A stretch of 64,000 nt of DNA from an uncultured Flavipsychrobacter sp. GTDB lineage: Bacteria > Bacteroidota > Bacteroidia > Chitinophagales > Chitinophagaceae. Where the stretch lies: the NCBI GenBank assembly GCA_964561325.1, contig CAZLPE010000001.1:286-64285 (forward strand), written 5' to 3'. Below the pieces are notes generated by a model. The model did not search any database and had not been told where the DNA came from. It saw only the letters and a list, made by a program, of their open reading frames with translations. The position numbers and the translations under genes are program-made. Positions 1 through 64,000 of the stretch are shown in pieces; within the stretch, counting starts at the first letter, position 1; each line of letters starts with the position of its first letter.

Positions 1-70
1 CCTCCGTGGTCTGACCATAAGAGAAACTACCTACCGCCATTAATGCCAATAGCGAAAAAATGCGTTTCAT
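1..70 (-). CDS. Partial CDS running off the left edge; N-terminus of a secreted protein
   Basis: Reverse strand from ATG at 70 reads MKRIFSLLALMAVGSFSYGQTTE, a Sec signal-peptide pattern with no stop before the edge. Confidence 0.55.
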   Translation of the reverse strand, partial: MKRIFSLLALMAVGSFSYGQTTE

Positions 71-154
71 ATTTGATGATTTTGGTACAAGATATAAATT
101 TTTTCCGATTAGATGACTGAAATTGCAGCACTAAAGGCACAAATCAAAAACAAA

Positions 155-183
155 AAAGCGCACAGCTGATTGCCGTACGCTTT
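155..183 (-). terminator. Probable intrinsic terminator of the 228-1082 gene
   Basis: Imperfect inverted repeat aaagcgcacagc...gccgtacgcttt next to an A-run (U-tract on the minus strand). Confidence 0.45.
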
Positions 184-227
184 CTGAATATGTATAAAAC
201 AAGCAACACTAATAAACTTAAAGTCTA

Positions 228-1082
228 TCAATCTTTGTGCGCAGGTTTAAAAAACATAGGGTTGCTTTTAGAAGATGGGAAAATAACCCCAGCGCTCAAA
301 ATCAACTCATATGTTCCAAAACTCTGTTTTGCTTCACCTTGATATATTTTAAGATTACTATATCGTGCATAGTCAATCTTCTGCGAAAACTCAAGAAATG
401 CGTAACGATAAACGGTAACGCGCAAAGCTGTTTCTATACCTGTATTCCAACCGCCTATCTGAAAATGCTTGTCGTTGGCGTTACCAAAAAAGCTATTCTC
501 AACATGGGGGATCACCGGACCTATACCAAATTTCCCTGTAAGATCTACTCTTAGCTTATTATCATTTGTATTGTACAAGCCTACCCTCTTTACTATATTG
601 AATAACAAGAAGTTAGCGCCGTTGTTCAGATAGTAGTAAAATCCGTTTTGATGAGAAAAATTAATGCTGGTATCAACATTTCGGTTATTAAGCCTTCCTT
701 TCAACTGTAAATCCTGACCGTCGGTAATAATATACTTTGTATGATCAAAATTTATCTCGAACGCAAGATCTTGTTTTTCATTAAAGTAGCAGCCTATTCT
801 GTAGTTGTATTGCGGTATAGTTAGTTGTTGTTCCAGCAGTTTTCGATCCCAGCCTTTTCTATCGTGCGCATCTACATTTACTAAATCGTAGTTGTTGCCC
901 AGCGCGTCTTGCTTAACATTAACGGTACTTTTCGTGTACCATTCCTGATTGTACCCCCAGCTTAAATAGTACGACCTGTTTTTATGTTTTTTTGCCGATT
1001 CTTGCGCATAGAGTCCATTGGCATAACCCATGAAAGCGACAAAAAAAAGTACTGCAAAACGTAGCGTTGATTTTAATAGCAT
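228..1082 (-). CDS. Secreted hypothetical protein, probable outer-membrane beta-barrel
   Basis: Start moved to MLLKSTLRF (1082), giving a signal peptide ending LYA-QES. Alternating aromatic/Gly strands (SWGYNQEWY, YNYRIG, FEINFDH, YELILSAG). TAGTTTTG box just upstream. Confidence 0.7.
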   Translation of the reverse strand: MLLKSTLRFAVLFFVAFMGYANGLYAQESAKKHKNRSYYLSWGYNQEWYTKSTVNVKQDALGNNYDLVNVDAHDRKGWDRKLLEQQLTIPQYNYRIGCYFNEKQDLAFEINFDHTKYIITDGQDLQLKGRLNNRNVDTSINFSHQNGFYYYLNNGANFLLFNIVKRVGLYNTNDNKLRVDLTGKFGIGPVIPHVENSFFGNANDKHFQIGGWNTGIETALRVTVYRYAFLEFSQKIDYARYSNLKIYQGEAKQSFGTYELILSAGVIFPSSKSNPMFFKPAHKD

Positions 1083-1103
1083 TTGCAAAAAATTATTGGT
1101 GGG

Positions 1104-1111
1104 CAAAACTA
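1104..1111 (-). promoter_or_regulatory. Bacteroidota primary-sigma -7 element
   Basis: caaaacta reads TAGTTTTG on the minus strand (TAnnTTTG), about 20 nt above the ATG at 1082. Confidence 0.6.
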
Positions 1112-1168
1112 CGTCAAAAAAACTAACACATACCTGACTGGCGTCATTGATTGACATAAAGCAAAGCG

Positions 1169-1190
1169 GGCAATCTGAAATCAGATTGCC
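1169..1190 (-). terminator. Hairpin downstream of icd
   Basis: Perfect inverted repeat ggcaatctga-aa-tcagattgcc. Confidence 0.6.
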
Positions 1191-1231
1191 GCGCACTTTG
1201 TTTAATCAAACCACAAATTATTTGCTCAATT

Positions 1232-2728
1232 TTACTGACCTTGTCCAGCCGTGAATGCCTGAACGCCATCGAACAGGTAAAGATGTTCCGTTTTAATTAT
1301 ATCCATTTTCCTGTTGTGTATTTTTTGAATCAGGTCTATTACTGCCTGAAAACTAACTCCAGCAGACATATCGTTTTTGAATCTGCAACGCCAATGGTCG
1401 GTACAGAAAGTTTCAGGAAAACCATCAGGCCACACCTTCACGCCTCTATTGGTAATCATGGTCAATTTCAGTCCCGAAGAATTTATATCCTTGATTAAGG
1501 TTGCAAGCGCTTCGGGGTTACGTTCATTAAACTGTAAAAACACATCTACGCCAACCAGCTCTTTTACAGCAGCCTTTCTTGGGGTGAGCTTGATATTGAA
1601 TTTGCTAATAGCATCTGCGTATTTTACCGGCTTTAATGTGTCCGGATAGTCGCCAAGGCGAGCTATAACAGCCGCAGCAAACTCTTGAGTGCCAAGTTTA
1701 GCCGCCGATATGCCATCTTTGTAAATGTCTGCGGTATGCATACCGTCTTCTATGGTCTTTAACCAGGCATTCTGTATTTTTTCTGCAACCGCAGTTTGCC
1801 CAATATGCACAAGCATCTGTATAGCGCCCAGTAACAAGCCGGAAGGATTTGCTAAATTCTTTCCAGCTATATCAGGAGCCGACCCATGAATGGCTTCGAA
1901 CATAGCGAAACCCTCGCCAATGTTAGCGCTGCCAGCCAAGCCTACAGAACCGGTTATTTGCGCAGCCACATCGCTTAGTATATCGCCATACAGGTTGGGC
2001 ATTACTATTACGTCAAAGCGTTCGGGTGTGTCGGCAAGTTTTGCAGCGCCTATGTCCACTATCATATGCTCCTGCTCAATCTCGGGGTATTCTTTCCCAA
2101 CCTCGTTAAACATTTTATGAAAAAGACCGTCGGTCATCTTCATAATATTATCCTTAGAAAAGCAGGTTACTTTTTTCCTGTTGTAAGCCCTTGCGTATTC
2201 AAATGCATATCTGATGATTTTTTCAGTGCCGGGTCGAGATATCAGTTTCAGGCATTGCACAACCTCATCGGTTTGCTGATGTTCGATTCCAGCGTACAGA
2301 TCCTCCTCGTTTTCACGAATGATAACTACATCCATTAACGGGTGCTTCGTGTGCACATAGGGCGAGTAAGACACACATGGACGAACGTTGGCAAACAAAC
2401 CGAGCATTTTGCGAGTAGTTACGTTTATGCTCTTAAAACCGCCGCCTTGAGGCGTTGTGATAGGCGCTTTTAAAAACACCTTTGTTTTTCGCAGCGAGTC
2501 CCACGACGAATTGTCTATACCTGCCGAATTGCCGTTTAAATAAACTTTTTCACCTATTTCAATCTCCTCAATTGTAAGCGCAGCTCCTGCCGCTTTCAGT
2601 ATTTTCAAAGTTGCCGACATGATTTCGGGGCCAATACCATCGCCATGGGCTACAGTTATGGCAACCGGTGTAGTGGTTAGCTCGCGCTCTTCTGTCGCCA
2701 ATTCATTTTCTACAATTGCAGTGTTCAT
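1232..2728 (-). CDS. icd: NADP-dependent isocitrate dehydrogenase (long-C-terminus type)
   Basis: GDGIGPEI, FLKAPITTPQGGG, RENEEDLY, PNLYGDILSD and FEAIHGSAPDIAG motifs; C-terminal extension (ISNRG-like ITNRG, CTDHWRCRF). Confidence 0.92.
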   Translation of the reverse strand: MNTAIVENELATEERELTTTPVAITVAHGDGIGPEIMSATLKILKAAGAALTIEEIEIGEKVYLNGNSAGIDNSSWDSLRKTKVFLKAPITTPQGGGFKSINVTTRKMLGLFANVRPCVSYSPYVHTKHPLMDVVIIRENEEDLYAGIEHQQTDEVVQCLKLISRPGTEKIIRYAFEYARAYNRKKVTCFSKDNIMKMTDGLFHKMFNEVGKEYPEIEQEHMIVDIGAAKLADTPERFDVIVMPNLYGDILSDVAAQITGSVGLAGSANIGEGFAMFEAIHGSAPDIAGKNLANPSGLLLGAIQMLVHIGQTAVAEKIQNAWLKTIEDGMHTADIYKDGISAAKLGTQEFAAAVIARLGDYPDTLKPVKYADAISKFNIKLTPRKAAVKELVGVDVFLQFNERNPEALATLIKDINSSGLKLTMITNRGVKVWPDGFPETFCTDHWRCRFKNDMSAGVSFQAVIDLIQKIHNRKMDIIKTEHLYLFDGVQAFTAGQGQ

Positions 2729-2754
2729 ATATTTAGGTTTTGATTGTTGTTAAT

Positions 2755-3249
2755 TTATTGTGCTTTCAACTGTTCGTTTTGTGCGCTTACTTTATTGTAG
2801 TTTTCCTTTTTCAATGCCTTTAGTTTTTCCTTTAGCGACGAGTTGTTGAGCGCCAACATTTGTATGGCCAGTATACCCGCATTGTGGGCTGCATTTACCG
2901 CTACCGTAGCTACAGGAACATCATTAGGCATTTGCACTATAGACAACAGCGAATCCCAGCCATCCAGCGAATTGGAAGATTTTACAGGTACGCCTATTAC
3001 TGGTATAGTGGTTAATGCGGCTACCATACCGGGCAAGTGCGCTGCTCCGCCGGCTCCGGCAATGATTATGCTTATGCCGCGTTCCTCTGCCGTGCGCGCG
3101 TATTCGAACATGTATTCCGGACTACGGTGCGCAGAAACCACCATAAACTCAAATGACACGCTGAAATCGGCTAACGCTTTTGCTGCCGGGCGCATAATGG
3201 CGGCATCGCTGCTACTTCCCATTATTATTCCTACCTTCTGATCTTTCAT
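2755..3249 (-). CDS. purE: N5-CAIR mutase
   Basis: IIMGSSSD, VVSAHRSP, IAGAGGAAHLPG and PVIGVPV motifs. Confidence 0.97.
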   Translation of the reverse strand: MKDQKVGIIMGSSSDAAIMRPAAKALADFSVSFEFMVVSAHRSPEYMFEYARTAEERGISIIIAGAGGAAHLPGMVAALTTIPVIGVPVKSSNSLDGWDSLLSIVQMPNDVPVATVAVNAAHNAGILAIQMLALNNSSLKEKLKALKKENYNKVSAQNEQLKAQ

Positions 3250-4375
3250 ATATATTAGTTAAGATATGACGAATGTTTGCCGCTTTTGAAAGCGCATTTT
3301 CAATATTATTTTCGGTTATGGTTATATGCCCCATTTTACGTCCCTTTTTCCCTTTGTGCTTGCCATACCAGTGCACATATACACCGTTAAAACAAAGTAT
3401 ATGCCTAAGGGCGGCTTTTATATCGGTCTTGGCTTCGGCGCTCGGCTCAAGTATATTGATCATTACAGATGCTGCAATGTGGCGAGCGTCGCCCAAGGGA
3501 AGGCCCATTATTATGCGCAGTAGTTGCTCAAACTGCGATGTAGCGCAGGCCTCAATGGTATGATGGCCGCTGTTATGCGGACGGGGCGCAATTTCATTAA
3601 CCAATACGTCGTCGTCGTTGGTTACAAAAAGCTCAACCGCTACAATACCCACCAAATTGAACGCCTCTGCCACCTTTATTGCTGTTTCGCGCGCCTGCAA
3701 AGAAATAGCTCTGTTTATTTGCGCTGGACATAACTGAAAATCCAACACATGGCGTTCTTTGTTTACTATCATCATTACCGGGTCGTAGCACTCTATATCG
3801 CCCTTTTCGTTACGGCAAACTATTACTGAAAGTTCGTGCTTAATATCTACCAATTCTTCGAGCAAGCTGGGGGCCTCAAAAGCGGTTAGCGCATCGCGTT
3901 CATCTTTCAGTATCATTACTCCCCTGCCGTCGTACCCCTGAGTACACAGCTTCAGGCATCCGGGTAGCCTGTGCTTGTTGGCAATTATATCTGCAACACC
4001 CCACGTAGCTATAGCGGGCACAACCGGTATATTGTTGTTTTGCAGAAACTTCTTTTGAATAAATTTATTCTGGATAATCTCTATAGTATCCGGTGACGGA
4101 AAAATCTTTACGCCTCTTTTCTGTAGCTCTTTAAGCGCTTGTGTGTCCACCGCTTCTTTTTCTATAGTAATTGCGTCCATATCGCAACCAAAATCTACTA
4201 CATCATTATAACTCAATGGGTCGCCAAGTACGAACCCTGAGCAATAATGCGCTGCAGGCGCTTTAGGATCCTTGTCGAGGATATATATTTCAACGCCGAA
4301 ATCAATAGCTGATCGAATCAGCATAGCGCCCAGCTGCCCTCCACCCAAAACGCCAATTTTCATTTCTCTTTGCAT
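3212..4375 (-). CDS. purK: N5-CAIR synthetase (ATP-grasp)
   Basis: KIGVLGGGQLG, GYDGRG, EIAPRPHNSGHHT and RKMGHIT motifs; overlaps purE. Start set at MQREM because a promoter box overlaps the longer start. Confidence 0.95.
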   Translation of the reverse strand: MQREMKIGVLGGGQLGAMLIRSAIDFGVEIYILDKDPKAPAAHYCSGFVLGDPLSYNDVVDFGCDMDAITIEKEAVDTQALKELQKRGVKIFPSPDTIEIIQNKFIQKKFLQNNNIPVVPAIATWGVADIIANKHRLPGCLKLCTQGYDGRGVMILKDERDALTAFEAPSLLEELVDIKHELSVIVCRNEKGDIECYDPVMMIVNKERHVLDFQLCPAQINRAISLQARETAIKVAEAFNLVGIVAVELFVTNDDDVLVNEIAPRPHNSGHHTIEACATSQFEQLLRIIMGLPLGDARHIAASVMINILEPSAEAKTDIKAALRHILCFNGVYVHWYGKHKGKKGRKMGHITITENNIENALSKAANIRHILTNIYERSEGRNNNGK

Positions 4376-4393
4376 AGTTAGTATTTTACCCGA

Positions 4394-4401
4394 CAAAAGT
4401 A
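4394..4401 (-). promoter_or_regulatory. -7 element for purK-purE(-icd)
   Basis: caaaagta reads TACTTTTG on the minus strand. Confidence 0.6.
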
Positions 4402-4483
4402 ATAACTATTTCACAGAAAATAGTATTACTATTATTTAAGGCAGCAAATATACTATCTATGCAATAATTCAAAACAATAATGC

Positions 4484-4491
4484 TAACTTTG
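4484..4491 (+). promoter_or_regulatory. -7 element for the TetR gene
   Basis: TAACTTTG, 23 nt before the ATG at 4515. Confidence 0.6.
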
Positions 4492-4514
4492 CTATCCCTA
4501 ACAGAAACACGTAT

Positions 4515-5204
4515 ATGATATTGCAGCTACAAATTAAAATGAACCCCAAACTGTATGTCCGCGACCCGGAATCAACAGAATTGGGCAGAAACATCATTCG
4601 CTTAGGCATAGAGCTAATCAGCGAAATGGGGTTTGAAGAATTTACATTTAAAAAACTTGCTAACAAGATTGGCGCCACTGAAGCCAGCATATACAGGTAT
4701 TTTGAAAACAAACACCGATTACTAACCTATATTACTACCTGGTTCTGGACCTGGATGGAATATCAGTTGATATTTCATACAAACAATGTGAGCGATAGCA
4801 GAACAAAAATCAACACGATTGTCAACCTGCTGACTTTTCAGGAAAAAGATGAATTTTCTCTGGAACACATTGACAAATCGAACCTGCACAAGATCGTTGT
4901 TTCTGAAGGGGATAAATCTTACCTGACAAAGCATGTTACAGAAGACAATGCTGCAATGTTGTTTAAGCCCTATAAAGACCTATGCCACCGCATAGCGCAG
5001 ATTTTTTTAGAATACAACCCTACCTACAAGTTTCCACATTCACTTGCCAGCACGCTGATGGAAACAGCGCACCACCAGATATTTTTCATGAACAACTTGC
5101 CAAGAATGACAGATTTTGGAGGAATGAAAGATCCAAAACAACTAACGTCATTCCTACTACATATAGTGTTTAGCGCATTGGATGCAGCGAAAACCGAAAT
5201 GTGA
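4515..5204 (+). CDS. TetR/AcrR family transcriptional regulator
   Basis: HTH segment GFEEFTFKKLANKIGATEASIYRYFENK. Confidence 0.92.
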   Translation: MILQLQIKMNPKLYVRDPESTELGRNIIRLGIELISEMGFEEFTFKKLANKIGATEASIYRYFENKHRLLTYITTWFWTWMEYQLIFHTNNVSDSRTKINTIVNLLTFQEKDEFSLEHIDKSNLHKIVVSEGDKSYLTKHVTEDNAAMLFKPYKDLCHRIAQIFLEYNPTYKFPHSLASTLMETAHHQIFFMNNLPRMTDFGGMKDPKQLTSFLLHIVFSALDAAKTEM

Positions 5205-5239
5205 TAATCGGTTATTGTTAATAAACACAATCAGGTTAC

Positions 5240-6649
5240 TTAAAACAATATGCCGGCTGCCCACAACAAGCCGGCATAATTTTTATGCCATTTTGTTTTC
5301 AGTTCTATAACTTTTTGGGCTGTTTCCAGCACTTTCATTTCGCGGGAGTTGATCATAAACAATGAACTCTCGCCCAATTCAAATTTAAAACGCTCTGCAT
5401 CATACAATCTACGGTAGTTATCCAAAGCCTGTGCAAAATAGCGTGTTTGCTGCTGGCCGGCAGTCAGCTCATTAAAGTAACTTTTCACTTTGTTTTCTTG
5501 CTGCAATGCAATAAGCGACTGCTCCAGTTTTGTTTCCTGAATTTTTAGTTTTGAAGCCTTGTACGCGCCTCGAGCATCGCGCTGAAAAAGAGGCATATTA
5601 AACTCTACCCCCAATTTGTGGTTATTTTCCAGCAAAGGCATATTTATGTCTCCAGGAATTTTGTAGCCTTTACTTAGCATATTAGCGCTTAAACTCAATT
5701 TGGGCAACAACGACTGAGCCTTCAGGCGCTGCTCTATTTCCAGCGCATCCAGCTTAAAGCCTAAAGCCTGCAACTTAGGGTGGTTATCTATGGCAGAAAG
5801 AATAGTATCTATAAGCGGGAGCGCTATGTTATCGAAACCTTTTGCCACCTCTGTAGAATCGGGTGTCACCGTCGCACTCCAGTTGGCTGGCACATCGTTT
5901 TCCAACCAAAGAAAATTCGACATTTCCAGTCCCGCATTCATAAAGCCGTTCCAAGCTGCGCTCTGCAATGAATAGAGCGTTTGCAACTGAGCATTTGTCT
6001 CTACTGTGTCGAATCCCGGTCTGGCGCCTTGCTCATATTCTATTCTCACAAACCGTAGTCTTTGCTCGTTTGTGGAAATAAGACTACTTACTACCCTATA
6101 TACCTGGTACTCTTTTACCCAATTCCAATAAGCAGAAAGCGCATCATACAGCAGATTATTTACCGCCAGTTTGCGCTCGGCTTCACTCAGTTCAGATAAA
6201 GCCTGCGCCTGCCTCAATGCCGCTCTGCGTTTGTCGAACAATAGTCCGGTTACAGGAGCTTTTACACCAACAAAAGTAGTTTGCCCTAAAGTAGATTCTG
6301 AACTAACCCGTGTACCAATTATTTCTTCAGCTCCGGCTTTGAACTCTATTCCGTACCAAGTAGGTACTACTATTTCCGGCTTAAAATAGCTGTAATATAA
6401 TTTTCCATCAAAGGTTTTGCGATCCAGATTAGCGCTTAAAAAAGGATCGAATGCGCCGCGCGCCGACAAAACAGCCGCATTTGCCCTATCCACCTGCAAC
6501 TTAGCTTGCTTAACAACAGGATGATATGTTTTTATTATACTTAAAAACGCATCTTTTGTCATCACACGCGATGTATCGGCAGCGTAAGTGTTTGCAAAAA
6601 ACACAAGCGGTAAAAACAAAAGCGCCCACTTACTTCTTATATTGATCAT
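5240..6649 (-). CDS. TolC family outer-membrane channel
   Basis: Signal peptide from MINIRSK; coiled-coil repeats; GAFDP, HPKLQ and ERFKFELGESSLF motifs; follows the HlyD gene. Confidence 0.88.
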   Translation of the reverse strand: MINIRSKWALLFLPLVFFANTYAADTSRVMTKDAFLSIIKTYHPVVKQAKLQVDRANAAVLSARGAFDPFLSANLDRKTFDGKLYYSYFKPEIVVPTWYGIEFKAGAEEIIGTRVSSESTLGQTTFVGVKAPVTGLLFDKRRAALRQAQALSELSEAERKLAVNNLLYDALSAYWNWVKEYQVYRVVSSLISTNEQRLRFVRIEYEQGARPGFDTVETNAQLQTLYSLQSAAWNGFMNAGLEMSNFLWLENDVPANWSATVTPDSTEVAKGFDNIALPLIDTILSAIDNHPKLQALGFKLDALEIEQRLKAQSLLPKLSLSANMLSKGYKIPGDINMPLLENNHKLGVEFNMPLFQRDARGAYKASKLKIQETKLEQSLIALQQENKVKSYFNELTAGQQQTRYFAQALDNYRRLYDAERFKFELGESSLFMINSREMKVLETAQKVIELKTKWHKNYAGLLWAAGILF

Positions 6650-7937
6650 TTTTTTTCTCTTTTGCCTGATAAAAATCCGGAGGGAAACCATTGATGTTTC
6701 GCCATAACTCGTAAGCGACTGCAACATCCTTCAATAACATTATTCCCTCTGCTCCAATCCCCATTTTCAATGTCTTTGGCCATGGCTTATAGTTTTTGTC
6801 TTCAGCCACAAGTATCCTGAACTTACCATTTGTGCTTACCGAGCTCTCTATGGCCACTACCTGGCCGCTAAAAATACCATATGATGCCTGTGGCCAGCCG
6901 CTAAAAACTATAGCAGGAAAACCATCGAACAAAAACCTAACAGTTTGTCCTTTAGACAATAGTGGTAAATCTACAGGCCGTACAAAGATCTCCACCGCAT
7001 ATTCTACGTCCTGCGGCACTATTTCGGCTATTTTTTCGCCCTCTTTTACTATTTCATTCAATCCCGATTTTGAAGCCTGAACAATTTGGCCGCTTTGCGG
7101 AGCAAGCAAGTAGTACATACCATTCCTGATTGTGTAGTTTGCATACTGATTGCTCAGCTTGGCTATCTCGGCTCTGCCCGTAGCCATTTCACTTTGCGCA
7201 GCAGCCATTTCGCCTCTTGCTTTAAAGGTTTTTTCGGCATACTCCTGTCTTACCTGCAGCAATTCGGTACGAGTGTTGTTGTACTTCATTTCTGCCGATG
7301 TTTTTTTTGCCATTGCGCTTTGCCAGTACTGATTTTTTTGTTCTAACTGGGTTAGCGACGACAATCCGCTGTCGCGCATTACCCGCTGCCTGCGCAATTG
7401 CAGCTCGGCAATCTGCGCATCGTTGCGCGCAGATACTGCCTCCATACTATCGCTAACCACTTTTAGCGACAATTGCCTAAGCTTGTATTCCAAAGCCAAT
7501 TGCATTGCGTTTAGTTGGCTTTCGGTAGCTTTTACTTTATTACCGTAGTACCCGAGCCCATCCTTTTTTGCATTCAATTGCTCCTGAGTTCTATTAAGTA
7601 ATTCCGGGTCGAGGTATGCATCTTTTATTTCCGCAAGCCTGGCTATTGTGTCGCCTTCTTTAACAAAATCGCCCTCTTTTATGTACCATTTTACGATTTT
7701 ACCTGCAATAATTGAGTTGAGCTCTTGCGGTCTTTGCTCCTGACGTAATGTTGTTACATACCCTTTTGCGCGAATATTTTGCGTCCAGGGCAAACAAAGC
7801 ACAATAAAAAGGCCTATAAACGAACCTCCAACCCAATACCTTACCCGACTCTTGACACCCAAACGGTAAACTTGTTGAAAAGAGTTCAACTTGACATTAT
7901 TTGAATCTCGTTCAATTACAAATTGTATCTCCTTCAT
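6630..7937 (-). CDS. HlyD family membrane-fusion protein
   Basis: N-terminal TM helix, lipoyl-like GKIVKWYIKEGDFVKEGD segment, long coiled coil, APQSGQI and FDGFPA motifs. Confidence 0.9.
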   Translation of the reverse strand: MKEIQFVIERDSNNVKLNSFQQVYRLGVKSRVRYWVGGSFIGLFIVLCLPWTQNIRAKGYVTTLRQEQRPQELNSIIAGKIVKWYIKEGDFVKEGDTIARLAEIKDAYLDPELLNRTQEQLNAKKDGLGYYGNKVKATESQLNAMQLALEYKLRQLSLKVVSDSMEAVSARNDAQIAELQLRRQRVMRDSGLSSLTQLEQKNQYWQSAMAKKTSAEMKYNNTRTELLQVRQEYAEKTFKARGEMAAAQSEMATGRAEIAKLSNQYANYTIRNGMYYLLAPQSGQIVQASKSGLNEIVKEGEKIAEIVPQDVEYAVEIFVRPVDLPLLSKGQTVRFLFDGFPAIVFSGWPQASYGIFSGQVVAIESSVSTNGKFRILVAEDKNYKPWPKTLKMGIGAEGIMLLKDVAVAYELWRNINGFPPDFYQAKEKKNDQYKK

Positions 7938-7939
7938 GG

Positions 7940-9607
7940 TTATTTTTTTATAATTGATTTAATGGCGCCCTTCTCCATATATACTACCTTATCGCAACTA
8001 TTTGCAAAATTTTGGTCGTTACTTACTACTACTACAGTCTTGTCTTTTAGTGTATGCAGCAGGTAGTTTTTAATATTTTGAATATTTGGCTCCTCAAGAC
8101 CGAGCCAAGGCTCTTCGAGCAGTAGCAACTGCGGCTGATGTATCAATGCGCGCATTAGCAATATTTTCCTTACAATGCGTCCCGACAGATGCTGTCCAGT
8201 AGGTTGAAGGTAAAAATCATAACCTTCTTTATGGCTATCAACGAATTCGCGCAGCCCAACCAATTCAGCCAATTCATTCAGGTGTTGATAGGTAATCGTT
8301 TCGTCGCCTAAACAAATATTTTCTAATAGCGTTCCTTCCAGTATATCTTGAACGGTTAGTAAAATGCCCGTTTTTCGGCGTATTGAATCAATGTTATAGG
8401 TGGACAATGAAATACCATCGTAAAACAAGACACCGTCATAGGTAACGTACGCTCCGCTTAGTAGCTTTATTAGCGTAGACTTACCTGCGCTATACTCTCC
8501 CATTACGCATACTTTTTCTCCGCTTTCTATGTCGAGCGAAATGTTTTGTAATGCAAATTCTCCATCTGGATAAGTGTAGGTTACATTATTCGCCCTAATG
8601 GATATACCTTTTGCGCCCATAAACTGCAACTTTCCTGTTTCCTCTTTCGGTTTTTCTATCAATTTATTTATCTTTTCTACCGATGTCAATACGTCATAAA
8701 CCTTATCGAGATTTATTATTAGTTTCTCCACCGAGTCTATCACCATAAGGATTACCATTTCGGCAGCTATAAACTGACCAATATTCAACAACTGATTTAC
8801 CAACAGAAAAGCGCCTACAACCAGCATCGACATTACTATCAGCGACTTAAAAATGATCAGTGTCCAATATTGGAACAGTAGTATTTTAAAGTGCGCCGTA
8901 CGAGCTTTCAGATAGCCAGATACAAAATTGTCCATTTTAGTGAGGTGCGAAGAGCTGTTGCGCGTAAACTTGAAAGTAACCACTACTCTGGCAAGCTCTT
9001 GTATATAGCCAGCCACTTTATACTTATAATTACTTTCTTCAATGCTTGTTTCCAACCCGCGGTTTCCGGTAGTGCGCAATATGAGGAACAACACCGATAA
9101 TAACAACAGACCAAAAAATATAAAAATAGGATGATAAAAAGAAAGCAATAACAAGCCAAACAATATCTGGATTAACGCAGCGGGTATGTCTAAAAGGAGT
9201 TTTGAAATACCTTTTTGCAACGATACCGTATCGAAAAAACGATTTGATAATTCAGGTAGGTAGTAACCGTTTATAGATTGCAAATCGAGTTTGGGTATAG
9301 AAAAGGCATATTTGAACGAGTATCGAACAAACAATTGCTGTTCTATTTTTTCAATCAACTTCATTTTGTTCACTTGCAGCAACCCGGTTATTACAACCCC
9401 GGCTATTACCAATAAAATGAGTACAACCAGTGATGTAGAAATAGAACCACCAATAACGAAACTAATTATAGACTGTATACCCAAAGGCAATGACAACTGA
9501 ACTAAACCAGATAGAATTGCGTAGAAATAGATGGAAGTTATTTCAGACTTTTCGTACTGTAATACTTCCATCAATTTTCGAATAGTGTTTCCTTTGCTCT
9601 CGGCCAT
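7940..9607 (-). CDS. ABC exporter (TMD+NBD) of a type I secretion-like module, with a degenerate NBD
   Basis: Hydrophobic TMD followed by NBD: GEYSAGKS (Walker A), LSGRI (signature), LLLLEEP (Walker B), VVVSND (switch). Confidence 0.88.
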   Translation of the reverse strand: MAESKGNTIRKLMEVLQYEKSEITSIYFYAILSGLVQLSLPLGIQSIISFVIGGSISTSLVVLILLVIAGVVITGLLQVNKMKLIEKIEQQLFVRYSFKYAFSIPKLDLQSINGYYLPELSNRFFDTVSLQKGISKLLLDIPAALIQILFGLLLLSFYHPIFIFFGLLLLSVLFLILRTTGNRGLETSIEESNYKYKVAGYIQELARVVVTFKFTRNSSSHLTKMDNFVSGYLKARTAHFKILLFQYWTLIIFKSLIVMSMLVVGAFLLVNQLLNIGQFIAAEMVILMVIDSVEKLIINLDKVYDVLTSVEKINKLIEKPKEETGKLQFMGAKGISIRANNVTYTYPDGEFALQNISLDIESGEKVCVMGEYSAGKSTLIKLLSGAYVTYDGVLFYDGISLSTYNIDSIRRKTGILLTVQDILEGTLLENICLGDETITYQHLNELAELVGLREFVDSHKEGYDFYLQPTGQHLSGRIVRKILLMRALIHQPQLLLLEEPWLGLEEPNIQNIKNYLLHTLKDKTVVVVSNDQNFANSCDKVVYMEKGAIKSIIKK

Positions 9608-9751
9608 ATCAAATGCTATTTGCGACAAATATAGTAGCATTATTTTTCAAAATAATAGTAATGCTATCAAAATTCTGTTAAATACTATTTACGATAAAAG
9701 TCGGGCAGAAACCCGACTTTAACTATTCTTATTAACTATGGTACAATTTTT

Positions 9752-10768
9752 TTAGGTTATGCTCTTAAAAATGGTATAACGAAGCAGCAATTCTATTACA
9801 AGACATACGATTGCTACCATGGCAAATGGGAAAAACAATTCGGTATACCGCTTGTAAGATGTGATGTCTATCTTGGTTTTCTCCAGCTTATCTATTTCGT
9901 TGTAGATACCCTCCAACGATTTGTTTCCGGTGGCTCTGTAATACTTACCTCTTGTTTCAGATGCAATTTGCTTCATCAATGGCTCATCAATTTCTACCGG
10001 TACCATTTGCTTCACTGTGCCAAATGGCGTTTGCACAGGCATAGGTGCCTGGCCAATTGTGCCTATCCCTATTGTATAAACGCGTATTTTGAATGCTTTT
10101 GCTATTTCTAAAGCCGTGATTGGAGCAAAAGGTACGGAAACGTTGTTTACGCCATCCGTCATTAATATCACTACTTTGCTCTTGCTTTTTGAAAAGCGCA
10201 ACCTGTCGACCGATGTAGCAAGGCCCATACCAATAGCTGTACCATCGGTAAGCATGCCATTTTTTATCTGCGATATTTGCTCTTTCAGCACGTTGTGGTC
10301 TATGGTCATCGGGCACATGGTGAAACTCTCTCCCGAAAATATGACCATACCTATACGGTCGGTAGGACGTTGATCCACAAATTTCAACGCCATTTCTTTA
10401 ACCGCTTCTACCCTATTGGGCTTAAAATCTTCGGCCATCATACTACCGGACACGTCCATTGCCAACACAATATCGATGCCCTCGTTATTTATGTTCTCCG
10501 TAGTGTTGCTCGACTGCGGCCGTGCAAGCGCTATAGTAAGCATGACTATTGATAATATGCGCAATACAAATAATACAGGACGGAATGCCGCTTTCCCGCC
10601 CGGTTTGGCTAAGTTAATCCCCGATACCGTTGTAAGACGTAATGCGGGATTGTCTGTTTTTCGACGCCTGTATTGCCACCAAATCATTAATGGAACCAGC
10701 GCAAACAAACCAAAAAAGTAGGGATGAGCAAACGTCAGGTGTTTCCAATCAAGCAATGTCTTTATCAT
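9752..10768 (-). CDS. batA: BatA-type VWA domain protein
   Basis: N-terminal FAHPYFF TM segment, LARPQS, MIDAS DVSGSM, DGTAIGMGL, TDGVNN and GKYYRAT motifs. Confidence 0.88.
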   Translation of the reverse strand: MIKTLLDWKHLTFAHPYFFGLFALVPLMIWWQYRRRKTDNPALRLTTVSGINLAKPGGKAAFRPVLFVLRILSIVMLTIALARPQSSNTTENINNEGIDIVLAMDVSGSMMAEDFKPNRVEAVKEMALKFVDQRPTDRIGMVIFSGESFTMCPMTIDHNVLKEQISQIKNGMLTDGTAIGMGLATSVDRLRFSKSKSKVVILMTDGVNNVSVPFAPITALEIAKAFKIRVYTIGIGTIGQAPMPVQTPFGTVKQMVPVEIDEPLMKQIASETRGKYYRATGNKSLEGIYNEIDKLEKTKIDITSYKRYTELFFPFAMVAIVCLVIELLLRYTIFKSIT

Positions 10769-10770
10769 AT

Positions 10771-11985
10771 CTATTCGACTGGGTTATCTGTATTGTTATT
10801 CGGCTTTTCGTTCTGGTTTTTCAAAAAATCTTCCAATGGCGTCAACTTCGCTTCTTTACGCATCCATCGGCTATTGTCATCGGCTGTTCTATCGGCCGAT
10901 TCGTTGGTAGCAGTAAGTGGAGCCACCTCTGTTGCGGGCTGAGCAGGCTGAGCGCCAATTTCTAATGGATTGCCTACCGGATAAAGCGGCACACGCGACC
11001 TGTCTATAAACTCCCGAGCTTTCTCCATTGCGTCTACATGCTCTTGAGGAAGCGGTTGCGCCTTTGCAAATTTTGCCAGATCGGCAGTATGCAGCACCAC
11101 CGACAACGATGAAATGTAGGGCAACATCTCTTTATTGAGTTGGGCTTGCTCTATTAATTCATCGGTTGTCAACTCCATTGCGTGCGTAGCGAAACGTTTT
11201 TCTATATAAGTACGAACGATATCGGTTAGCTCTATATAGTATTCCTTTATTTTATTTTTCTGCCACAGTTGCTTACTCTCTAATTCTGCCAGCATTTTCA
11301 GCATCTGATCCTGTAACGATATTTCGGGAGCATGCACAACCGCTGGTTGTTTTTTGCGCATTTTTTGTATATAAATACCCGCTATAACCGCCAATATTAA
11401 AGCGCCTATACCGCCAACTATATACCAGATATAATCCTTCCAAGTGGTTTGTACATAAATAATGCCCTTAATGCCTTTAAAGTCTTTGGTAGTATCTACG
11501 GCCACTGATTGAACGAGTAGCTGTAGGGAATCGGATTGCACAGTGTAAGGCGATCCTGTAGAAGGGATTACTGGAAACTTAAAAGCAGGAATTTGAAACA
11601 TGCCAGAATCAAAACCTGTAATTATAAGACGTTGTCTGTACACAAAACGGTCGCCATTTTTTACAGTGTCAATCTTGCCACGTTCCACAATTTCCAATGT
11701 ATTAAATGTGTCCGGCGTAACGGCCCACTGCAATCGTCCGGCTGCGGGATTGTGTTCCACCTCCAAAAACATGCGCGCCTGATCCCCAACCATTATTTGC
11801 TTAGCATCTATTCGGGTTGTTACTTTAGGCGGTGTTTGTGCATAGGCTGTCGAAATAGACGCCACACAACATATTGTTGCCCCCAATACAAGGGTACGCG
11901 CAATATTGCGGCGTCCGGGTACGTCAGGACTTTGGCAGTTAATTCTCTTGCTATTATGTGTAAACCAGGCAGTTATTCCATTCAT
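10771..11985 (-). CDS. Bat-locus membrane-anchored protein (BatD-like N-terminal domain)
   Basis: Beta-rich domain, single TM (YIWYIVGGIGALILAVIAG), YIEKRF...ELTTDE and DLAKFAK motifs; lies between DUF58 and batA. Confidence 0.7.
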   Translation of the reverse strand: MNGITAWFTHNSKRINCQSPDVPGRRNIARTLVLGATICCVASISTAYAQTPPKVTTRIDAKQIMVGDQARMFLEVEHNPAAGRLQWAVTPDTFNTLEIVERGKIDTVKNGDRFVYRQRLIITGFDSGMFQIPAFKFPVIPSTGSPYTVQSDSLQLLVQSVAVDTTKDFKGIKGIIYVQTTWKDYIWYIVGGIGALILAVIAGIYIQKMRKKQPAVVHAPEISLQDQMLKMLAELESKQLWQKNKIKEYYIELTDIVRTYIEKRFATHAMELTTDELIEQAQLNKEMLPYISSLSVVLHTADLAKFAKAQPLPQEHVDAMEKAREFIDRSRVPLYPVGNPLEIGAQPAQPATEVAPLTATNESADRTADDNSRWMRKEAKLTPLEDFLKNQNEKPNNNTDNPVE

Positions 11986-12079
11986 ATATTCAAACCCCTT
12001 GTTGTATAGTTGCAGTTGGTATAAAATAGTTTGTTTACAAGCTTACCTAAATGTTACCCAATTGTAGGCAGCGCCTTTA

Positions 12080-12946
12080 TTACCTGCCCTTAAAATAACT
12101 CTGTAAGACTTTTACATAGTCTTCGTCTGTACGAACATGAAGCAATTCTGCGCCGCTTTTTCTAAACGACTGTATACAACTCTTGTTTTTTTGCTCAAAA
12201 GCTCCTTCATATTGCACTTTTACCGTCTTGCTATCTGTATCAAGCCAAAATTGCTGACCAGATTCTGCATCCATTACCTGCACTAAGCCCGCCGACGGCA
12301 ATTCTTTATCGTATTTGTCATACACATGTATACCCACCAGATCGTGGCGACGGGCGGCAAGTTGCAATGCCTGATCGAATGGCCCGCTCACAAAATCGCT
12401 GAGTAAAAACGTGATAGTCCGTTTTTTCAATACATTGTTAAGAAATTCGAGCGCTACTTTTACATCTGTGCCCTTACTATCTTTAGGTTCCAGCGCTATT
12501 AACTCCCTGATAATGCGCAATATATGACCCTTTCCCTTCTTGGGTGGAATGTATTTCTCCACTTTATCGCTAAAAAAAATAACGCCTACTTTGTCATTGT
12601 TTGTTGTTGCCGAAAAGGATAATACAGCGCCCAGTTCGGCAATCAGATCGCGTTTTAGCTGTCTTTGTGTACCAAACAACGAACTTGCGCTAATATCCAC
12701 CAACAGCATAACAATTAATTCGCGTTCTTCTTCAAACACTTTCACAAACGGATGAGAAAAGCGAGCCGTAACATTCCAGTCAATAAACTTCACATCGTCG
12801 CCCGGCGTATATTCCCTTACTTCGCAAAAAGACATGCCTCTACCCTTGAATGTAGAGTGGTACTCACCGGCAAAAATGTGATTGCTAAGGCCTTTCGTCT
12901 TAATTTCTATCCGTCTAACCTTCTTAAGCAATTCAGCAGTTGTCAT
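12080..12946 (-). CDS. DUF58 domain protein
   Basis: GEYHSTFKGRGMSF, VREYTPGDDV, IDWNVTAR and DISAS motifs. Confidence 0.92.
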   Translation of the reverse strand: MTTAELLKKVRRIEIKTKGLSNHIFAGEYHSTFKGRGMSFCEVREYTPGDDVKFIDWNVTARFSHPFVKVFEEERELIVMLLVDISASSLFGTQRQLKRDLIAELGAVLSFSATTNNDKVGVIFFSDKVEKYIPPKKGKGHILRIIRELIALEPKDSKGTDVKVALEFLNNVLKKRTITFLLSDFVSGPFDQALQLAARRHDLVGIHVYDKYDKELPSAGLVQVMDAESGQQFWLDTDSKTVKVQYEGAFEQKNKSCIQSFRKSGAELLHVRTDEDYVKVLQSYFKGR

Positions 12947-12988
12947 TGTTTAGCAGTCAATTGTAGTCAAAAAAGTTGTAGAATCAGA

Positions 12989-12996
12989 CAAACGTA
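12989..12996 (-). promoter_or_regulatory. -7 element for DUF58-bat genes
   Basis: caaacgta reads TACGTTTG on the minus strand. Confidence 0.5.
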
Positions 12997-13052
12997 AAGT
13001 TGTTTTAAACCTCTATTATCTTCTTATGCGCTTTTTCATATAGTGGCAATAA

Positions 13053-14267
13053 CTAAGCAGACACTGCATGTTCAGCAATGACGCGAGTTAGAATTTCGGC
13101 CATTTTCTGCGCGCGCGCTTTGGCCTGATCTTCATCCCACAACAAACTGATAGACGATGATATGCAACGACTCATTAATGCATCGCTAATTGCAAAAGCC
13201 TGATTGGCATAATGCAAAACCTGCTTTTTTTGTTCGTCGAACAGTCTGTTCATCCAGCTGCCGTTTTGTAAGTGCTGCCACTTGCGTATGTAATGCCAGT
13301 TATTGTCGTACCAGTAAAAATTACCGCCCACTCCCTCGGCGGCAAATGCAGCTACCGCTGCTCTTGTCATTTCCTCTGTAGGCAGGAAAAACGACAGGAA
13401 GGAACCGGCATCTCCTGCCGGGTCGGGTATGCGGCGGAAAGTCAAACCCTCTACCCCGCTCAATACCTCTGCAATAATGCTGTGGTTGCGTTTTTGCAAT
13501 GTCAAAAACTCCTGCAACCTACGCACTTGCGCAAGGCCCACTGCTGCATGTAATTCGGAAATACGGAAATTGTAACCAATATACGGGTGCAGATCAGCGC
13601 CTCTGTCTTTGCCCATATGGTCATGTCCGTGATCGGTATACTGATCGCATTTGCGATAAACGTCTTCGTTGTTAGTAAGCACAGCGCCGCCTTCTCCGCA
13701 AGTGATGATTTTTACGAAATCTAAAGAAAATGTGCCAGCATCGCCAATAGTACCCAAACTACGTCCATGATATGTGGCGCCTATAGCCTGACACGCATCT
13801 TCCAACAACAACAGTTTGTGCGCTTTGCAAATGGCGACAAGTTCATCCATTTGCGCCATACTACCGCACATATGTACCGGCATCACAGCTTTGGTTCTTG
13901 TGGTGATTGCCGCTTCTACTGCTACTGGATCTAATGTCAGCGTATCGTCTATATCTACTAAAACCGGTATCGCGCCCACCGATAAAACGGCTTCGAAACT
14001 TGCTACGAAAGTAAATGATGGCATTATCACTTCATCGCCCGCGCCTATACCCAGGGCGGCCATAGCTGTGGTAAGCGCAGCAGTTCCGCTACTTACCAAT
14101 TGAGCATGCGCCACATTAAAAACACTGCACAACTCCTTTTCCAGTTCTTTTGCCTTCCACACGCCATTGCGCATTCCGTCAAATCCGTAACGCATCAGGA
14201 TACCAGTTTCCAAAACATCATTTACTTCTTTGCGCTCTTGCGCGCCAAATAATTCGTAGCCGGGCAT
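13053..14267 (-). CDS. kdnA: DegT/DnrJ PLP aminotransferase, KdnA-like (8-amino-3,8-dideoxy-octulosonate synthesis)
   Basis: Starts MPGYELFG. Carries SSGTAAL, VHMCGSMA, EDACQA, DFVKIITCGEGG (PLP Lys), DHGHDHMGKDRGA and FYWYDNNWHY, which I recognise from Shewanella KdnA. Confidence 0.78.
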   Translation of the reverse strand: MPGYELFGAQERKEVNDVLETGILMRYGFDGMRNGVWKAKELEKELCSVFNVAHAQLVSSGTAALTTAMAALGIGAGDEVIMPSFTFVASFEAVLSVGAIPVLVDIDDTLTLDPVAVEAAITTRTKAVMPVHMCGSMAQMDELVAICKAHKLLLLEDACQAIGATYHGRSLGTIGDAGTFSLDFVKIITCGEGGAVLTNNEDVYRKCDQYTDHGHDHMGKDRGADLHPYIGYNFRISELHAAVGLAQVRRLQEFLTLQKRNHSIIAEVLSGVEGLTFRRIPDPAGDAGSFLSFFLPTEEMTRAAVAAFAAEGVGGNFYWYDNNWHYIRKWQHLQNGSWMNRLFDEQKKQVLHYANQAFAISDALMSRCISSSISLLWDEDQAKARAQKMAEILTRVIAEHAVSA

Positions 14268-14284
14268 AATTAAAATTTATGTTA

Positions 14285-14292
14285 CAAAAGTA
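14285..14292 (-). promoter_or_regulatory. -7 element for the kdnA-like gene
   Basis: caaaagta reads TACTTTTG on the minus strand. Confidence 0.6.
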
Positions 14293-14538
14293 ACCGTTCC
14301 GATGTATAGGTGTTAATGACCAATACTTAAAATTTTCTGAAAAAAGGCAACCAATCGCTCCAAATACCGGCACAAAACCATCGCTTTAGGCTGAATAAGC
14401 ATTACGAACTAAAATAATGAACTTTGGCTTAACTTGCGCTTTATTTACGGTTAGTAGTACTATTAACGCAGTTTTATGACTGCCTGAAAGCAGCCGTATA
14501 GCAGGTTGCGTATTTTTATACCCAAACACAATAATTGA

Positions 14539-15639
14539 ATGAAAAAGTTATTTTTACTAAGTGGATTTACTGCGGCTACTATTTCAGTATTTGCTCAACG
14601 AGTAGATGTAAGGCGTGAACAAGTAATACCCACAGCTGTATCTCCAACTAATGGCGTTGCCAGCAAACCCACCCGCATTGGCGATACGCAGATAATAACG
14701 CACATACCAGACACTGCGCAACTGATTGCCTACTATCTGGGTGCAAATTCAGATAGTGGATTGCTAAATGGAACTAATTATTATAACGACCAATCGTTTG
14801 CCGAACGCTTCAATTTTAACGGAGCAGACAGCGCAATGCAAGTAATTGGTTTGTACGCGCAGTTTACAGGAAAAGTCAACATAGCATCTACCAAAACGGT
14901 TACGTTTAAATTATGGGACGAAGGCGAACAAAGGCTTGTGTCGTCAACGATGGCCTACAATGGTTTCCCAAATCGGGTGATCAATAGCCTTGACGTGCCT
15001 GTTACATTACTTGGCATAGGCTCAACGCCCACGCTAAACAAGTATATGTTTGCTAATCCATCAATGCGTTGGGGCAATTTTTTCATGGGCTACACGATGA
15101 ATTATGATTTCAGCGCACTTAATGGCGATACCATAGCCATAGCAAGTAGCAGGGATGGACAGAGAAAGGGCAATGTCTATTCGCTCTCAATAAATATTTC
15201 GGACTACGGTGATACAAGCGTTATGAAAATATTCAATGTTCAAAATGCAACCCAAACCTTGGACGGAACCTGGATAGACAACTATACGCAAAACGACTCT
15301 CTGCTCAACAACCTTGCCATTTATCCTATTGTTGTGATAAACGCTCCAACATCAGTAAAAGGTATCACTAAGAAAGACCTCACACTGTTTGGCGCGTTCC
15401 CTAACCCTGCATCAAATGCGGTGAACGTAAAGTTTGAATTAGCAAAAGAAGCTGATGTAAACGTGCAGATAATGGATATGAGCGACCGTGTGGTAAAAAC
15501 AACCACAAAAAACAACATAGGAGCAGGAGCACACACAATGCAGTTAGACCTGAGCGACTTACCCAATGGTAGCTACATCTATTTGATAAAAACGTCTTTG
15601 GGCGATGGAATAGCGGGAAAAATAGAAGTGTTCAAATGA
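14539..15639 (+). CDS. T9SS cargo protein (type A C-terminal sorting domain), function unknown
   Basis: Signal peptide; C-terminal FPNPASNAVNV...LSDLPNGSYIYLI...GKIEVFK. Confidence 0.88.
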   Translation: MKKLFLLSGFTAATISVFAQRVDVRREQVIPTAVSPTNGVASKPTRIGDTQIITHIPDTAQLIAYYLGANSDSGLLNGTNYYNDQSFAERFNFNGADSAMQVIGLYAQFTGKVNIASTKTVTFKLWDEGEQRLVSSTMAYNGFPNRVINSLDVPVTLLGIGSTPTLNKYMFANPSMRWGNFFMGYTMNYDFSALNGDTIAIASSRDGQRKGNVYSLSINISDYGDTSVMKIFNVQNATQTLDGTWIDNYTQNDSLLNNLAIYPIVVINAPTSVKGITKKDLTLFGAFPNPASNAVNVKFELAKEADVNVQIMDMSDRVVKTTTKNNIGAGAHTMQLDLSDLPNGSYIYLIKTSLGDGIAGKIEVFK

Positions 15640-15660
15640 TGATTTGTAAATCTAAAAAAC

Positions 15661-15699
15661 AAAAAACGGATGGCTGCCATAAACAACCATCCGTTTTTT
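15661..15699. terminator. Bidirectional terminator between convergent genes
   Basis: aaaaaacggatgg...ccatccgtttttt. Confidence 0.8.
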
Positions 15700-15714
15700 T
15701 ATAGTCTCGGTGTA

Positions 15715-16488
15715 TTACTTTGTAAAGTACTGCCCCTGAAATACAAACTCTGCCGGCCCAGTTAGGGTTATTTGTTTGGCTGTTGTTTGGCTGTCTTTCG
15801 TAAATGCCACTTTCAGTATGCCGCCGGGAGTCTCCACCTCGGTAGTGAAATCGCCAATTGAGGTACAGCTTGCTGCAATCGCTGCTGCAGTTACCCCCGT
15901 TCCACAACTCATTGTTTCGTTTTCAACGCCGCGTTCGTAGGTGCGCACTAATAGTTTATCATTGTAAGACTCAACGAAATTGACATTGATTCCATCAGGC
16001 TGAAATTCCTTCTGGTTTCTTATTCCATGACCTTCGCCATAAACATCGGTCGCTACTAAATCGCTGACCCATTTCACATAATGCGGCGAACCTGTATTGA
16101 GCATGGTGTAGCCCTCGTGGATTATTATGGCATCTACATCCTTCATTTGCAAACTCACCAGTCCGTTATCGTCTATTTTGGCTATGTGCCCGCCATCAAT
16201 TGCCTGAAAATCGGCTATGTTGTGGATAATACCCAGCTTTTTTGCAAATGCAGCAATACATCGGCCTCCATTTCCGCACATGGTGCTCTCTCTTCCATCG
16301 GAATTGAAATAGACCATCTTAAAATCGAAACCGTCAGTAAGTTCAAGCAGCATAAGCCCATCTGCGCCAATGCCAAAATTACGGTTGCACATCAACGCAA
16401 TCTGGTCGCCTGTCAGAGATATATTACCAGCCCTGTTATCGATTAAAATAAAATCGTTTCCAGCCCCCTGATACTTATAAAAGTCCAT
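15715..16488 (-). CDS. dapF: Diaminopimelate epimerase
   Basis: KYQGAGNDF, MCGNGGRC, NTGSPH and RTYERGVENETMSCGTG motifs. Confidence 0.97.
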   Translation of the reverse strand: MDFYKYQGAGNDFILIDNRAGNISLTGDQIALMCNRNFGIGADGLMLLELTDGFDFKMVYFNSDGRESTMCGNGGRCIAAFAKKLGIIHNIADFQAIDGGHIAKIDDNGLVSLQMKDVDAIIIHEGYTMLNTGSPHYVKWVSDLVATDVYGEGHGIRNQKEFQPDGINVNFVESYNDKLLVRTYERGVENETMSCGTGVTAAAIAASCTSIGDFTTEVETPGGILKVAFTKDSQTTAKQITLTGPAEFVFQGQYFTK

Positions 16489-16540
16489 AAAACATTGATT
16501 TTCACTAAACTAAATAAGAACAACTAAACAAACAACACCA

Positions 16541-17647
16541 TTAACGATATGTTGTGCCCTTAATATTTGCTTTGGCTGTATACAGGTGAACTTTAAGTGA
16601 ATCTATCGTATTCTTGGTTATCGTAAGCGGTCCGGAATGTATAGCCCTGCTGGTAAATAAGCCCAATACGTTCTCACCTCTTATATTGGTATACATTGGC
16701 TGAATTTCACTACCTGTCAGCCCAATGCCTTGTTGCAATGAAGCCTGTTGGTAATCGTAATAGTCGGGCGTACCTAAATATACAAATAGCTCGCAACGAT
16801 CTACCAGTCTAGCAACATTATCAGGAGCCTTACCCATACCTGTACCCATTGCCGAGTAGAAATCGATATTATTTATCTTATACGGAATTTGTTGATTGTT
16901 TACAGGAACAGAGAATCCTGCATTAAAATCATAATACTTCGGTGTCAGCGATCCGGTGCGCATATCAGAGTCGCTCCAGTGAAATCTAAATACAGACTGG
17001 GCTATTTTCACCTGATTGAAGTTATTGTAAGGCGGTACAGCAATGTAGGGGTAATAAACATTGTATTGAAAGTTCTTGTTTGCTGTAGTAGCAGCAAAGT
17101 CGAGCCCTGCACGGTTAAGACCAGAATCGTCTATTACATCTACACGAAATACATTGATAAAGTCCTTATCGTTCAGCACAGGAGTTTCAGCTGAGTCTAC
17201 GGCGCCGGTAGTCAGATTTCTTATTATTAATCTGTAATTGTAGTGCGGATCTAACAGATCTTTAAACTTGTAGGCATAATTTGGGGCGTTGAAAAAAGCG
17301 CCTTGCTCTTTTGGATAGCCTTCCAGGTTCATATCCACCCTTACGAGTTCTATAGAATCTTTTACACGCGCTGGATTTACCGTGTTCAAAAAGTCTATCC
17401 TTTTTATTTTAACGCTAATGTTGGAGTAAAAGCTTGAATCTGAAGTTTGCGCCATGGTAATTGCGCTCTTTTCCTGATCTAAAAACGCCTTCTGAATTCT
17501 AATGTAGTGTGCAGTATCTGCCATATCCAGAAATCCATACACTACTGTAATATTCTTATAGGGAGCGGCAACATTAAATTTTTCAGTACAACCCGTACCA
17601 ATAATAGATGCGCCAAGGGCTAAAAATGGGAAAATAAGTTTTTTCAT
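16541..17647 (-). CDS. Lipoprotein, DUF4249-like
   Basis: Lipobox IIGTG-C; TVVYGFLD..DT.HYIRIQKAF; YTNI...LGLFTSR. Confidence 0.7.
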   Translation of the reverse strand: MKKLIFPFLALGASIIGTGCTEKFNVAAPYKNITVVYGFLDMADTAHYIRIQKAFLDQEKSAITMAQTSDSSFYSNISVKIKRIDFLNTVNPARVKDSIELVRVDMNLEGYPKEQGAFFNAPNYAYKFKDLLDPHYNYRLIIRNLTTGAVDSAETPVLNDKDFINVFRVDVIDDSGLNRAGLDFAATTANKNFQYNVYYPYIAVPPYNNFNQVKIAQSVFRFHWSDSDMRTGSLTPKYYDFNAGFSVPVNNQQIPYKINNIDFYSAMGTGMGKAPDNVARLVDRCELFVYLGTPDYYDYQQASLQQGIGLTGSEIQPMYTNIRGENVLGLFTSRAIHSGPLTITKNTIDSLKVHLYTAKANIKGTTYR

Positions 17648-17897
17648 GAATAAACAACTTCTTGATAAAAGCGGTCAAAGATAAGCCAATAGTTGATAAA
17701 TGACATAGGTGAGAATGAGCCATAACACAAGGAAATGTGAAAACTACAAGAGATAATTATTGCACCGTAAAGAGACTGATAAATAGTGAGCGCGACCTGC
17801 CGGCGCTGGCAAATTCAAAAAATGGGCGGCTTAATATCTTATAGCCCAATCGCACATTAACTGCAAATTTGTACTTTCACCTGAGAATAACTATGCG

Positions 17898-18698
17898 ATG
17901 CCCATTATAACGGTACAAACCCCATTTAACATTGAACTCGAATTTAAGCTCGCTTCAGTTTTTCAGCGCGCCTTGGCCTGGGTAATAGACATTCTTATCA
18001 TTTGCGGGTATTTCTACCTTATGTTGCAGTTTTTCAATCCGTTAAAAGGCGAAACTGCAAGCAAAATAGTAGAATACCTTTTCTTAATACTACCTGTGTT
18101 TTTATACCAGTTGATGTTCGAAATTTTCCTGAATGGGCAGACAATTGGCAAGAAAATAGCGGGCATCAAGGTAATAGACAACGAGGGCAAAGAACCAACA
18201 TGGAGCCAATACCTGATAAGGTGGTTGCTATGTATTGGCAATATGTTTATATATATTATACCCTACATTCTTTTACTTACGCTCGGATTGGGAATAGCGG
18301 GTCTTTTTAGTGTAATGATGATATTTTTCATTATTTATCTACCCGATTTTTTGACTGCCGTGATATCTAAGAAATCTCAACGAATCGGAGATATCGCGGC
18401 AGGTACTGTGGTAATAGATAAAAATTATAAGCCCAACATAAGCGAGACAATATACCTTGATATAGAGGAGCGGGCATACCAACCCCAATACCCTGAAGTT
18501 ATGAAACTGAACGACCGGGATATTAACGGTATCCGCAACCTGCTGCATACAAAACGCCCATCGAAAGAAACAGAACGATACATGGGAACCGTTGCATTAA
18601 AGATTCAGACTGTTCTTGGCATAACAACCGATAGTGAGCCAAAAGTATTTCTGCAAAAACTGCTTGAAGACTACAATTACTATACCAGCAAGAGCTAA
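17898..18698 (+). CDS. RDD family membrane protein
   Basis: LASVFQRALAWVID, GQTIGKKIAGIKV and QRIGDIAAGTVV motifs. Confidence 0.92.
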   Translation: MPIITVQTPFNIELEFKLASVFQRALAWVIDILIICGYFYLMLQFFNPLKGETASKIVEYLFLILPVFLYQLMFEIFLNGQTIGKKIAGIKVIDNEGKEPTWSQYLIRWLLCIGNMFIYIIPYILLLTLGLGIAGLFSVMMIFFIIYLPDFLTAVISKKSQRIGDIAAGTVVIDKNYKPNISETIYLDIEERAYQPQYPEVMKLNDRDINGIRNLLHTKRPSKETERYMGTVALKIQTVLGITTDSEPKVFLQKLLEDYNYYTSKS

Positions 18699-18753
18699 CA
18701 CTATTTTTGTTCGCGCTAATTTTTTTGCAGTTGTAACAGCTAAATTTACATTT

Positions 18754-19413
18754 ATGAAAACAGCAATTGTTATTGGAGCTACCGGCCTCACAGGCGCACA
18801 ATTGGTTAATCAACTATTGAAAGATTCAAGATTCGAAAAAATAAAAGTATTTGTACGCAAAACCACTGGCATTGTACACCAAAAACTACAAGAACACATT
18901 GTCGATTTTAACAAACCGGAAACCTTCAAAGATCTTGTCCGGGGCGACGTACTGTATTCTGCAATGGGCACAACTTTAAAATCGGCTGGTAGCAAGGAAG
19001 CGCAATATGTAGTAGACTATACCTACCAATACAACATGGCGAAGATGGCGGCGACGAACGGGGTAAGCGCTTTGGTTTTGGTATCGTCGGCTGGCGCTAA
19101 TACCTCATCAAGCATTTTCTATTCAAGAATCAAAGGCGAATTAGAGCGCGATGTACAATTATTGCAGTTTAAATCAATTCATATTCTTAGGCCCGGCATG
19201 CTCGCCGGACCGAGAAAAGAGCATAGAGGCGGCGAAAAAATTGGAATTGCTGTGATGAATCTTGTATCGAAAATACCCGGCCTCGGCGCGTTAAAACCGA
19301 TATTGGGGGCACAGGTTGCCCAAGCTATGATCAATGCAACCTTTAAGCATGATGTTGGTATCTACACCTATAGTTTGGGTGAAGTATTCAAACTTGCCGG
19401 AAACGCCGCCTAA
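18754..19413 (+). CDS. NAD(P)-binding atypical SDR (TIP30/YraR-like)
   Basis: Start at MKTAIVIGATGLTG (Rossmann fold); VDYTY, YSRIKGELE and ILRPG motifs. Confidence 0.88.
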   Translation: MKTAIVIGATGLTGAQLVNQLLKDSRFEKIKVFVRKTTGIVHQKLQEHIVDFNKPETFKDLVRGDVLYSAMGTTLKSAGSKEAQYVVDYTYQYNMAKMAATNGVSALVLVSSAGANTSSSIFYSRIKGELERDVQLLQFKSIHILRPGMLAGPRKEHRGGEKIGIAVMNLVSKIPGLGALKPILGAQVAQAMINATFKHDVGIYTYSLGEVFKLAGNAA

Positions 19414-19419
19414 AGAACA

Positions 19420-20460
19420 TCATGCTTTGGCGCCTGCAATCTGCTGTTTCAGCTCCACTCCAATATCTCGAAACGAACGAAAATTTAGGGGGAATTCGTA
19501 AATAACGTGTAAGAAACTTAGGAAGTACAGCGCCATAATACCGCTCATATAGTCGATAAAATACAATGCCACCGAAAACACCCAAATAACGCCAACAATA
19601 ACAAGCGAACGGACAGGAACTTTGTGCCATTTGATAACGGATGTTTTACTAAACCAATTTAGGTAATGATAGGTATAGGCAAATGCAATGAACCTGCTCA
19701 TTTTTATGCCAAAACTGGAGAAATACACCATTTCACGGCTTATTCTTTTATCAAGAAAAAAATCAAGAACCTGTTGGTTGTAAATAAGAAATCCCTCATC
19801 GTATCGGCGCATCGCAGATGGCGATGGCGGTGTAATTGTGTTTGGAAACAATAGAAATAGGCACGCGGCGCACACAAGAAAAACAATAAGGGAAACAATG
19901 CCCGACGCACTTTTTGTGCGTAATGCACCCAACAATATAAATGCGCCGGTAAAGACGAATACGTGAACAAGCGTTGGTAGAAATACAGTGAAAATAACCA
20001 TCATAAACTTCTCGGCATGAACCAAAAATGCGATGACTGATATTAACGCAAACCCAATAATACGTTTAGTAGTGTCGGAGGTAATCAACAACAAAGCCGC
20101 CCCCGCAAACGACACAAATATGAGGCCCGGCAGCGCTGCCCCTGATTTTGTAAAAAGATCGATAATATCTTGCGTGTAAATGATGTTACCGTCGATATCG
20201 CGCGGTCCGAATTTGTTATAAAAAAATGGGACTACGTTGGGGAGTGAGATAATAACGGTGATAATGCCAAGTAAAATGTAATCTTTCTTGTTAGGCGTAA
20301 AATACTGCCGTTTGTGCAGCCATGAAATTTCGGTGAGGTAGTGCAGCGGACCAAGTATAGCATACGAGAATAAAAACATCTCGAACGGAATAATAAACGC
20401 CACAATACAGGACAACAACATTAAACCAATATTGAGGTAATTCAATTGAGCTGACGACAT
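19420..20460 (-). CDS. Multi-pass membrane protein of unknown function with His motifs
   Basis: About 8-9 hydrophobic segments; LGPLHYLTEISWLH, LVHVFVF, YHYLNWFSK and FLHVIYEFP motifs. Confidence 0.75.
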   Translation of the reverse strand: MSSAQLNYLNIGLMLLSCIVAFIIPFEMFLFSYAILGPLHYLTEISWLHKRQYFTPNKKDYILLGIITVIISLPNVVPFFYNKFGPRDIDGNIIYTQDIIDLFTKSGAALPGLIFVSFAGAALLLITSDTTKRIIGFALISVIAFLVHAEKFMMVIFTVFLPTLVHVFVFTGAFILLGALRTKSASGIVSLIVFLVCAACLFLLFPNTITPPSPSAMRRYDEGFLIYNQQVLDFFLDKRISREMVYFSSFGIKMSRFIAFAYTYHYLNWFSKTSVIKWHKVPVRSLVIVGVIWVFSVALYFIDYMSGIMALYFLSFLHVIYEFPLNFRSFRDIGVELKQQIAGAKA

Positions 20461-20633
20461 CAGACGTTCATAAATAAGCGAGTAAACAATAGTAAAATAA
20501 AGATAGTTATTTTACCAGAATTTCAGCAGCCCATATCGACTGATCTTCACCGATGCAAAAAAGTGAATGGCTATAAAAATATTGAGGCGAGCTTTAATAC
20601 AAAGCCCGCCCCAAGCAATATAAAAACTAACAA

Positions 20634-22682
20634 TTAGTCTTGATTCTGCATTTTCACCATAGTCAGTATGGTTGCAATAGCTACTGTCTCGCCGGTTTCG
20701 TCATAAACATCCACCAACCATTTCACTATACCTTTTGCAATATCTTCCGGCGTACGTTTTTCCTGAGCCGCTTTTTCTTTTACAGTGAGGCGCACACCTA
20801 TGGTCATTCCGGGATATACCGGCTTTGTGAATCTGCATTCATCTATTCCGTAGTTGAGCAGCACCGGACCTTTTTTCGCATCTACAAACAGGCCTGCGGC
20901 TTTTGCCAGCACAAAATACCCATGCGCTACCCTACGTTCAAAAATGGTGCCTTCCAACGAGGTGGCGTCCATGTGCGCATAAAAATTATCTCCGCTCACG
21001 TTGGCAAAATTGGTAATATCTGTTTCTGTAACAGTGTGTTTTGCAGTAACAACAGTATCGCCTATTTCCAGTTGTTCAAAATACTTACGGAACGGATGCA
21101 CTTCAGTTTCCCTTTGTTTTGCGCCCTGCTGGTATACATTAGTTATGCGCGTAAGCGTGGTGGGCGAGCCTTGTATAGCAGTGCGTTGCAAATAGTGCAT
21201 TACGCCGCGCTTACCGCCCATCTCCTCGCCGCCGCCAGCTCTGCCCGGGCCGCCATGCACCAACAATGGTAGCGGCGATCCGTGGCCTGTGCTTTCCTTA
21301 GCGCATTCTGCATTCAATATCAGTATTCTTCCATGCATACTGGCTATACCCAACACCAATTCTTTAGCTATTTCGTCGTTGCCAGTTACTACCGAAGCCA
21401 CCAGCGATCCCATACCCATACGTGCCAATTCTATTGCATCGTCTATGGTGTTATACGGTATTATAGTAGACACCGGCCCGAAAGCTTCTATATTATGACA
21501 ATCGGTATTGACAAAAGGATCGTTATTGAGGAAGATGAGCGGCGGTAGGAAAGCGCCCTTTTCTTTATCGGCGCCTAACACTTCAAAGCGCTCAATGTCG
21601 CCAATTACTATAGATTGTGATTTAGCCAGTTGCTGCACTTTTTCGCGTACTTCATTACGTTGCGATATTCCAGCCAACGGGCCCATGCGCACTTCCTTAA
21701 CCGACGGATCGCCAATTATTGTTCCGGCAAGGCGCTTACCCAGCGCAATTTGCACATCTTCTACCCTATCTGCCGGCACAATTATACGGCGGATTGCGGT
21801 ACACTTCTGCCCTGCTTTTGTAGTTATTTCGCGAACCACCTCTTTAATAAACAGGTCAAATTCTACCATTCCCGGATAAACGTCTTGCCCCAGTATACAG
21901 CAGTTGAGCGAGTCGGCCTCCATATTAAAAGGCACAGCTTCAGACAATATACGCGGATGCGACTTGAGCATCCTACCTGTAGAGGCCGATCCGGTAAATG
22001 TTACAACGTCTTGTGTTTCAATGCTATCAAGTATACCTCTTGCCGAGCCGCATATCAATTGTAGCGCACCCGCAGGTAGTATTCCCGATATAATTATCTC
22101 TTCAAACACCGCTTCGGTAAGGTAAGAGGTAAGGGTAGCTGGCTTAACGATAGCAGGCACGCCGGCAAGCAGATTGACTGCAATTTTTTCTAACATACCC
22201 CATACCGGGAAGTTGAATGCATTGATATGTACTGCTACACCCTCGCGCGGGGTCATTATGTGCTGCCCAATAAACGTATTGTTTTTAGATAGTTTTGCAG
22301 CATCGCCATCTACATAATATCGCTCGTCCGGAAACTGCCGACGCAAACTGGCGTAAGAAAAAAGGTTGCCTATACCGCCTTCAATATCCACCCACGAGTC
22401 GGCGCGGGTAGCGCCGGTTAGCGCACTGATCTGATAAAATTTTTCTTTCCTTTCCAGCAAGTACATTGCCAGCGCTTTAAGCATCCGTCCGCGCTCATGA
22501 AATGTAAGTTTGCGCAACGCTGGTCCGCCTACCTTGCGTGCATAGTGCATCATGGCGCCAAAATCCAGCCCTTCGCTGCTTGCTGAATAAATAGGCGCGC
22601 CGGTAATGGCATTGTGCAGCGTTTCACCCGCCGAACTGCCGCTTACCCAATGGCCTTCGGCATAGTTTTTAAGTTGTATCAT
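20634..22682 (-). CDS. paaZ: Bifunctional aldehyde dehydrogenase/MaoC hydrolase (phenylacetate pathway)
   Basis: INAFNFPVWG, TFTGSASTG, MEADSLN, KAGQKCTAIRR; C-terminal MaoC domain FANVSGDNFYAHMD. Confidence 0.93.
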   Translation of the reverse strand: MIQLKNYAEGHWVSGSSAGETLHNAITGAPIYSASSEGLDFGAMMHYARKVGGPALRKLTFHERGRMLKALAMYLLERKEKFYQISALTGATRADSWVDIEGGIGNLFSYASLRRQFPDERYYVDGDAAKLSKNNTFIGQHIMTPREGVAVHINAFNFPVWGMLEKIAVNLLAGVPAIVKPATLTSYLTEAVFEEIIISGILPAGALQLICGSARGILDSIETQDVVTFTGSASTGRMLKSHPRILSEAVPFNMEADSLNCCILGQDVYPGMVEFDLFIKEVVREITTKAGQKCTAIRRIIVPADRVEDVQIALGKRLAGTIIGDPSVKEVRMGPLAGISQRNEVREKVQQLAKSQSIVIGDIERFEVLGADKEKGAFLPPLIFLNNDPFVNTDCHNIEAFGPVSTIIPYNTIDDAIELARMGMGSLVASVVTGNDEIAKELVLGIASMHGRILILNAECAKESTGHGSPLPLLVHGGPGRAGGGEEMGGKRGVMHYLQRTAIQGSPTTLTRITNVYQQGAKQRETEVHPFRKYFEQLEIGDTVVTAKHTVTETDITNFANVSGDNFYAHMDATSLEGTIFERRVAHGYFVLAKAAGLFVDAKKGPVLLNYGIDECRFTKPVYPGMTIGVRLTVKEKAAQEKRTPEDIAKGIVKWLVDVYDETGETVAIATILTMVKMQNQD

Positions 22683-22843
22683 GATATTAAAACAGTTTAC
22701 TACAGTATGCCAGGCATCTGTTTAATTCAGAAAAATAGTAGTTACAATATGGTGTTTCCAAACAAATAAACAGCTCAGAAACATTTACGCAAATTAATGG
22801 TTTTATCTAATTGCCCATAGTCTTTTAGGGTAGTTACAGCGCT

Positions 22844-24043
22844 TTAACTATTGCTATCGGCCTCGTTTGTATCGGTTCTGGGCTGTCTGCGCGATCCCTC
22901 ATACAGCTCATACTCCATTAGCCTGCAATCTATAATACTCGTGTAAAATTCCAATCTCCGTTTTGCCTTCAGGCCTATCTTTTTCGCTAGCGCCAGATTA
23001 CCAGTAAATATATACCCCCAGTACCCGCCGCATTTTTTCTTCATAAAATCACCTATTTGTAAGTAGGTATTTTCCAGTTCCGCTTCGTCGCCCAGCCTTT
23101 CTCCATATTCCGGATTCATAAACATAATGCCCTTGCCGCCTTCCGGCACATCAGTAGTCTGGAAATCGCATACAGAAAATTCAATCATATCAGCTACGCC
23201 TGCCGCAATAGCATTTTTCCGTGCATTGGCTATTGCCACATCGCTGTAGTCTGTGGCTATGATACGTAAGTCCGGAAGGTCTACAATCTGATTATTAAGT
23301 ATAGCCATTTCGGCATCGTATACGCGCTCATCGTACCCTGTTAGGTGCATAAACGCGTAGTTTAGCCTGAACAGACCCGGACGTGTGTTTGTAGCAATAA
23401 GCGCCGCTTCGATAGCTACCGTACCCGAGCCGCACATGGGATTGACAAATGGCGAACGCTTGTCCCACCGAGTAGCCAAAATGGTTGCGGCAGCAAGCGC
23501 CTCCAGCATTGGCGCCCTACCGGGTATTTTACGGTATCCATGGCGAGCTAAAGAATCGCCAGACGTATCTATAAAAACTTCCGCCGATTCATTTTTCCAA
23601 AAAAGATGTATTACCGCGCCTGCCAAATCGGCTCCGGTATTGGGTCGCGCTCCTGTTTTCTCGCGCATGCGGTCTACTATCGCATCCTTTACCCGCAGAT
23701 TGGCAAACATATTGTTGTTGATGGTCGGATTCATAACATTGCTGGTAACCGAAAAATATCCCTTAGCAGGAATTAATTTCTCCCAGGCATAGCCTACCAG
23801 ATTTTGATAAATATCATCGCCATTATCTGCATTAAATTGTCGGATACTATACAACACCTGACTCGCGCAGCGCAGATTTAGGTTGAGCTTTATACAATCG
23901 TTTATTGTTCCCCTCAACCGTACTCCGGTTACAAAAACCTCTTCAGGTTCGAAACCAAGTTCCCTGACTTCCATTTCCAGATATGGCGCAAGTCGTTTGT
24001 TGCAGGTAATCGTTATTGGCGCTATGGTGGTATATACAGACAT
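22844..24043 (-). CDS. THUMP-domain SAM-dependent RNA methyltransferase (RlmL-like)
   Basis: THUMP region, HGYRK...APMLEALAAA, NPMCGSGT and MNPEYGERL motifs. Confidence 0.85.
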   Translation of the reverse strand: MSVYTTIAPITITCNKRLAPYLEMEVRELGFEPEEVFVTGVRLRGTINDCIKLNLNLRCASQVLYSIRQFNADNGDDIYQNLVGYAWEKLIPAKGYFSVTSNVMNPTINNNMFANLRVKDAIVDRMREKTGARPNTGADLAGAVIHLFWKNESAEVFIDTSGDSLARHGYRKIPGRAPMLEALAAATILATRWDKRSPFVNPMCGSGTVAIEAALIATNTRPGLFRLNYAFMHLTGYDERVYDAEMAILNNQIVDLPDLRIIATDYSDVAIANARKNAIAAGVADMIEFSVCDFQTTDVPEGGKGIMFMNPEYGERLGDEAELENTYLQIGDFMKKKCGGYWGYIFTGNLALAKKIGLKAKRRLEFYTSIIDCRLMEYELYEGSRRQPRTDTNEADSNS

Positions 24044-24154
24044 AAAATCTGTAAAGGTAATAGCTATGGCGCCAAATGAATACTAAAATTTTAGCGGCAT
24101 AGGCTATCGGGCAAGCAGGCAAAAGGAAAACAACGCCTGCCGTAGTTTTCTACT

Positions 24155-24162
24155 TAACTTCG
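24155..24162 (+). promoter_or_regulatory. -7-like element directly abutting the dnaG start
   Basis: TAACTTCG (one mismatch to TAnnTTTG), 4 nt before the ATG. Confidence 0.45.
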
Positions 24163-24166
24163 CAAA

Positions 24167-26110
24167 ATGATATCACCTTCGTCCATTCAGGCCATAATGA
24201 ACCGCGCAGACATCATTGATGTGCTCGGGCAATTCATCAGGCTTAAAAAACGTGGTACCAATTATATTGCAAACTGTCCGTTTCACAACGAAAAAACGCC
24301 ATCCTTCAATGTATCGCCGGCCAAGGGTATTTATAAATGCTTTGGGTGCGGCAAGGCAGGTAACGTAGTGACATTTATTCAGGATCACGAAAAACTGACG
24401 TATCCCGAAGCAATGCGGTGGCTGGCCGACTACTACAAAATAACAATTGAAGAAACCGAACGAACCCCTGAACAGCAGCATCAGCAACTTGCAGAAGAAG
24501 GGCTAAGGATTCTTAACGAATTTGCCGCCGGCTATTTTTACGATACGCTGCTGAATACGCCCGAGGGACAGGCAATAGGCATGTCTTACTTCAAGCAACG
24601 GGGATTCAGAAAAGATATTATAGACCGTTTCAGATTGGGCTATAATCCTGAAAGCGGAGATGCATTTTTCAGAACGGCTTCGAACAAGGGCTATCGCAGT
24701 GAAATGCTGGAGAAGGCCGGGCTGGCCAAAAACCGCAACGGCCAGTTTCATGATGTGTATAGGGGCAGAGTTATTTTCCCTATTCAGAGCATGACGGGAC
24801 GTATATTGGGTTTTGGAGCGCGCATACTTAAAACAAACGAGAAGGCGCCCAAGTACATTAATACCCCCGAAAATGAGCTTTATGTAAAAAGCCGGGTGCT
24901 TTACGGCATGTATCAGAGCCGCCAGGCTATAAGCAAAAAAGACGAATGCCTGCTCGTAGAGGGCTATACAGATGTAATATCGCTGCATCAGGGAGGCGTA
25001 GAAAATGTGGTTTCCAGCAGCGGCACCTCGCTTACAGAAGGTCAACTCAGGTTAATTGGTCAGCTCACAAAAAACCTGACGATACTTTATGATGGCGACG
25101 CTGCCGGTATTAAAGCGGCTCTGCGCGGCCTGGATATGGCCTTGTCGCAAAGCTTTAATGTTCAGTTGGTATTGCTGCCCGACGGCGAAGACCCCGATAG
25201 TTTTGTACAAAAATCAGGAGCTGCCAAGTTTCACGAATACGTAAAAGACCACAAGCAGGACGTAATCAGCTTTCGGCTTGAGGTGGGCCTGAAAGATGCG
25301 GGCACCGATCCAGTAAAACGCTCAAAGCTGACAAATGAAATTGCAGAGAGTATATCGAAAATCAACAAAGCCGAAGATTTTTCACTGCAATCGCATTATA
25401 CAAGAGAGGCTGCGCGCAAACTAAATGTTGATGAGTCGGGATTGATAAACCTGATCAACAAATATATCAGAGATCGTATTGAAAACGATCAGAAACACAC
25501 GCATAGTCACGATGCGGAACAGCCGCCTATAGAAGTACTTGAAGCGCAATATGAGGGTGAAATAAAGAAACCCGATTCTGACGAACTACAGGAATGGCAA
25601 CTACTGCGCGTACTTATAGAATACGGACATCAACCGTATGAAGGCTATGAAAGTGTAGCTAAGATGATAGAAGACCGCGTGTCTCCCGACCTTATCAACA
25701 ACGCGCTTGTACAAAGATTATTTTCTGAATATCTGTCGCACTATAATCATTATGGCAATGTGCCGGAGATGCACTACTTCATCAATTATCCCGATCAGGA
25801 TATAAGGAATCAAATGGCGTCTTTGCTGCATCCCAGGCAAGAAATAAGCTCCCAATGGAGCGAAAAATACGGCATTGAAAAAGCTGCCGGCAAGATTTTA
25901 TATATCATAGATGTAGATAGTACGTTGTCGTATTTTGAGCTTAAAAAAATCTTCATAATTCAAGATCAACTTACCAAAAGACTTAGCGAAGAGAAAGACC
26001 CAATAGCGCAAGGAGTAATATTGGAGCACTTTCTCGACCTACGGAAAATGGAGAAAGATATACTAAAAAGGCATGGCACCGTAGTATATAAAGCGCTGAA
26101 ACACAGATAA
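24167..26110 (+). CDS. dnaG: DNA primase
   Basis: Zinc finger CPFHNEKTPSF...CFGC, KYINTPE, TOPRIM EGYTDV and YDGDAAG motifs. Confidence 0.97.
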   Translation: MISPSSIQAIMNRADIIDVLGQFIRLKKRGTNYIANCPFHNEKTPSFNVSPAKGIYKCFGCGKAGNVVTFIQDHEKLTYPEAMRWLADYYKITIEETERTPEQQHQQLAEEGLRILNEFAAGYFYDTLLNTPEGQAIGMSYFKQRGFRKDIIDRFRLGYNPESGDAFFRTASNKGYRSEMLEKAGLAKNRNGQFHDVYRGRVIFPIQSMTGRILGFGARILKTNEKAPKYINTPENELYVKSRVLYGMYQSRQAISKKDECLLVEGYTDVISLHQGGVENVVSSSGTSLTEGQLRLIGQLTKNLTILYDGDAAGIKAALRGLDMALSQSFNVQLVLLPDGEDPDSFVQKSGAAKFHEYVKDHKQDVISFRLEVGLKDAGTDPVKRSKLTNEIAESISKINKAEDFSLQSHYTREAARKLNVDESGLINLINKYIRDRIENDQKHTHSHDAEQPPIEVLEAQYEGEIKKPDSDELQEWQLLRVLIEYGHQPYEGYESVAKMIEDRVSPDLINNALVQRLFSEYLSHYNHYGNVPEMHYFINYPDQDIRNQMASLLHPRQEISSQWSEKYGIEKAAGKILYIIDVDSTLSYFELKKIFIIQDQLTKRLSEEKDPIAQGVILEHFLDLRKMEKDILKRHGTVVYKALKHR

Positions 26111-26165
26111 ATACTATGTGCGTTCTATAGCAACATTACTGAGTTAATAACCCCCAAAAACTAAG

Positions 26166-26579
26166 ATGGCAAGAATCATAGCATTAGACTACGGCAAAAA
26201 ACGCACTGGCATAGCAGTTACAGATCCGTTACAAATCATAGCATCGGCGCTGGAAACAGTAGACAGCACAGAATTGATAGGCTATCTAAAAAAATACATA
26301 GCACGTGAACCTGTGGAGAAAATCCTGATTGGCTATCCACTTAATTTCGATAATACTGCCACACATGCCACTCCGCTTGTTGATAAATTTATACTCAAGT
26401 TTGGCAATGTGTTCCCCAATTTGCCCGTAGAAAAAATAGATGAGCGCATGACATCGAAAATGGCAAGTAGAGAAATAGCCGCAATGGGATTGAAGAAAAA
26501 AGATCGCGAAGACAAAGAACTCATTGACGCAGTAAGCGCTGTTATGATGCTACAAGAATATTTGGCCAATAAAAGTTAA
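26166..26579 (+). CDS. ruvX: YqgF/RuvX nuclease
   Basis: IIALDYGKKRTGIAVTD, DERMTS and IDAVSA motifs. Confidence 0.95.
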   Translation: MARIIALDYGKKRTGIAVTDPLQIIASALETVDSTELIGYLKKYIAREPVEKILIGYPLNFDNTATHATPLVDKFILKFGNVFPNLPVEKIDERMTSKMASREIAAMGLKKKDREDKELIDAVSAVMMLQEYLANKS

Positions 26580-26604
26580 CGGTAGAGCGAAAAACAGTTA
26601 TTGA

Positions 26605-28785
26605 TTACAGGTGCAGCTTTACTCCACCGTTTACAATAAAACCATCGAGGGGCGCATAAATATCTCTGAACGTTGGGTTATTAATACCGCCAGTATAAAT
26701 CCGGTCGAAACGCGTTTGCCGGCTATCCAGCATGTTTTCAAAATTGATATACACGGAGATTTTTTGCCATATTTTTTCTGCCATAAAGCCGCACAGCCAG
26801 TAGTCTCTACCCTTTGCTCCATCGCTCAGGTATTGCGGGCTGTAATAGTAGCCCTCCAGTCCTAATTTCAGCTTACCCTCTACCTCATACATCAGTACAG
26901 AATTGGTGTGGTGGAGCGGCGTAAGCGGTGTTTCGCTATAATAATCGTCTTTGTGTATGTGCGAGTGTGTGTAGGTATAACCCAAGAATAATTTAAAATG
27001 TTTGTAACCAATTTTTACGTTGGTTTCTGCGCCTTCGCTCTCCATGTGTTCTGGCCTGTTTTCAAACAAACGCTTACCGTTACCCAGCGTTGCGAGTATT
27101 AACGGACTATTTAGCCTTGTATAAAAAAACAATTGATTAAATGAAAAACTAATTTTGTGATCCGCAAAAGTTGTTTTGTAGTTTATATCGCCATTTACTC
27201 CATAACTGCGTTCCAGCGTATTTCTACCCTGAGTTATTGGCAATACATCCTTGTATATTATTTTCTCGCTTTCTTCTGTAAAGATGGTAGGCGCTTTATA
27301 CCCCAGCCCGCCGCCCACTCGCGATGAGAACGATTTGCTGATTTTATACAACATGGAGATTCTCGGCAATACAGCCCATCCGTAGTGAACTACATAGTCG
27401 GCGCGCAAACCTGTTTCTAAAGTCAGTTTTGGGTTAATATCCCACGTATTCTGCATAAATGCACCGTAGGTATTAATAAGGTAATCGCGTGGCTGTACTG
27501 TGGTATCCACTACTTCCGAGAAGCCGTCTGTAAACAGATTTATACCGCCTATCCATTCCGTTTTGCCTTTATTGATGGCATATACCAGCTCAGAAAACGT
27601 ACTATTCTGCGTACCGTTAAACGAATAGTTCTGGGCGTTTATCTCCCTGTTGAAGTGCGAAAAGCTATTTTTGAATGTTAAAGTATTGGTTTCATTTACC
27701 TTGTAGGTAAACTGTGTTTCGGTGCTTATCCTACGCGATTTATTGTATTCAAAATAGCTGTGCGCGCTATCGTCTTGTTTTTTATTTAAGAAATATATGT
27801 CGCCGCCAAGCCTTTCTTCTGTAGATGTATTGACCCCAAACACTAATTCCACCTTTTTAGACAAGTAAAAATACATTCTCGGATTGAACGTAAATCTATT
27901 GAACTTCGGTATTGCAGTAAATACAATATTTGCCGGAGCATAGGCCGAGTTGGCATTGTTGGCAGCGTATATGGTAACGCCTACTTTGCCATAACGCTTA
28001 CTAAAGTAGGCGTCGAGGTCGAGCCCGAACGCTGATGTGCCATTTAGTAAAAAACGCAACTCACGTTCTTCGCCCGGCGTTTTAGATATTAGGTTTATCA
28101 GGCCTGCAATAGCGCCACCGCCATACAGGGTAGATGATGCACCTTTAATTATCTCCACACGCTTCAAATCCAGCGGCGGTGTTTGCATTAATCCCAAGCC
28201 GCCAGAGAAACCTGCGTACAGAGGGAAGCCATCTTTTAATATTTGTGTGTACCTACCGTCGAGCCCTTGTATACGAATACCGGAATTTCCGGATGTAGGC
28301 GATGTTTGTAGCGTTTGTATACCTGTGCTTTCACCCAAAACCATACGTATATCGCCGGGTTTCATATTGGCTTTCTCATCCATTTCCTCAGCCCCTAAAA
28401 GCTCAATACGCGTAGGTATATCTTGAATTGTTCGGCTGCTGCGCGTAGTACTCACTACTACTTCCTCAATTTCATTCTCGTCCTCCGGCTCCAGCATTAT
28501 AGCCAGTGTATCCGTTGCCGCAATCGGAAACATCAAGGTATCAAACCGTTCCTTATACCCAAGCGCTTGCGCATGAATTACTGCCTTGCCATTCGGAATA
28601 TTAGAAAGCGATACCCAACCTTTTTCGTCGGCGCCGCTGCCATTGCTTGTTCCGTTAAGATTCATTAATGCGCCGGGTAAGGGTTCTTTTGTTTTTGCAT
28701 CTCTGATACAGGCATTAAACCCGCCTTGCCCACGGGCATTGAGCGCAGTACAACATACCAATAGTAAAAGGGTGAACGGCTTCAT
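26605..28785 (-). CDS. TonB-dependent receptor
   Basis: Signal peptide, N-terminal carboxypeptidase-regulatory-like domain, plug IRIQGLDGRYTQILKDG, RVEIIKGASSTLYGGGAIAG, beta-barrel to the C-terminus. Confidence 0.93.
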   Translation of the reverse strand: MKPFTLLLLVCCTALNARGQGGFNACIRDAKTKEPLPGALMNLNGTSNGSGADEKGWVSLSNIPNGKAVIHAQALGYKERFDTLMFPIAATDTLAIMLEPEDENEIEEVVVSTTRSSRTIQDIPTRIELLGAEEMDEKANMKPGDIRMVLGESTGIQTLQTSPTSGNSGIRIQGLDGRYTQILKDGFPLYAGFSGGLGLMQTPPLDLKRVEIIKGASSTLYGGGAIAGLINLISKTPGEERELRFLLNGTSAFGLDLDAYFSKRYGKVGVTIYAANNANSAYAPANIVFTAIPKFNRFTFNPRMYFYLSKKVELVFGVNTSTEERLGGDIYFLNKKQDDSAHSYFEYNKSRRISTETQFTYKVNETNTLTFKNSFSHFNREINAQNYSFNGTQNSTFSELVYAINKGKTEWIGGINLFTDGFSEVVDTTVQPRDYLINTYGAFMQNTWDINPKLTLETGLRADYVVHYGWAVLPRISMLYKISKSFSSRVGGGLGYKAPTIFTEESEKIIYKDVLPITQGRNTLERSYGVNGDINYKTTFADHKISFSFNQLFFYTRLNSPLILATLGNGKRLFENRPEHMESEGAETNVKIGYKHFKLFLGYTYTHSHIHKDDYYSETPLTPLHHTNSVLMYEVEGKLKLGLEGYYYSPQYLSDGAKGRDYWLCGFMAEKIWQKISVYINFENMLDSRQTRFDRIYTGGINNPTFRDIYAPLDGFIVNGGVKLHL

Positions 28786-28913
28786 AGTAAACGACAGGGT
28801 AAATTAAGGAAACTTTGAGCAAAAATCTGTTTTTAGCTATACATTTATAATTAATAGCTAAGTATTCAGTTCTGTTTTTTGTTTCGTAGTCGCCTTTACA
28901 GGACTTATTAATT

Positions 28914-30320
28914 TTAAACAAACGCTGTTTCAGGGAAAAACAAAATAAACCTGGCTCCTTTCTGAGGAATGCCTTCTGCTATTATGTATCCTTCATGATT
29001 GGCCATAATTCGTTGACAGATAGCTAACCCTATACCCTTCCCTTCATAATCTGACTGCTGATTGTGTAATCGCTGAAAAATTCTGAAAATCTTGGATATA
29101 TATATATTCTCAAAACCTATACCATTATCCTCACAAACAATACGCAAAAACTTAACCTTCGCTAAACTGGGGCTAATATCTGTCAGTTCCTCGCCATAAG
29201 CTATGCTAAAACTAAAGTCGATTGCGGGAATCCTGTTTTCTACTGTGAATTTGAGTGCATTGTCGAGCAATGCATTGAATAGTATTTTTAATTGTTGTCT
29301 GTAACCCAATATGACGGGCATTTGCGCAATGGTAATAGTCGCTGCTTTGTTATTGATCACATCCTCAAGATCGGTAATTATATAATTAACTATCTGATTG
29401 AGATCGCAAGACGTTTTTTGTTCATCTATTTTTGTCAGGTTGGTAAGACTCACTAAGTCGTTTATTAGCGACTGCATGCTATTGGCCGAATTACTTATTC
29501 GCTCAACGGTGTTCCTGCATTCTTCATCCATCATTTCACTTTTCTTGTACAAAAGTTTATTGCTGAAAATCTGAATTTTCCTGAGCGGTTCTTGCAGATC
29601 GTGAGAAGCCGCATAGGCTATCTCCTCCAATTCGCTATGCGATCTTTTCAGGTCAATCACCTTGGTTTGCAATTCTTCCTGATACCTAATCCGGCTACGC
29701 AGTTCCTTTACCATCAGCGTAAAAAGTATCAGCGTTATAATACAGAAAATCAACAGCAGATATTCAAGCGTATCGGTTGTTAGCTTTTCATATACTACCT
29801 GCGCTTCATACTTTTCATTAAGCCCTTCTTGTTCGGCAGTCAGCATCGCACGTAAACGCCGGGAACAGTCAAGCATCATTTGTCGGCTGTCGTAGTAGAA
29901 TTTAGATGGATTCGAAGTTTGGTTAGTATTTATGTAGTCTATATTGGTCATTGCCGCGGCAATACGCACACCAATACTCGCTTTCAATAATGCAATATTG
30001 TTATGCTGCTCGGTATTGTTCTTTGCTTTAGCGCTAATTACATCTATGGTAGCTTTTAAGCTATCAATAGAGTTATTGAGGAAACGAACATACATTGTGT
30101 CGCGAGTGATCATATAGCCGCGCTCAGTACGATCAATATCGCGCAAACTCACTTCTGCTTTTTCGATGCTGATAATAAACGAATTGGTATGATCTACTTC
30201 ATTGGAATAATTAAGAAACGTAGCAAAACGTTGCAACGAAAAAAGAGAAAGCCCTATCATCAAAATGAATGATATAGAAAACGCAGTAACAATTATTGTC
30301 TGTCTCTTTTTCATCAACAT
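28914..30320 (-). CDS. Membrane sensor histidine kinase (CHASE3-type sensor domain)
   Basis: Two TM helices around VDHT...ERGYMIT; H-box AASHDLQEPLRKI; NALK, DNGIGF and GKGIGLAIC motifs. Confidence 0.9.
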   Translation of the reverse strand: MLMKKRQTIIVTAFSISFILMIGLSLFSLQRFATFLNYSNEVDHTNSFIISIEKAEVSLRDIDRTERGYMITRDTMYVRFLNNSIDSLKATIDVISAKAKNNTEQHNNIALLKASIGVRIAAAMTNIDYINTNQTSNPSKFYYDSRQMMLDCSRRLRAMLTAEQEGLNEKYEAQVVYEKLTTDTLEYLLLIFCIITLILFTLMVKELRSRIRYQEELQTKVIDLKRSHSELEEIAYAASHDLQEPLRKIQIFSNKLLYKKSEMMDEECRNTVERISNSANSMQSLINDLVSLTNLTKIDEQKTSCDLNQIVNYIITDLEDVINNKAATITIAQMPVILGYRQQLKILFNALLDNALKFTVENRIPAIDFSFSIAYGEELTDISPSLAKVKFLRIVCEDNGIGFENIYISKIFRIFQRLHNQQSDYEGKGIGLAICQRIMANHEGYIIAEGIPQKGARFILFFPETAFV

Positions 30321-30639
30321 CCAAAACTACATGTTTGTAACACTACTTTCGTTGCGTAGCTCAAAAAAGTATTGATATACTTTATGAAACTTTCAAATAA
30401 AAATACAATAAACATATTACGAACTACTGGTTAATGGCCTACTAATAAAAAAGATTAAGAATTAACACCCACGCCATGAATACCCTTTCTGACTTACGGC
30501 AAGATTGAGCAAAAAACAATCGAAAAACTACCAATTGGTATAAAACCTTATTAACTGACTGCACTCTTCAAACATTGCGATTAATTGCAAAACATATCAT
30601 AACTATAGCTTGGGGGTACTTACAAGGCGTGAAATTGAT

Positions 30640-30647
30640 TACATTTG
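30640..30647 (+). promoter_or_regulatory. -7 element for the sigma-54 activator operon
   Basis: TACATTTG, 16 nt before the ATG at 30664. Confidence 0.6.
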
Positions 30648-30663
30648 ACACATATGCCCGAAC

Positions 30664-32091
30664 ATGTATAGGATACTGGTTGTAGACGACGATAATGATA
30701 TGTGCCTGCTACTGCAGCGCTTTCTCTCCCGTCATGGGTATGAGGTAGCAATTGCAGGGAGCGGCAAAACTGCATTAGACTGGCTAAAAAAAAACAAGCC
30801 CGATTTAGTATTGTGCGATTTTCGTCTTGATGATATGACCGGAATGGAGTTACTGAGTAAGATAAAATATACCAGTCCTGATACCGGCGTAATAATTATT
30901 ACCGGATATAGCGATGTTAAGGAAGCCGTCGAGGTGATGAAGCTTGGCGCTTTCGACTATGTGACAAAGCCGTTATATCCCGACGAAATATTGCTTACAA
31001 TAAAAAAAGCGTTAGCTGAACAACAAAGCGAACCTTCGTTGCAGAAAACGCAAGTAACACCCCAAGCCGACCATAAAGGAAGTAAAAACCAAAATGCAAA
31101 GTATATCTTTGGTGAAAGCAAAGAATTTGCCGCTATTCTTAAACAAATAGAATTAGTAGCCCCCACCAACTATAGCGTAATAATTTACGGCGAAAGCGGC
31201 AGCGGCAAAGAGGCAATAGCCCAAATTATTCATACAAAAAGCAAGCGAGCAGCAAAGCCATTTATAGCTATTGACTGTGGTGCGCTTTCTAAAGACCTTG
31301 CAGGCAGCGAACTCTTCGGACATGAGAAAGGTGCATTTACCGGTGCGCTCAATCAAAAACTGGGCAGTCTGGAGCTTGCGAACGAAGGCACAATTTTTCT
31401 TGACGAAATAAGCAACCTTTCTTACGACGTACAGGTTTCGCTACTGAGAGTAGTGCAGGAACGTAAAATAAGGCGCGTGGGCGGATCGAAAGATATAGAC
31501 ATTGATGTTCGCATAATAATAGCGAGCAACGAACGCCTGTGGGATGCCGCGCGTGCAGGTAAATTCAGAGAAGATCTTTACCATAGGTTTAATGAATTTA
31601 GTATAGAAGTGCCCTCGCTACGCGAAAGAAAGCAAGATATAATGCTTTTTGCCCGTCATTTTTTGAATCTCACAAATTTAGAATTGGGTAAAGATGTAAA
31701 AGGCTTCACTCGCGATGTAGAAGATATTCTAAACAACTACATATGGTACGGCAATTTACGCGAACTTAAAAATGTGATCAAGCGCGCTACGCTACTTACT
31801 GATGGCGAATACGTAGAGGTCAAATCACTGCCTTTCGAAATCAGCAATTTCTTTAAGTTGCAATTTGATGCGCCACAGGGCGAAAAGAAACAAGCGCCTC
31901 CTGCCGGAAATGTCGTAACGCTGGAAAACAAACTAAAAACAGCCAATCTGGATGCAGAATACGAGGTAATACTCGAAGCGCTGAAACAAAGCAACTTCAA
32001 TAAAAGCAGGGCTGCTAAAATGCTGAACATAGACCGCAAAACCCTGTATAACAAAATGAGACAGTTCAAAGAATTTAATATCGACCAGTAA
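30664..32091 (+). CDS. NtrC-family sigma-54-dependent response regulator (bEBP)
   Basis: REC domain (VDDD, LCDFRL), GESGSGKE, GAFTGA, TIFLDEI, REDLYHR and C-terminal Fis-type HTH. Confidence 0.95.
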   Translation: MYRILVVDDDNDMCLLLQRFLSRHGYEVAIAGSGKTALDWLKKNKPDLVLCDFRLDDMTGMELLSKIKYTSPDTGVIIITGYSDVKEAVEVMKLGAFDYVTKPLYPDEILLTIKKALAEQQSEPSLQKTQVTPQADHKGSKNQNAKYIFGESKEFAAILKQIELVAPTNYSVIIYGESGSGKEAIAQIIHTKSKRAAKPFIAIDCGALSKDLAGSELFGHEKGAFTGALNQKLGSLELANEGTIFLDEISNLSYDVQVSLLRVVQERKIRRVGGSKDIDIDVRIIIASNERLWDAARAGKFREDLYHRFNEFSIEVPSLRERKQDIMLFARHFLNLTNLELGKDVKGFTRDVEDILNNYIWYGNLRELKNVIKRATLLTDGEYVEVKSLPFEISNFFKLQFDAPQGEKKQAPPAGNVVTLENKLKTANLDAEYEVILEALKQSNFNKSRAAKMLNIDRKTLYNKMRQFKEFNIDQ

Positions 32092-33665
32092 TGATCCCCT
32101 CGCAAACAAACGAACAAAACCCAAAGTACGAGCAATGCAAGTCGGATTACGGACTGGACAGCTCGGCGATGGCTCGAATAGCAGCCGGAGGGCCCATGCT
32201 GGTGGCCATCATCAGAAGCAAAGACTATTCGTTTATATACGCAAATACAAAATTCGAGCAGCATTTGGGCTATTCTGCTTCTGAGCTGACTGGTGAAAAG
32301 AAATTTACGGATCTAATAGAGGCATACCAGTTACATCGTTTTGAATTTGTTCTTAAAAATGTAGCTGACATAAATGATGCACAGGCCCAATTTTCAGTTT
32401 TTAAATTGCTGAACAAGCAAGGCGTTCTGCGCCCCTTTTACCTATCGGCGGCGCCTTCAGATCTCGAACCGGGCGCTTATTACATTAATTTGCAACCCGA
32501 CCTATCTAAATGGGATATGCCATTTACTTCTTTCAACACCAGAGAACTTTTTCTACAGCAATTCAATAGTGAAGACTTTGGTACGTTTGAATGGATTATC
32601 GCGTTTGATCGGGTATATTGGTCAACAGGGATATACAATATTTATGAAGTTGAGCCGGGAAAAGAAATCGACTACAAGTATGTAAGTTCTTTTGTTCATC
32701 CTGCAGACAAAGCAAAGCTAAGCGGCGCAGTAAAAACATCTATCGAATCCGGAACCGAGCTAAGTGTGGAGTTTCGGATAATAACAGCCCGCAATAATGT
32801 GAAAACAATTTTGACGCTTGGACGAACAATTAAAAATAAAGATGGCGCAGGCATTATTTATGCAGGTAGCGTGTGGGATGTAACCCGACAGCGCGCTATA
32901 GAAGAAGATTTAAAAAACAAAGTTGAGGAACTAAATCACTCTAATAAAGAACTGGAAGAATTTGCATACATGGCAAGTCATGATATGCAGGAACCGCTCA
33001 GAAAAATCAGCACGTTCAGCGACCGGTTGTCAGAAAAATACAAGGATGTACTGAAAGAGGAAGGCGCAATGTATCTGCGGCGAATAATTGCATCTGCCGA
33101 CAATATGCGTTCGCTTATCAATGACCTGCTGGAGTTTTCAAAAATCGCTAAAACAAGTCAATCATACGAAATAGTAGATCTCAACTTGGTATACAGGCAG
33201 GTAAAAACAGACCTGGAACTGATAATAGAAGAAACCGCTACGCAAATCAATGTGCAACCATTACCATTAGTGCCGGGTATACCTTCTCAAATGAAACAAC
33301 TGTTTACCAATATCATCAACAATGCAATAAAGTTCAGGAAAACGGATGTACCACCCCATATTGACATTGAAGTAATGAAGCCGGCAGATGAAGAACTACA
33401 AAAATACGAACTGAACCGTCATTCTAAATACTGTAAAATTAGCATAACCGACAATGGTATAGGCTTTGAAAGCGAGTATGCTCAGCGAATTTTTCAGGTT
33501 TTTCAGCGCCTGCACGGAAAGGCGGAATATCCCGGATCGGGTATTGGTTTAGCAATATGCAAGAAAATACTGGAGTACCACCATGGCGCCATATATGCCG
33601 AGAACGTACCGGGTAGCGGAGCGCGCTTTGTATGCATAATGCCGGCTTTGCAACCTAAATCATAA
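32091..33665 (+). CDS. Cytoplasmic PAS-PAS histidine kinase
   Basis: Two PAS/PAC segments (GTFEW...VHPAD), H-box MASHDMQEPLRKI, DNGIGF and GSGIGLAIC; TAATG overlap with the bEBP stop. Confidence 0.92.
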   Translation: MIPSQTNEQNPKYEQCKSDYGLDSSAMARIAAGGPMLVAIIRSKDYSFIYANTKFEQHLGYSASELTGEKKFTDLIEAYQLHRFEFVLKNVADINDAQAQFSVFKLLNKQGVLRPFYLSAAPSDLEPGAYYINLQPDLSKWDMPFTSFNTRELFLQQFNSEDFGTFEWIIAFDRVYWSTGIYNIYEVEPGKEIDYKYVSSFVHPADKAKLSGAVKTSIESGTELSVEFRIITARNNVKTILTLGRTIKNKDGAGIIYAGSVWDVTRQRAIEEDLKNKVEELNHSNKELEEFAYMASHDMQEPLRKISTFSDRLSEKYKDVLKEEGAMYLRRIIASADNMRSLINDLLEFSKIAKTSQSYEIVDLNLVYRQVKTDLELIIEETATQINVQPLPLVPGIPSQMKQLFTNIINNAIKFRKTDVPPHIDIEVMKPADEELQKYELNRHSKYCKISITDNGIGFESEYAQRIFQVFQRLHGKAEYPGSGIGLAICKKILEYHHGAIYAENVPGSGARFVCIMPALQPKS

Positions 33666-33684
33666 CCGTCTAGCCAGATACTAT

Positions 33685-35121
33685 ATGCGACAAAAAGCAA
33701 GAATTTTGATAGTAGACGATGATGAAGATGATTTTTTGTTGACAAGCGACTACATACAGTCCATTCCCGGCGGGCGGTTTCATTTGGAGTGGTGTAAAAG
33801 TTTCAACGAAGGATTGCTACACCTTAAGGAACGTAGGTACGAATTGTACTTTGTAGATTATAGATTAGGCGCAAAATCTGGCGTAGACTTTCTGAAGGAG
33901 GCGATGCGTTTGGAAAGCGAATCGCCTATCGTATTACTGACAGGTAAAGGCAACTATGAAGTTGACATTCAGGCAATGCAATATGGCGCTGTAGATTACC
34001 TAGTAAAAACAGAGCTTACAGTTGAGAAAATGGAACGGTGCATAAGATATGCACTGGATAGAGCCGCCACGCTAAAAGCATTGAGGACAAACGAGCGCAA
34101 ATACCGCAGTATATTTGAAAAGTCAAAAGATGTAGTTTTTGTTGCCGACGAAAAGTTGAATTTTACGGACATAAACAATGCGGTAACAGCGTTACTGGGT
34201 TACGAACAATCGGAAGCATTGGCAATAAACCTGTTTGATGTGGTAGCAGACGAACGTCAGCGCAAAATATTGCAAATGCGTTTGCAAAGCATGACCGACC
34301 TAAACGACTACGAAGTAATACTAAGCACTAAAGCCGGCGAAACAAAAAACTGTATGCTTACGCTGACTTTAGAAACCAATAAAGAAGACGCTACCTATGT
34401 ACAGGGTATAATACACGATATAACAAACCTAAAAAAGGTAGAAAAAGCAACGCTGCAAGCTGAAAAATTAGCCGCTGCGGGCAGACTTGTACGTACGTTG
34501 GCGCACGAGGTAAGAAACCCGCTCAACAATATTCTTTTATCTGTAGAACAAATGCAGCAGGCCGGCGACGACGACAGGCATTTGTATTTGTCTATCATAC
34601 AGCGCAACAGTAAACGCATCAACGACCTGATAACAGAGTTATTGAATACATCGCGCCCGTCTGAAAACAAACTCAGCCGACACTATCTGCAAGAACTAAT
34701 GAACGAGGTAATAGGCGGTGCAAAGGACAGGATTACCTTAAAAAAAATTGCGCTAAAACTTGATTATCCTGAAAAACCGGTAGAGATATATGCAGACAAA
34801 GGCAATCTAAAACTCGCGCTTCAAAACATTGTGATTAATGCTATAGAAGCTATGACGGAAGAAGTTGGCGAACTGACCATAACAATGGCTGATTTTCATG
34901 GGTATTGCGCACTAACCATAACAGATAATGGTTGCGGAATAAGCGAAGAGAATATTTCGCGCTTATTTGAGCCTTATTTTACACAAAAACGTAATGGAAT
35001 AGGATTAGGTTTAACGTTCACACTCAACATATTGCAAGCCCACAAAGCTAAAATTGACGTTATTTCTAAACCGGGTAATGGAGCAACCTTTACCATATTG
35101 TTCCCTATAGAAGACAGGTAA
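33685..35121 (+). CDS. Hybrid REC-PAS-histidine kinase
   Basis: N-terminal REC (VDDD, VDYRLG, LLTG), PAS, H-box LAHEVRNPL, NAIEA, DNGCG and GLGL motifs. Confidence 0.92.
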   Translation: MRQKARILIVDDDEDDFLLTSDYIQSIPGGRFHLEWCKSFNEGLLHLKERRYELYFVDYRLGAKSGVDFLKEAMRLESESPIVLLTGKGNYEVDIQAMQYGAVDYLVKTELTVEKMERCIRYALDRAATLKALRTNERKYRSIFEKSKDVVFVADEKLNFTDINNAVTALLGYEQSEALAINLFDVVADERQRKILQMRLQSMTDLNDYEVILSTKAGETKNCMLTLTLETNKEDATYVQGIIHDITNLKKVEKATLQAEKLAAAGRLVRTLAHEVRNPLNNILLSVEQMQQAGDDDRHLYLSIIQRNSKRINDLITELLNTSRPSENKLSRHYLQELMNEVIGGAKDRITLKKIALKLDYPEKPVEIYADKGNLKLALQNIVINAIEAMTEEVGELTITMADFHGYCALTITDNGCGISEENISRLFEPYFTQKRNGIGLGLTFTLNILQAHKAKIDVISKPGNGATFTILFPIEDR

Positions 35122-35122
35122 T

Positions 35123-35161
35123 AAAAAAAACTGCGCCAACCACAATAGCAGTCGGCGCAGT
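35123..35161 (-). terminator. Terminator between the kinase operon and proS
   Basis: A8 run followed by actgcgccaac...gtcggcgcagt stem. Confidence 0.65.
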
Positions 35162-35187
35162 AATAATACAGGGTTAAATAATACTAT

Positions 35188-36666
35188 TTAGTATGCTCTG
35201 GCAAACAAAACACGTTGTGTAGACGGTTTGCCAGTAAGTACGCATACGCCGTTTTCCTGCTCATTGTTAAGCGGTATACAACGAATAGTAGCTTTAGATA
35301 GTTCTTTTATTTTCTCTTCGGTTTCGCTTGTTCCGTCCCAGTGAGCGCTAACAAAACCTGATTTTTCATCCAATATACGCATAAACTCATCCCATGTGTC
35401 CACTTTTGTAGTGTTTTCTGTACGGAACAGTAATGCTCTTGCATACATATTTGCCTGAATATCTTCAAGCAACTGAGGTATTCTGTCTGCCAAACCGTCT
35501 AATTGCAGATTCATTTTCTCCTTAGTATCTCTACGTGCAACTTCTGCTATATTATTTTCAATATCGCGAGCCCCTAGGGCTATGCGTACAGGTACTCCCT
35601 TCAACTCATATTCCGCAAACTTCCATCCCGGACGCGCATTATCGTCGTCGTCATACTTCACCCGTATGTTGTTACGTTTCAGCGTAGCAATCATTTCTTT
35701 TGCAATTCTGTCTATTTTGGCGCGCGCTTCCGGATCTTTGTTGTAGATAGGAATCAAAACAACCTGCGTTGGCGCCAGCCTCGGGGGCAACACAAGACCT
35801 TCATCGTCGCTATGAGCCATAACTAAAGCGCCTACAAGGCGGGTAGAAACGCCCCATGAAGTAGCCCAAACATAAGACAGATTATTGTCTTTATCGCGGA
35901 AGGTAACATCGAACGCCTTGGCAAAATTCTGACCAAGAAAATGTGATGTGCCTGCCTGCAATGCCTTACCGTCCTGCATCAATGCCTCTATACAGTAGGT
36001 GTCTTCGGCGCCAGCAAAACGCTCGTTAGCAGTCTTTACACCTCTAACAACAGGGATAGCCATGTATTCCTCTGCAAATGTGGCATACACTTCCAGCATT
36101 TTTTTGGTTTCTTCTATCGCTTCCTCTCTTGTAGCATGCGCTGTATGGCCTTCCTGCCACAAAAATTCAGTTGTACGCAAAAAAAGTCGAGTACGCATTT
36201 CCCAACGCACCACATTTGCCCACTGATTTATAAGTAGCGGTAAATCGCGATAACTCTGTATCCAGTCTTTATAGGTGTTCCAGATTATTGTTTCAGATGT
36301 AGGTCTTACTATCAGTTCTTCCTCCAGCTTTGCTTCAGGATCTACTATTACACCGCCGCCATTGGGGTCGTTTTTCAACCGGTAATGGGTTACCACAGCG
36401 CACTCTTTCGCAAATCCCTCTACGTGAGCCGCTTCTTTACTTAAAAAACTCTTAGGTATAAAAAGAGGAAAATAGGCGTTCTGGTGCCCGGTTTCCTTAA
36501 ATCGCTTGTCCAGCTCGTCGCGCATGTGCTCCCAAAGTGCATACCCATGCGGCTTGATAACCATACAACCTTTTACAGCCGAATAATCGGCTAGTCCACC
36601 CTTGAGCACTATATCATTATACCACTGGGCATAATCATCCTTTCGATTTGTTAAAATTTTTGACAT
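35188..36666 (-). CDS. proS: Proline--tRNA ligase (eukaryote/archaea-like type)
   Basis: [46 protein letters not shown] and C-terminal LFARAY. Confidence 0.98.
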
Positions 36667-36673
36667 AATAAAC

Positions 36674-36690
36674 TTGGCACGCTTTTAGCA
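36674..36690 (+). promoter_or_regulatory. Putative sigma-54 (-24/-12) promoter for 36761-39624
   Basis: TTGGCACGCTTTTAGCA: GG at 36676-77, 10-nt spacer, GC at 36688-89; near consensus TGGCACG-N4-TTGC. Confidence 0.62.
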
Positions 36691-36714
36691 ATCCCTTTTA
36701 TTGGTGATGAGCCG

Positions 36715-36722
36715 CAAAAGTA
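36715..36722 (-). promoter_or_regulatory. -7 element for proS
   Basis: caaaagta reads TACTTTTG on the minus strand. Confidence 0.6.
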
Positions 36723-36760
36723 GTAATTTCACTAAGCATTTTAAGTAAAAACAATTCCAA

Positions 36761-37900
36761 ATGAAACGTTCCCTTCTAATTGGATTAATGGCGTTAGGTA
36801 TAGTAGAGGTGGCAAATGCACAGGTAGATGACATTTATGCCACCGGCGCCGACCAAAAACACTATAGTCGCCGGTCGTTTGACACAACCCAAGCTAATTA
36901 CAACACCACTGAAAACGTATCCGGACAACAAGACCAAAATAACAACAACGGATACGGCAATGTTAATGCCCCCGACAATTATCAAAGTTACAATAACGCA
37001 GAAGACTATATAGACTACGATGACGACTCTTATAGCTCGCGCATCAACAGGTTCGATAATGGTTTTTACAATATGGGCTACTATAGCACATTTTATAACC
37101 CGTTTTGGTACAACCGGTATTGGGTAGACCCATATTGGGGATATAATCCGTGGGGATCGAGCATTGGTTTTAGTGTTGACTATGGTCCGTACTGGAGTTC
37201 TTACTGGGGATATAATACTTGGTATGGGTATAGTTCGTTTGGCAGCTACTACAATACGCCATTTTATAGTTGCGGATACTACAGTCCGTATTATGGCGGC
37301 TACTGGAACAGGTATTACTCGGGTATTGATAACAGGTACAATAGCTACAGGACTGTGAGCTATGGCCCAAGACAACATGCTAATAGTGGATACAGGTATT
37401 ATAACAACAATGGCGGCAACAGCCTGAATCGCGTTAGCGGAGCCAACCAGATGGGTTTGCGCGTACCTCAGCAGCAATACGGCGGCAACTCATTGAACAG
37501 AATGGCTACGCCGGGAAATCGCGACGCCGGCGGCTACCGCAACAATAACCGCTACGACAACAATGTTAACCAGAGACCGGGATCAGTTAATTTCCCACAA
37601 AATTCTGGTAGGCAAATTACTCAGGACAACAACCAAATGCAGCAACAGCGCGGCGGCGGCCGGGGAAACGGTGGTGGGTTCAGAAACTTTATCAATAACA
37701 TAAATACTAACCCGGGCGTACAGCAAGGCGGCGGTAGACAAATGAACACAAGTCCTTCTGTTTTTGGCGGTAACCGCGGAGGCAACAATAGTAGCCCAAC
37801 TATCATCAATAATGCTCGCCCTTCTGGCGGAGGAGGCGGTCGTAGCTCTGGCGGTGGCAACTCAAACAATACAGGAGGCGGACGCGGCGGACGCAGATAA
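36761..37900 (+). CDS. Secreted low-complexity protein (Tyr/Trp/Gly-rich core, Asn/Gly/Arg/Gln-rich tail)
   Basis: Signal peptide, DDIY motif, aromatic-rich segment (YNPFWYNRYWVDPYWGYNPW), long GGR/NNN tail. Confidence 0.8.
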   Translation: MKRSLLIGLMALGIVEVANAQVDDIYATGADQKHYSRRSFDTTQANYNTTENVSGQQDQNNNNGYGNVNAPDNYQSYNNAEDYIDYDDDSYSSRINRFDNGFYNMGYYSTFYNPFWYNRYWVDPYWGYNPWGSSIGFSVDYGPYWSSYWGYNTWYGYSSFGSYYNTPFYSCGYYSPYYGGYWNRYYSGIDNRYNSYRTVSYGPRQHANSGYRYYNNNGGNSLNRVSGANQMGLRVPQQQYGGNSLNRMATPGNRDAGGYRNNNRYDNNVNQRPGSVNFPQNSGRQITQDNNQMQQQRGGGRGNGGGFRNFINNINTNPGVQQGGGRQMNTSPSVFGGNRGGNNSSPTIINNARPSGGGGGRSSGGGNSNNTGGGRGGRR

Positions 37901-37928
37901 TGATGCAGCTACGTTAAAAGAAATATAA

Positions 37929-37965
37929 AACAAGGCATTGCTACACCATGTACCAATGCCTTGTT
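37929..37965. terminator. Stem-loop between the low-complexity gene and the FadL-like gene
   Basis: aacaaggcattg...caatgccttgtt, 12-bp perfect stem. Confidence 0.55.
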
Positions 37966-38064
37966 GCGTTTTTACCAATAACGGGTACGGTTTTTGAAAG
38001 TATAATTTCAGATTACCGTTAAACAAACTAACAATAACAACAGTCAAAAGAAAAAACACACATC

Positions 38065-39624
38065 ATGCAACATCTCAAATATGCGCTATTTTCTGCATTT
38101 GCATTCGGCGCTATTTCGGTATCGGCTCAAGACCTTGCCGAGGCATATAATCTCTCTAATTTAAAAGTACAGGGCACAGCCCGCAGTATGGGCTTTGGCA
38201 ATGCTTTGGGCTCCGTTGGCGGCGACTTCAGCTCTATAAGCGTCAACCCGGCAGGTCTCGGCGTTTATCGCAGTTCCGAGCTAAGTTTCACATCTTCGCT
38301 CAGGGCCAACTCGGCTACAAGCCAATACCTTGGCACAGAAACAATGGACAATAACGTCCATTTCAATATCAACAACTTCGGACTGGTATTTACCAACGCG
38401 CCTAAAGGTAAACGCTATGATAAACGCGACTGGAAGACTGTATCGTTTGCATTTGGTATGAACCGAGTAGCCGATTTCAACAGAACATATACCTACACCG
38501 GTCGCAACAACAACAGCTCCGCAACACAAGTTTTTGAATCAGACGCCAATCAATATCCCAATTATACCGTAGGCACACAAAACGCAAATGGTTTAGGATA
38601 TATGGGTTATCAGGCATACCTTATAGATCAGGTAGCGACAGATAGATACAGATCTATTGTGCCCATAGCTGGCGGTATAAATCAGACTAAGAACATCAAA
38701 GAAAATGGCGGTATAAACGAATATGTAATAGCGCTTGGAGGCAACTATAAAGAAAAATTGATTCTCGGCGCCACCATAGGCTTGCCATCGTTCAATTATA
38801 CCCGCAAAAGCTATTATACCGAGACGCTCGCTCCCGGCAATAGCGGAAGCGGAGACACATCGGTGTTTTCCCGCATGAATTACGGAGAAACGCTCGACTT
38901 AACCGGCAATGGCATTAATCTTAAAATAGGCGCTATATACAAACTAAACGACTATTTCAGAGTTGGCGCTGCATTCCACTCCCCTACTTACTATACCATC
39001 ACTGATATTTATCGCCCTGAACTGACATCGGTAGTTAACAACAATATCTACAATCTTTCAGTTGGTAATGGTACGTTGATCGAAAATCAGTTCGACTACT
39101 TCCTGTCTACTCCATGGAAAAGTACTGTGAGCGCAACTTTCATCTACAAGAAGCTTGGATTTATTACAGCCGATCTTGAGTACGTAGACTATGCATCGGC
39201 ACGGTACACCTATCCCGATGGTATAGACAATGCTACAGGGCAAAGTTTTAGCGAGGAAGCCAACGCTAAAAATCAGCAAATAAGCAGTACTTACACTGGC
39301 GTTACCAACCTAAGGATAGGAGCGGAAGGTGTAATCAATAAATTCTTTATGCTTCGCGCAGGTTTTGGTTATTATGGCAACCCCTATAAGCAATCAGGTT
39401 ACGATGGTAGCCGTATGGATTTTTCTGGTGGACTCGGCTTTAGGTTCCAGCACTTCTTCGCCGACTTTGGCGTTGTACACACACAGTATAAAAGCACAGA
39501 AACACCATACAATATCGACTACAGCAATTCATCTGTCATTTCAGGGCCAGCCGTTGCAGCGCCTACAGCCTACAACACGTTCAAAGGCAATAACATTGCG
39601 CTGACTGTAGGATTGAAGTTTTAA
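38065..39624 (+). CDS. OmpP1/FadL/TodX family outer-membrane protein
   Basis: GTARSMGFGNALGSVGGDFSSISVNPAGLG N-terminus, beta-barrel, C-terminal VGLKF. Confidence 0.88.
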   Translation: MQHLKYALFSAFAFGAISVSAQDLAEAYNLSNLKVQGTARSMGFGNALGSVGGDFSSISVNPAGLGVYRSSELSFTSSLRANSATSQYLGTETMDNNVHFNINNFGLVFTNAPKGKRYDKRDWKTVSFAFGMNRVADFNRTYTYTGRNNNSSATQVFESDANQYPNYTVGTQNANGLGYMGYQAYLIDQVATDRYRSIVPIAGGINQTKNIKENGGINEYVIALGGNYKEKLILGATIGLPSFNYTRKSYYTETLAPGNSGSGDTSVFSRMNYGETLDLTGNGINLKIGAIYKLNDYFRVGAAFHSPTYYTITDIYRPELTSVVNNNIYNLSVGNGTLIENQFDYFLSTPWKSTVSATFIYKKLGFITADLEYVDYASARYTYPDGIDNATGQSFSEEANAKNQQISSTYTGVTNLRIGAEGVINKFFMLRAGFGYYGNPYKQSGYDGSRMDFSGGLGFRFQHFFADFGVVHTQYKSTETPYNIDYSNSSVISGPAVAAPTAYNTFKGNNIALTVGLKF

Positions 39625-39645
39625 AGCATTTTTACAATAATAACC

Positions 39646-39688
39646 ATAAACAAAGGCGTTGTACTCTATGTGCAACGCCTTTGTTTAT
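39646..39688 (+). terminator. Terminator after the FadL-like gene
   Basis: Perfect 16-bp inverted repeat ataaacaaaggcgttg/caacgcctttgtttat. Confidence 0.75.
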
Positions 39689-39863
39689 AGTAGCGCTAAC
39701 AACTACCCTTGCAAAAAGTAACGGAGATAAAATTTGGTAAACACAACGCGCAAAAAGCCTTATTTTTGTTGTGCTTGTCTGAACCAAATCAAACAGGCGC
39801 AATAAACAACAATAACTAACCGTGATTATCCGTTAGTTAATATTCATCTACTACCCCATAAAT

Positions 39864-40412
39864 ATGGATATAGCCAATACAGTACTTGAGCTCGTAAAAT
39901 ACACTCTCCCATCCGTAGTTGTGCTTGCCTCAAGCTATTTAATAGTAAAGAACTTCCTTATTTCTGAAACCAAACGCAAGCAACTTGCGCTGTTTCAAGA
40001 TGCCCAGAACATAACGCTCAATCTAAGATTGCAGGCTTATGAGCGTATGGCGTTGTTTGTAGAACGTATCAATCCGAGATCTCTGATTACACGAGTGTAC
40101 GACCCGTCTATGACAGTCAGTGAGTTGCAATATGCGATAACGATAACGATCAGGGCGGAATTTGAACACAATTTGTCGCAGCAGATTTATGTATCGAAAA
40201 ATGTGTGGGAAACCGTAAAAAATGTCAAGGAGCAAGAGATACACATGGCCAACCACATTGGTAAAAGTTTGCGCCCCGATGCACCTGCCAAAGAGTTGCA
40301 TGCTATGATTTTGAATTATGTTCTTAACTCCGACACAGAATCGCCTACAGAAGTAGCGCTGCAAATTATTAAAGACGAAGTAAGGACCCTACTGACCTAC
40401 GGCGCCATGTAA
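39864..40412 (+). CDS. Hypothetical membrane-anchored protein
   Basis: N-terminal TM, LRLQAYERMALFVERI and EFEHNLSQQIYVS segments; TATTTTTG box at 39761. Confidence 0.8.
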   Translation: MDIANTVLELVKYTLPSVVVLASSYLIVKNFLISETKRKQLALFQDAQNITLNLRLQAYERMALFVERINPRSLITRVYDPSMTVSELQYAITITIRAEFEHNLSQQIYVSKNVWETVKNVKEQEIHMANHIGKSLRPDAPAKELHAMILNYVLNSDTESPTEVALQIIKDEVRTLLTYGAM

Positions 40413-40477
40413 GCCATAGAGCAAGAACGATATACACAAAATACATTTACAACAAAATGAAAAGCTACCAATAGCTT

Positions 40478-42064
40478 TTGCATAGCCACACACCGCAGAA
40501 TACATACAATATGGAGCCTAAAGTAATAAAAACCGACTCTGGTATAGAAATAAAAGAAGTGTATTGCGAACCAGTAAAAATGGATGAGCTACCCGGACAG
40601 TTTCCCTTCACAAGGGGCGTTCATGCCGCCATGTATCGCGACAGGATGTGGACAATGCGCCAGTACGCAGGATTTAGCACCGCTGAGGAGTCGAACAAGC
40701 GGTATCATTTTTTGTTGAGTCAGGGAGTAAGCGGTCTGTCGGTTGCCTTCGATTTGCCTACCCAAATAGGTTACGACTCCGACCATCCTATGTCGGAGGG
40801 CGAAGTAGGCAAGGTAGGCGTTGCTATAGATTCGCTACAGGATATGGAGTTGCTGTTTAAGGACATAAAACTTGCTGACATATCTACATCTATGACAATT
40901 AATGCTACTGGTTTTATACTTCTGTCGTTGTATATAGCATTGGCAAAAAAGCAGGGTGCAGACATCAAAAAAATATCAGGCACTATACAGAACGATATAT
41001 TGAAAGAATATGCAGCGCGCGGCACTTACATCTACCCTCCGGCGCCATCTATGCGTCTTATAACAGATATTTTTGAGTACTGTAGTAAAGAAACGCCAAA
41101 GTGGAACACAATATCTATTTCGGGGTACCACATACGCGAGGCTGGCGCAAATGCTGTGCAAGAACTTGCTTTTACGCTCGCAAACGGAAAAGCATATCTT
41201 CAGGCTGCAATAGCTAAGCAGCTGGATATCAATAACTTTGGACAGAGATTGTCTTTCTTCTTCAATGCGCACAACAATCTATTTGAGGAAGTTGCAAAGT
41301 TTAGAGCCGCCAGAAGAATGTGGGCAAAAATAACCAAAGACCTCGGAGCTACCGACCCCAGAGCGCAAATGCTTCGTTTCCATACACAAACGGGCGGCAG
41401 CACACTCACTGCGCAACAACCCAAAAATAACATTGTGCGCGTAGCGCTGCAAGGTCTGTCTGCTGTATTGGGAGGTACCCAGTCGCTGCACACAAACGGC
41501 TACGACGAAGCGCTATCGTTGCCAACCGAAGAGGCGGCATCTTTGGCATTACGTACGCAACAGATACTTGCGTTCGAAAGCGGCGCTACAGATACCGTTG
41601 ATCCGCTTGCCGGCTCTTATTATGTAGAAGCGCTAACCAATGAAGTGGAAGCGGCGGCATGGAAGCTCATTGATAAAATAGACGCCATGGGCGGCGCAGT
41701 AAAGGCCATAGAGCACCACTTTATGCAAGACGAAATTGCCCGTAGCGCTTACGCCTATAACAAAGCAATAGAAGACAAGAGCAAAATAATTGTTGGCGTC
41801 AACAAATTTACTTCTACAGAAACAGCGCGCCCCCCAGTTTTCAGAATAGATGATTCCATCAGGATAACACAATCTGAAAAGCTAAAAAAACTACGCGCAG
41901 AAAGAAACAACGATGCGGCAATGGAATGTTTGGCAACACTGAAACAAAAAGCGCAAACAGATGAAAACCTGATGCCGTTTGTTATAACAGCAGTTGAAAA
42001 CTTATGCACCCTCGGCGAAATTGCGGACACGCTTCGCGAAGTATGGGGAGAATACAAAGGATAG
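40478..42064 (+). CDS. Methylmalonyl-CoA mutase, catalytic (large) subunit without a B12-binding domain
   Basis: [61 protein letters not shown]; ends LREVWGEY. Confidence 0.92.
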
Positions 42065-42151
42065 ATATATAACCATAAAAAACAAGGATATCAATAACGA
42101 CTTTTTACCCGTCGTTTGCTGAAATTACTAAATCTGCCTTACCTTAGCCAC

Positions 42152-43633
42152 ATGCAAAAAATACTGATCGCCAATCGTGGCGAGATTGCTATGCGCGTAA
42201 TGCGTACTGCTAAAGAAATGGGAATAAAAACTGTAGCAGTTTTCTCTGAAGCCGACAGGAATATGCCTTTTGTGAGATATGCCGACGAAGCAGTGTGTAT
42301 TGGCCCTGCATTGTCGTCGCAATCATATCTTAGAGCCGATAAAATCATTGCAGCTGCCCTCAAGACCGGCGCGCAGGGTATTCATCCGGGTTACGGCTTT
42401 CTAAGCGAGAATGCAGCATTTTCAAAAGCGGTTACAGAAGCCGGACTGATATTTATTGGTCCTTCTGAGCACTCAATAGAAACTATGGGCAGCAAAATTG
42501 GCGCTAAACAGGCTGCCAAGAAATTTGATGTACCCATGGTGCCGGGCACAGAGGAACCAATAAGCGATGTAAATGCTGCCAGGGAAATAGCCAACAAAAT
42601 TGGCTACCCTATATTGGTAAAAGCGTCTGCAGGCGGCGGCGGCAAAGGCATGCGTGTAGTTAATAGCGACGATGAGTTTGAGGAACAGATTCGCGCCGCA
42701 AAAAGCGAAGCCCTGAGCGCATTTGGCAACGACGATGTGTTTATTGAAAAATACGTTGGTTCGCCCAAACATATCGAGATACAAATAATGGGCGATCAGC
42801 ATGGCAATTATGTTTACCTTTTTGAGCGGGAATGCAGCATTCAGCGCCGGCATCAAAAACTGGTAGAGGAGGCTCCGTCAAGTTGCCTTACGCCGGAAAT
42901 TCGTAAAAGAATGGGCGAATGTGCAGTTGCTGTTGCAAAATCTTGCAATTATTATGGCGCCGGCACTGTTGAGTTTCTGGTAGACGAGCGCCTGAATTTT
43001 TACTTCCTGGAAATGAATACGCGCCTACAGGTGGAACATTGCGTGACCGAAATGATAACAGGCATTGATCTTGTTAAAGAACAAATCAATGTGGCTCGCG
43101 GCAATAACCTGTCTTTTACACAGGATGATCTTACTATTACAGGTCATGCCATAGAACTGCGCGTATGCGCCGAAGACCCGATGAACAATTTCCTTCCCGA
43201 CACAGGTTCGCTCGAAATGTATCAGCCGCCTAAAGGCCCGGGGGTGCGCGTTGACGATGGTTATGAGGAAGGAATGGCTATACCTATTTTTTACGACCCA
43301 ATGATTGCTAAGCTGGTTGCCTATGGCGCTACACGTGACGAGGCAATAGACCGACTGTGCAGGGCGATAGACGAATATTACATTAAGGGCATCAACACCA
43401 CATTGCGTTTTGGTAAATGGGCTGTGCAAACCGAACCATTCAGAACCGGCAACTTTGATACAAAATTTATAGAAAAATACTATAAACCTGAATACCTGAA
43501 TACCAATGCACCGGAAGTAGACGAAGTTGCTGCCCTACTCGCTGCTGCGATTTGGGAAAACGACAAAAAAAGCGACAAGACCACAACGCTCATTGCCAAT
43601 AATATTAGCAAGTGGAAAATAAACAGAAAATAA
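42152..43633 (+). CDS. accC: Biotin carboxylase subunit of an acyl-CoA carboxylase
   Basis: KILIANRGEIA, HPGYGFLSEN, GGGGKGMR, ECSIQRRHQK, FLEMNTRLQVEH; no biotinyl domain. Acetyl- versus propionyl-CoA partner not determinable. Confidence 0.88.
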   Translation: MQKILIANRGEIAMRVMRTAKEMGIKTVAVFSEADRNMPFVRYADEAVCIGPALSSQSYLRADKIIAAALKTGAQGIHPGYGFLSENAAFSKAVTEAGLIFIGPSEHSIETMGSKIGAKQAAKKFDVPMVPGTEEPISDVNAAREIANKIGYPILVKASAGGGGKGMRVVNSDDEFEEQIRAAKSEALSAFGNDDVFIEKYVGSPKHIEIQIMGDQHGNYVYLFERECSIQRRHQKLVEEAPSSCLTPEIRKRMGECAVAVAKSCNYYGAGTVEFLVDERLNFYFLEMNTRLQVEHCVTEMITGIDLVKEQINVARGNNLSFTQDDLTITGHAIELRVCAEDPMNNFLPDTGSLEMYQPPKGPGVRVDDGYEEGMAIPIFYDPMIAKLVAYGATRDEAIDRLCRAIDEYYIKGINTTLRFGKWAVQTEPFRTGNFDTKFIEKYYKPEYLNTNAPEVDEVAALLAAAIWENDKKSDKTTTLIANNISKWKINRK

Positions 43634-43654
43634 CAGTATACATTCTTTTTCCTT

Positions 43655-43689
43655 CGGGCCGCTGCATCGTCAGTGGCCCGTTGTTTTTT
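43655..43689 (+). terminator. Terminator after accC
   Basis: cgggccgctg...cagtggcccg followed by ttgtttttt. Confidence 0.7.
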
Positions 43690-43747
43690 AACTACGATTA
43701 TATAGGTATGCGCTACTGATTGGCGAACAACTATGTTGTGGATAGAA

Positions 43748-43755
43748 TAACTTTG
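43748..43755 (+). promoter_or_regulatory. -7 element for nadE
   Basis: TAACTTTG. Confidence 0.55.
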
Positions 43756-43784
43756 CTACTCTAAAATACCCGTAAGAGCGCATT

Positions 43785-45464
43785 ATGAATATATATATTG
43801 CCCAACAAAACTATCATATAGGTAATTTTGAAGCTAATACTGCAAAAATAATTGTTGCGATAGAGGAAGCTAAAGCCAATGGCGGCGACCTTATTGTTTT
43901 TTCTGAATTGGCCGTATGCGGATATCCGCCAAGAGATTTCTTGGAGTTTAATGACTTTATTGATCAATGCCAGAATGCCATTAAAGAAATAGCCAAACAT
44001 ACTACCACGATTGGCGTGATTGTAGGTTGCCCTACAAGAAATCCTAAATCAGAAGGTAAAGACCTTTTTAATAGCGCGTACTTGCTTCACGAAGGCACGA
44101 TAAAAGGAGTATGCCACAAAACACTACTCCCTACCTACGATATTTTTGACGAATACAGATACTTTGAACCCGCATACGAATGGAATGTGTTGGAATTCAA
44201 AGGAATGAAACTGGCAGTAACCATATGCGAAGATATCTGGAATCTGGGCGACAACCCACTGTACCGCATTTGCCCAATGGATGTGCTTGCTTTGCAACAG
44301 CCAGATATAATGATAAACCTGAGCGCATCGCCATTTGATTACTTACACGCAAGCGACAGAAAGGAAATAGTAAAGGCAAATGCGCTTAAGTATGGACTAC
44401 CTATTGTGTATTGCAACACCACGGGCTCGCAAACAGAAATTGTTTTCGACGGAGGCTCGTTGGCTGCTACTGCCGATGGCGCTATTATTTGTGAAATGCC
44501 TTACTTCAGCGAAAGCCTGCAAAAGGTAATATGGACGGGTAATACCTTGGAAGCAGACATAACGCAAAGCGCAAACACTAACGTTCAAAAGAACACAAAC
44601 GAAGCAGACGTGCTGTATGCCGAACTGAACACAGATAAAATACATCTGGCTCTGTTATCTGGCATCAGGGATTATTTTGGCAAAATGGGCTTTAAAAAGG
44701 CAATTGTCGCATCTTCAGGCGGCATAGACAGCGCGGTGGTACTTGCGCTTGCCTGCGAAGCCTTAGGGCCTGAAAATGTAACGGCGCTGCTCATGCCGTC
44801 CCAATTTTCAACTGGTCACTCGGTTAGCGATGCTGTACAGCTTTCCCGCAACTTGAACAACCATTATGAACTTATAGCCATCAAGCCTATTTTTGACGCC
44901 TACGAGACCGCTCTACAACCAGCATTTAAAGACCTTCCGTTTAATGTTGCGGAAGAAAACCTGCAATCGCGTATACGCGGAGGCCTTGTTATGGCTATGG
45001 CCAATAAATTTGGCTACATACTCCTTAATACCTCCAATAAAAGCGAACTGGCCACGGGATATGGCACATTGTATGGCGACATGGCTGGCGGCTTAGGCGT
45101 ATTGGGCGATCTGTACAAAGTACAGGTATATGCCATGGCTCGGTATTTAAACCGAAATGGTGAAATAATACCGCAAAACATAATAGACAAAGCCCCTAGC
45201 GCCGAACTGAGAGACGGGCAAAAAGACAGCGACAGCCTACCCGACTATGGCGTGCTCGACCCGATATTGTATCAGTATATAGAACGTAGAAAAGGTCCAA
45301 AAGACATCATAGATATGGGCAACGACCCTGCTCTGGTAAATCGCATTTTGAAGCTTGTAAACAATAACGAATACAAGCGCAATCAATTTTGCCCGATAAT
45401 CAGGGTGTCGCCAAAGGCATTTGGCATTGGTCGCAGAGTGCCAATTGTAGGAAAGTACCTTTAG
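43785..45464 (+). CDS. nadE: Glutamine-dependent NAD+ synthetase
   Basis: Nitrilase triad (ELAV, KTLLP, ICEDIW) plus SSGGIDSA, NLQSRIRG, NKSE and PSAELR motifs. Confidence 0.96.
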   Translation: MNIYIAQQNYHIGNFEANTAKIIVAIEEAKANGGDLIVFSELAVCGYPPRDFLEFNDFIDQCQNAIKEIAKHTTTIGVIVGCPTRNPKSEGKDLFNSAYLLHEGTIKGVCHKTLLPTYDIFDEYRYFEPAYEWNVLEFKGMKLAVTICEDIWNLGDNPLYRICPMDVLALQQPDIMINLSASPFDYLHASDRKEIVKANALKYGLPIVYCNTTGSQTEIVFDGGSLAATADGAIICEMPYFSESLQKVIWTGNTLEADITQSANTNVQKNTNEADVLYAELNTDKIHLALLSGIRDYFGKMGFKKAIVASSGGIDSAVVLALACEALGPENVTALLMPSQFSTGHSVSDAVQLSRNLNNHYELIAIKPIFDAYETALQPAFKDLPFNVAEENLQSRIRGGLVMAMANKFGYILLNTSNKSELATGYGTLYGDMAGGLGVLGDLYKVQVYAMARYLNRNGEIIPQNIIDKAPSAELRDGQKDSDSLPDYGVLDPILYQYIERRKGPKDIIDMGNDPALVNRILKLVNNNEYKRNQFCPIIRVSPKAFGIGRRVPIVGKYL

Positions 45465-45473
45465 TTTTTCTAT

Positions 45474-45524
45474 AAAAACAAACACGCTTATTGGCTTGGA
45501 TGGCTAATAAGCGTGTTTGTTTTT
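45474..45524. terminator. Bidirectional terminator, nadE / gld operon
   Basis: Perfect 19-bp inverted repeat aaaaacaaacacgcttatt/aataagcgtgtttgttttt. Confidence 0.82.
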
Positions 45525-45536
45525 ATGGGGAACAGA

Positions 45537-46616
45537 CTACTTGTGCATCATTACATTCTTAGGCGTTTCTTCTTTTGGCGCATTAGGGTCGGCTACCGCA
45601 TCTTTAGAATAGAATTCGTATGCCTTCCTGAATATACGATCAAATACGAAATGCTGAATCATAATGGTATCCTTGAAATCGTTGATAACAGCATACATTC
45701 TGTCTGCGTCATAATCGTCTGGCACATCCGGATTGGTAACATTTACGTTCTTACTACGCTTATTAATAGCCATCCAGAAAATATCTACCCTTTGGTGTTG
45801 GCCATGCATGCCGTGCAGCTCGATTGTAGAATGTTTGGGCGCAGTAGCCAAAGAAGAATCCATATCGCCGAGTCCGTTAAGGTATCCCTCGCAATTTACA
45901 TTGCCAAAGTATTTCAAATAGACGTTTGCTCTACGTTCGTTTAATGGATCTAAATGCCTGGTAACATTGGTATCTGCATCCACTACGAGTTTGCCATTGT
46001 TGCGAAGAATGGTAAATGAATTAATGGGCTTTTCGGCGTAATGCATCGAAACGCTTTTGATTTCTTCCGGAGCTATATTAAAAATTGTCCTGTCGCGCCA
46101 ATCCTTTAGTTTAGAAGTAAAACGAGAAGTAAGATAGCCGCTAAAACCGTCGACGTGAATAACATAGGGCTGCGTAGCGCCTTCCAGCAGCATATTGGTA
46201 CCGGTATTGTTTACAGACACACCACCTACATAAAACACTTTCATCTTCTTTCCTGTACGATCGTATACCTCCACTTTTATACCATCTGTCGACAAATTCT
46301 TTATCGCCACATCATGCGCCGATTGGGTAACCGGATAAAGTGCATATTGTTTGTAGAAGGTTTCCAGAATAAGGTCGAGCGTACTTTTTAAAGCTTTATA
46401 CTGTTTGTTCACCATCCATCCGCTATCGGTGCGCTCTACCGTCACCGACTCGCCATCGTGCGCAGCTATAAATATTTTGCCAATAGAGGCCGTGTCTTTT
46501 ATGGTAAAACCTGCTTCGGTAGGGCTATATGGACTTTCCGGCTTCTTAATCAAAAAGTAATATACGGCAAAACCCAAAAAACCGAGAATCACTAAATACA
46601 AAGCTGTTTTGCGCAT
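45537..46616 (-). CDS. DUF4340-like protein in the gld operon
   Basis: N-terminal anchor, KVFYVGG and WRDRTIF motifs; directly downstream of gldG. Confidence 0.72.
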   Translation of the reverse strand: MRKTALYLVILGFLGFAVYYFLIKKPESPYSPTEAGFTIKDTASIGKIFIAAHDGESVTVERTDSGWMVNKQYKALKSTLDLILETFYKQYALYPVTQSAHDVAIKNLSTDGIKVEVYDRTGKKMKVFYVGGVSVNNTGTNMLLEGATQPYVIHVDGFSGYLTSRFTSKLKDWRDRTIFNIAPEEIKSVSMHYAEKPINSFTILRNNGKLVVDADTNVTRHLDPLNERRANVYLKYFGNVNCEGYLNGLGDMDSSLATAPKHSTIELHGMHGQHQRVDIFWMAINKRSKNVNVTNPDVPDDYDADRMYAVINDFKDTIMIQHFVFDRIFRKAYEFYSKDAVADPNAPKEETPKNVMMHK

Positions 46617-46617
46617 T

Positions 46618-48348
46618 TTAAGAAGAAGTTTTAGTGGTTATAGGTTTAGTTTCATACCTGCGTTTTCTTATGAACATATAAAACGAAGCAAATACAAGAA
46701 CAGCTACTATCGGGATTGCTACGTTGACCGTTTGCCATTTCGTTTGCTCGTCTTTTGCTCTTCCATTATCCAGCAAACGCAGTTTCATTTGTTTCGATCT
46801 TGCTTCCAGCACTCCGGAATTATCTGTCAGGTATTCCAGACAGTTTAGCAAAAAACGCTTGTTGGCAAAATATTCGCCGGTCCATTTATTATAACCCATA
46901 GGTAGCAGGCCACCCTTTACCGAATAATCGCTTGTAAATACATCGCCTATAGATACTACTATCATTTTGTTGCCGCTATCGCACACTGCTTTAAATGGCG
47001 CCTTTATAGAATCGAGCAACTTTAAATATTCAGGCGCAAGAATATTGTTGTAAGCCGAATGAAACTTACCCTCAAGCAACATGGCCACCGGTAAATACGA
47101 CTTGTTGAACATCTCGTATTTAAGCGGAAAATTCATGATGGAAAGGCTTACGCGGGTTGGAGTAAACGATTTCAAGCTGTACTTTGATGATTGTAGCAGC
47201 GTTGTCTTTTTAATACCCGCTGTGCGTATTGTGTCGATAGTATTGGTAAATCCACCCAATACATAATCCATGTTCCTCACAATTTGGTGATCGGCAGTTG
47301 GATTCAAGCGTGGAAAATAAGGCCAATCGCGGCTTTGCGCCACGTCATTTTCCGGTTTCCGTCCCAACTGAACACATTGCATGTCTTCAAGCAAATCATT
47401 ATTTACACGCACACCGTATTTAAACAACAAATCGTCTATTTCCAGCGGCATATCCATAGCTATAAACTGCGATGCATTACGGAGGCTATCAAGAGATGCA
47501 TTCACTTTATTCAATGCCCAAAGCACACGCCCGCCGCGCATAATGTACTGGTCTATCTTAAGCTTCTCAGGTCCCGTAAACGGAGTTGTGGGCGAGGCTA
47601 TGATAATGGCATCGTATGCGCGCGATATCTGAAATACGTGAGTAAGATCTACCGTATCGAGTATGTAGTAGTGGGGCAAGGTAGCCAGCATATCGTATGC
47701 TTTTATACCCAGATCTTCGCCATTTCCTGTTATGTAGGCTATGCGTGTAATATCAGGTTTGTTCAGTGCATTGATAGCGCTGGCAAACTTGTATTCCAAC
47801 ATAGCTTCTGCATAACTGATTTTCTCGGCTGCCGATTTATTTGGCGGGTCTTCCAGCAACATAATTGGCACTTCCTTGCCATTGTATTGCATATAGGCAT
47901 ACGGGAAAAACACTTTTGATGAATAATCCTCATCTTCACGCACATCAAGTTGCAACGCCTTTACACCTTTGCCGCTTAAATCGTGAATAATCTGCTTTTT
48001 TTCTTCAGTAGACTTACCCTCCAGCGGATCAATAAAACGGAATACAATTTTTGCCCCTGCTATATCTTTAAATGAGGTCAATCTTTCGCGAATAGCCTCT
48101 TGCAACCGCTGCAACTGCGCCGGGAACTTACCTTGCAGGTATACGTCTACAACGGCTACCTCCTTCATGTTTTTCAACAATGTTCGGGTAGGGTCTGAGA
48201 GTGTGAAACGCTTTTCCTGCGTAAGGTCGAGTCCGGAATGGAAATAGGATGCAAGAATATTAACACAAAGCAGTATTGCCGCCATCATTAATATGCGGAT
48301 ACGCGCGTGTGCCTGTTTTTGATTCTTATTAGATGTATTTTTAGCCAT
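46618..48348 (-). CDS. gldG: Gliding motility ABC transporter accessory protein GldG
   Basis: DLTQEKRFTLS, EAMLEYKFASAI, IDQYIMRGG, ANKRFLLNCLEYL and C-terminal TM; start set at MAKNTS. Confidence 0.9.
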   Translation of the reverse strand: MAKNTSNKNQKQAHARIRILMMAAILLCVNILASYFHSGLDLTQEKRFTLSDPTRTLLKNMKEVAVVDVYLQGKFPAQLQRLQEAIRERLTSFKDIAGAKIVFRFIDPLEGKSTEEKKQIIHDLSGKGVKALQLDVREDEDYSSKVFFPYAYMQYNGKEVPIMLLEDPPNKSAAEKISYAEAMLEYKFASAINALNKPDITRIAYITGNGEDLGIKAYDMLATLPHYYILDTVDLTHVFQISRAYDAIIIASPTTPFTGPEKLKIDQYIMRGGRVLWALNKVNASLDSLRNASQFIAMDMPLEIDDLLFKYGVRVNNDLLEDMQCVQLGRKPENDVAQSRDWPYFPRLNPTADHQIVRNMDYVLGGFTNTIDTIRTAGIKKTTLLQSSKYSLKSFTPTRVSLSIMNFPLKYEMFNKSYLPVAMLLEGKFHSAYNNILAPEYLKLLDSIKAPFKAVCDSGNKMIVVSIGDVFTSDYSVKGGLLPMGYNKWTGEYFANKRFLLNCLEYLTDNSGVLEARSKQMKLRLLDNGRAKDEQTKWQTVNVAIPIVAVLVFASFYMFIRKRRYETKPITTKTSS

Positions 48349-48359
48349 AAGCCGCAATC

Positions 48360-49109
48360 TTAACTCATTCTGCCAGCGCCCTTTGTGCGGTTGCTTAGTG
48401 AAAAACGGGTAAGAGATATAAAAAATATGATTACCGAAAGAAAATAAACTACGTCGCGAGAATCTATGAGCCCCCTGCTGATGGAATTGTAATGAAACTC
48501 CATACCTATCATGCTCAGGTAATAATCTATACCTTCAGAAAATTTAGGCAGCTTACTGAGTTGCTCAAAACCTGTATAAAGCAGATAGCAGGATAGCAAA
48601 GAAATTAGGAATCCTACAACCTGATTAGAAGTAAGCGAAGAACAAAAAATGCCGACAGAGCCAAAAGTTGCAGCTAAAAAAAACAAACCTACATACGAAC
48701 CTATCAGTCCGCCAGTGTCGAGGCCTACATCGGGGAAGGACAAATTGCTGATTGTGTATACGTAAATAAACGTTGGAATTATTGCAAACAGTATCAGGGC
48801 CAGTGTGGCAAGGTATTTACCCACTATGATGTCTATATCTGTAAGCGGCTTGGTAGATAGCCACTCTATTGTGCCGGTACGAAACTCGTCGGCAAAAGAG
48901 CGCATGGTAACTGCCGGCACAAGTAACAACAAAAGCCAGGGGGCAATACCAAAAAAACGATCGAGGTTGGCATAGCCATACCCAAGTATACTGTATTCCG
49001 GAATTATCCATAAAAACAGACCGCAGGCTACCAAAAACACTAACAAAGCCACATAGCCAACTATGGAACTAAAGAAAGAATTGATTTCCTTAATAAAAAT
49101 ACTACGCAT
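48360..49109 (-). CDS. gldF: Gliding motility ABC transporter permease GldF
   Basis: KEINSFFSS, PAVTMRSFADE..TGTIEWL, NQVVGF and RGLIDSRDVVYF; TATATTTG box at 49134-49141 supports the MRSIF start. Confidence 0.92.
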   Translation of the reverse strand: MRSIFIKEINSFFSSIVGYVALLVFLVACGLFLWIIPEYSILGYGYANLDRFFGIAPWLLLLLVPAVTMRSFADEFRTGTIEWLSTKPLTDIDIIVGKYLATLALILFAIIPTFIYVYTISNLSFPDVGLDTGGLIGSYVGLFFLAATFGSVGIFCSSLTSNQVVGFLISLLSCYLLYTGFEQLSKLPKFSEGIDYYLSMIGMEFHYNSISRGLIDSRDVVYFLSVIIFFISLTRFSLSNRTKGAGRMS

Positions 49110-49253
49110 TAGGAGGAAATGTTCAAAGAAGGGCAAATATAATAAAACCCAACCGCAATCAATATTTTAAGGAAACTGTAAAAGTTAAAATTTAGCGCTG
49201 CGCAACTTATATTTATACAAGCCTATCACGCAGTTCTATTGTTATTCTTTATG

Positions 49254-49958
49254 CTAACCGTGTGTAAAAAGCCTAGCAATAAAAAATGCTGCCGCAGCGG
49301 CAACCGATCCAATCAGGGCCACCCGTACTGCCCCACTCCATGGGTTCTGCCCGGTAACTTTGGCCTTGAAAAAACCAAAAACTAACAAACAGACCACAGT
49401 AATGATTGCTGATAATTTTAAGCCCTGAAGTGGAAGAGTAGTAAAAAAATAAGGTGATAATGGAACAATACCGCCAACAATATATGATATGCCAATATTC
49501 ATAGCGCTTTTGGCAGCCCGTTTAGCATCTGGCTGTTCTAACCCCAGCTCGTAACGCATCATAAATTCCACCCATTTGGCCTTGTCTTTAGCCATTTCTT
49601 CTACTATCTGATGCTGGGTTTCTAAACTCAGCCCCATTTCTGCAAAAATCTCTCTTACTTCTTCTTTTTCACGTTCCGGCAGATTGTCTACTTCCCACTG
49701 CTCTCGCTTTAGTTCAGAGTTATAGTGGTCTATTTCTGTTTTGCCGGCAAGGTATCCGCCCAAGCCCATTGCAATAGAACCGGCAACAACCTCGGCAAGA
49801 CCTGCCACAACGATTACTGCATTATCATGCACCGCCCCGCTAAGGCCTGCTGCAAGCGCAAACGGCACAGTGAGACCATCGCTCATCCCTATTACAATAT
49901 CTGTAAGTAAATCGGAACTCTTAAAGTGGTTTTCACTATGAGGAACGTGGGTGTGCAT
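49254..49958 (-). CDS. VIT1/CCC1 family Fe/Mn exporter
   Basis: DIVIGMSDGLTVPFALAAG, SMG-like IAMGLGGYLA and MMRYELGL motifs. Confidence 0.93.
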   Translation of the reverse strand: MHTHVPHSENHFKSSDLLTDIVIGMSDGLTVPFALAAGLSGAVHDNAVIVVAGLAEVVAGSIAMGLGGYLAGKTEIDHYNSELKREQWEVDNLPEREKEEVREIFAEMGLSLETQHQIVEEMAKDKAKWVEFMMRYELGLEQPDAKRAAKSAMNIGISYIVGGIVPLSPYFFTTLPLQGLKLSAIITVVCLLVFGFFKAKVTGQNPWSGAVRVALIGSVAAAAAFFIARLFTHG

Positions 49959-50020
49959 ATATTACCATTTAAAAAACTAAAACGAAGATCTTGTTGCTAT
50001 TGAAAATATCGCTAATTCTG

Positions 50021-51535
50021 CTAATGCACCTCATGCATCAACTTCTTAACCATCGGCGACAACAAAACAAGCAGTACGCCGCCTATCAGCGCATACATAG
50101 CCAGTTGTTTATAACCTTCGGTGTACGACATCATTTTCTCTGTAAGCGACGCTTTCTCGTTTACAGTGCTCATACCCGCTCCCAGGATTCCGGCTGCATA
50201 CTGGCCATAAGCGCTTGCCAAAAACCACATACCCATCATCATACCATGTAGTGGTTTGGGCGCAAGCGTGGTCATCAGAGATAACCCTATAGGCGACAGG
50301 CATAATTCACCTATTGTAATCACCAGATAGGCCAGCGTAAACACATTGAGCGATGTATATCCGGCTGCGTCTGCAAAAAAACGGGTGTAGTAGAAAACGT
50401 AGAATGCCACGCTCAGAAATAAAAATCCAAGTCCAAATTTTATTATTGTATTGGGTTCAATCTTTCTACTACTCATCCACAACCATAACAGGCCAAAAAC
50501 CGGACTAAGCAGAATAACAAACAGCGAGTTGGCAGAGTTGTTTACTTCGTTAGGGTCTATTGGAAGATCAATATTGCCAATGTGCATAACTACCGGGTGA
50601 AAGTTATACCGTGCAAACAGACTTAAAGACCCTCCGGCCTGCTCGAAAAATGCCCAGAAAAAAACAGAAAATATAATAAAGACCAATGCTGCTGTAAGTT
50701 TCTGACGCTCTACTTTGTTGTACTTAAACATTTCGTAAACAATGTACAGCAATGCAGCAGGCCCCACTATGTACATGAAAATGTCTGTATAAGCTGTATT
50801 GGAAACCAACAATAAAATAAAGGGTATTACCAGAAGAGAGCCTGCATAAACCATTAAATCGTATGTTTTGATCTTTGCGGATGGCAGCTTGCCTAAAAAT
50901 GGTGAAAAACCGATAGGCCCCAGCGTACGCTTTGTAAAAATGAATATACCTAAGCCCAAAGCCATGCCAAAGCCCGCCAACGAAAACGCTGCATTCCAAG
51001 AATAATGATTAGCTATGTTGATACACAAATATCCCCCCAGCAAAGCGCCAATGTTGATGCCTGAATAAAACAAACCAAATCCTGCGTCGCGCCGCGGATC
51101 GCCTGCTTTATACAAACTGCCTACCATTGTAGAGATATTAGGCTTAAAAAAGCCCGTGCCAACTATCGTAAAGCTGATACCCATATAGTACAACTTTTCC
51201 GGCGAAAACGCCAGGGTAAAACTGCCGATAATCATTAGAATACCACCCCAGAATATAGACTTGCGAAACCCTAATATCTTATCGGCAAAAAAACCGCCAA
51301 TAAACGCCATGGTGTATATAAAAGCTTGTATGGCGCCATATTTCAGATTAGCTTCTTTTTCTGACAACAGGAGCTTTTCTACCATAAAAATGGTCAACAT
51401 ACCCCTCATGCCATAAAATGCAAATCGCTCCCACATCTCAGAAAGGAAAAGATACCATAATTGCTTTGGGTATTTTCCCTTAAAATTCTGAATCTGCTCT
51501 AAGGTTGTCGCATTTGCCTCTTTTATTACGTCCAT
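50021..51535 (-). CDS. POT/PTR proton-coupled oligopeptide transporter
   Basis: EMWERFAFYG (ExxER), GFFKPNIS, FFWAFFEQAG and GELCLSPIGLS motifs. Confidence 0.94.
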   Translation of the reverse strand: MDVIKEANATTLEQIQNFKGKYPKQLWYLFLSEMWERFAFYGMRGMLTIFMVEKLLLSEKEANLKYGAIQAFIYTMAFIGGFFADKILGFRKSIFWGGILMIIGSFTLAFSPEKLYYMGISFTIVGTGFFKPNISTMVGSLYKAGDPRRDAGFGLFYSGINIGALLGGYLCINIANHYSWNAAFSLAGFGMALGLGIFIFTKRTLGPIGFSPFLGKLPSAKIKTYDLMVYAGSLLVIPFILLLVSNTAYTDIFMYIVGPAALLYIVYEMFKYNKVERQKLTAALVFIIFSVFFWAFFEQAGGSLSLFARYNFHPVVMHIGNIDLPIDPNEVNNSANSLFVILLSPVFGLLWLWMSSRKIEPNTIIKFGLGFLFLSVAFYVFYYTRFFADAAGYTSLNVFTLAYLVITIGELCLSPIGLSLMTTLAPKPLHGMMMGMWFLASAYGQYAAGILGAGMSTVNEKASLTEKMMSYTEGYKQLAMYALIGGVLLVLLSPMVKKLMHEVH

Positions 51536-51602
51536 TTTGATTGCTTGTTTTTGCGGTTGGCTAAAGTTCTGAAAATAACCCGAATTATCATTGCCTTCAA
51601 AA

Positions 51603-51632
51603 AAAATGGCAGGGATGAGCCCCTGCCATTTT
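51603..51632 (-). terminator. Hairpin between the tandem POT genes
   Basis: aaaatggcaggg...ccctgccatttt. Confidence 0.65.
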
Positions 51633-51656
51633 CATAAAAAACAATCTATATATCTA

Positions 51657-53585
51657 TTAGCTCACACCGTGCATCATCTTCTTCAGCTTAGCGCAAAGGA
51701 AGAATAAGATAACTGACGCAAGACCAGAGAATACTACAAAAATCATAAAGTAAGTATACAGATTATCTATGGTTATAGACAAGAAATTAGGTTTTGCAGG
51801 CTGCAAATCCCACACCTGAAGCGTAACACTGTTTGGTTTGCCTTTCATGTCATTAAGCAACAGATAAGCATATTTGGGATTGTCGCCAATAGCAAATACG
51901 AATTTTGGCTCTTTTTCACCGGGAGGAAGATTTTTCAACTCCTGCTCACCCATAGGCGACGGAATAATACGCTTAACCTTCACGCTATCATACGCAAAAC
52001 CACTTGGGTTTGTTGCTGTAGTAATAGAAGCCAAAGAGTCTAAATCTTTAGAACTTTCATTCTTTTTAGTAAGGTTAGCCTTCCATGCAAAAGTATTCGT
52101 TATTGTCTGCGCGTTCTTTACATCGGCCCAGTTGATCGTATTCGCATCAATGTGCAAATCCTGCACTTTGTAGGAGGCGCTAATTTTCTGCTCTTCCGGA
52201 TACAATCCGCTCATAGTGCCGGCCAGTTTGTTGCCGGTAGCTATTGCAAGGAACCAAATACCCATCATTAATCAATAAACACGACCGGGGGTCAGTTTGT
52301 TTACCATAGACAGACCTATCGGGCTAAGGAACAACTCTCCGATAGTATGCAGGAAATAAAGACCGGTAAGGAAAATGATGCTCGCTCCACCTGCTGGTAT
52401 ACTCTTTGCGCCAAAGGCGATAAAGAGGAACCCTGCCGACAACAACATCAAACCCAACGATTGCTTGTAGGGCGCAGCTACATTTTTGCCGCGTTTTGCA
52501 AGCCATACCCAACCGGCGCTGATGATAGGCGCAAGCAACACAATGAAACCGGCATTGAAACTCTGGAAATAGGCTGCTGGCATAGTCCATCCAAACACCT
52601 TACGATCAGTTTGCTCTGCGGCAAAGAACGTAAGCGATGCTCCTGCTTGCTCGAAACACATCCAGAAGAATATTACGAATATCATTATCAATATAATCAC
52701 CCAAAGTCTGTCTTTCTCAACTTTGGTGAGCGACTTATCTGTAATGATTACAAACGGGCCTACGGCGGTCATACCGTAGATTAACGATCCCCAGATATCG
52801 ATACCTGCGCCAAAATGCAACAATGAAAACATAACAACTATGCCTCCAATGAGGATAGTAAGCTGCTGAGCGCTGAAGCCTCCGCCGCTTTTTCCGTCTG
52901 TTGTGCCCGCTGTATCGGCAGCTTTGTTTGGGCCAACACCCAACTGACGACCGTCTGGAGCTACAACATATTTATTTTTTGTAAAATAAAATATCACCAA
53001 ACTCACCAACATGCCGAGACCGGCGCAAAGGAAACCCCATTTAAAATCTACATTTTCGCCAAGATAGCCGCACACCAGCGGCGCAAAAAATGCCCCGGCG
53101 TTGATACCCATGTAGAAAATTGTGTAAGCCGAATCTTTGCGTACATCGCCGTCTTTGTACAGTTGTCCAACCATCGTAGAGATGTTGGGCTTAAAGAAAC
53201 CATTACCAAAAATGAGGAAAGTAAGACCTGCCCACATCATAGTAACAGCCAAACCCTTATCGGCGCTATGCGAAAATGAGGCTGAGAAAAACATCAGGAA
53301 CTGACCCAACGCCATCAGCAAACCGCCTACGAATATAGACTTACGATTGCCCCAGTACCGGTCGGCAACATAGCCCCCTATCAGCGGAGTTAAATAAACC
53401 AGTCCGGTATAGCTACCGTATATGTTGCTCGCAGCCGACTTATCGAGCAGCAACATTTTTGTCATGTAAAGTGCAAATATGGCGCGCATGCCATAATAGC
53501 TGAAGCGCTCCCAAAATTCTGTAGCAAATAGTACGTATAGCCCTTTGGGGTGGCCGCTTTCTGTGTTTTCTGTGCTCATCGACAT
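51657..53585 (-). pseudogene. POT/PTR transporter interrupted by one in-frame TGA (52272-52274); pseudogene, split gene or sequencing error
   Basis: ORFs 52272-53585 and 51657-52268 are in the same frame: ...KLTPGRVY-TGA-L-MMGIWFL.... The paralog reads KPLHGMMMGMWFL at this point. Confidence 0.75.
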
Positions 53586-53932
53586 TTTAGCTTTTTTACA
53601 GTAAGTTTAAGTTGTGAAAAATTAAGTAACTGCCAAAATAAATAAAATTATCAGTGTTTGGCGACTCCGGAGCCAGTTTTTTTAACATTACTACAATAAA
53701 CCAACAAAATACCGTCTATTGGGGGGGATAATCACCACTGGTCAAATGCTGTTACCAAACAAAAAGCAGCTGTATACGCTTTATAAGAATACAAACTTTT
53801 GCAAGAAGAAGCAGGCTGCCAGATAACAGCTACCCATATTATAGAGAGCTGCTGGCAAGAAAAACCAGCGAATAATATAAAATAAACCGCCGTCAGCCAA
53901 ATTTTTAGTTTTTTTGCACACAATTCAAAAAA

Positions 53933-55207
53933 ATGAAAAATATCCTTCTTTTAGGCTCGGGCGGGCGCGAATGTGCTCTTGCCTGGAAATTGAGTCAGAG
54001 TCCGTTGTGTGGCAATTTTTTTATAGCGCCGGGCAATTCAGGTACAAGCGAGTATGGTCGGAACCTTCCATTTTCATACAACGATTTCGAGAGCATAAAA
54101 AAAGCTTGTATTGAGTACAATATTGACATTGTTATTCCTGGCCCCGAGGAACCTTTGGTTGCAGGTATATACGACTTCATAAAAAACGATCCCCAACTTA
54201 ATCATATCATCGTTGTAGGGCCATCTAAAGACGGCGCGCAACTGGAAGGCAGCAAGGCTTATTCAAAAAAATTCATGGCACGGCATAATATCCCCACTGC
54301 CGCATACAAGGAGTTTACGATTGATAGTTTTGAACAAGGCGTTGCCTACATAAAACGTAGCGAAATGCCGATTGTAATAAAAGCAGACGGCCTTGCAGCC
54401 GGCAAGGGGGTTGTGATAAGCGACAATTCTATAGATGCAGTGAAGGCGTTTCGTGCAATGGTAATGAATAAACAGTTTGGCGACGCAAGCAAAACGGTAG
54501 TTATAGAGCAATTTCTTGAAGGTATAGAACTATCGGTTTTTGTACTTACCGACGGCACAAACTATGTACTGCTTCCCGAAGCGAAAGATTACAAGCGTAT
54601 AGGCGAAGGAGATACCGGACTGAATACCGGCGGTATGGGCGCTATTTCACCTGTGCCGTTCGCAGACGAAGAATTTATGAAAAAGGTTACTGAGCGCATT
54701 ATAAAACCTACTATTGAAGGATTAAAAAAAGAAAACACTGTATATCAGGGTTTTATATTCTTTGGGTTAATAAAAGTAAAAGGCGAGCCTTATGTTATAG
54801 AGTACAATTGCCGAATGGGCGATCCGGAAACAGAAGTTGTGATACCGCGATTGGAAAATGACTTAGTAGATCTTTGCCTAAAAATGGGCGAAGGCAAACT
54901 TAATGAAGCTACTGTAGCACATAGCCCAAAAGCTGCCGGCGCAGTGATGCTTGTTGCTGCCGGATATCCGGGCGATTACCAAAAAGGGCATGTTATGACT
55001 GGTTTTGACGATGTAAAAGGCAGTTTACTTTTTCATGCAGGCGCAGTTAAAAAAGACGATACGGTACTTACCAATGGCGGCCGAATTCTTGCCGTTACAT
55101 CGTACGGAGCAGATATACAACAGGCGCTGGCAAAATCGTACGAAAACGCAGAAAAAATAAAATATGACGGCAAATATTACAGAAAAGATATAGGCTGGGA
55201 GTTTTAA
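53933..55207 (+). CDS. purD: Phosphoribosylamine--glycine ligase
   Basis: LGSGGRECAL, LEGSK, KADGLAAGKGV, QDYK-like AKDYKR, NTGGMG and EYNCRMGDPE motifs. Confidence 0.97.
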   Translation: MKNILLLGSGGRECALAWKLSQSPLCGNFFIAPGNSGTSEYGRNLPFSYNDFESIKKACIEYNIDIVIPGPEEPLVAGIYDFIKNDPQLNHIIVVGPSKDGAQLEGSKAYSKKFMARHNIPTAAYKEFTIDSFEQGVAYIKRSEMPIVIKADGLAAGKGVVISDNSIDAVKAFRAMVMNKQFGDASKTVVIEQFLEGIELSVFVLTDGTNYVLLPEAKDYKRIGEGDTGLNTGGMGAISPVPFADEEFMKKVTERIIKPTIEGLKKENTVYQGFIFFGLIKVKGEPYVIEYNCRMGDPETEVVIPRLENDLVDLCLKMGEGKLNEATVAHSPKAAGAVMLVAAGYPGDYQKGHVMTGFDDVKGSLLFHAGAVKKDDTVLTNGGRILAVTSYGADIQQALAKSYENAEKIKYDGKYYRKDIGWEF

Positions 55208-55222
55208 TATACTTGCCATCCC

Positions 55223-55266
55223 AAAAAATAGAGCGCAGCCATTCCAATAGCTGCGCTCTATTTTTT
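55223..55266. terminator. Bidirectional terminator, purD / GT4
   Basis: Perfect 17-bp inverted repeat aaaaaatagagcgcagc/gctgcgctctatttttt. Confidence 0.82.
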
Positions 55267-55281
55267 TCAATTATTGACAGT

Positions 55282-56505
55282 TTATTTTCCTTTCAAAGCA
55301 AGTTTAGTTTTTCTCGCAAGCGCCACTACCCTGCTTTTCATAACTCCGGCTAATGGTAAACTGTATGCGGCAGTAGTATGGCTTTTAAAATTTATTCCTT
55401 TTACCACATTCATGTATCTTGCAAGACATACACTCATACTAAATTCATTTTCAGCAAGTTGTCTTGCTGAGTTCCTTCTAAATTGAGAAGGTATTGCGGA
55501 GAGTTTTACAATTTTATCGGCGGCATCTTCAATATCGCCAACTTGAAAAATCTTCAAACAGTTTTCGGCGTATGGGTGATGTTCATAGTCTTCTATTCCG
55601 CTTACCCTTGTGCCTACCATTCCGCAACCAGCCCCAAGCGCTTCCATCATGGCGATGGGGGTTCCCTCAAAATCAGAAGTCATTAACAGCATGTCTGCAT
55701 TGGCAAGAAATCCGGCTACTTCAGCCTGTGTGCGCCACCCCCTAAACGATATACTTTGCTGTAATCCAGCGGCTTCAACTCCGGCCATAAGTCCGGGTTT
55801 TGCATCTCCGTCGCCAATAATATCCAGATGAAATTGCACTTTCTTATTTACCAGTAGCTGCGCAATTTTCAGCAAATCGCCGGCGCGCTTTTGATACACG
55901 CTCACTCTGCCGGCATAAACAAGCCTAATAATGCCATCGGCATGTTCGATTTTATTTAGCGTAGGTAATTTTATTCCGCAAGGTATTGTGTGCACCAGCG
56001 CTGGCGACAATTCCGGAATTTTACTTAGCAGCGTAGCGCATACCCTTTTTGAAACACAAACTATAGCCGCAAGTTTTTTATAATGCTCAGCGGCAATATT
56101 GTAGTAGTAGGGTTCGTCTGCATGCAAAACTGCGATAATTGGGTATGTTTTATGGAAATATGTCCCGGCCATCCATACAGAAGCATCATCAGACAAAATG
56201 ATAGGAACGCCGGCTGGTAACTTTTGTATAAGTTGTGCATAAACGGAAACCCGGTATTCTGGCGTGCCGAACTCGAATTCATACCCTGCTTGCGCAGTAT
56301 GAATCTGAACATTATTCTTGCTTTGCGTTAGCAATTGCACCATCGACTCCCTACCCTTTGCGGAAACAAACTCCCTAACAGGATCGACAGTTATGAAATG
56401 TACTTCAAGACCCAATTTTGCGTACTCCAACGCAGCATCGGCCATCCATCTGGTTACCCCGCCCCTATGGTAGGGGTGACATAAAAAAGCTATTTTTTGA
56501 CTCAA
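55282..56505 (-). CDS. GT4 family (GT-B) glycosyltransferase
   Basis: HRGGV N-terminal loop, YAGRVSVYQKR, IIGDG and SDFEGTPIAMMEA (EX7E) motifs. Confidence 0.9.
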   Translation of the reverse strand: MSQKIAFLCHPYHRGGVTRWMADAALEYAKLGLEVHFITVDPVREFVSAKGRESMVQLLTQSKNNVQIHTAQAGYEFEFGTPEYRVSVYAQLIQKLPAGVPIILSDDASVWMAGTYFHKTYPIIAVLHADEPYYYNIAAEHYKKLAAIVCVSKRVCATLLSKIPELSPALVHTIPCGIKLPTLNKIEHADGIIRLVYAGRVSVYQKRAGDLLKIAQLLVNKKVQFHLDIIGDGDAKPGLMAGVEAAGLQQSISFRGWRTQAEVAGFLANADMLLMTSDFEGTPIAMMEALGAGCGMVGTRVSGIEDYEHHPYAENCLKIFQVGDIEDAADKIVKLSAIPSQFRRNSARQLAENEFSMSVCLARYMNVVKGINFKSHTTAAYSLPLAGVMKSRVVALARKTKLALKGK

Positions 56506-56536
56506 CTGTTTTTCTGGGATTATGCTAATATGGCAA

Positions 56537-56544
56537 CAAAAGTA
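56537..56544 (-). promoter_or_regulatory. -7 element for the GT4 gene
   Basis: caaaagta reads TACTTTTG on the minus strand. Confidence 0.55.
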
Positions 56545-56729
56545 ACACCATAAGCTGGAAACAGATCAAGTTTTGTTGCTCAAAACTGATTTGTTTATTC
56601 TGACAAACAAATTCATCCTTTATAATTCGGTTTGAAAGCCGCGGCCGAGCGCCAATTGGCGAGTAAGGCATTAACATTCGATTCAAACACTAATGCATAC
56701 GCATAACGTTATAGACAAAAAATTATGGC

Positions 56730-56737
56730 TATATTTG
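56730..56737 (+). promoter_or_regulatory. -7 element for the RRE-B2 genes
   Basis: TATATTTG followed by CAG. Confidence 0.6.
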
Positions 56738-56783
56738 CAGGTTCAATCCCTATCTTCTATTGAAAACTTACACATACCTGTAA

Positions 56784-57101
56784 ATGACGACAACGAAAGA
56801 TTGCATGAGCTATAACGCCGATATAAGATTAAGCACCATAATAAAGCGAAACGAAGCCAAATTTCTTGCCAACAAACTGGGTGATGAAATGGTGATGATG
56901 AATATGGAAAACGGCGATTTTATTACTATGAACAATGTTGGCGCTGATATATGGGAACTTACAAACGAACCTATTAGCGTAAGCGACCTAATAAATAAAC
57001 TGCTTAACCTCTACAATACAACCGGTCCTCAGTGTGAAGCTGAAACAATTGATTTTTTAAACCATGCATCTGAACAAAAAATATTCACGTTTATACAATA
57101 A
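56784..57101 (+). CDS. PqqD-family RiPP recognition element (lasso B1-like)
   Basis: LGDEMVMMNMENGDFITMNNVGADIWEL...ISVSDLINKLLNLY...CEAETIDFL pattern; 105 aa. Confidence 0.88.
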   Translation: MTTTKDCMSYNADIRLSTIIKRNEAKFLANKLGDEMVMMNMENGDFITMNNVGADIWELTNEPISVSDLINKLLNLYNTTGPQCEAETIDFLNHASEQKIFTFIQ

Positions 57102-57107
57102 TATACT

Positions 57108-57563
57108 GTGAGTATAGGTAGTATTTTGGTTAGAAAAACATCGAGTTTCGCTTCAATTCCCGGGCGTGAAAAAGCGTTGTTTTTAGAAGCCATAATCACC
57201 GCATTTTATGTAAAGCTAACGCTGTTATTACTGCCATTCAACCGTGTTGCCCGTTGGCTGGGGCAACCGATATCGGACCCGCTTGATGAAACGACTTTGG
57301 AAGGCGCAAATACCGCAAAGAAAATAAAATTTGCACTACAACTTTGCGAACGATACACACCCTGGCGTCTGGAATGCTATACGTTGGCTGTAACGGGTAA
57401 AATACTGCTGAACAGGAGGAAAGAAAAAGGAATTTTATACTTCGGTTTCTGTAAGGCTGCCGACGGCAAACTAAAGGGGCATGCATGGCTGAAGCGGTCG
57501 GGGGTGATAGTAAGCGGCGGCAGCAATTATGTAGATTTTCAGATTCATTCTGCATTTGTATAA
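57108..57563 (+). CDS. Lasso B2-like transglutaminase-fold leader peptidase
   Basis: GTG start; PWRLECYTLA (catalytic Cys), LYFG, GHAWL (catalytic His) and VSGG motifs. Confidence 0.88.
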   Translation: MSIGSILVRKTSSFASIPGREKALFLEAIITAFYVKLTLLLLPFNRVARWLGQPISDPLDETTLEGANTAKKIKFALQLCERYTPWRLECYTLAVTGKILLNRRKEKGILYFGFCKAADGKLKGHAWLKRSGVIVSGGSNYVDFQIHSAFV

Positions 57564-57592
57564 CACATTGCCTACTAAAACAATCAACTTTT

Positions 57593-57600
57593 TACATTTG
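57593..57600 (+). promoter_or_regulatory. -7 element for kinase-sulfotransferase
   Basis: TACATTTG, 19 nt before the ATG at 57620. Confidence 0.55.
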
Positions 57601-57619
57601 CACACTACAATAGCCCATA

Positions 57620-58519
57620 ATGTATAAATACCTCGGATTTGGATTGCATATTGCCAGCGAAATTGAATGTCCCGAACTGTTGCCGTCTGATTTCGAGCAT
57701 GCGGATATTACATTCACTATTGGTAAAACGCCGAACCAAATAGTCAATGAGGATGATGCCAAAATTCCGTTTTCAAGCATAAATAAAAACGAATACCTTC
57801 TCGATATACAGAATATTTGCAAATACTATGCTGCGTTTGGCACAACTATCGTGGCAGAACCTGCCGATGGCACTGACGAGCGCAGTATTCGGCTTTTTGG
57901 GTTAGGCGTAGTTATGGCTGCTATACTTTACCAACGCAATCTTATTCCTTTGCACGCTTCAGCTATATTGAAAGATGGCAAAATAGCGCTGTTCACCGGC
58001 AATTCGGGCGCAGGCAAATCAACATTGATTGCGCATCTGATTACAAAAGGTTATCAAATTTTCACCGACGACATTTGTGTGCTCACCAAAAACGACAATA
58101 ATAATATTCTTGGAGCGGCCTCGTACCCAATGATAAAGCTTTGGGACGACGCTGTAGAGGAGTTGGACAACGACCGGTTTACACTCGACTTTAAGGTGCG
58201 ACCCAAGTTGCCTAAATATGGGCAGTTCTTTCATGATAGTTTTGATACTGCTGCCTACCCTATCTCAAAAATATTTGTGCTGAACCCCGACAAAAACGCT
58301 ACCGCGATCAGTGTAAAACAAATTAAAGCTGCGCAAGCATTTAAACTACTTGAGCAACAAACCTACAAGAATCACCTGATAACCAATCAAAAAACACGCG
58401 CATATCATTTTTCGGTATTGTTGCAACTTGCACAGACTACGCCTGTATATGAAATTACCCGCCCTGTTGTGGGTGCGCCTGTATCTATGTTGTTAGCAGC
58501 AATACGTGATTTAATATGA
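57620..58519 (+). CDS. HPr-kinase-related kinase (lasso-cluster PadeK-like)
   Basis: LHASA, P-loop GNSGAGKST, TDD and YPMIKLW motifs. Confidence 0.85.
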   Translation: MYKYLGFGLHIASEIECPELLPSDFEHADITFTIGKTPNQIVNEDDAKIPFSSINKNEYLLDIQNICKYYAAFGTTIVAEPADGTDERSIRLFGLGVVMAAILYQRNLIPLHASAILKDGKIALFTGNSGAGKSTLIAHLITKGYQIFTDDICVLTKNDNNNILGAASYPMIKLWDDAVEELDNDRFTLDFKVRPKLPKYGQFFHDSFDTAAYPISKIFVLNPDKNATAISVKQIKAAQAFKLLEQQTYKNHLITNQKTRAYHFSVLLQLAQTTPVYEITRPVVGAPVSMLLAAIRDLI

Positions 58520-59379
58520 AGGCTACTGACCCAAAGTTTCGTAATAAAATCATGTGGCTTGCATCTTATCCAAAATCAGGAAATACATGGATGAGAGCCT
58601 TTGTTTCGGCGCTGATAGATAACGGAAAGGTAGATTTAAACAATCTCAAATCAGACGGCATCTTTTCATCGCGCGCAATTTTTGAACGTATAACAAACAT
58701 AGATTCCCGCGACCTGTATGACGATGAAGCAAAAGCAATGATGGCCGATGTATATACTCGTTTTGCTTTAAATCGCGATGAGCTAAGCATAATAAAGGTG
58801 CATGATGCTTATGAGAATGACAGCTATAACAAACCTATAATTCCTGTCCATGTTACCTATTGTGCCATTTATATCATTCGTAATCCACTCGACATAGCCG
58901 GGTCGCTGTCAAGCCACATGAAAATAAGCCTTGACGATGCTGTATCGATGCTCAATAACCCAGATGCTTGTATTGCTTGTCAACCCAACAATCTGAATAA
59001 AAATAATCAGTTCAGGCAGCATTTATCCGACTGGTCGGGACATGTAAAGAGCTGGACCGAAAACGCGCCATTGCCCGTGCATATTATACGCTACGAAGAC
59101 ATGGTCGATAGCCCGAACTCAATTTTCACAAAACTATTGAATGAAATAGGTTGGCAATTTACGGATGAACTTATCGACAAAGCTATAACGGCTACAAATT
59201 TTCAGGAGCTGCGCAAACTGGAAGAATCGAGAGGATTTGCAGAAATGGACGTTCCCGGAAGGAGGTTTTTCCGGGCCGGCAAAACCGGAAACTGGAAGAA
59301 TGAACTTAATAGCCGACAGATTGAAGCTATAACAGACAAACACAATGCTTTGATGAAACAATACGGCTATCTGCCCTAA
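58516..59379 (+). CDS. PAPS-dependent sulfotransferase (Sulfotransfer_1 type)
   Basis: 5'-PSB WLASYPKSGNTW, 3'-PB YIIRNPLD..S, RYED and FFRAGKTGNW motifs; ATGA overlap with the kinase. Confidence 0.92.
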   Translation: MKATDPKFRNKIMWLASYPKSGNTWMRAFVSALIDNGKVDLNNLKSDGIFSSRAIFERITNIDSRDLYDDEAKAMMADVYTRFALNRDELSIIKVHDAYENDSYNKPIIPVHVTYCAIYIIRNPLDIAGSLSSHMKISLDDAVSMLNNPDACIACQPNNLNKNNQFRQHLSDWSGHVKSWTENAPLPVHIIRYEDMVDSPNSIFTKLLNEIGWQFTDELIDKAITATNFQELRKLEESRGFAEMDVPGRRFFRAGKTGNWKNELNSRQIEAITDKHNALMKQYGYLP

Positions 59380-59426
59380 AAAGAGTCTTTGCTTTACCCG
59401 GAAACTACGCCTATATTTATACCACT

Positions 59427-60119
59427 ATGGAACAGTTACTAATACTACACGGGGCAATAGGTTCGGCAACCCAAATGGCTCCTATAGCCAACCGATTTAA
59501 GACAGCCTTCGATGTGTTGTTGTTTAATCTTTACGGACACGGCGGAAAACCTATTGACAACCGACCTTTTAGTATTCCGCTATTCGCTAATGAAGTATTG
59601 TCGTTTTTAGACGAAAACAACATAGCTAATATCTCCATATTCGGTTATAGTATGGGCGGTTATATAGCCTTATACCTTGCCAAGCATCACCCGGATAGGA
59701 TTTCGCGCATAGTGACACTTGCCACAAAATTTGACTGGAATGAACAGATTGCGGCCAAAGAAATTCAAATGTTGAATCCTGAAAAAATAGCTATCAAACT
59801 ACCTGCTTTTGCCAATACGCTTGCCGAGCGTTTCGCACCTGCAGACTGGAAACAGGCATTGCAAAAAACTGCAGATATGATGGTGGAGCTTGGCGTTGAT
59901 AATACGTTGAAAACCAATGATTATGCTGATATAGCCACACCCGTATTGGTGCTGTTGGGTGACAGAGATAAGATGGTATCTTTAGATGAAACACTGTCGG
60001 TTTACAAGTCTTTACCCAATGCGCAGCTCGGTATACTGCCCAATACGCATCACCCAATAGAGCAGGTAGACGCTGATCTTCTATTTGCAATGTCGGCAAC
60101 GCTATTATTAAAAAAGTAG
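59427..60119 (+). CDS. Alpha/beta hydrolase
   Basis: LHG oxyanion motif, GYSMGG nucleophile, GDRD acid and THH His. Confidence 0.9.
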   Translation: MEQLLILHGAIGSATQMAPIANRFKTAFDVLLFNLYGHGGKPIDNRPFSIPLFANEVLSFLDENNIANISIFGYSMGGYIALYLAKHHPDRISRIVTLATKFDWNEQIAAKEIQMLNPEKIAIKLPAFANTLAERFAPADWKQALQKTADMMVELGVDNTLKTNDYADIATPVLVLLGDRDKMVSLDETLSVYKSLPNAQLGILPNTHHPIEQVDADLLFAMSATLLLKK

Positions 60120-60223
60120 TCATTCAAAAGCGTTACACCGCATTATGCTAATGATTTACAATGGTTTGCCCATGCTATAATTTTTTTTTACATTTGCAAG
60201 TATCCTAACTATATAAGTACTCA

Positions 60224-61015
60224 ATGAGATTCACAGACAAGCTTATCGCAACAATAAAAAAGGCATACGAACACTATGCAGTTCATAAAAACCGCCAATA
60301 TCTGGATTTGAGAGAACTCATAAACTCAGCCGACATTGTTACCGACAATGAGGAAGTTGTGAACCTTGGGAAACGCTTGGAAGGCGATGGCTTAGTAATA
60401 TTCCATCTTAAATACGGCAAATACGGCACTCCGCATATATATTTAACAAGCGATGGTATAGACAAATGCGAAAGCGGAGTGCTTTTTGACGTGGAGACTA
60501 TCCTGCCAGATACCGAACCCGCAATAACAGTAAACACTGCGCCAGCCAACGACCAACCGACAAGCGCCGACGAAATTAAGCATATTGTTACACCGGAAAT
60601 CATGGAGCCGGAAATGGTGAATGATGTACTACCACCTGTAAAAATATCTGAGCCACTGGAGATAGAGCATAAAAAAGCGGATAGTGGAACTGGTAAACCA
60701 GTTGCAAACAACTCAGAAAATTTGATAGAAAATAAACCTGTACCGGAGCCTTCGGTGGCGCCTATAGATGCAAACAGTCAAAGATCGGCAACGTTTTTAG
60801 AATTACTACATGAAATTAAGGTAGCTGCTTCGCTCAATGAAGATTTGAGAGTTAGGGAAGTAAAAGAATTGATGGAACGCATAGAAGAAATAAGCGTTTA
60901 TATAAAAGCTCAAAACAAAATACCAAAATATGGCTTCAATGACTTTTTACTTTTTATGAATGAAATCGAGCCCATGGATAATTTTATACCGCGACTAGAA
61001 AAATTCCTTTCTTAA
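60224..61015 (+). CDS. Hypothetical protein: possible winged-helix N-terminus, acidic Pro-rich linker, helical C-terminus
   Basis: Long open ORF with its own TACATTTG box (60189-60196) and downstream terminator; LEGDGLV...YLTSDG resembles a wHTH wing. Confidence 0.7.
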   Translation: MRFTDKLIATIKKAYEHYAVHKNRQYLDLRELINSADIVTDNEEVVNLGKRLEGDGLVIFHLKYGKYGTPHIYLTSDGIDKCESGVLFDVETILPDTEPAITVNTAPANDQPTSADEIKHIVTPEIMEPEMVNDVLPPVKISEPLEIEHKKADSGTGKPVANNSENLIENKPVPEPSVAPIDANSQRSATFLELLHEIKVAASLNEDLRVREVKELMERIEEISVYIKAQNKIPKYGFNDFLLFMNEIEPMDNFIPRLEKFLS

Positions 61016-61036
61016 TAATTCTATTTTCTTAACTGT

Positions 61037-61079
61037 TTTGCCAGAAGTAATATGCACCAAACACATTGCTTCTGGCAAA
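61037..61079. terminator. Hairpin after the 60224 gene
   Basis: tttgccagaagtaat...attgcttctggcaaa. Confidence 0.6.
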
Positions 61080-61116
61080 TTACTTTTAGGATACAGGTTG
61101 CAGAGGTATAAATATA

Positions 61117-61133
61117 TTACCTTTGAAAGGTAA
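61117..61133 (+). promoter_or_regulatory. -7 element embedded in a perfect inverted repeat
   Basis: TTACCTTT-G-AAAGGTAA contains TACCTTTG at 61118-61125. Confidence 0.5.
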
Positions 61134-61189
61134 CTTTTAAGAAAAGAGGCATCCCAAATCAGGGCGTTCACGAAAACCCTCGCAATTCC

Positions 61190-62785
61190 ATGTCTAATAC
61201 CAAGATACAGCAAGCATTTTTGTACTTTCTTGTAATGCCAGTAGTCATTTATTGCTACTTTCTAAAATGGAAGACGGTAACTATATATGGCGACGACCTT
61301 TACGTATACAAAGATTATTTTGACGCGGGTAAGCATATTGCAAAGTGTAACATGTCGACGATATACGAAAAATACCGACCTGTGCATGATATTGTGGTTG
61401 ACCTACTGATTAGGATTTTCAACAAACGCATAGAGTGGTATTATGTGTTTAATGTCGCAATACAAACCATTAATGCCGTAATTTTTGCACGCATTGCGTT
61501 AGTTTTCATCCGTTCGGTATATCTATCGGCTATTTTGGGGCTTATGGTGGGTATATCAAGGTTTTCTTACTACAATATCTCTCAACTATTTAATGGCGGT
61601 GCGCTGGAAGGTCTGGCTATGACATTTTTTTTACTGACATTATTTACCACCGTTAGGGCGCTTACCGGTGAACGTCCAACTGAGAAGATTGTATGGAACA
61701 ACGCACTTTTAAGCCTGCTTTTTGCAAACCTCAGCCTTTATACCCACGAACGGTACATAGTCATATTGCCCTTTATATTTCTGGTATTTTCTTTAACCAA
61801 CCGTTTCAGAATATTACCACTTAGGCGAAGAATTGACCTCAGTTTTTTGGTATTTGTATCGCTGACACTCAATGTAGTTATCAAGAAGTTAGTGTTTTCA
61901 ATGCCATTTTTTGTTGGTACCGGCGGATCTAAAATTGAGTTTTCAATAGAGCGCGCAGTGGGTTACCTGCACGATGGATTATTGTCGATACTCCAAATCA
62001 ACTCTGGACCCGATTATCTGTCAGGAGCGCATTTTAATAGTTTACCTGCATTTAATAAGTTCCTTGTTGAGCTTGTAGTCGTTACGGTTGGAGTAGTTTT
62101 CCTAATCAAGATTGCCCTACTTGTAAAGACGCTATTGCAAAAAAACATAACAGATGATGAGCAAAAATCAAGACAATTCACCACTTCGCCCAACACTTTG
62201 ATACTCTTGCTTATCTGCCTCTTCTTTTTGTTTCTTCTTCCAGCTATTGTAACCATACGCTTAGAGCAGCGCTGGCTGCAAGCATCTTACAGTATATTCT
62301 TACTGATTGTAGTAATAGCCGTGAGCGATATAAAAATTAATGTTGCCAAATGGGCTGTATTTACCCTGACACTAATATCTGGCATAGCTCTGTTCAACGA
62401 TTTTCAGTACCTGTACAGAGGCATTCCCTACTTGTACCTTACCGGCGCTCAAAATGCAGCCACACTTTTCGAAAAAGGACTAAAAAATGAGGCAATCAGG
62501 CCAAACGCACGAAAAATATACATTGTAGAAAAAGTGCGGAATGAAAATGATGAAAACGGATTAATATGGGCAATAGGAAACGGATATCTTATCCGTTTTT
62601 ACAAAGACACCACTAAAACCATTGCTTTTGTGGATTCTGTATACCAGCGCACCACATCGGCAACCGATACCACATTCAAAAACTACAATCCCGAAAAAGA
62701 GGAGATTATCTTACTAAAAGATCAAGTAATAGACCTAACTAAGCAATATAAACTGGATACACTACGAACAATAAAATTCGACTAA
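61190..62785 (+). CDS. Polytopic membrane protein, probable GT-C glycosyltransferase
   Basis: YGDD in the first loop, YRP motif, more than 10 TM segments and a soluble C-terminal domain. Confidence 0.6.
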   Translation: MSNTKIQQAFLYFLVMPVVIYCYFLKWKTVTIYGDDLYVYKDYFDAGKHIAKCNMSTIYEKYRPVHDIVVDLLIRIFNKRIEWYYVFNVAIQTINAVIFARIALVFIRSVYLSAILGLMVGISRFSYYNISQLFNGGALEGLAMTFFLLTLFTTVRALTGERPTEKIVWNNALLSLLFANLSLYTHERYIVILPFIFLVFSLTNRFRILPLRRRIDLSFLVFVSLTLNVVIKKLVFSMPFFVGTGGSKIEFSIERAVGYLHDGLLSILQINSGPDYLSGAHFNSLPAFNKFLVELVVVTVGVVFLIKIALLVKTLLQKNITDDEQKSRQFTTSPNTLILLLICLFFLFLLPAIVTIRLEQRWLQASYSIFLLIVVIAVSDIKINVAKWAVFTLTLISGIALFNDFQYLYRGIPYLYLTGAQNAATLFEKGLKNEAIRPNARKIYIVEKVRNENDENGLIWAIGNGYLIRFYKDTTKTIAFVDSVYQRTTSATDTTFKNYNPEKEEIILLKDQVIDLTKQYKLDTLRTIKFD

Positions 62786-63570
62786 ACTGCATCGTTGCCT
62801 TTTATCACATTCAACATTTGCTCATGAATTAGTCCATTTGTAGCAAGGGTTTGTTTTTCAAAAACATTGTAAGGCAATCCATCAAAATCAGTTATTCTAC
62901 CGCCGGCTTCTTGTACTATCAGGTATCCTGCGCCTACGTCCCAAGCGCTTAAATTATATTCCCAAAAACCGTCAAATCTGCCGCAAGCTACCCAACACAG
63001 ATCTATCGCTGCCGAACCAAGGCGCCGCACGGGCAACCCTTCCAACACAATACGTTCAAAAACCTTGATTGGGTGTTCTTTGCTATCTTCAGGCCATTTA
63101 TAAGGAAAACCGGTAACAAGGCAGGCAGTCTTAAAATCGGCTTTGGCCGATACGGAAATAGGGTTTCCATTCAATGTAGCGCCCTTGCCCTTTTCTGCAA
63201 AAAACAGCTCATCCATCATTGGGTTGAAGACCGCCCCTAATATCAATTCATTTTTATACAACAGTCCTATGCTGACACAACATATAGGAATACCGTGCGC
63301 AAAATTAACAGTACCATCTATAGGATCAATAAGCCACTGATAATCAGACGCTTGTATCATCTCTCCTACCTCTTCGCTTATGATCGTATGATCCGGGTAT
63401 GATGCTTTGATAATTTCAATAATCTTGTCCTCGGCATGATTATCTACCTCAGTCACTAAATTATTGATACCTGTTTTATGGTCTATTTTGAATACCCCGT
63501 TAAAATAATGCAATATTATTTTACCAGCTTCTTTTGTTGCGTGGAGTAATACCTCTTTCAATCCGTCCAT
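62782..63570 (-). CDS. suhB: Inositol monophosphatase family protein (SuhB type)
   Basis: LVTEVD, SEE, DPIDGTVNFAHG, RRLGSAAIDL and WDVGAG motifs. Confidence 0.9.
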   Translation of the reverse strand: MDGLKEVLLHATKEAGKIILHYFNGVFKIDHKTGINNLVTEVDNHAEDKIIEIIKASYPDHTIISEEVGEMIQASDYQWLIDPIDGTVNFAHGIPICCVSIGLLYKNELILGAVFNPMMDELFFAEKGKGATLNGNPISVSAKADFKTACLVTGFPYKWPEDSKEHPIKVFERIVLEGLPVRRLGSAAIDLCWVACGRFDGFWEYNLSAWDVGAGYLIVQEAGGRITDFDGLPYNVFEKQTLATNGLIHEQMLNVIKGNDAV

Positions 63571-63573
63571 AGG

Positions 63574-63999
63574 TCACAATTTAAGTTCTTTTCCTAAATA
63601 ATAGTCAATAACTTTTAACTTAAATATCAGGTCGTACTTAGCGCTGACCAGATTGGCAGAAGCGGCAAATTCTGAGTTCTGTGTAACTAACAGATCGATG
63701 GTGCTTGTAAGACCCAGATCATACCTTTTCTTAGCGAAATCGAGCGCGCGTCTGGCGGCTTCCTGCGCCCGCTTGGCGGCATTATATTTTTGTATAGAAT
63801 TCAGCGCATTGTTGTGCGCCTTGTATACATTTTGTCTCAGCGTTAGCTCGGCATTATCTTCATTTAGCTTTTGCTGTGCAAGACTGATTTTAGACTGCCG
63901 TATAGCATACTGCGATTGCCAACCATTGAACACTGGCACAGTCAAGCTCATTACTACAGAATGACGCATGTTATTGTCTAATTGCGTACCAAAGGGCAC
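63574..63999 (-). CDS. C-terminal part of a TolC family protein (continues past the right edge)
   Basis: LTVPVFNG, KRYDLGL and AKYDLIFKLKVIDYY motifs. Confidence 0.85.
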   Translation of the reverse strand: MPFGTQLDNNMRHSVVMSLTVPVFNGWQSQYAIRQSKISLAQQKLNEDNAELTLRQNVYKAHNNALNSIQKYNAAKRAQEAARRALDFAKKRYDLGLTSTIDLLVTQNSEFAASANLVSAKYDLIFKLKVIDYYLGKELKL

Positions 64000-64000
64000 C

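Follow-up and report, generated by a model that had tools for sequence, protein, structure and literature searches.

The locus studied here raises the question of what lasso peptide maturation genes do at a place in the genome that has no lasso cyclase. In the window (the whole stretch of DNA that was analysed, 64 kb), positions 56784-59379 hold four genes, all on the plus strand and all with intact ORFs, for a PqqD-type RRE, a lasso B2 peptidase, an HprK-like kinase and a PAPS-type sulfotransferase. The initial annotation had described four co-directional genes with intact motifs, and this description is accurate: the ORFs lie exactly where it placed them, and the catalytic residues are kept. 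It proposed either a cyclase-independent system or a lasso pathway split across loci. Our analysis favors the second, and we consider it likely that the cassette provides the maturation functions in trans, as one half of a split, paeninodin-like, kinase-containing phospho/sulfo-lasso cluster of Chitinophagales/Sphingobacteriales. The features of the region are as follows, with L004 denoting the closest relative of the locus.

55282..56505, minus strand: family-4 glycosyltransferase (GT4; PF13692, PF00534), divergent from B1
56672..56783, plus strand: conserved block 5' of B1, probable operon promoter and 5' UTR (window/L004 alignment)
56784..57101, plus strand: B1, PqqD-type RRE (leader-binding chaperone), 105 aa (PF05402, PDB matches)
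57108..57563, plus strand: B2, transglutaminase-like Cys/His leader peptidase, 151 aa, GTG start (NF033537, PF13471)
57620..58519, plus strand: HprK-related (PadeK-like) peptide kinase, 299 aa (sub-threshold HprK models, invariant residues)
58516..59379, plus strand: PAPS-dependent sulfotransferase, 287 aa (PF00685), its start overlapping the kinase stop (ATGA)
59427..60119, plus strand: alpha/beta hydrolase (PF00561, PF12697), 47 nt 3' of the sulfotransferase
60224..62785, plus strand: two genes without family assignment (no Pfam or NCBIfam match)

The cassette is compact, with 6 nt between B1 and B2, 56 nt between B2 and the kinase gene, and an overlap of 4 nt (ATGA) between the kinase and sulfotransferase genes. 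B1 scored 52 bits against PF05402 (Pfam cut-off 23) and 62 bits against NF033536 lasso_PqqD_Bac, which is under the cut-off of 80 for that model. Its top PDB match was 9x90_B (E 6e-13), annotated as a 'lasso peptide biosynthesis PqqD family chaperone', and TbiB1 came next (E 2e-5). These matches point to a PqqD-family B1 RRE of the kind found in split-B lasso clusters. Within the island no gene is better conserved than B1, which is 86-92% identical to its L004 orthologue and shares the ATG and the initial codons with it. B2 scored 63 bits against NF033537 lasso_biosyn_B2 (cut-off 33) and 58 bits against PF13471. In an 18-member family alignment its Cys (..LEC-YT) and His (GHAWL) are invariant, as predicted for the cysteine peptidase of a split-B lasso cluster; the third triad position varies family-wide, complete clusters included, and the B2 proteins of cyclase-less cassettes show no distinctive sequence change.

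No HprK-related model scores the kinase above its curated cut-off (TIGR04352 HprK_rel_A, 42 vs 200; PF07475, 28 vs 33); the kinase is also a sub-threshold match to TIGR04249 ScmC, and it matches HPr kinases in the PDB with E 5e-4. Nevertheless, it keeps all 43 columns that are invariant across 23 homologues, including the P-loop GNSGAGKST (G127-T135), D150-D151 and H112. Almost all of its 614 homologues carry PF27840, and nearly all lie in lasso contexts. The sulfotransferase scored 93 bits against PF00685 (cut-off 22), and its translation shows the PAPS-binding motifs YPKSGNTW (5'-PSB, PKxGxTW) and IIRNPLD (3'-PB, RNPxD), so that a Sulfotransfer_1 fold with both motifs is predicted. Its PDB matches are cytosolic SULTs and the glycopeptide-antibiotic enzymes Teg12, Teg14 and StaL. 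In about 29 related loci the sulfotransferase gene lies directly 3' of the kinase gene.

To describe how the cassette evolves, we compared it with L004 and with other assemblies. Between the window and L004 the cassette genes have dN of 0.07-0.28 with saturated dS, so that the dN/dS argument gives an upper bound only. The same cassette in three other metagenome assemblies carries 16 synonymous and 7 non-synonymous changes and no indels. Taken together, these substitution patterns indicate purifying selection on the cassette genes. The segment 56672-56783 is nearly identical in the window and L004, while the remaining intergenic region has diverged. A -7-like element, TAnnTTTG (TATATTTG), lies inside this block at 56730-56737; TAnnTTTG is the Bacteroidota-type -7 consensus. 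Judged by this known consensus, the block is probably the operon promoter and 5' UTR. No RNA runs holding the cassette were found.

We searched the window for the missing partners. A tblastn search of the 64 kb (E<=5) with four lasso cyclases, P0130 from the closest relative's MAG among them, gave no cyclase or cyclase relic (best E 0.6), and Pfam scans of the 28 larger ORFs of the window gave no Asn_synthase. The sole cyclase-related enzyme in the window is a housekeeping NAD synthetase (43785-45464). The locus has no ATP-dependent cyclase of the asparagine-synthetase type, as had been claimed from the outset. For the precursor, we built an HMM from 30 precursors of related clusters and ran it on all six frames. 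At E<0.01 this HMM finds about 43 precursors in the related loci, true precursors reaching E 1e-10 to 1e-17; in the 64 kb its best hit had E 13. A regular expression for W..P plus a C-terminal Ser likewise gave no candidate in the window. The family HMM and the pattern search agree with the earlier observation of no visible local precursor, and the locus holds no gene for a lasso leader followed by a core with Gly/Ser-1 and Asp/Glu at 7-9. The 40-aa ORF at 56693 was rejected as a precursor because it is not conserved, with a stop after 9 codons in L004, and because the conserved DNA there is promoter-like.

In other members of the family the precursor and cyclase are attached. The loci L003/L016, L005, L011 and L012 run PqqD-B2-kinase-sulfotransferase and then immediately precursor and cyclase, and Mucilaginibacter paludis L001 has two kinase-sulfotransferase-precursor-cyclase sets with a single B1/B2 pair for both. 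The family is often met in Chitinophagales and Sphingobacteriales of freshwater, wastewater and soil. Complete Bacteroidota clusters (M. paludis DSM 18603 L001, Flavipsychrobacter MAG L003/L016 and Sphingobacteriales MAG L011) share the gene order of the window's cassette, and the window proteins are each 40-55% identical to their counterparts. Unlike the window, they have precursor and cyclase directly 3', an ABC exporter, an NTP_transf_5 gene, a formyltransferase-like gene, three Collar-domain genes and sometimes PAPS-synthesis genes. Family precursors have a leader KKxWxxP..IS, a core G...D/E and a Ser at the C-terminus, the last in 28 of the 30. HPr-kinase homologues from Firmicutes and Proteobacteria phosphorylate the C-terminal Ser of linear lasso precursors (PMC8498205), with which these C-termini agree.

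Where, then, are the missing genes of a bare cassette? The closest relative, L004 (MAG KTt_bin-1606, ENA ERZ1426853), has a kinase 81% identical to that of the window, and its gene order matches that of the window all the way between the ABC_transp_aux and OEP genes, cassette included; no cyclase or precursor lies within ±10 kb of its cassette. Another contig of ERZ1426853 (112 kb) holds NTP_transf_5, an ABC exporter, the cyclase P0130 and a 49-aa ORF, and has no B1, B2 or kinase gene. The P0130 locus is the exact complement of the window-type cassette; its pairing with L004 rests on MAG binning. Since the nearest relative has the missing genes at a second genomic place, the window's cassette is most likely half of an ordinary split pathway. 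With P0130 as the query, the protein collection gave nothing more than 58% identical, at a cut-off of 1e-100 that hides fragments and with the organism present only as short low-coverage Logan contigs; the JGI metagenomes gave only a 50% relative, L056, itself a complete cluster.

Three further pairs were found. The isolate Mucilaginibacter sp. PPCGB 2223 has a cassette (L030) on MDJS01000003 and a cyclase (L055) on MDJS01000005. JGI sample 3300081887 contains a cassette with a precursor ..GGHGGGAEVTTAHS (L002) and, at a separate locus (L064), a methyltransferase, a cyclase and a paralogous precursor ..GGHGSSAELNTAHS, with a tetranucleotide r of 0.89 between the two. ERZ27313602 contains an L009-type cassette (L063) and an orphan cyclase locus (L062; r 0.97) whose 62-aa precursor has a C-terminal Ser. 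These last two pairs rest on co-occurrence in one metagenome and on composition. Besides the closest relative, three other lineages have the two-locus arrangement, and this comparative evidence supports the proposal of a pathway split across loci. From the same comparison we infer that a second locus with cyclase and precursor exists in the window's own genome. The initial annotation had expected an ordinary split cluster if a cyclase and precursor lay elsewhere in this genome and relatives kept them adjacent. The adjacency is found in L003/L016, L005, L011 and L012; the cyclase located elsewhere, with a small ORF, was seen in the closest relative's MAG and is expected in the window's own genome.

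We asked whether the cassette could instead be an evolutionary remnant, whose cyclase and precursor were lost and whose four genes have no current substrate and have not yet decayed. Local loss does appear in the family: L026 is without the ~4.5 kb that holds the cyclase in its close relative L025, which looks like a true local deletion, so loss without a second locus is at least possible, and L023 and L027 keep a precursor and have no cyclase. In addition, the island evolves faster than its flanks. Against this, the four ORFs are intact in the window, L004 and three further metagenome assemblies, no catalytic residue is lost, and synonymous change well exceeds non-synonymous change. The arrangement is older than the window/L004 split, at which dS is saturated, leaving ample time for decay, and the sister genome has the complementary locus. 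We consider a remnant unlikely.

It is quite unlikely, in our judgment, that the organism has no lasso cyclase at all and that the operon, perhaps with GT4, forms a free-standing leader-guided system releasing a linear phosphorylated and/or sulfated peptide, or, in a milder form, a shared maturation hub for several remote precursor loci. If there were such a hub, the recurrent fission of the family's clusters would reflect selection for it. A cyclase-independent RiPP-like system, in which the RRE binds, B2 clips, and kinase and sulfotransferase decorate a linear final peptide or protein, has in its favor that 64 kb contain neither cyclase nor precursor, that the cassette genes are under purifying selection, and that published kinases of this type use linear precursors (PMC8498205). 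Further, the bare four-gene cassette recurs between housekeeping genes at two other loci, L006 and L009 beside the arg operon. However, the same operon in relatives runs into precursor and cyclase, the sister genome has a matching locus with an orphan cyclase, a small ORF and an exporter, and the L009-type cassette co-occurs with the orphan cyclase locus L062. The kinase tree does not unite the cyclase-less cassettes: each falls within a set of cyclase-linked relatives, a polyphyletic pattern that repeated fission of clusters would give and a separate lineage without cyclase would not. The B2 of these cassettes is without distinctive change. All precursors found in the family have a lasso-type core with Asp/Glu at about position 8. 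On this evidence the cyclase-independent proposal is disfavored, and we regard it as very unlikely.

The neighboring genes were also considered. GT4 homologues with 51-54% identity lie divergently beside the PqqD gene inside the complete lasso clusters L015 and L047, and GT4 is 79-81% identical between the window and L004, where the flanks are 93-98% identical. By this synteny GT4 is probably a tailoring enzyme of the cassette's pathway and part of the module. The alpha/beta hydrolase is syntenic only in L004, L054 and L058, with no homologue in other lasso loci, and its membership in the pathway is uncertain. The two genes without family assignment encode a 263-aa protein with a Pro/Glu-rich middle (60224-61015) and a 531-aa multi-pass membrane protein, 54% and 66% identical to their L004 counterparts; the membrane protein has no pairwise similarity to those of other clusters (mem344, PMT_2). 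A link of these two genes to the pathway is unproven. In the comparison with L004 the cassette, GT4, the hydrolase and the 263-aa and 531-aa genes form one island evolving faster than the flanks. Although this shared island could suggest that the cassette was recruited to a local substrate, such as the 263-aa protein or a cell-envelope component made with GT4 and the membrane protein, we consider this highly improbable, given that the neighbors except GT4 are missing from every other cassette locus, that the precursor HMM detects nothing leader-like in the 263-aa protein, and that GT4 is found inside complete lasso clusters.

Under the split-cluster reading, the precursor would be encoded elsewhere as a peptide of ~45-60 aa with a leader KKxWxxPxhxxIS; its core would begin with G/S and have Asp/Glu near position 8, and its C-terminal residue would be Ser. 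The PqqD RRE would bind the leader, and the HprK-like kinase would phosphorylate the linear precursor, most likely at the C-terminal Ser. The sulfotransferase may transfer sulfate from PAPS onto a hydroxyl, a putative target. B2 would then cut the leader off, and a remote Asn-synthetase-like cyclase, its gene beside those for the precursor, an ABC exporter and an NTP_transf_5 nucleotidyltransferase, would close the ring. This order of steps is borrowed from paeninodin biochemistry and may apply here by analogy.

Known systems share parts of this scheme. Like the window, paeninodin-type clusters (padeA-C-B1-B2-D-K; Paenibacillus dendritiformis) and those for polyphosphorylated lasso peptides have a split B (PqqD-like B1, transglutaminase-like B2) and an HPr-kinase homologue, which in the window scores under the curated model cut-offs. 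Paeninodin-type kinases phosphorylate a precursor Ser (PMC8498205), and the precursors of the window's family also end in Ser. Unlike these clusters, the window locus lacks cyclase, precursor and exporter, belongs to Bacteroidota (order Chitinophagales-like), and has a sulfotransferase translationally coupled to the kinase. The pseudomycoidin cluster of Bacillus pseudomycoides uses a kinase and a nucleotidyltransferase to make a phospho-glycosylated lasso peptide (PMC8498205). A similar pairing of kinase and NTP_transf_5-type nucleotidyltransferase recurs across the window's family and at the sister genome's second locus, whereas the window itself has no nucleotidyltransferase and has the GT4 glycosyltransferase instead. 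Citrulassin, with its peptidyl-arginine deiminase gene outside the cluster (PMC8498205, PMC12971885), is a precedent for a lasso pathway relying on a remote gene; there only a tailoring enzyme is remote, whereas here the essential leader-recognition and leader-peptidase genes lie apart from cyclase and precursor. Teg12, Teg14 and StaL are, like the window sulfotransferase, bacterial PAPS-dependent Sulfotransfer_1 enzymes and are among its best PDB matches (E ~1e-12). They act on peptide natural products, but their identity to the window enzyme is low and its substrate is putative. In the literature searched, we found no description of a sulfated lasso peptide, of Bacteroidota lasso clusters with kinase and sulfotransferase, or of an isolated product of the window's family.

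These results remove the apparent anomaly of a lasso operon without a cyclase, which is best read as half of a two-locus cluster. Clusters of this Bacteroidota family have repeatedly come apart into one module for maturation and another with cyclase, precursor and exporter, in at least five independent cases. In such an arrangement B1, B2, the kinase and the sulfotransferase would work in trans, and both halves could be overlooked or wrongly scored by mining tools that rely on co-localisation. The family brings together a kinase with a tightly coupled sulfotransferase, and also a nucleotidyltransferase and glycosyltransferases; given this set of enzymes and how common the family is, it could plausibly yield phospho-, sulfo- or glyco-lasso peptides.

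The four ORFs that the initial annotation had claimed were all found in the window, and the cassette and its neighbors were assigned as follows:

56784-57101, +, PqqD-family protein (B1-type RRE); PF05402, 52 bits; best PDB match 9x90_B (E 6e-13), then TbiB1
57108-57563, +, lasso B2 peptidase; NCBIfam equivalog domain, 63 bits against a cut-off of 33
57620-58519, +, HprK-related P-loop protein (kinase); TIGR04352 42 bits and PF07475 28 bits, both sub-cut-off
58516-59379, +, Sulfotransfer_1 enzyme; 93 bits, both PAPS-binding motifs present
Upstream of the cassette, divergently transcribed, GT4 glycosyltransferase by family match
Downstream of the cassette, alpha/beta hydrolase
Downstream, on the hydrolase side of the cassette, two genes without family assignment

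The PDB entry 9x90_B is annotated as 'lasso peptide biosynthesis PqqD family chaperone', and the glycopeptide-antibiotic sulfotransferases Teg12, Teg14, and StaL are among the closest solved structures to the window sulfotransferase. The Cys and His of B2 do not vary in an alignment of 18 family members. The kinase lies below every curated model cut-off and keeps all the columns that do not vary among 23 homologues, the Walker A loop among them. The catalytic motifs of B2, kinase, and sulfotransferase are present, as first read. Successive genes are separated by 6 nt and 56 nt and then overlap by 4 nt, which suggests a single operon. Further, GT4 homologues (51-54% identity) stand divergently beside PqqD in the complete clusters L015 and L047, so the window GT4 is probably part of the lasso pathway.

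The reported absence of a cyclase and a visible precursor held throughout the 64 kb. Searching the window with four lasso cyclases by tblastn gave a best E of 0.6, and Pfam scans of 28 larger ORFs returned housekeeping functions only, among them a glutamine-dependent NAD synthetase. An HMM built on 30 precursor peptides of related loci recovered about 43 precursors there at E<0.01, the majority at 1e-10 to 1e-17; its best score in the window was E 13. Since cyclase and precursor, two defining features of lasso clusters, are both missing, the locus is filed as part of a lasso cluster, not as a complete member. The 40-aa ORF upstream of PqqD, noted at first as a small ORF, was rejected as a precursor: in the closest relative, L004, it meets a stop after nine codons. 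As the conserved DNA there carries a Bacteroidota-type TAnnTTTG element 47 nt upstream of the PqqD start, it is more likely a promoter.

We obtained 614 kinase homologues at E<=1e-5; those with organism names, and the 50 genome loci retrieved via the kinase, are mostly from Chitinophagales and Sphingobacteriales. The nearest cyclase-bearing relatives (L003/L016, L005, L011, and L012) have the same operon order, with a small ORF and an Asn-synthetase-like cyclase directly after it on the opposite strand. Cyclase-bearing loci often also encode an ABC exporter, an NTP_transf_5 nucleotidyltransferase, a formyltransferase-like protein, and three Collar-domain proteins. The small ORFs of related loci form a single family, with a KKxWxxPxhxxIS leader, a core starting with G/S and carrying Asp/Glu at about position 8, and a C-terminal Ser in 28 of 30 precursors. 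HPr-kinase homologues add phosphate to the C-terminal Ser of lasso precursors that are still linear (PMC8498205), an activity that the family's C-terminal Ser would fit. Mucilaginibacter paludis has two kinase-sulfotransferase-precursor-cyclase sets and a single B1/B2 pair, implying that B1/B2 serve more than one locus in this family.

Several other features were seen in these relatives. Three tandem phage-tail-Collar genes (PF07484), whose part in making lasso peptides is not obvious, lie beside the clusters of L001, L003/L016, L011, L024, L027, L031, L032, L034-L036, L040, L041, L043-L045, and L052, in company with a formyltransferase-like gene in all but L024 and L031. L001 and L003 also have genes for PAPS synthesis (APS kinase, CysD/CysN-like). 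L007 (9316-13425) has two PqqD genes in one cluster, the first immediately before the kinase, without an intervening B2, the second adjoining precursor, cyclase, and B2, which hints at one RRE for the kinase and another for the peptidase. L015, which already has a cyclase, carries a second Asn-synthetase-like gene (5019-6965, 648 aa, 26% identical to lasso cyclase) directly upstream of NTP_transf_5. A conserved membrane protein (multi-pass, about 340 aa, no Pfam family; 66-69% identity among the loci) is found at L002 12104-13138, where it takes the cyclase's place, L013 7354-8370, L047 789-1793, and L062 7090-8106; its weak tblastn match in the window (E 0.005) falls in an unassigned 519-aa ORF (38065-39624).

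L004, from freshwater MAG KTt_bin-1606 (ENA ERZ1426853), has a kinase 81% identical to that of the window and shares the order ABC_transp_aux, purD, GT4, the four cassette genes, hydrolase, two unknowns, inositol-phosphatase, and OEP. No cyclase or precursor was found within ±10 kb of its cassette. L005 is the closest relative to carry a cyclase, and a search with that cyclase led to P0130, which ERZ1426853 also encodes, on a contig of 112 kb. The gene order there is NTP_transf_5 (-), ABC exporter (-), cyclase P0130 (+), and 49-aa ORF (+), and the surroundings hold neither B1 nor B2, kinase, or sulfotransferase. Between them, the L004 cassette and the P0130 locus make up the canonical cluster exactly, each supplying what the other lacks. 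The relatives whose kinases show 55-62% identity have cyclases that share 56-58% with P0130, and the phylogenetic placement of P0130 therefore agrees. Of the two options initially offered, a pathway split across loci is accordingly the one we consider probable, the window holding the maturation half and the second locus being seen in the sister genome. In such a pathway, the RRE would bind the precursor leader, the kinase would act on the still linear precursor and phosphorylate its C-terminal Ser, the sulfotransferase would put sulfate on some hydroxyl, and B2 would remove the leader; the remotely encoded cyclase would close the ring and the remotely encoded ABC transporter would export the product.

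It is unlikely that the cassette is a decaying remnant, a course conceivable because true cyclase loss is possible in this family. L023 10917-11600 (Chitinophaga sp. YR573) and L027 10941-11600 (C. oryziterrae) are clusters without a cyclase, containing NTP_transf_5, ABC, PqqD, kinase, B2, a clear precursor ending ..LGLGGAGTDFASEQS, formyltransferase, and the Collar triplet; in sister loci from Chitinophaga (L032, L034, L035, L040, L043, and L044) the cyclase stands between B2 and precursor, pointing to either deletion or relocation in these isolate genomes. The close Mucilaginibacter relatives L025 and L026 differ by a cyclase segment of about 4.5 kb (about 11780-16350 in L025), B2 directly following the sulfotransferase in L026, in what looks like a recent deletion or relocation. 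Between the window and L004, the dN values of PqqD, B2, kinase, and sulfotransferase are 0.07, 0.28, 0.13, and 0.23, respectively, and dS is saturated (>=1 or undefined); omega is therefore well below 1. The cassette recurs at 99-99.9% identity in three further metagenome assemblies from wastewater and freshwater runs (L054, L057, and L058), with 16 synonymous and 7 non-synonymous changes and zero indels over the four genes; they bear out independently that the stretch from GT4 to the 263-aa gene is contiguous. Identity to L004 is 54-86% across the block that runs from GT4 to the 531-aa gene and 93-98% in the flanking genes, a difference typical of accessory metabolism.

The 263-aa protein (60224-61015) has a Pro/Glu-rich middle and no family match, and is the fastest-evolving gene of this island (54% identity to L004; 10 synonymous and 10 non-synonymous differences from a 99%-identical strain); it was seen only in the window, L004, and L054. 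An inositol-monophosphatase/CysQ-family gene (62782-63570, -) borders the island. CysQ-type enzymes clear PAP, the by-product of PAPS-dependent sulfotransferases; as this gene is 93% conserved, like the flanking core genes, its position may be coincidence. About 47 kb from the cassette, OEP/TolC-like, HlyD-like, and 566-aa ABC transporter genes (5240-9640, -) form a tripartite exporter; the ABC protein is 31% identical to the L003 lasso-cluster ABC exporter, in the ATPase part only.

Other split pairs were found. In the isolate Mucilaginibacter sp. PPCGB 2223, one contig holds a bare kinase-sulfotransferase-B2-PqqD cassette (L030) and another a cyclase (L055). In JGI sample 3300081887, L002 carries cassette, precursor, membrane protein, ABC, and NTP_transf_5 without a cyclase, and another long contig, L064, carries methyltransferase, cyclase, and a precursor paralogous to that of L002 (cores GGHGGGAEVTTAHS and GGHGSSAELNTAHS; tetranucleotide correlation 0.89). 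L006 and L009 have a bare cassette beside the arginine operon. The exact L009 kinase is also in assembly ERZ27313602 (L063), together with an orphan locus, L062, comprising NTP_transf_5, ABC, membrane protein, SET, methyltransferase, cyclase, and a 62-aa precursor with Ser at its C-terminus; L009 and L062 show a tetranucleotide correlation of 0.97. Divergent from PqqD in the L009-type cassette is an Asp/Asn beta-hydroxylase-family gene (L009 3591-4313, -; L063 1-76), which may be an extra tailoring enzyme.

In a neighbor-joining tree of the kinase, cyclase-less cassettes occupy at least five separate places, all nested among cyclase-linked relatives, as repeated fission of the cluster would produce. 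A truly cyclase-free system, the other option first offered, is quite unlikely, since the tree is not that of a distinct cyclase-independent lineage. That the cassette acts on an alternative, locally encoded substrate is very improbable.

As half of a split lasso pathway, the window cassette would act in the manner of the paeninodin/pseudomycoidin class of kinase-containing, split-B pathways (PMC8498205). Tailoring genes at a remote locus are known for citrulassins (PMC8498205, PMC12971885); there the remote genes are for tailoring, whereas in the window pathway they would be B1/B2. Neither remote B1/B2 genes nor a characterized sulfated lasso peptide is described in the literature searched. 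Because remote tailoring is known and remote B1/B2 undescribed there, the novelty is organizational and modest: a known kind of lasso pathway in an uncharacterized Bacteroidota subfamily.
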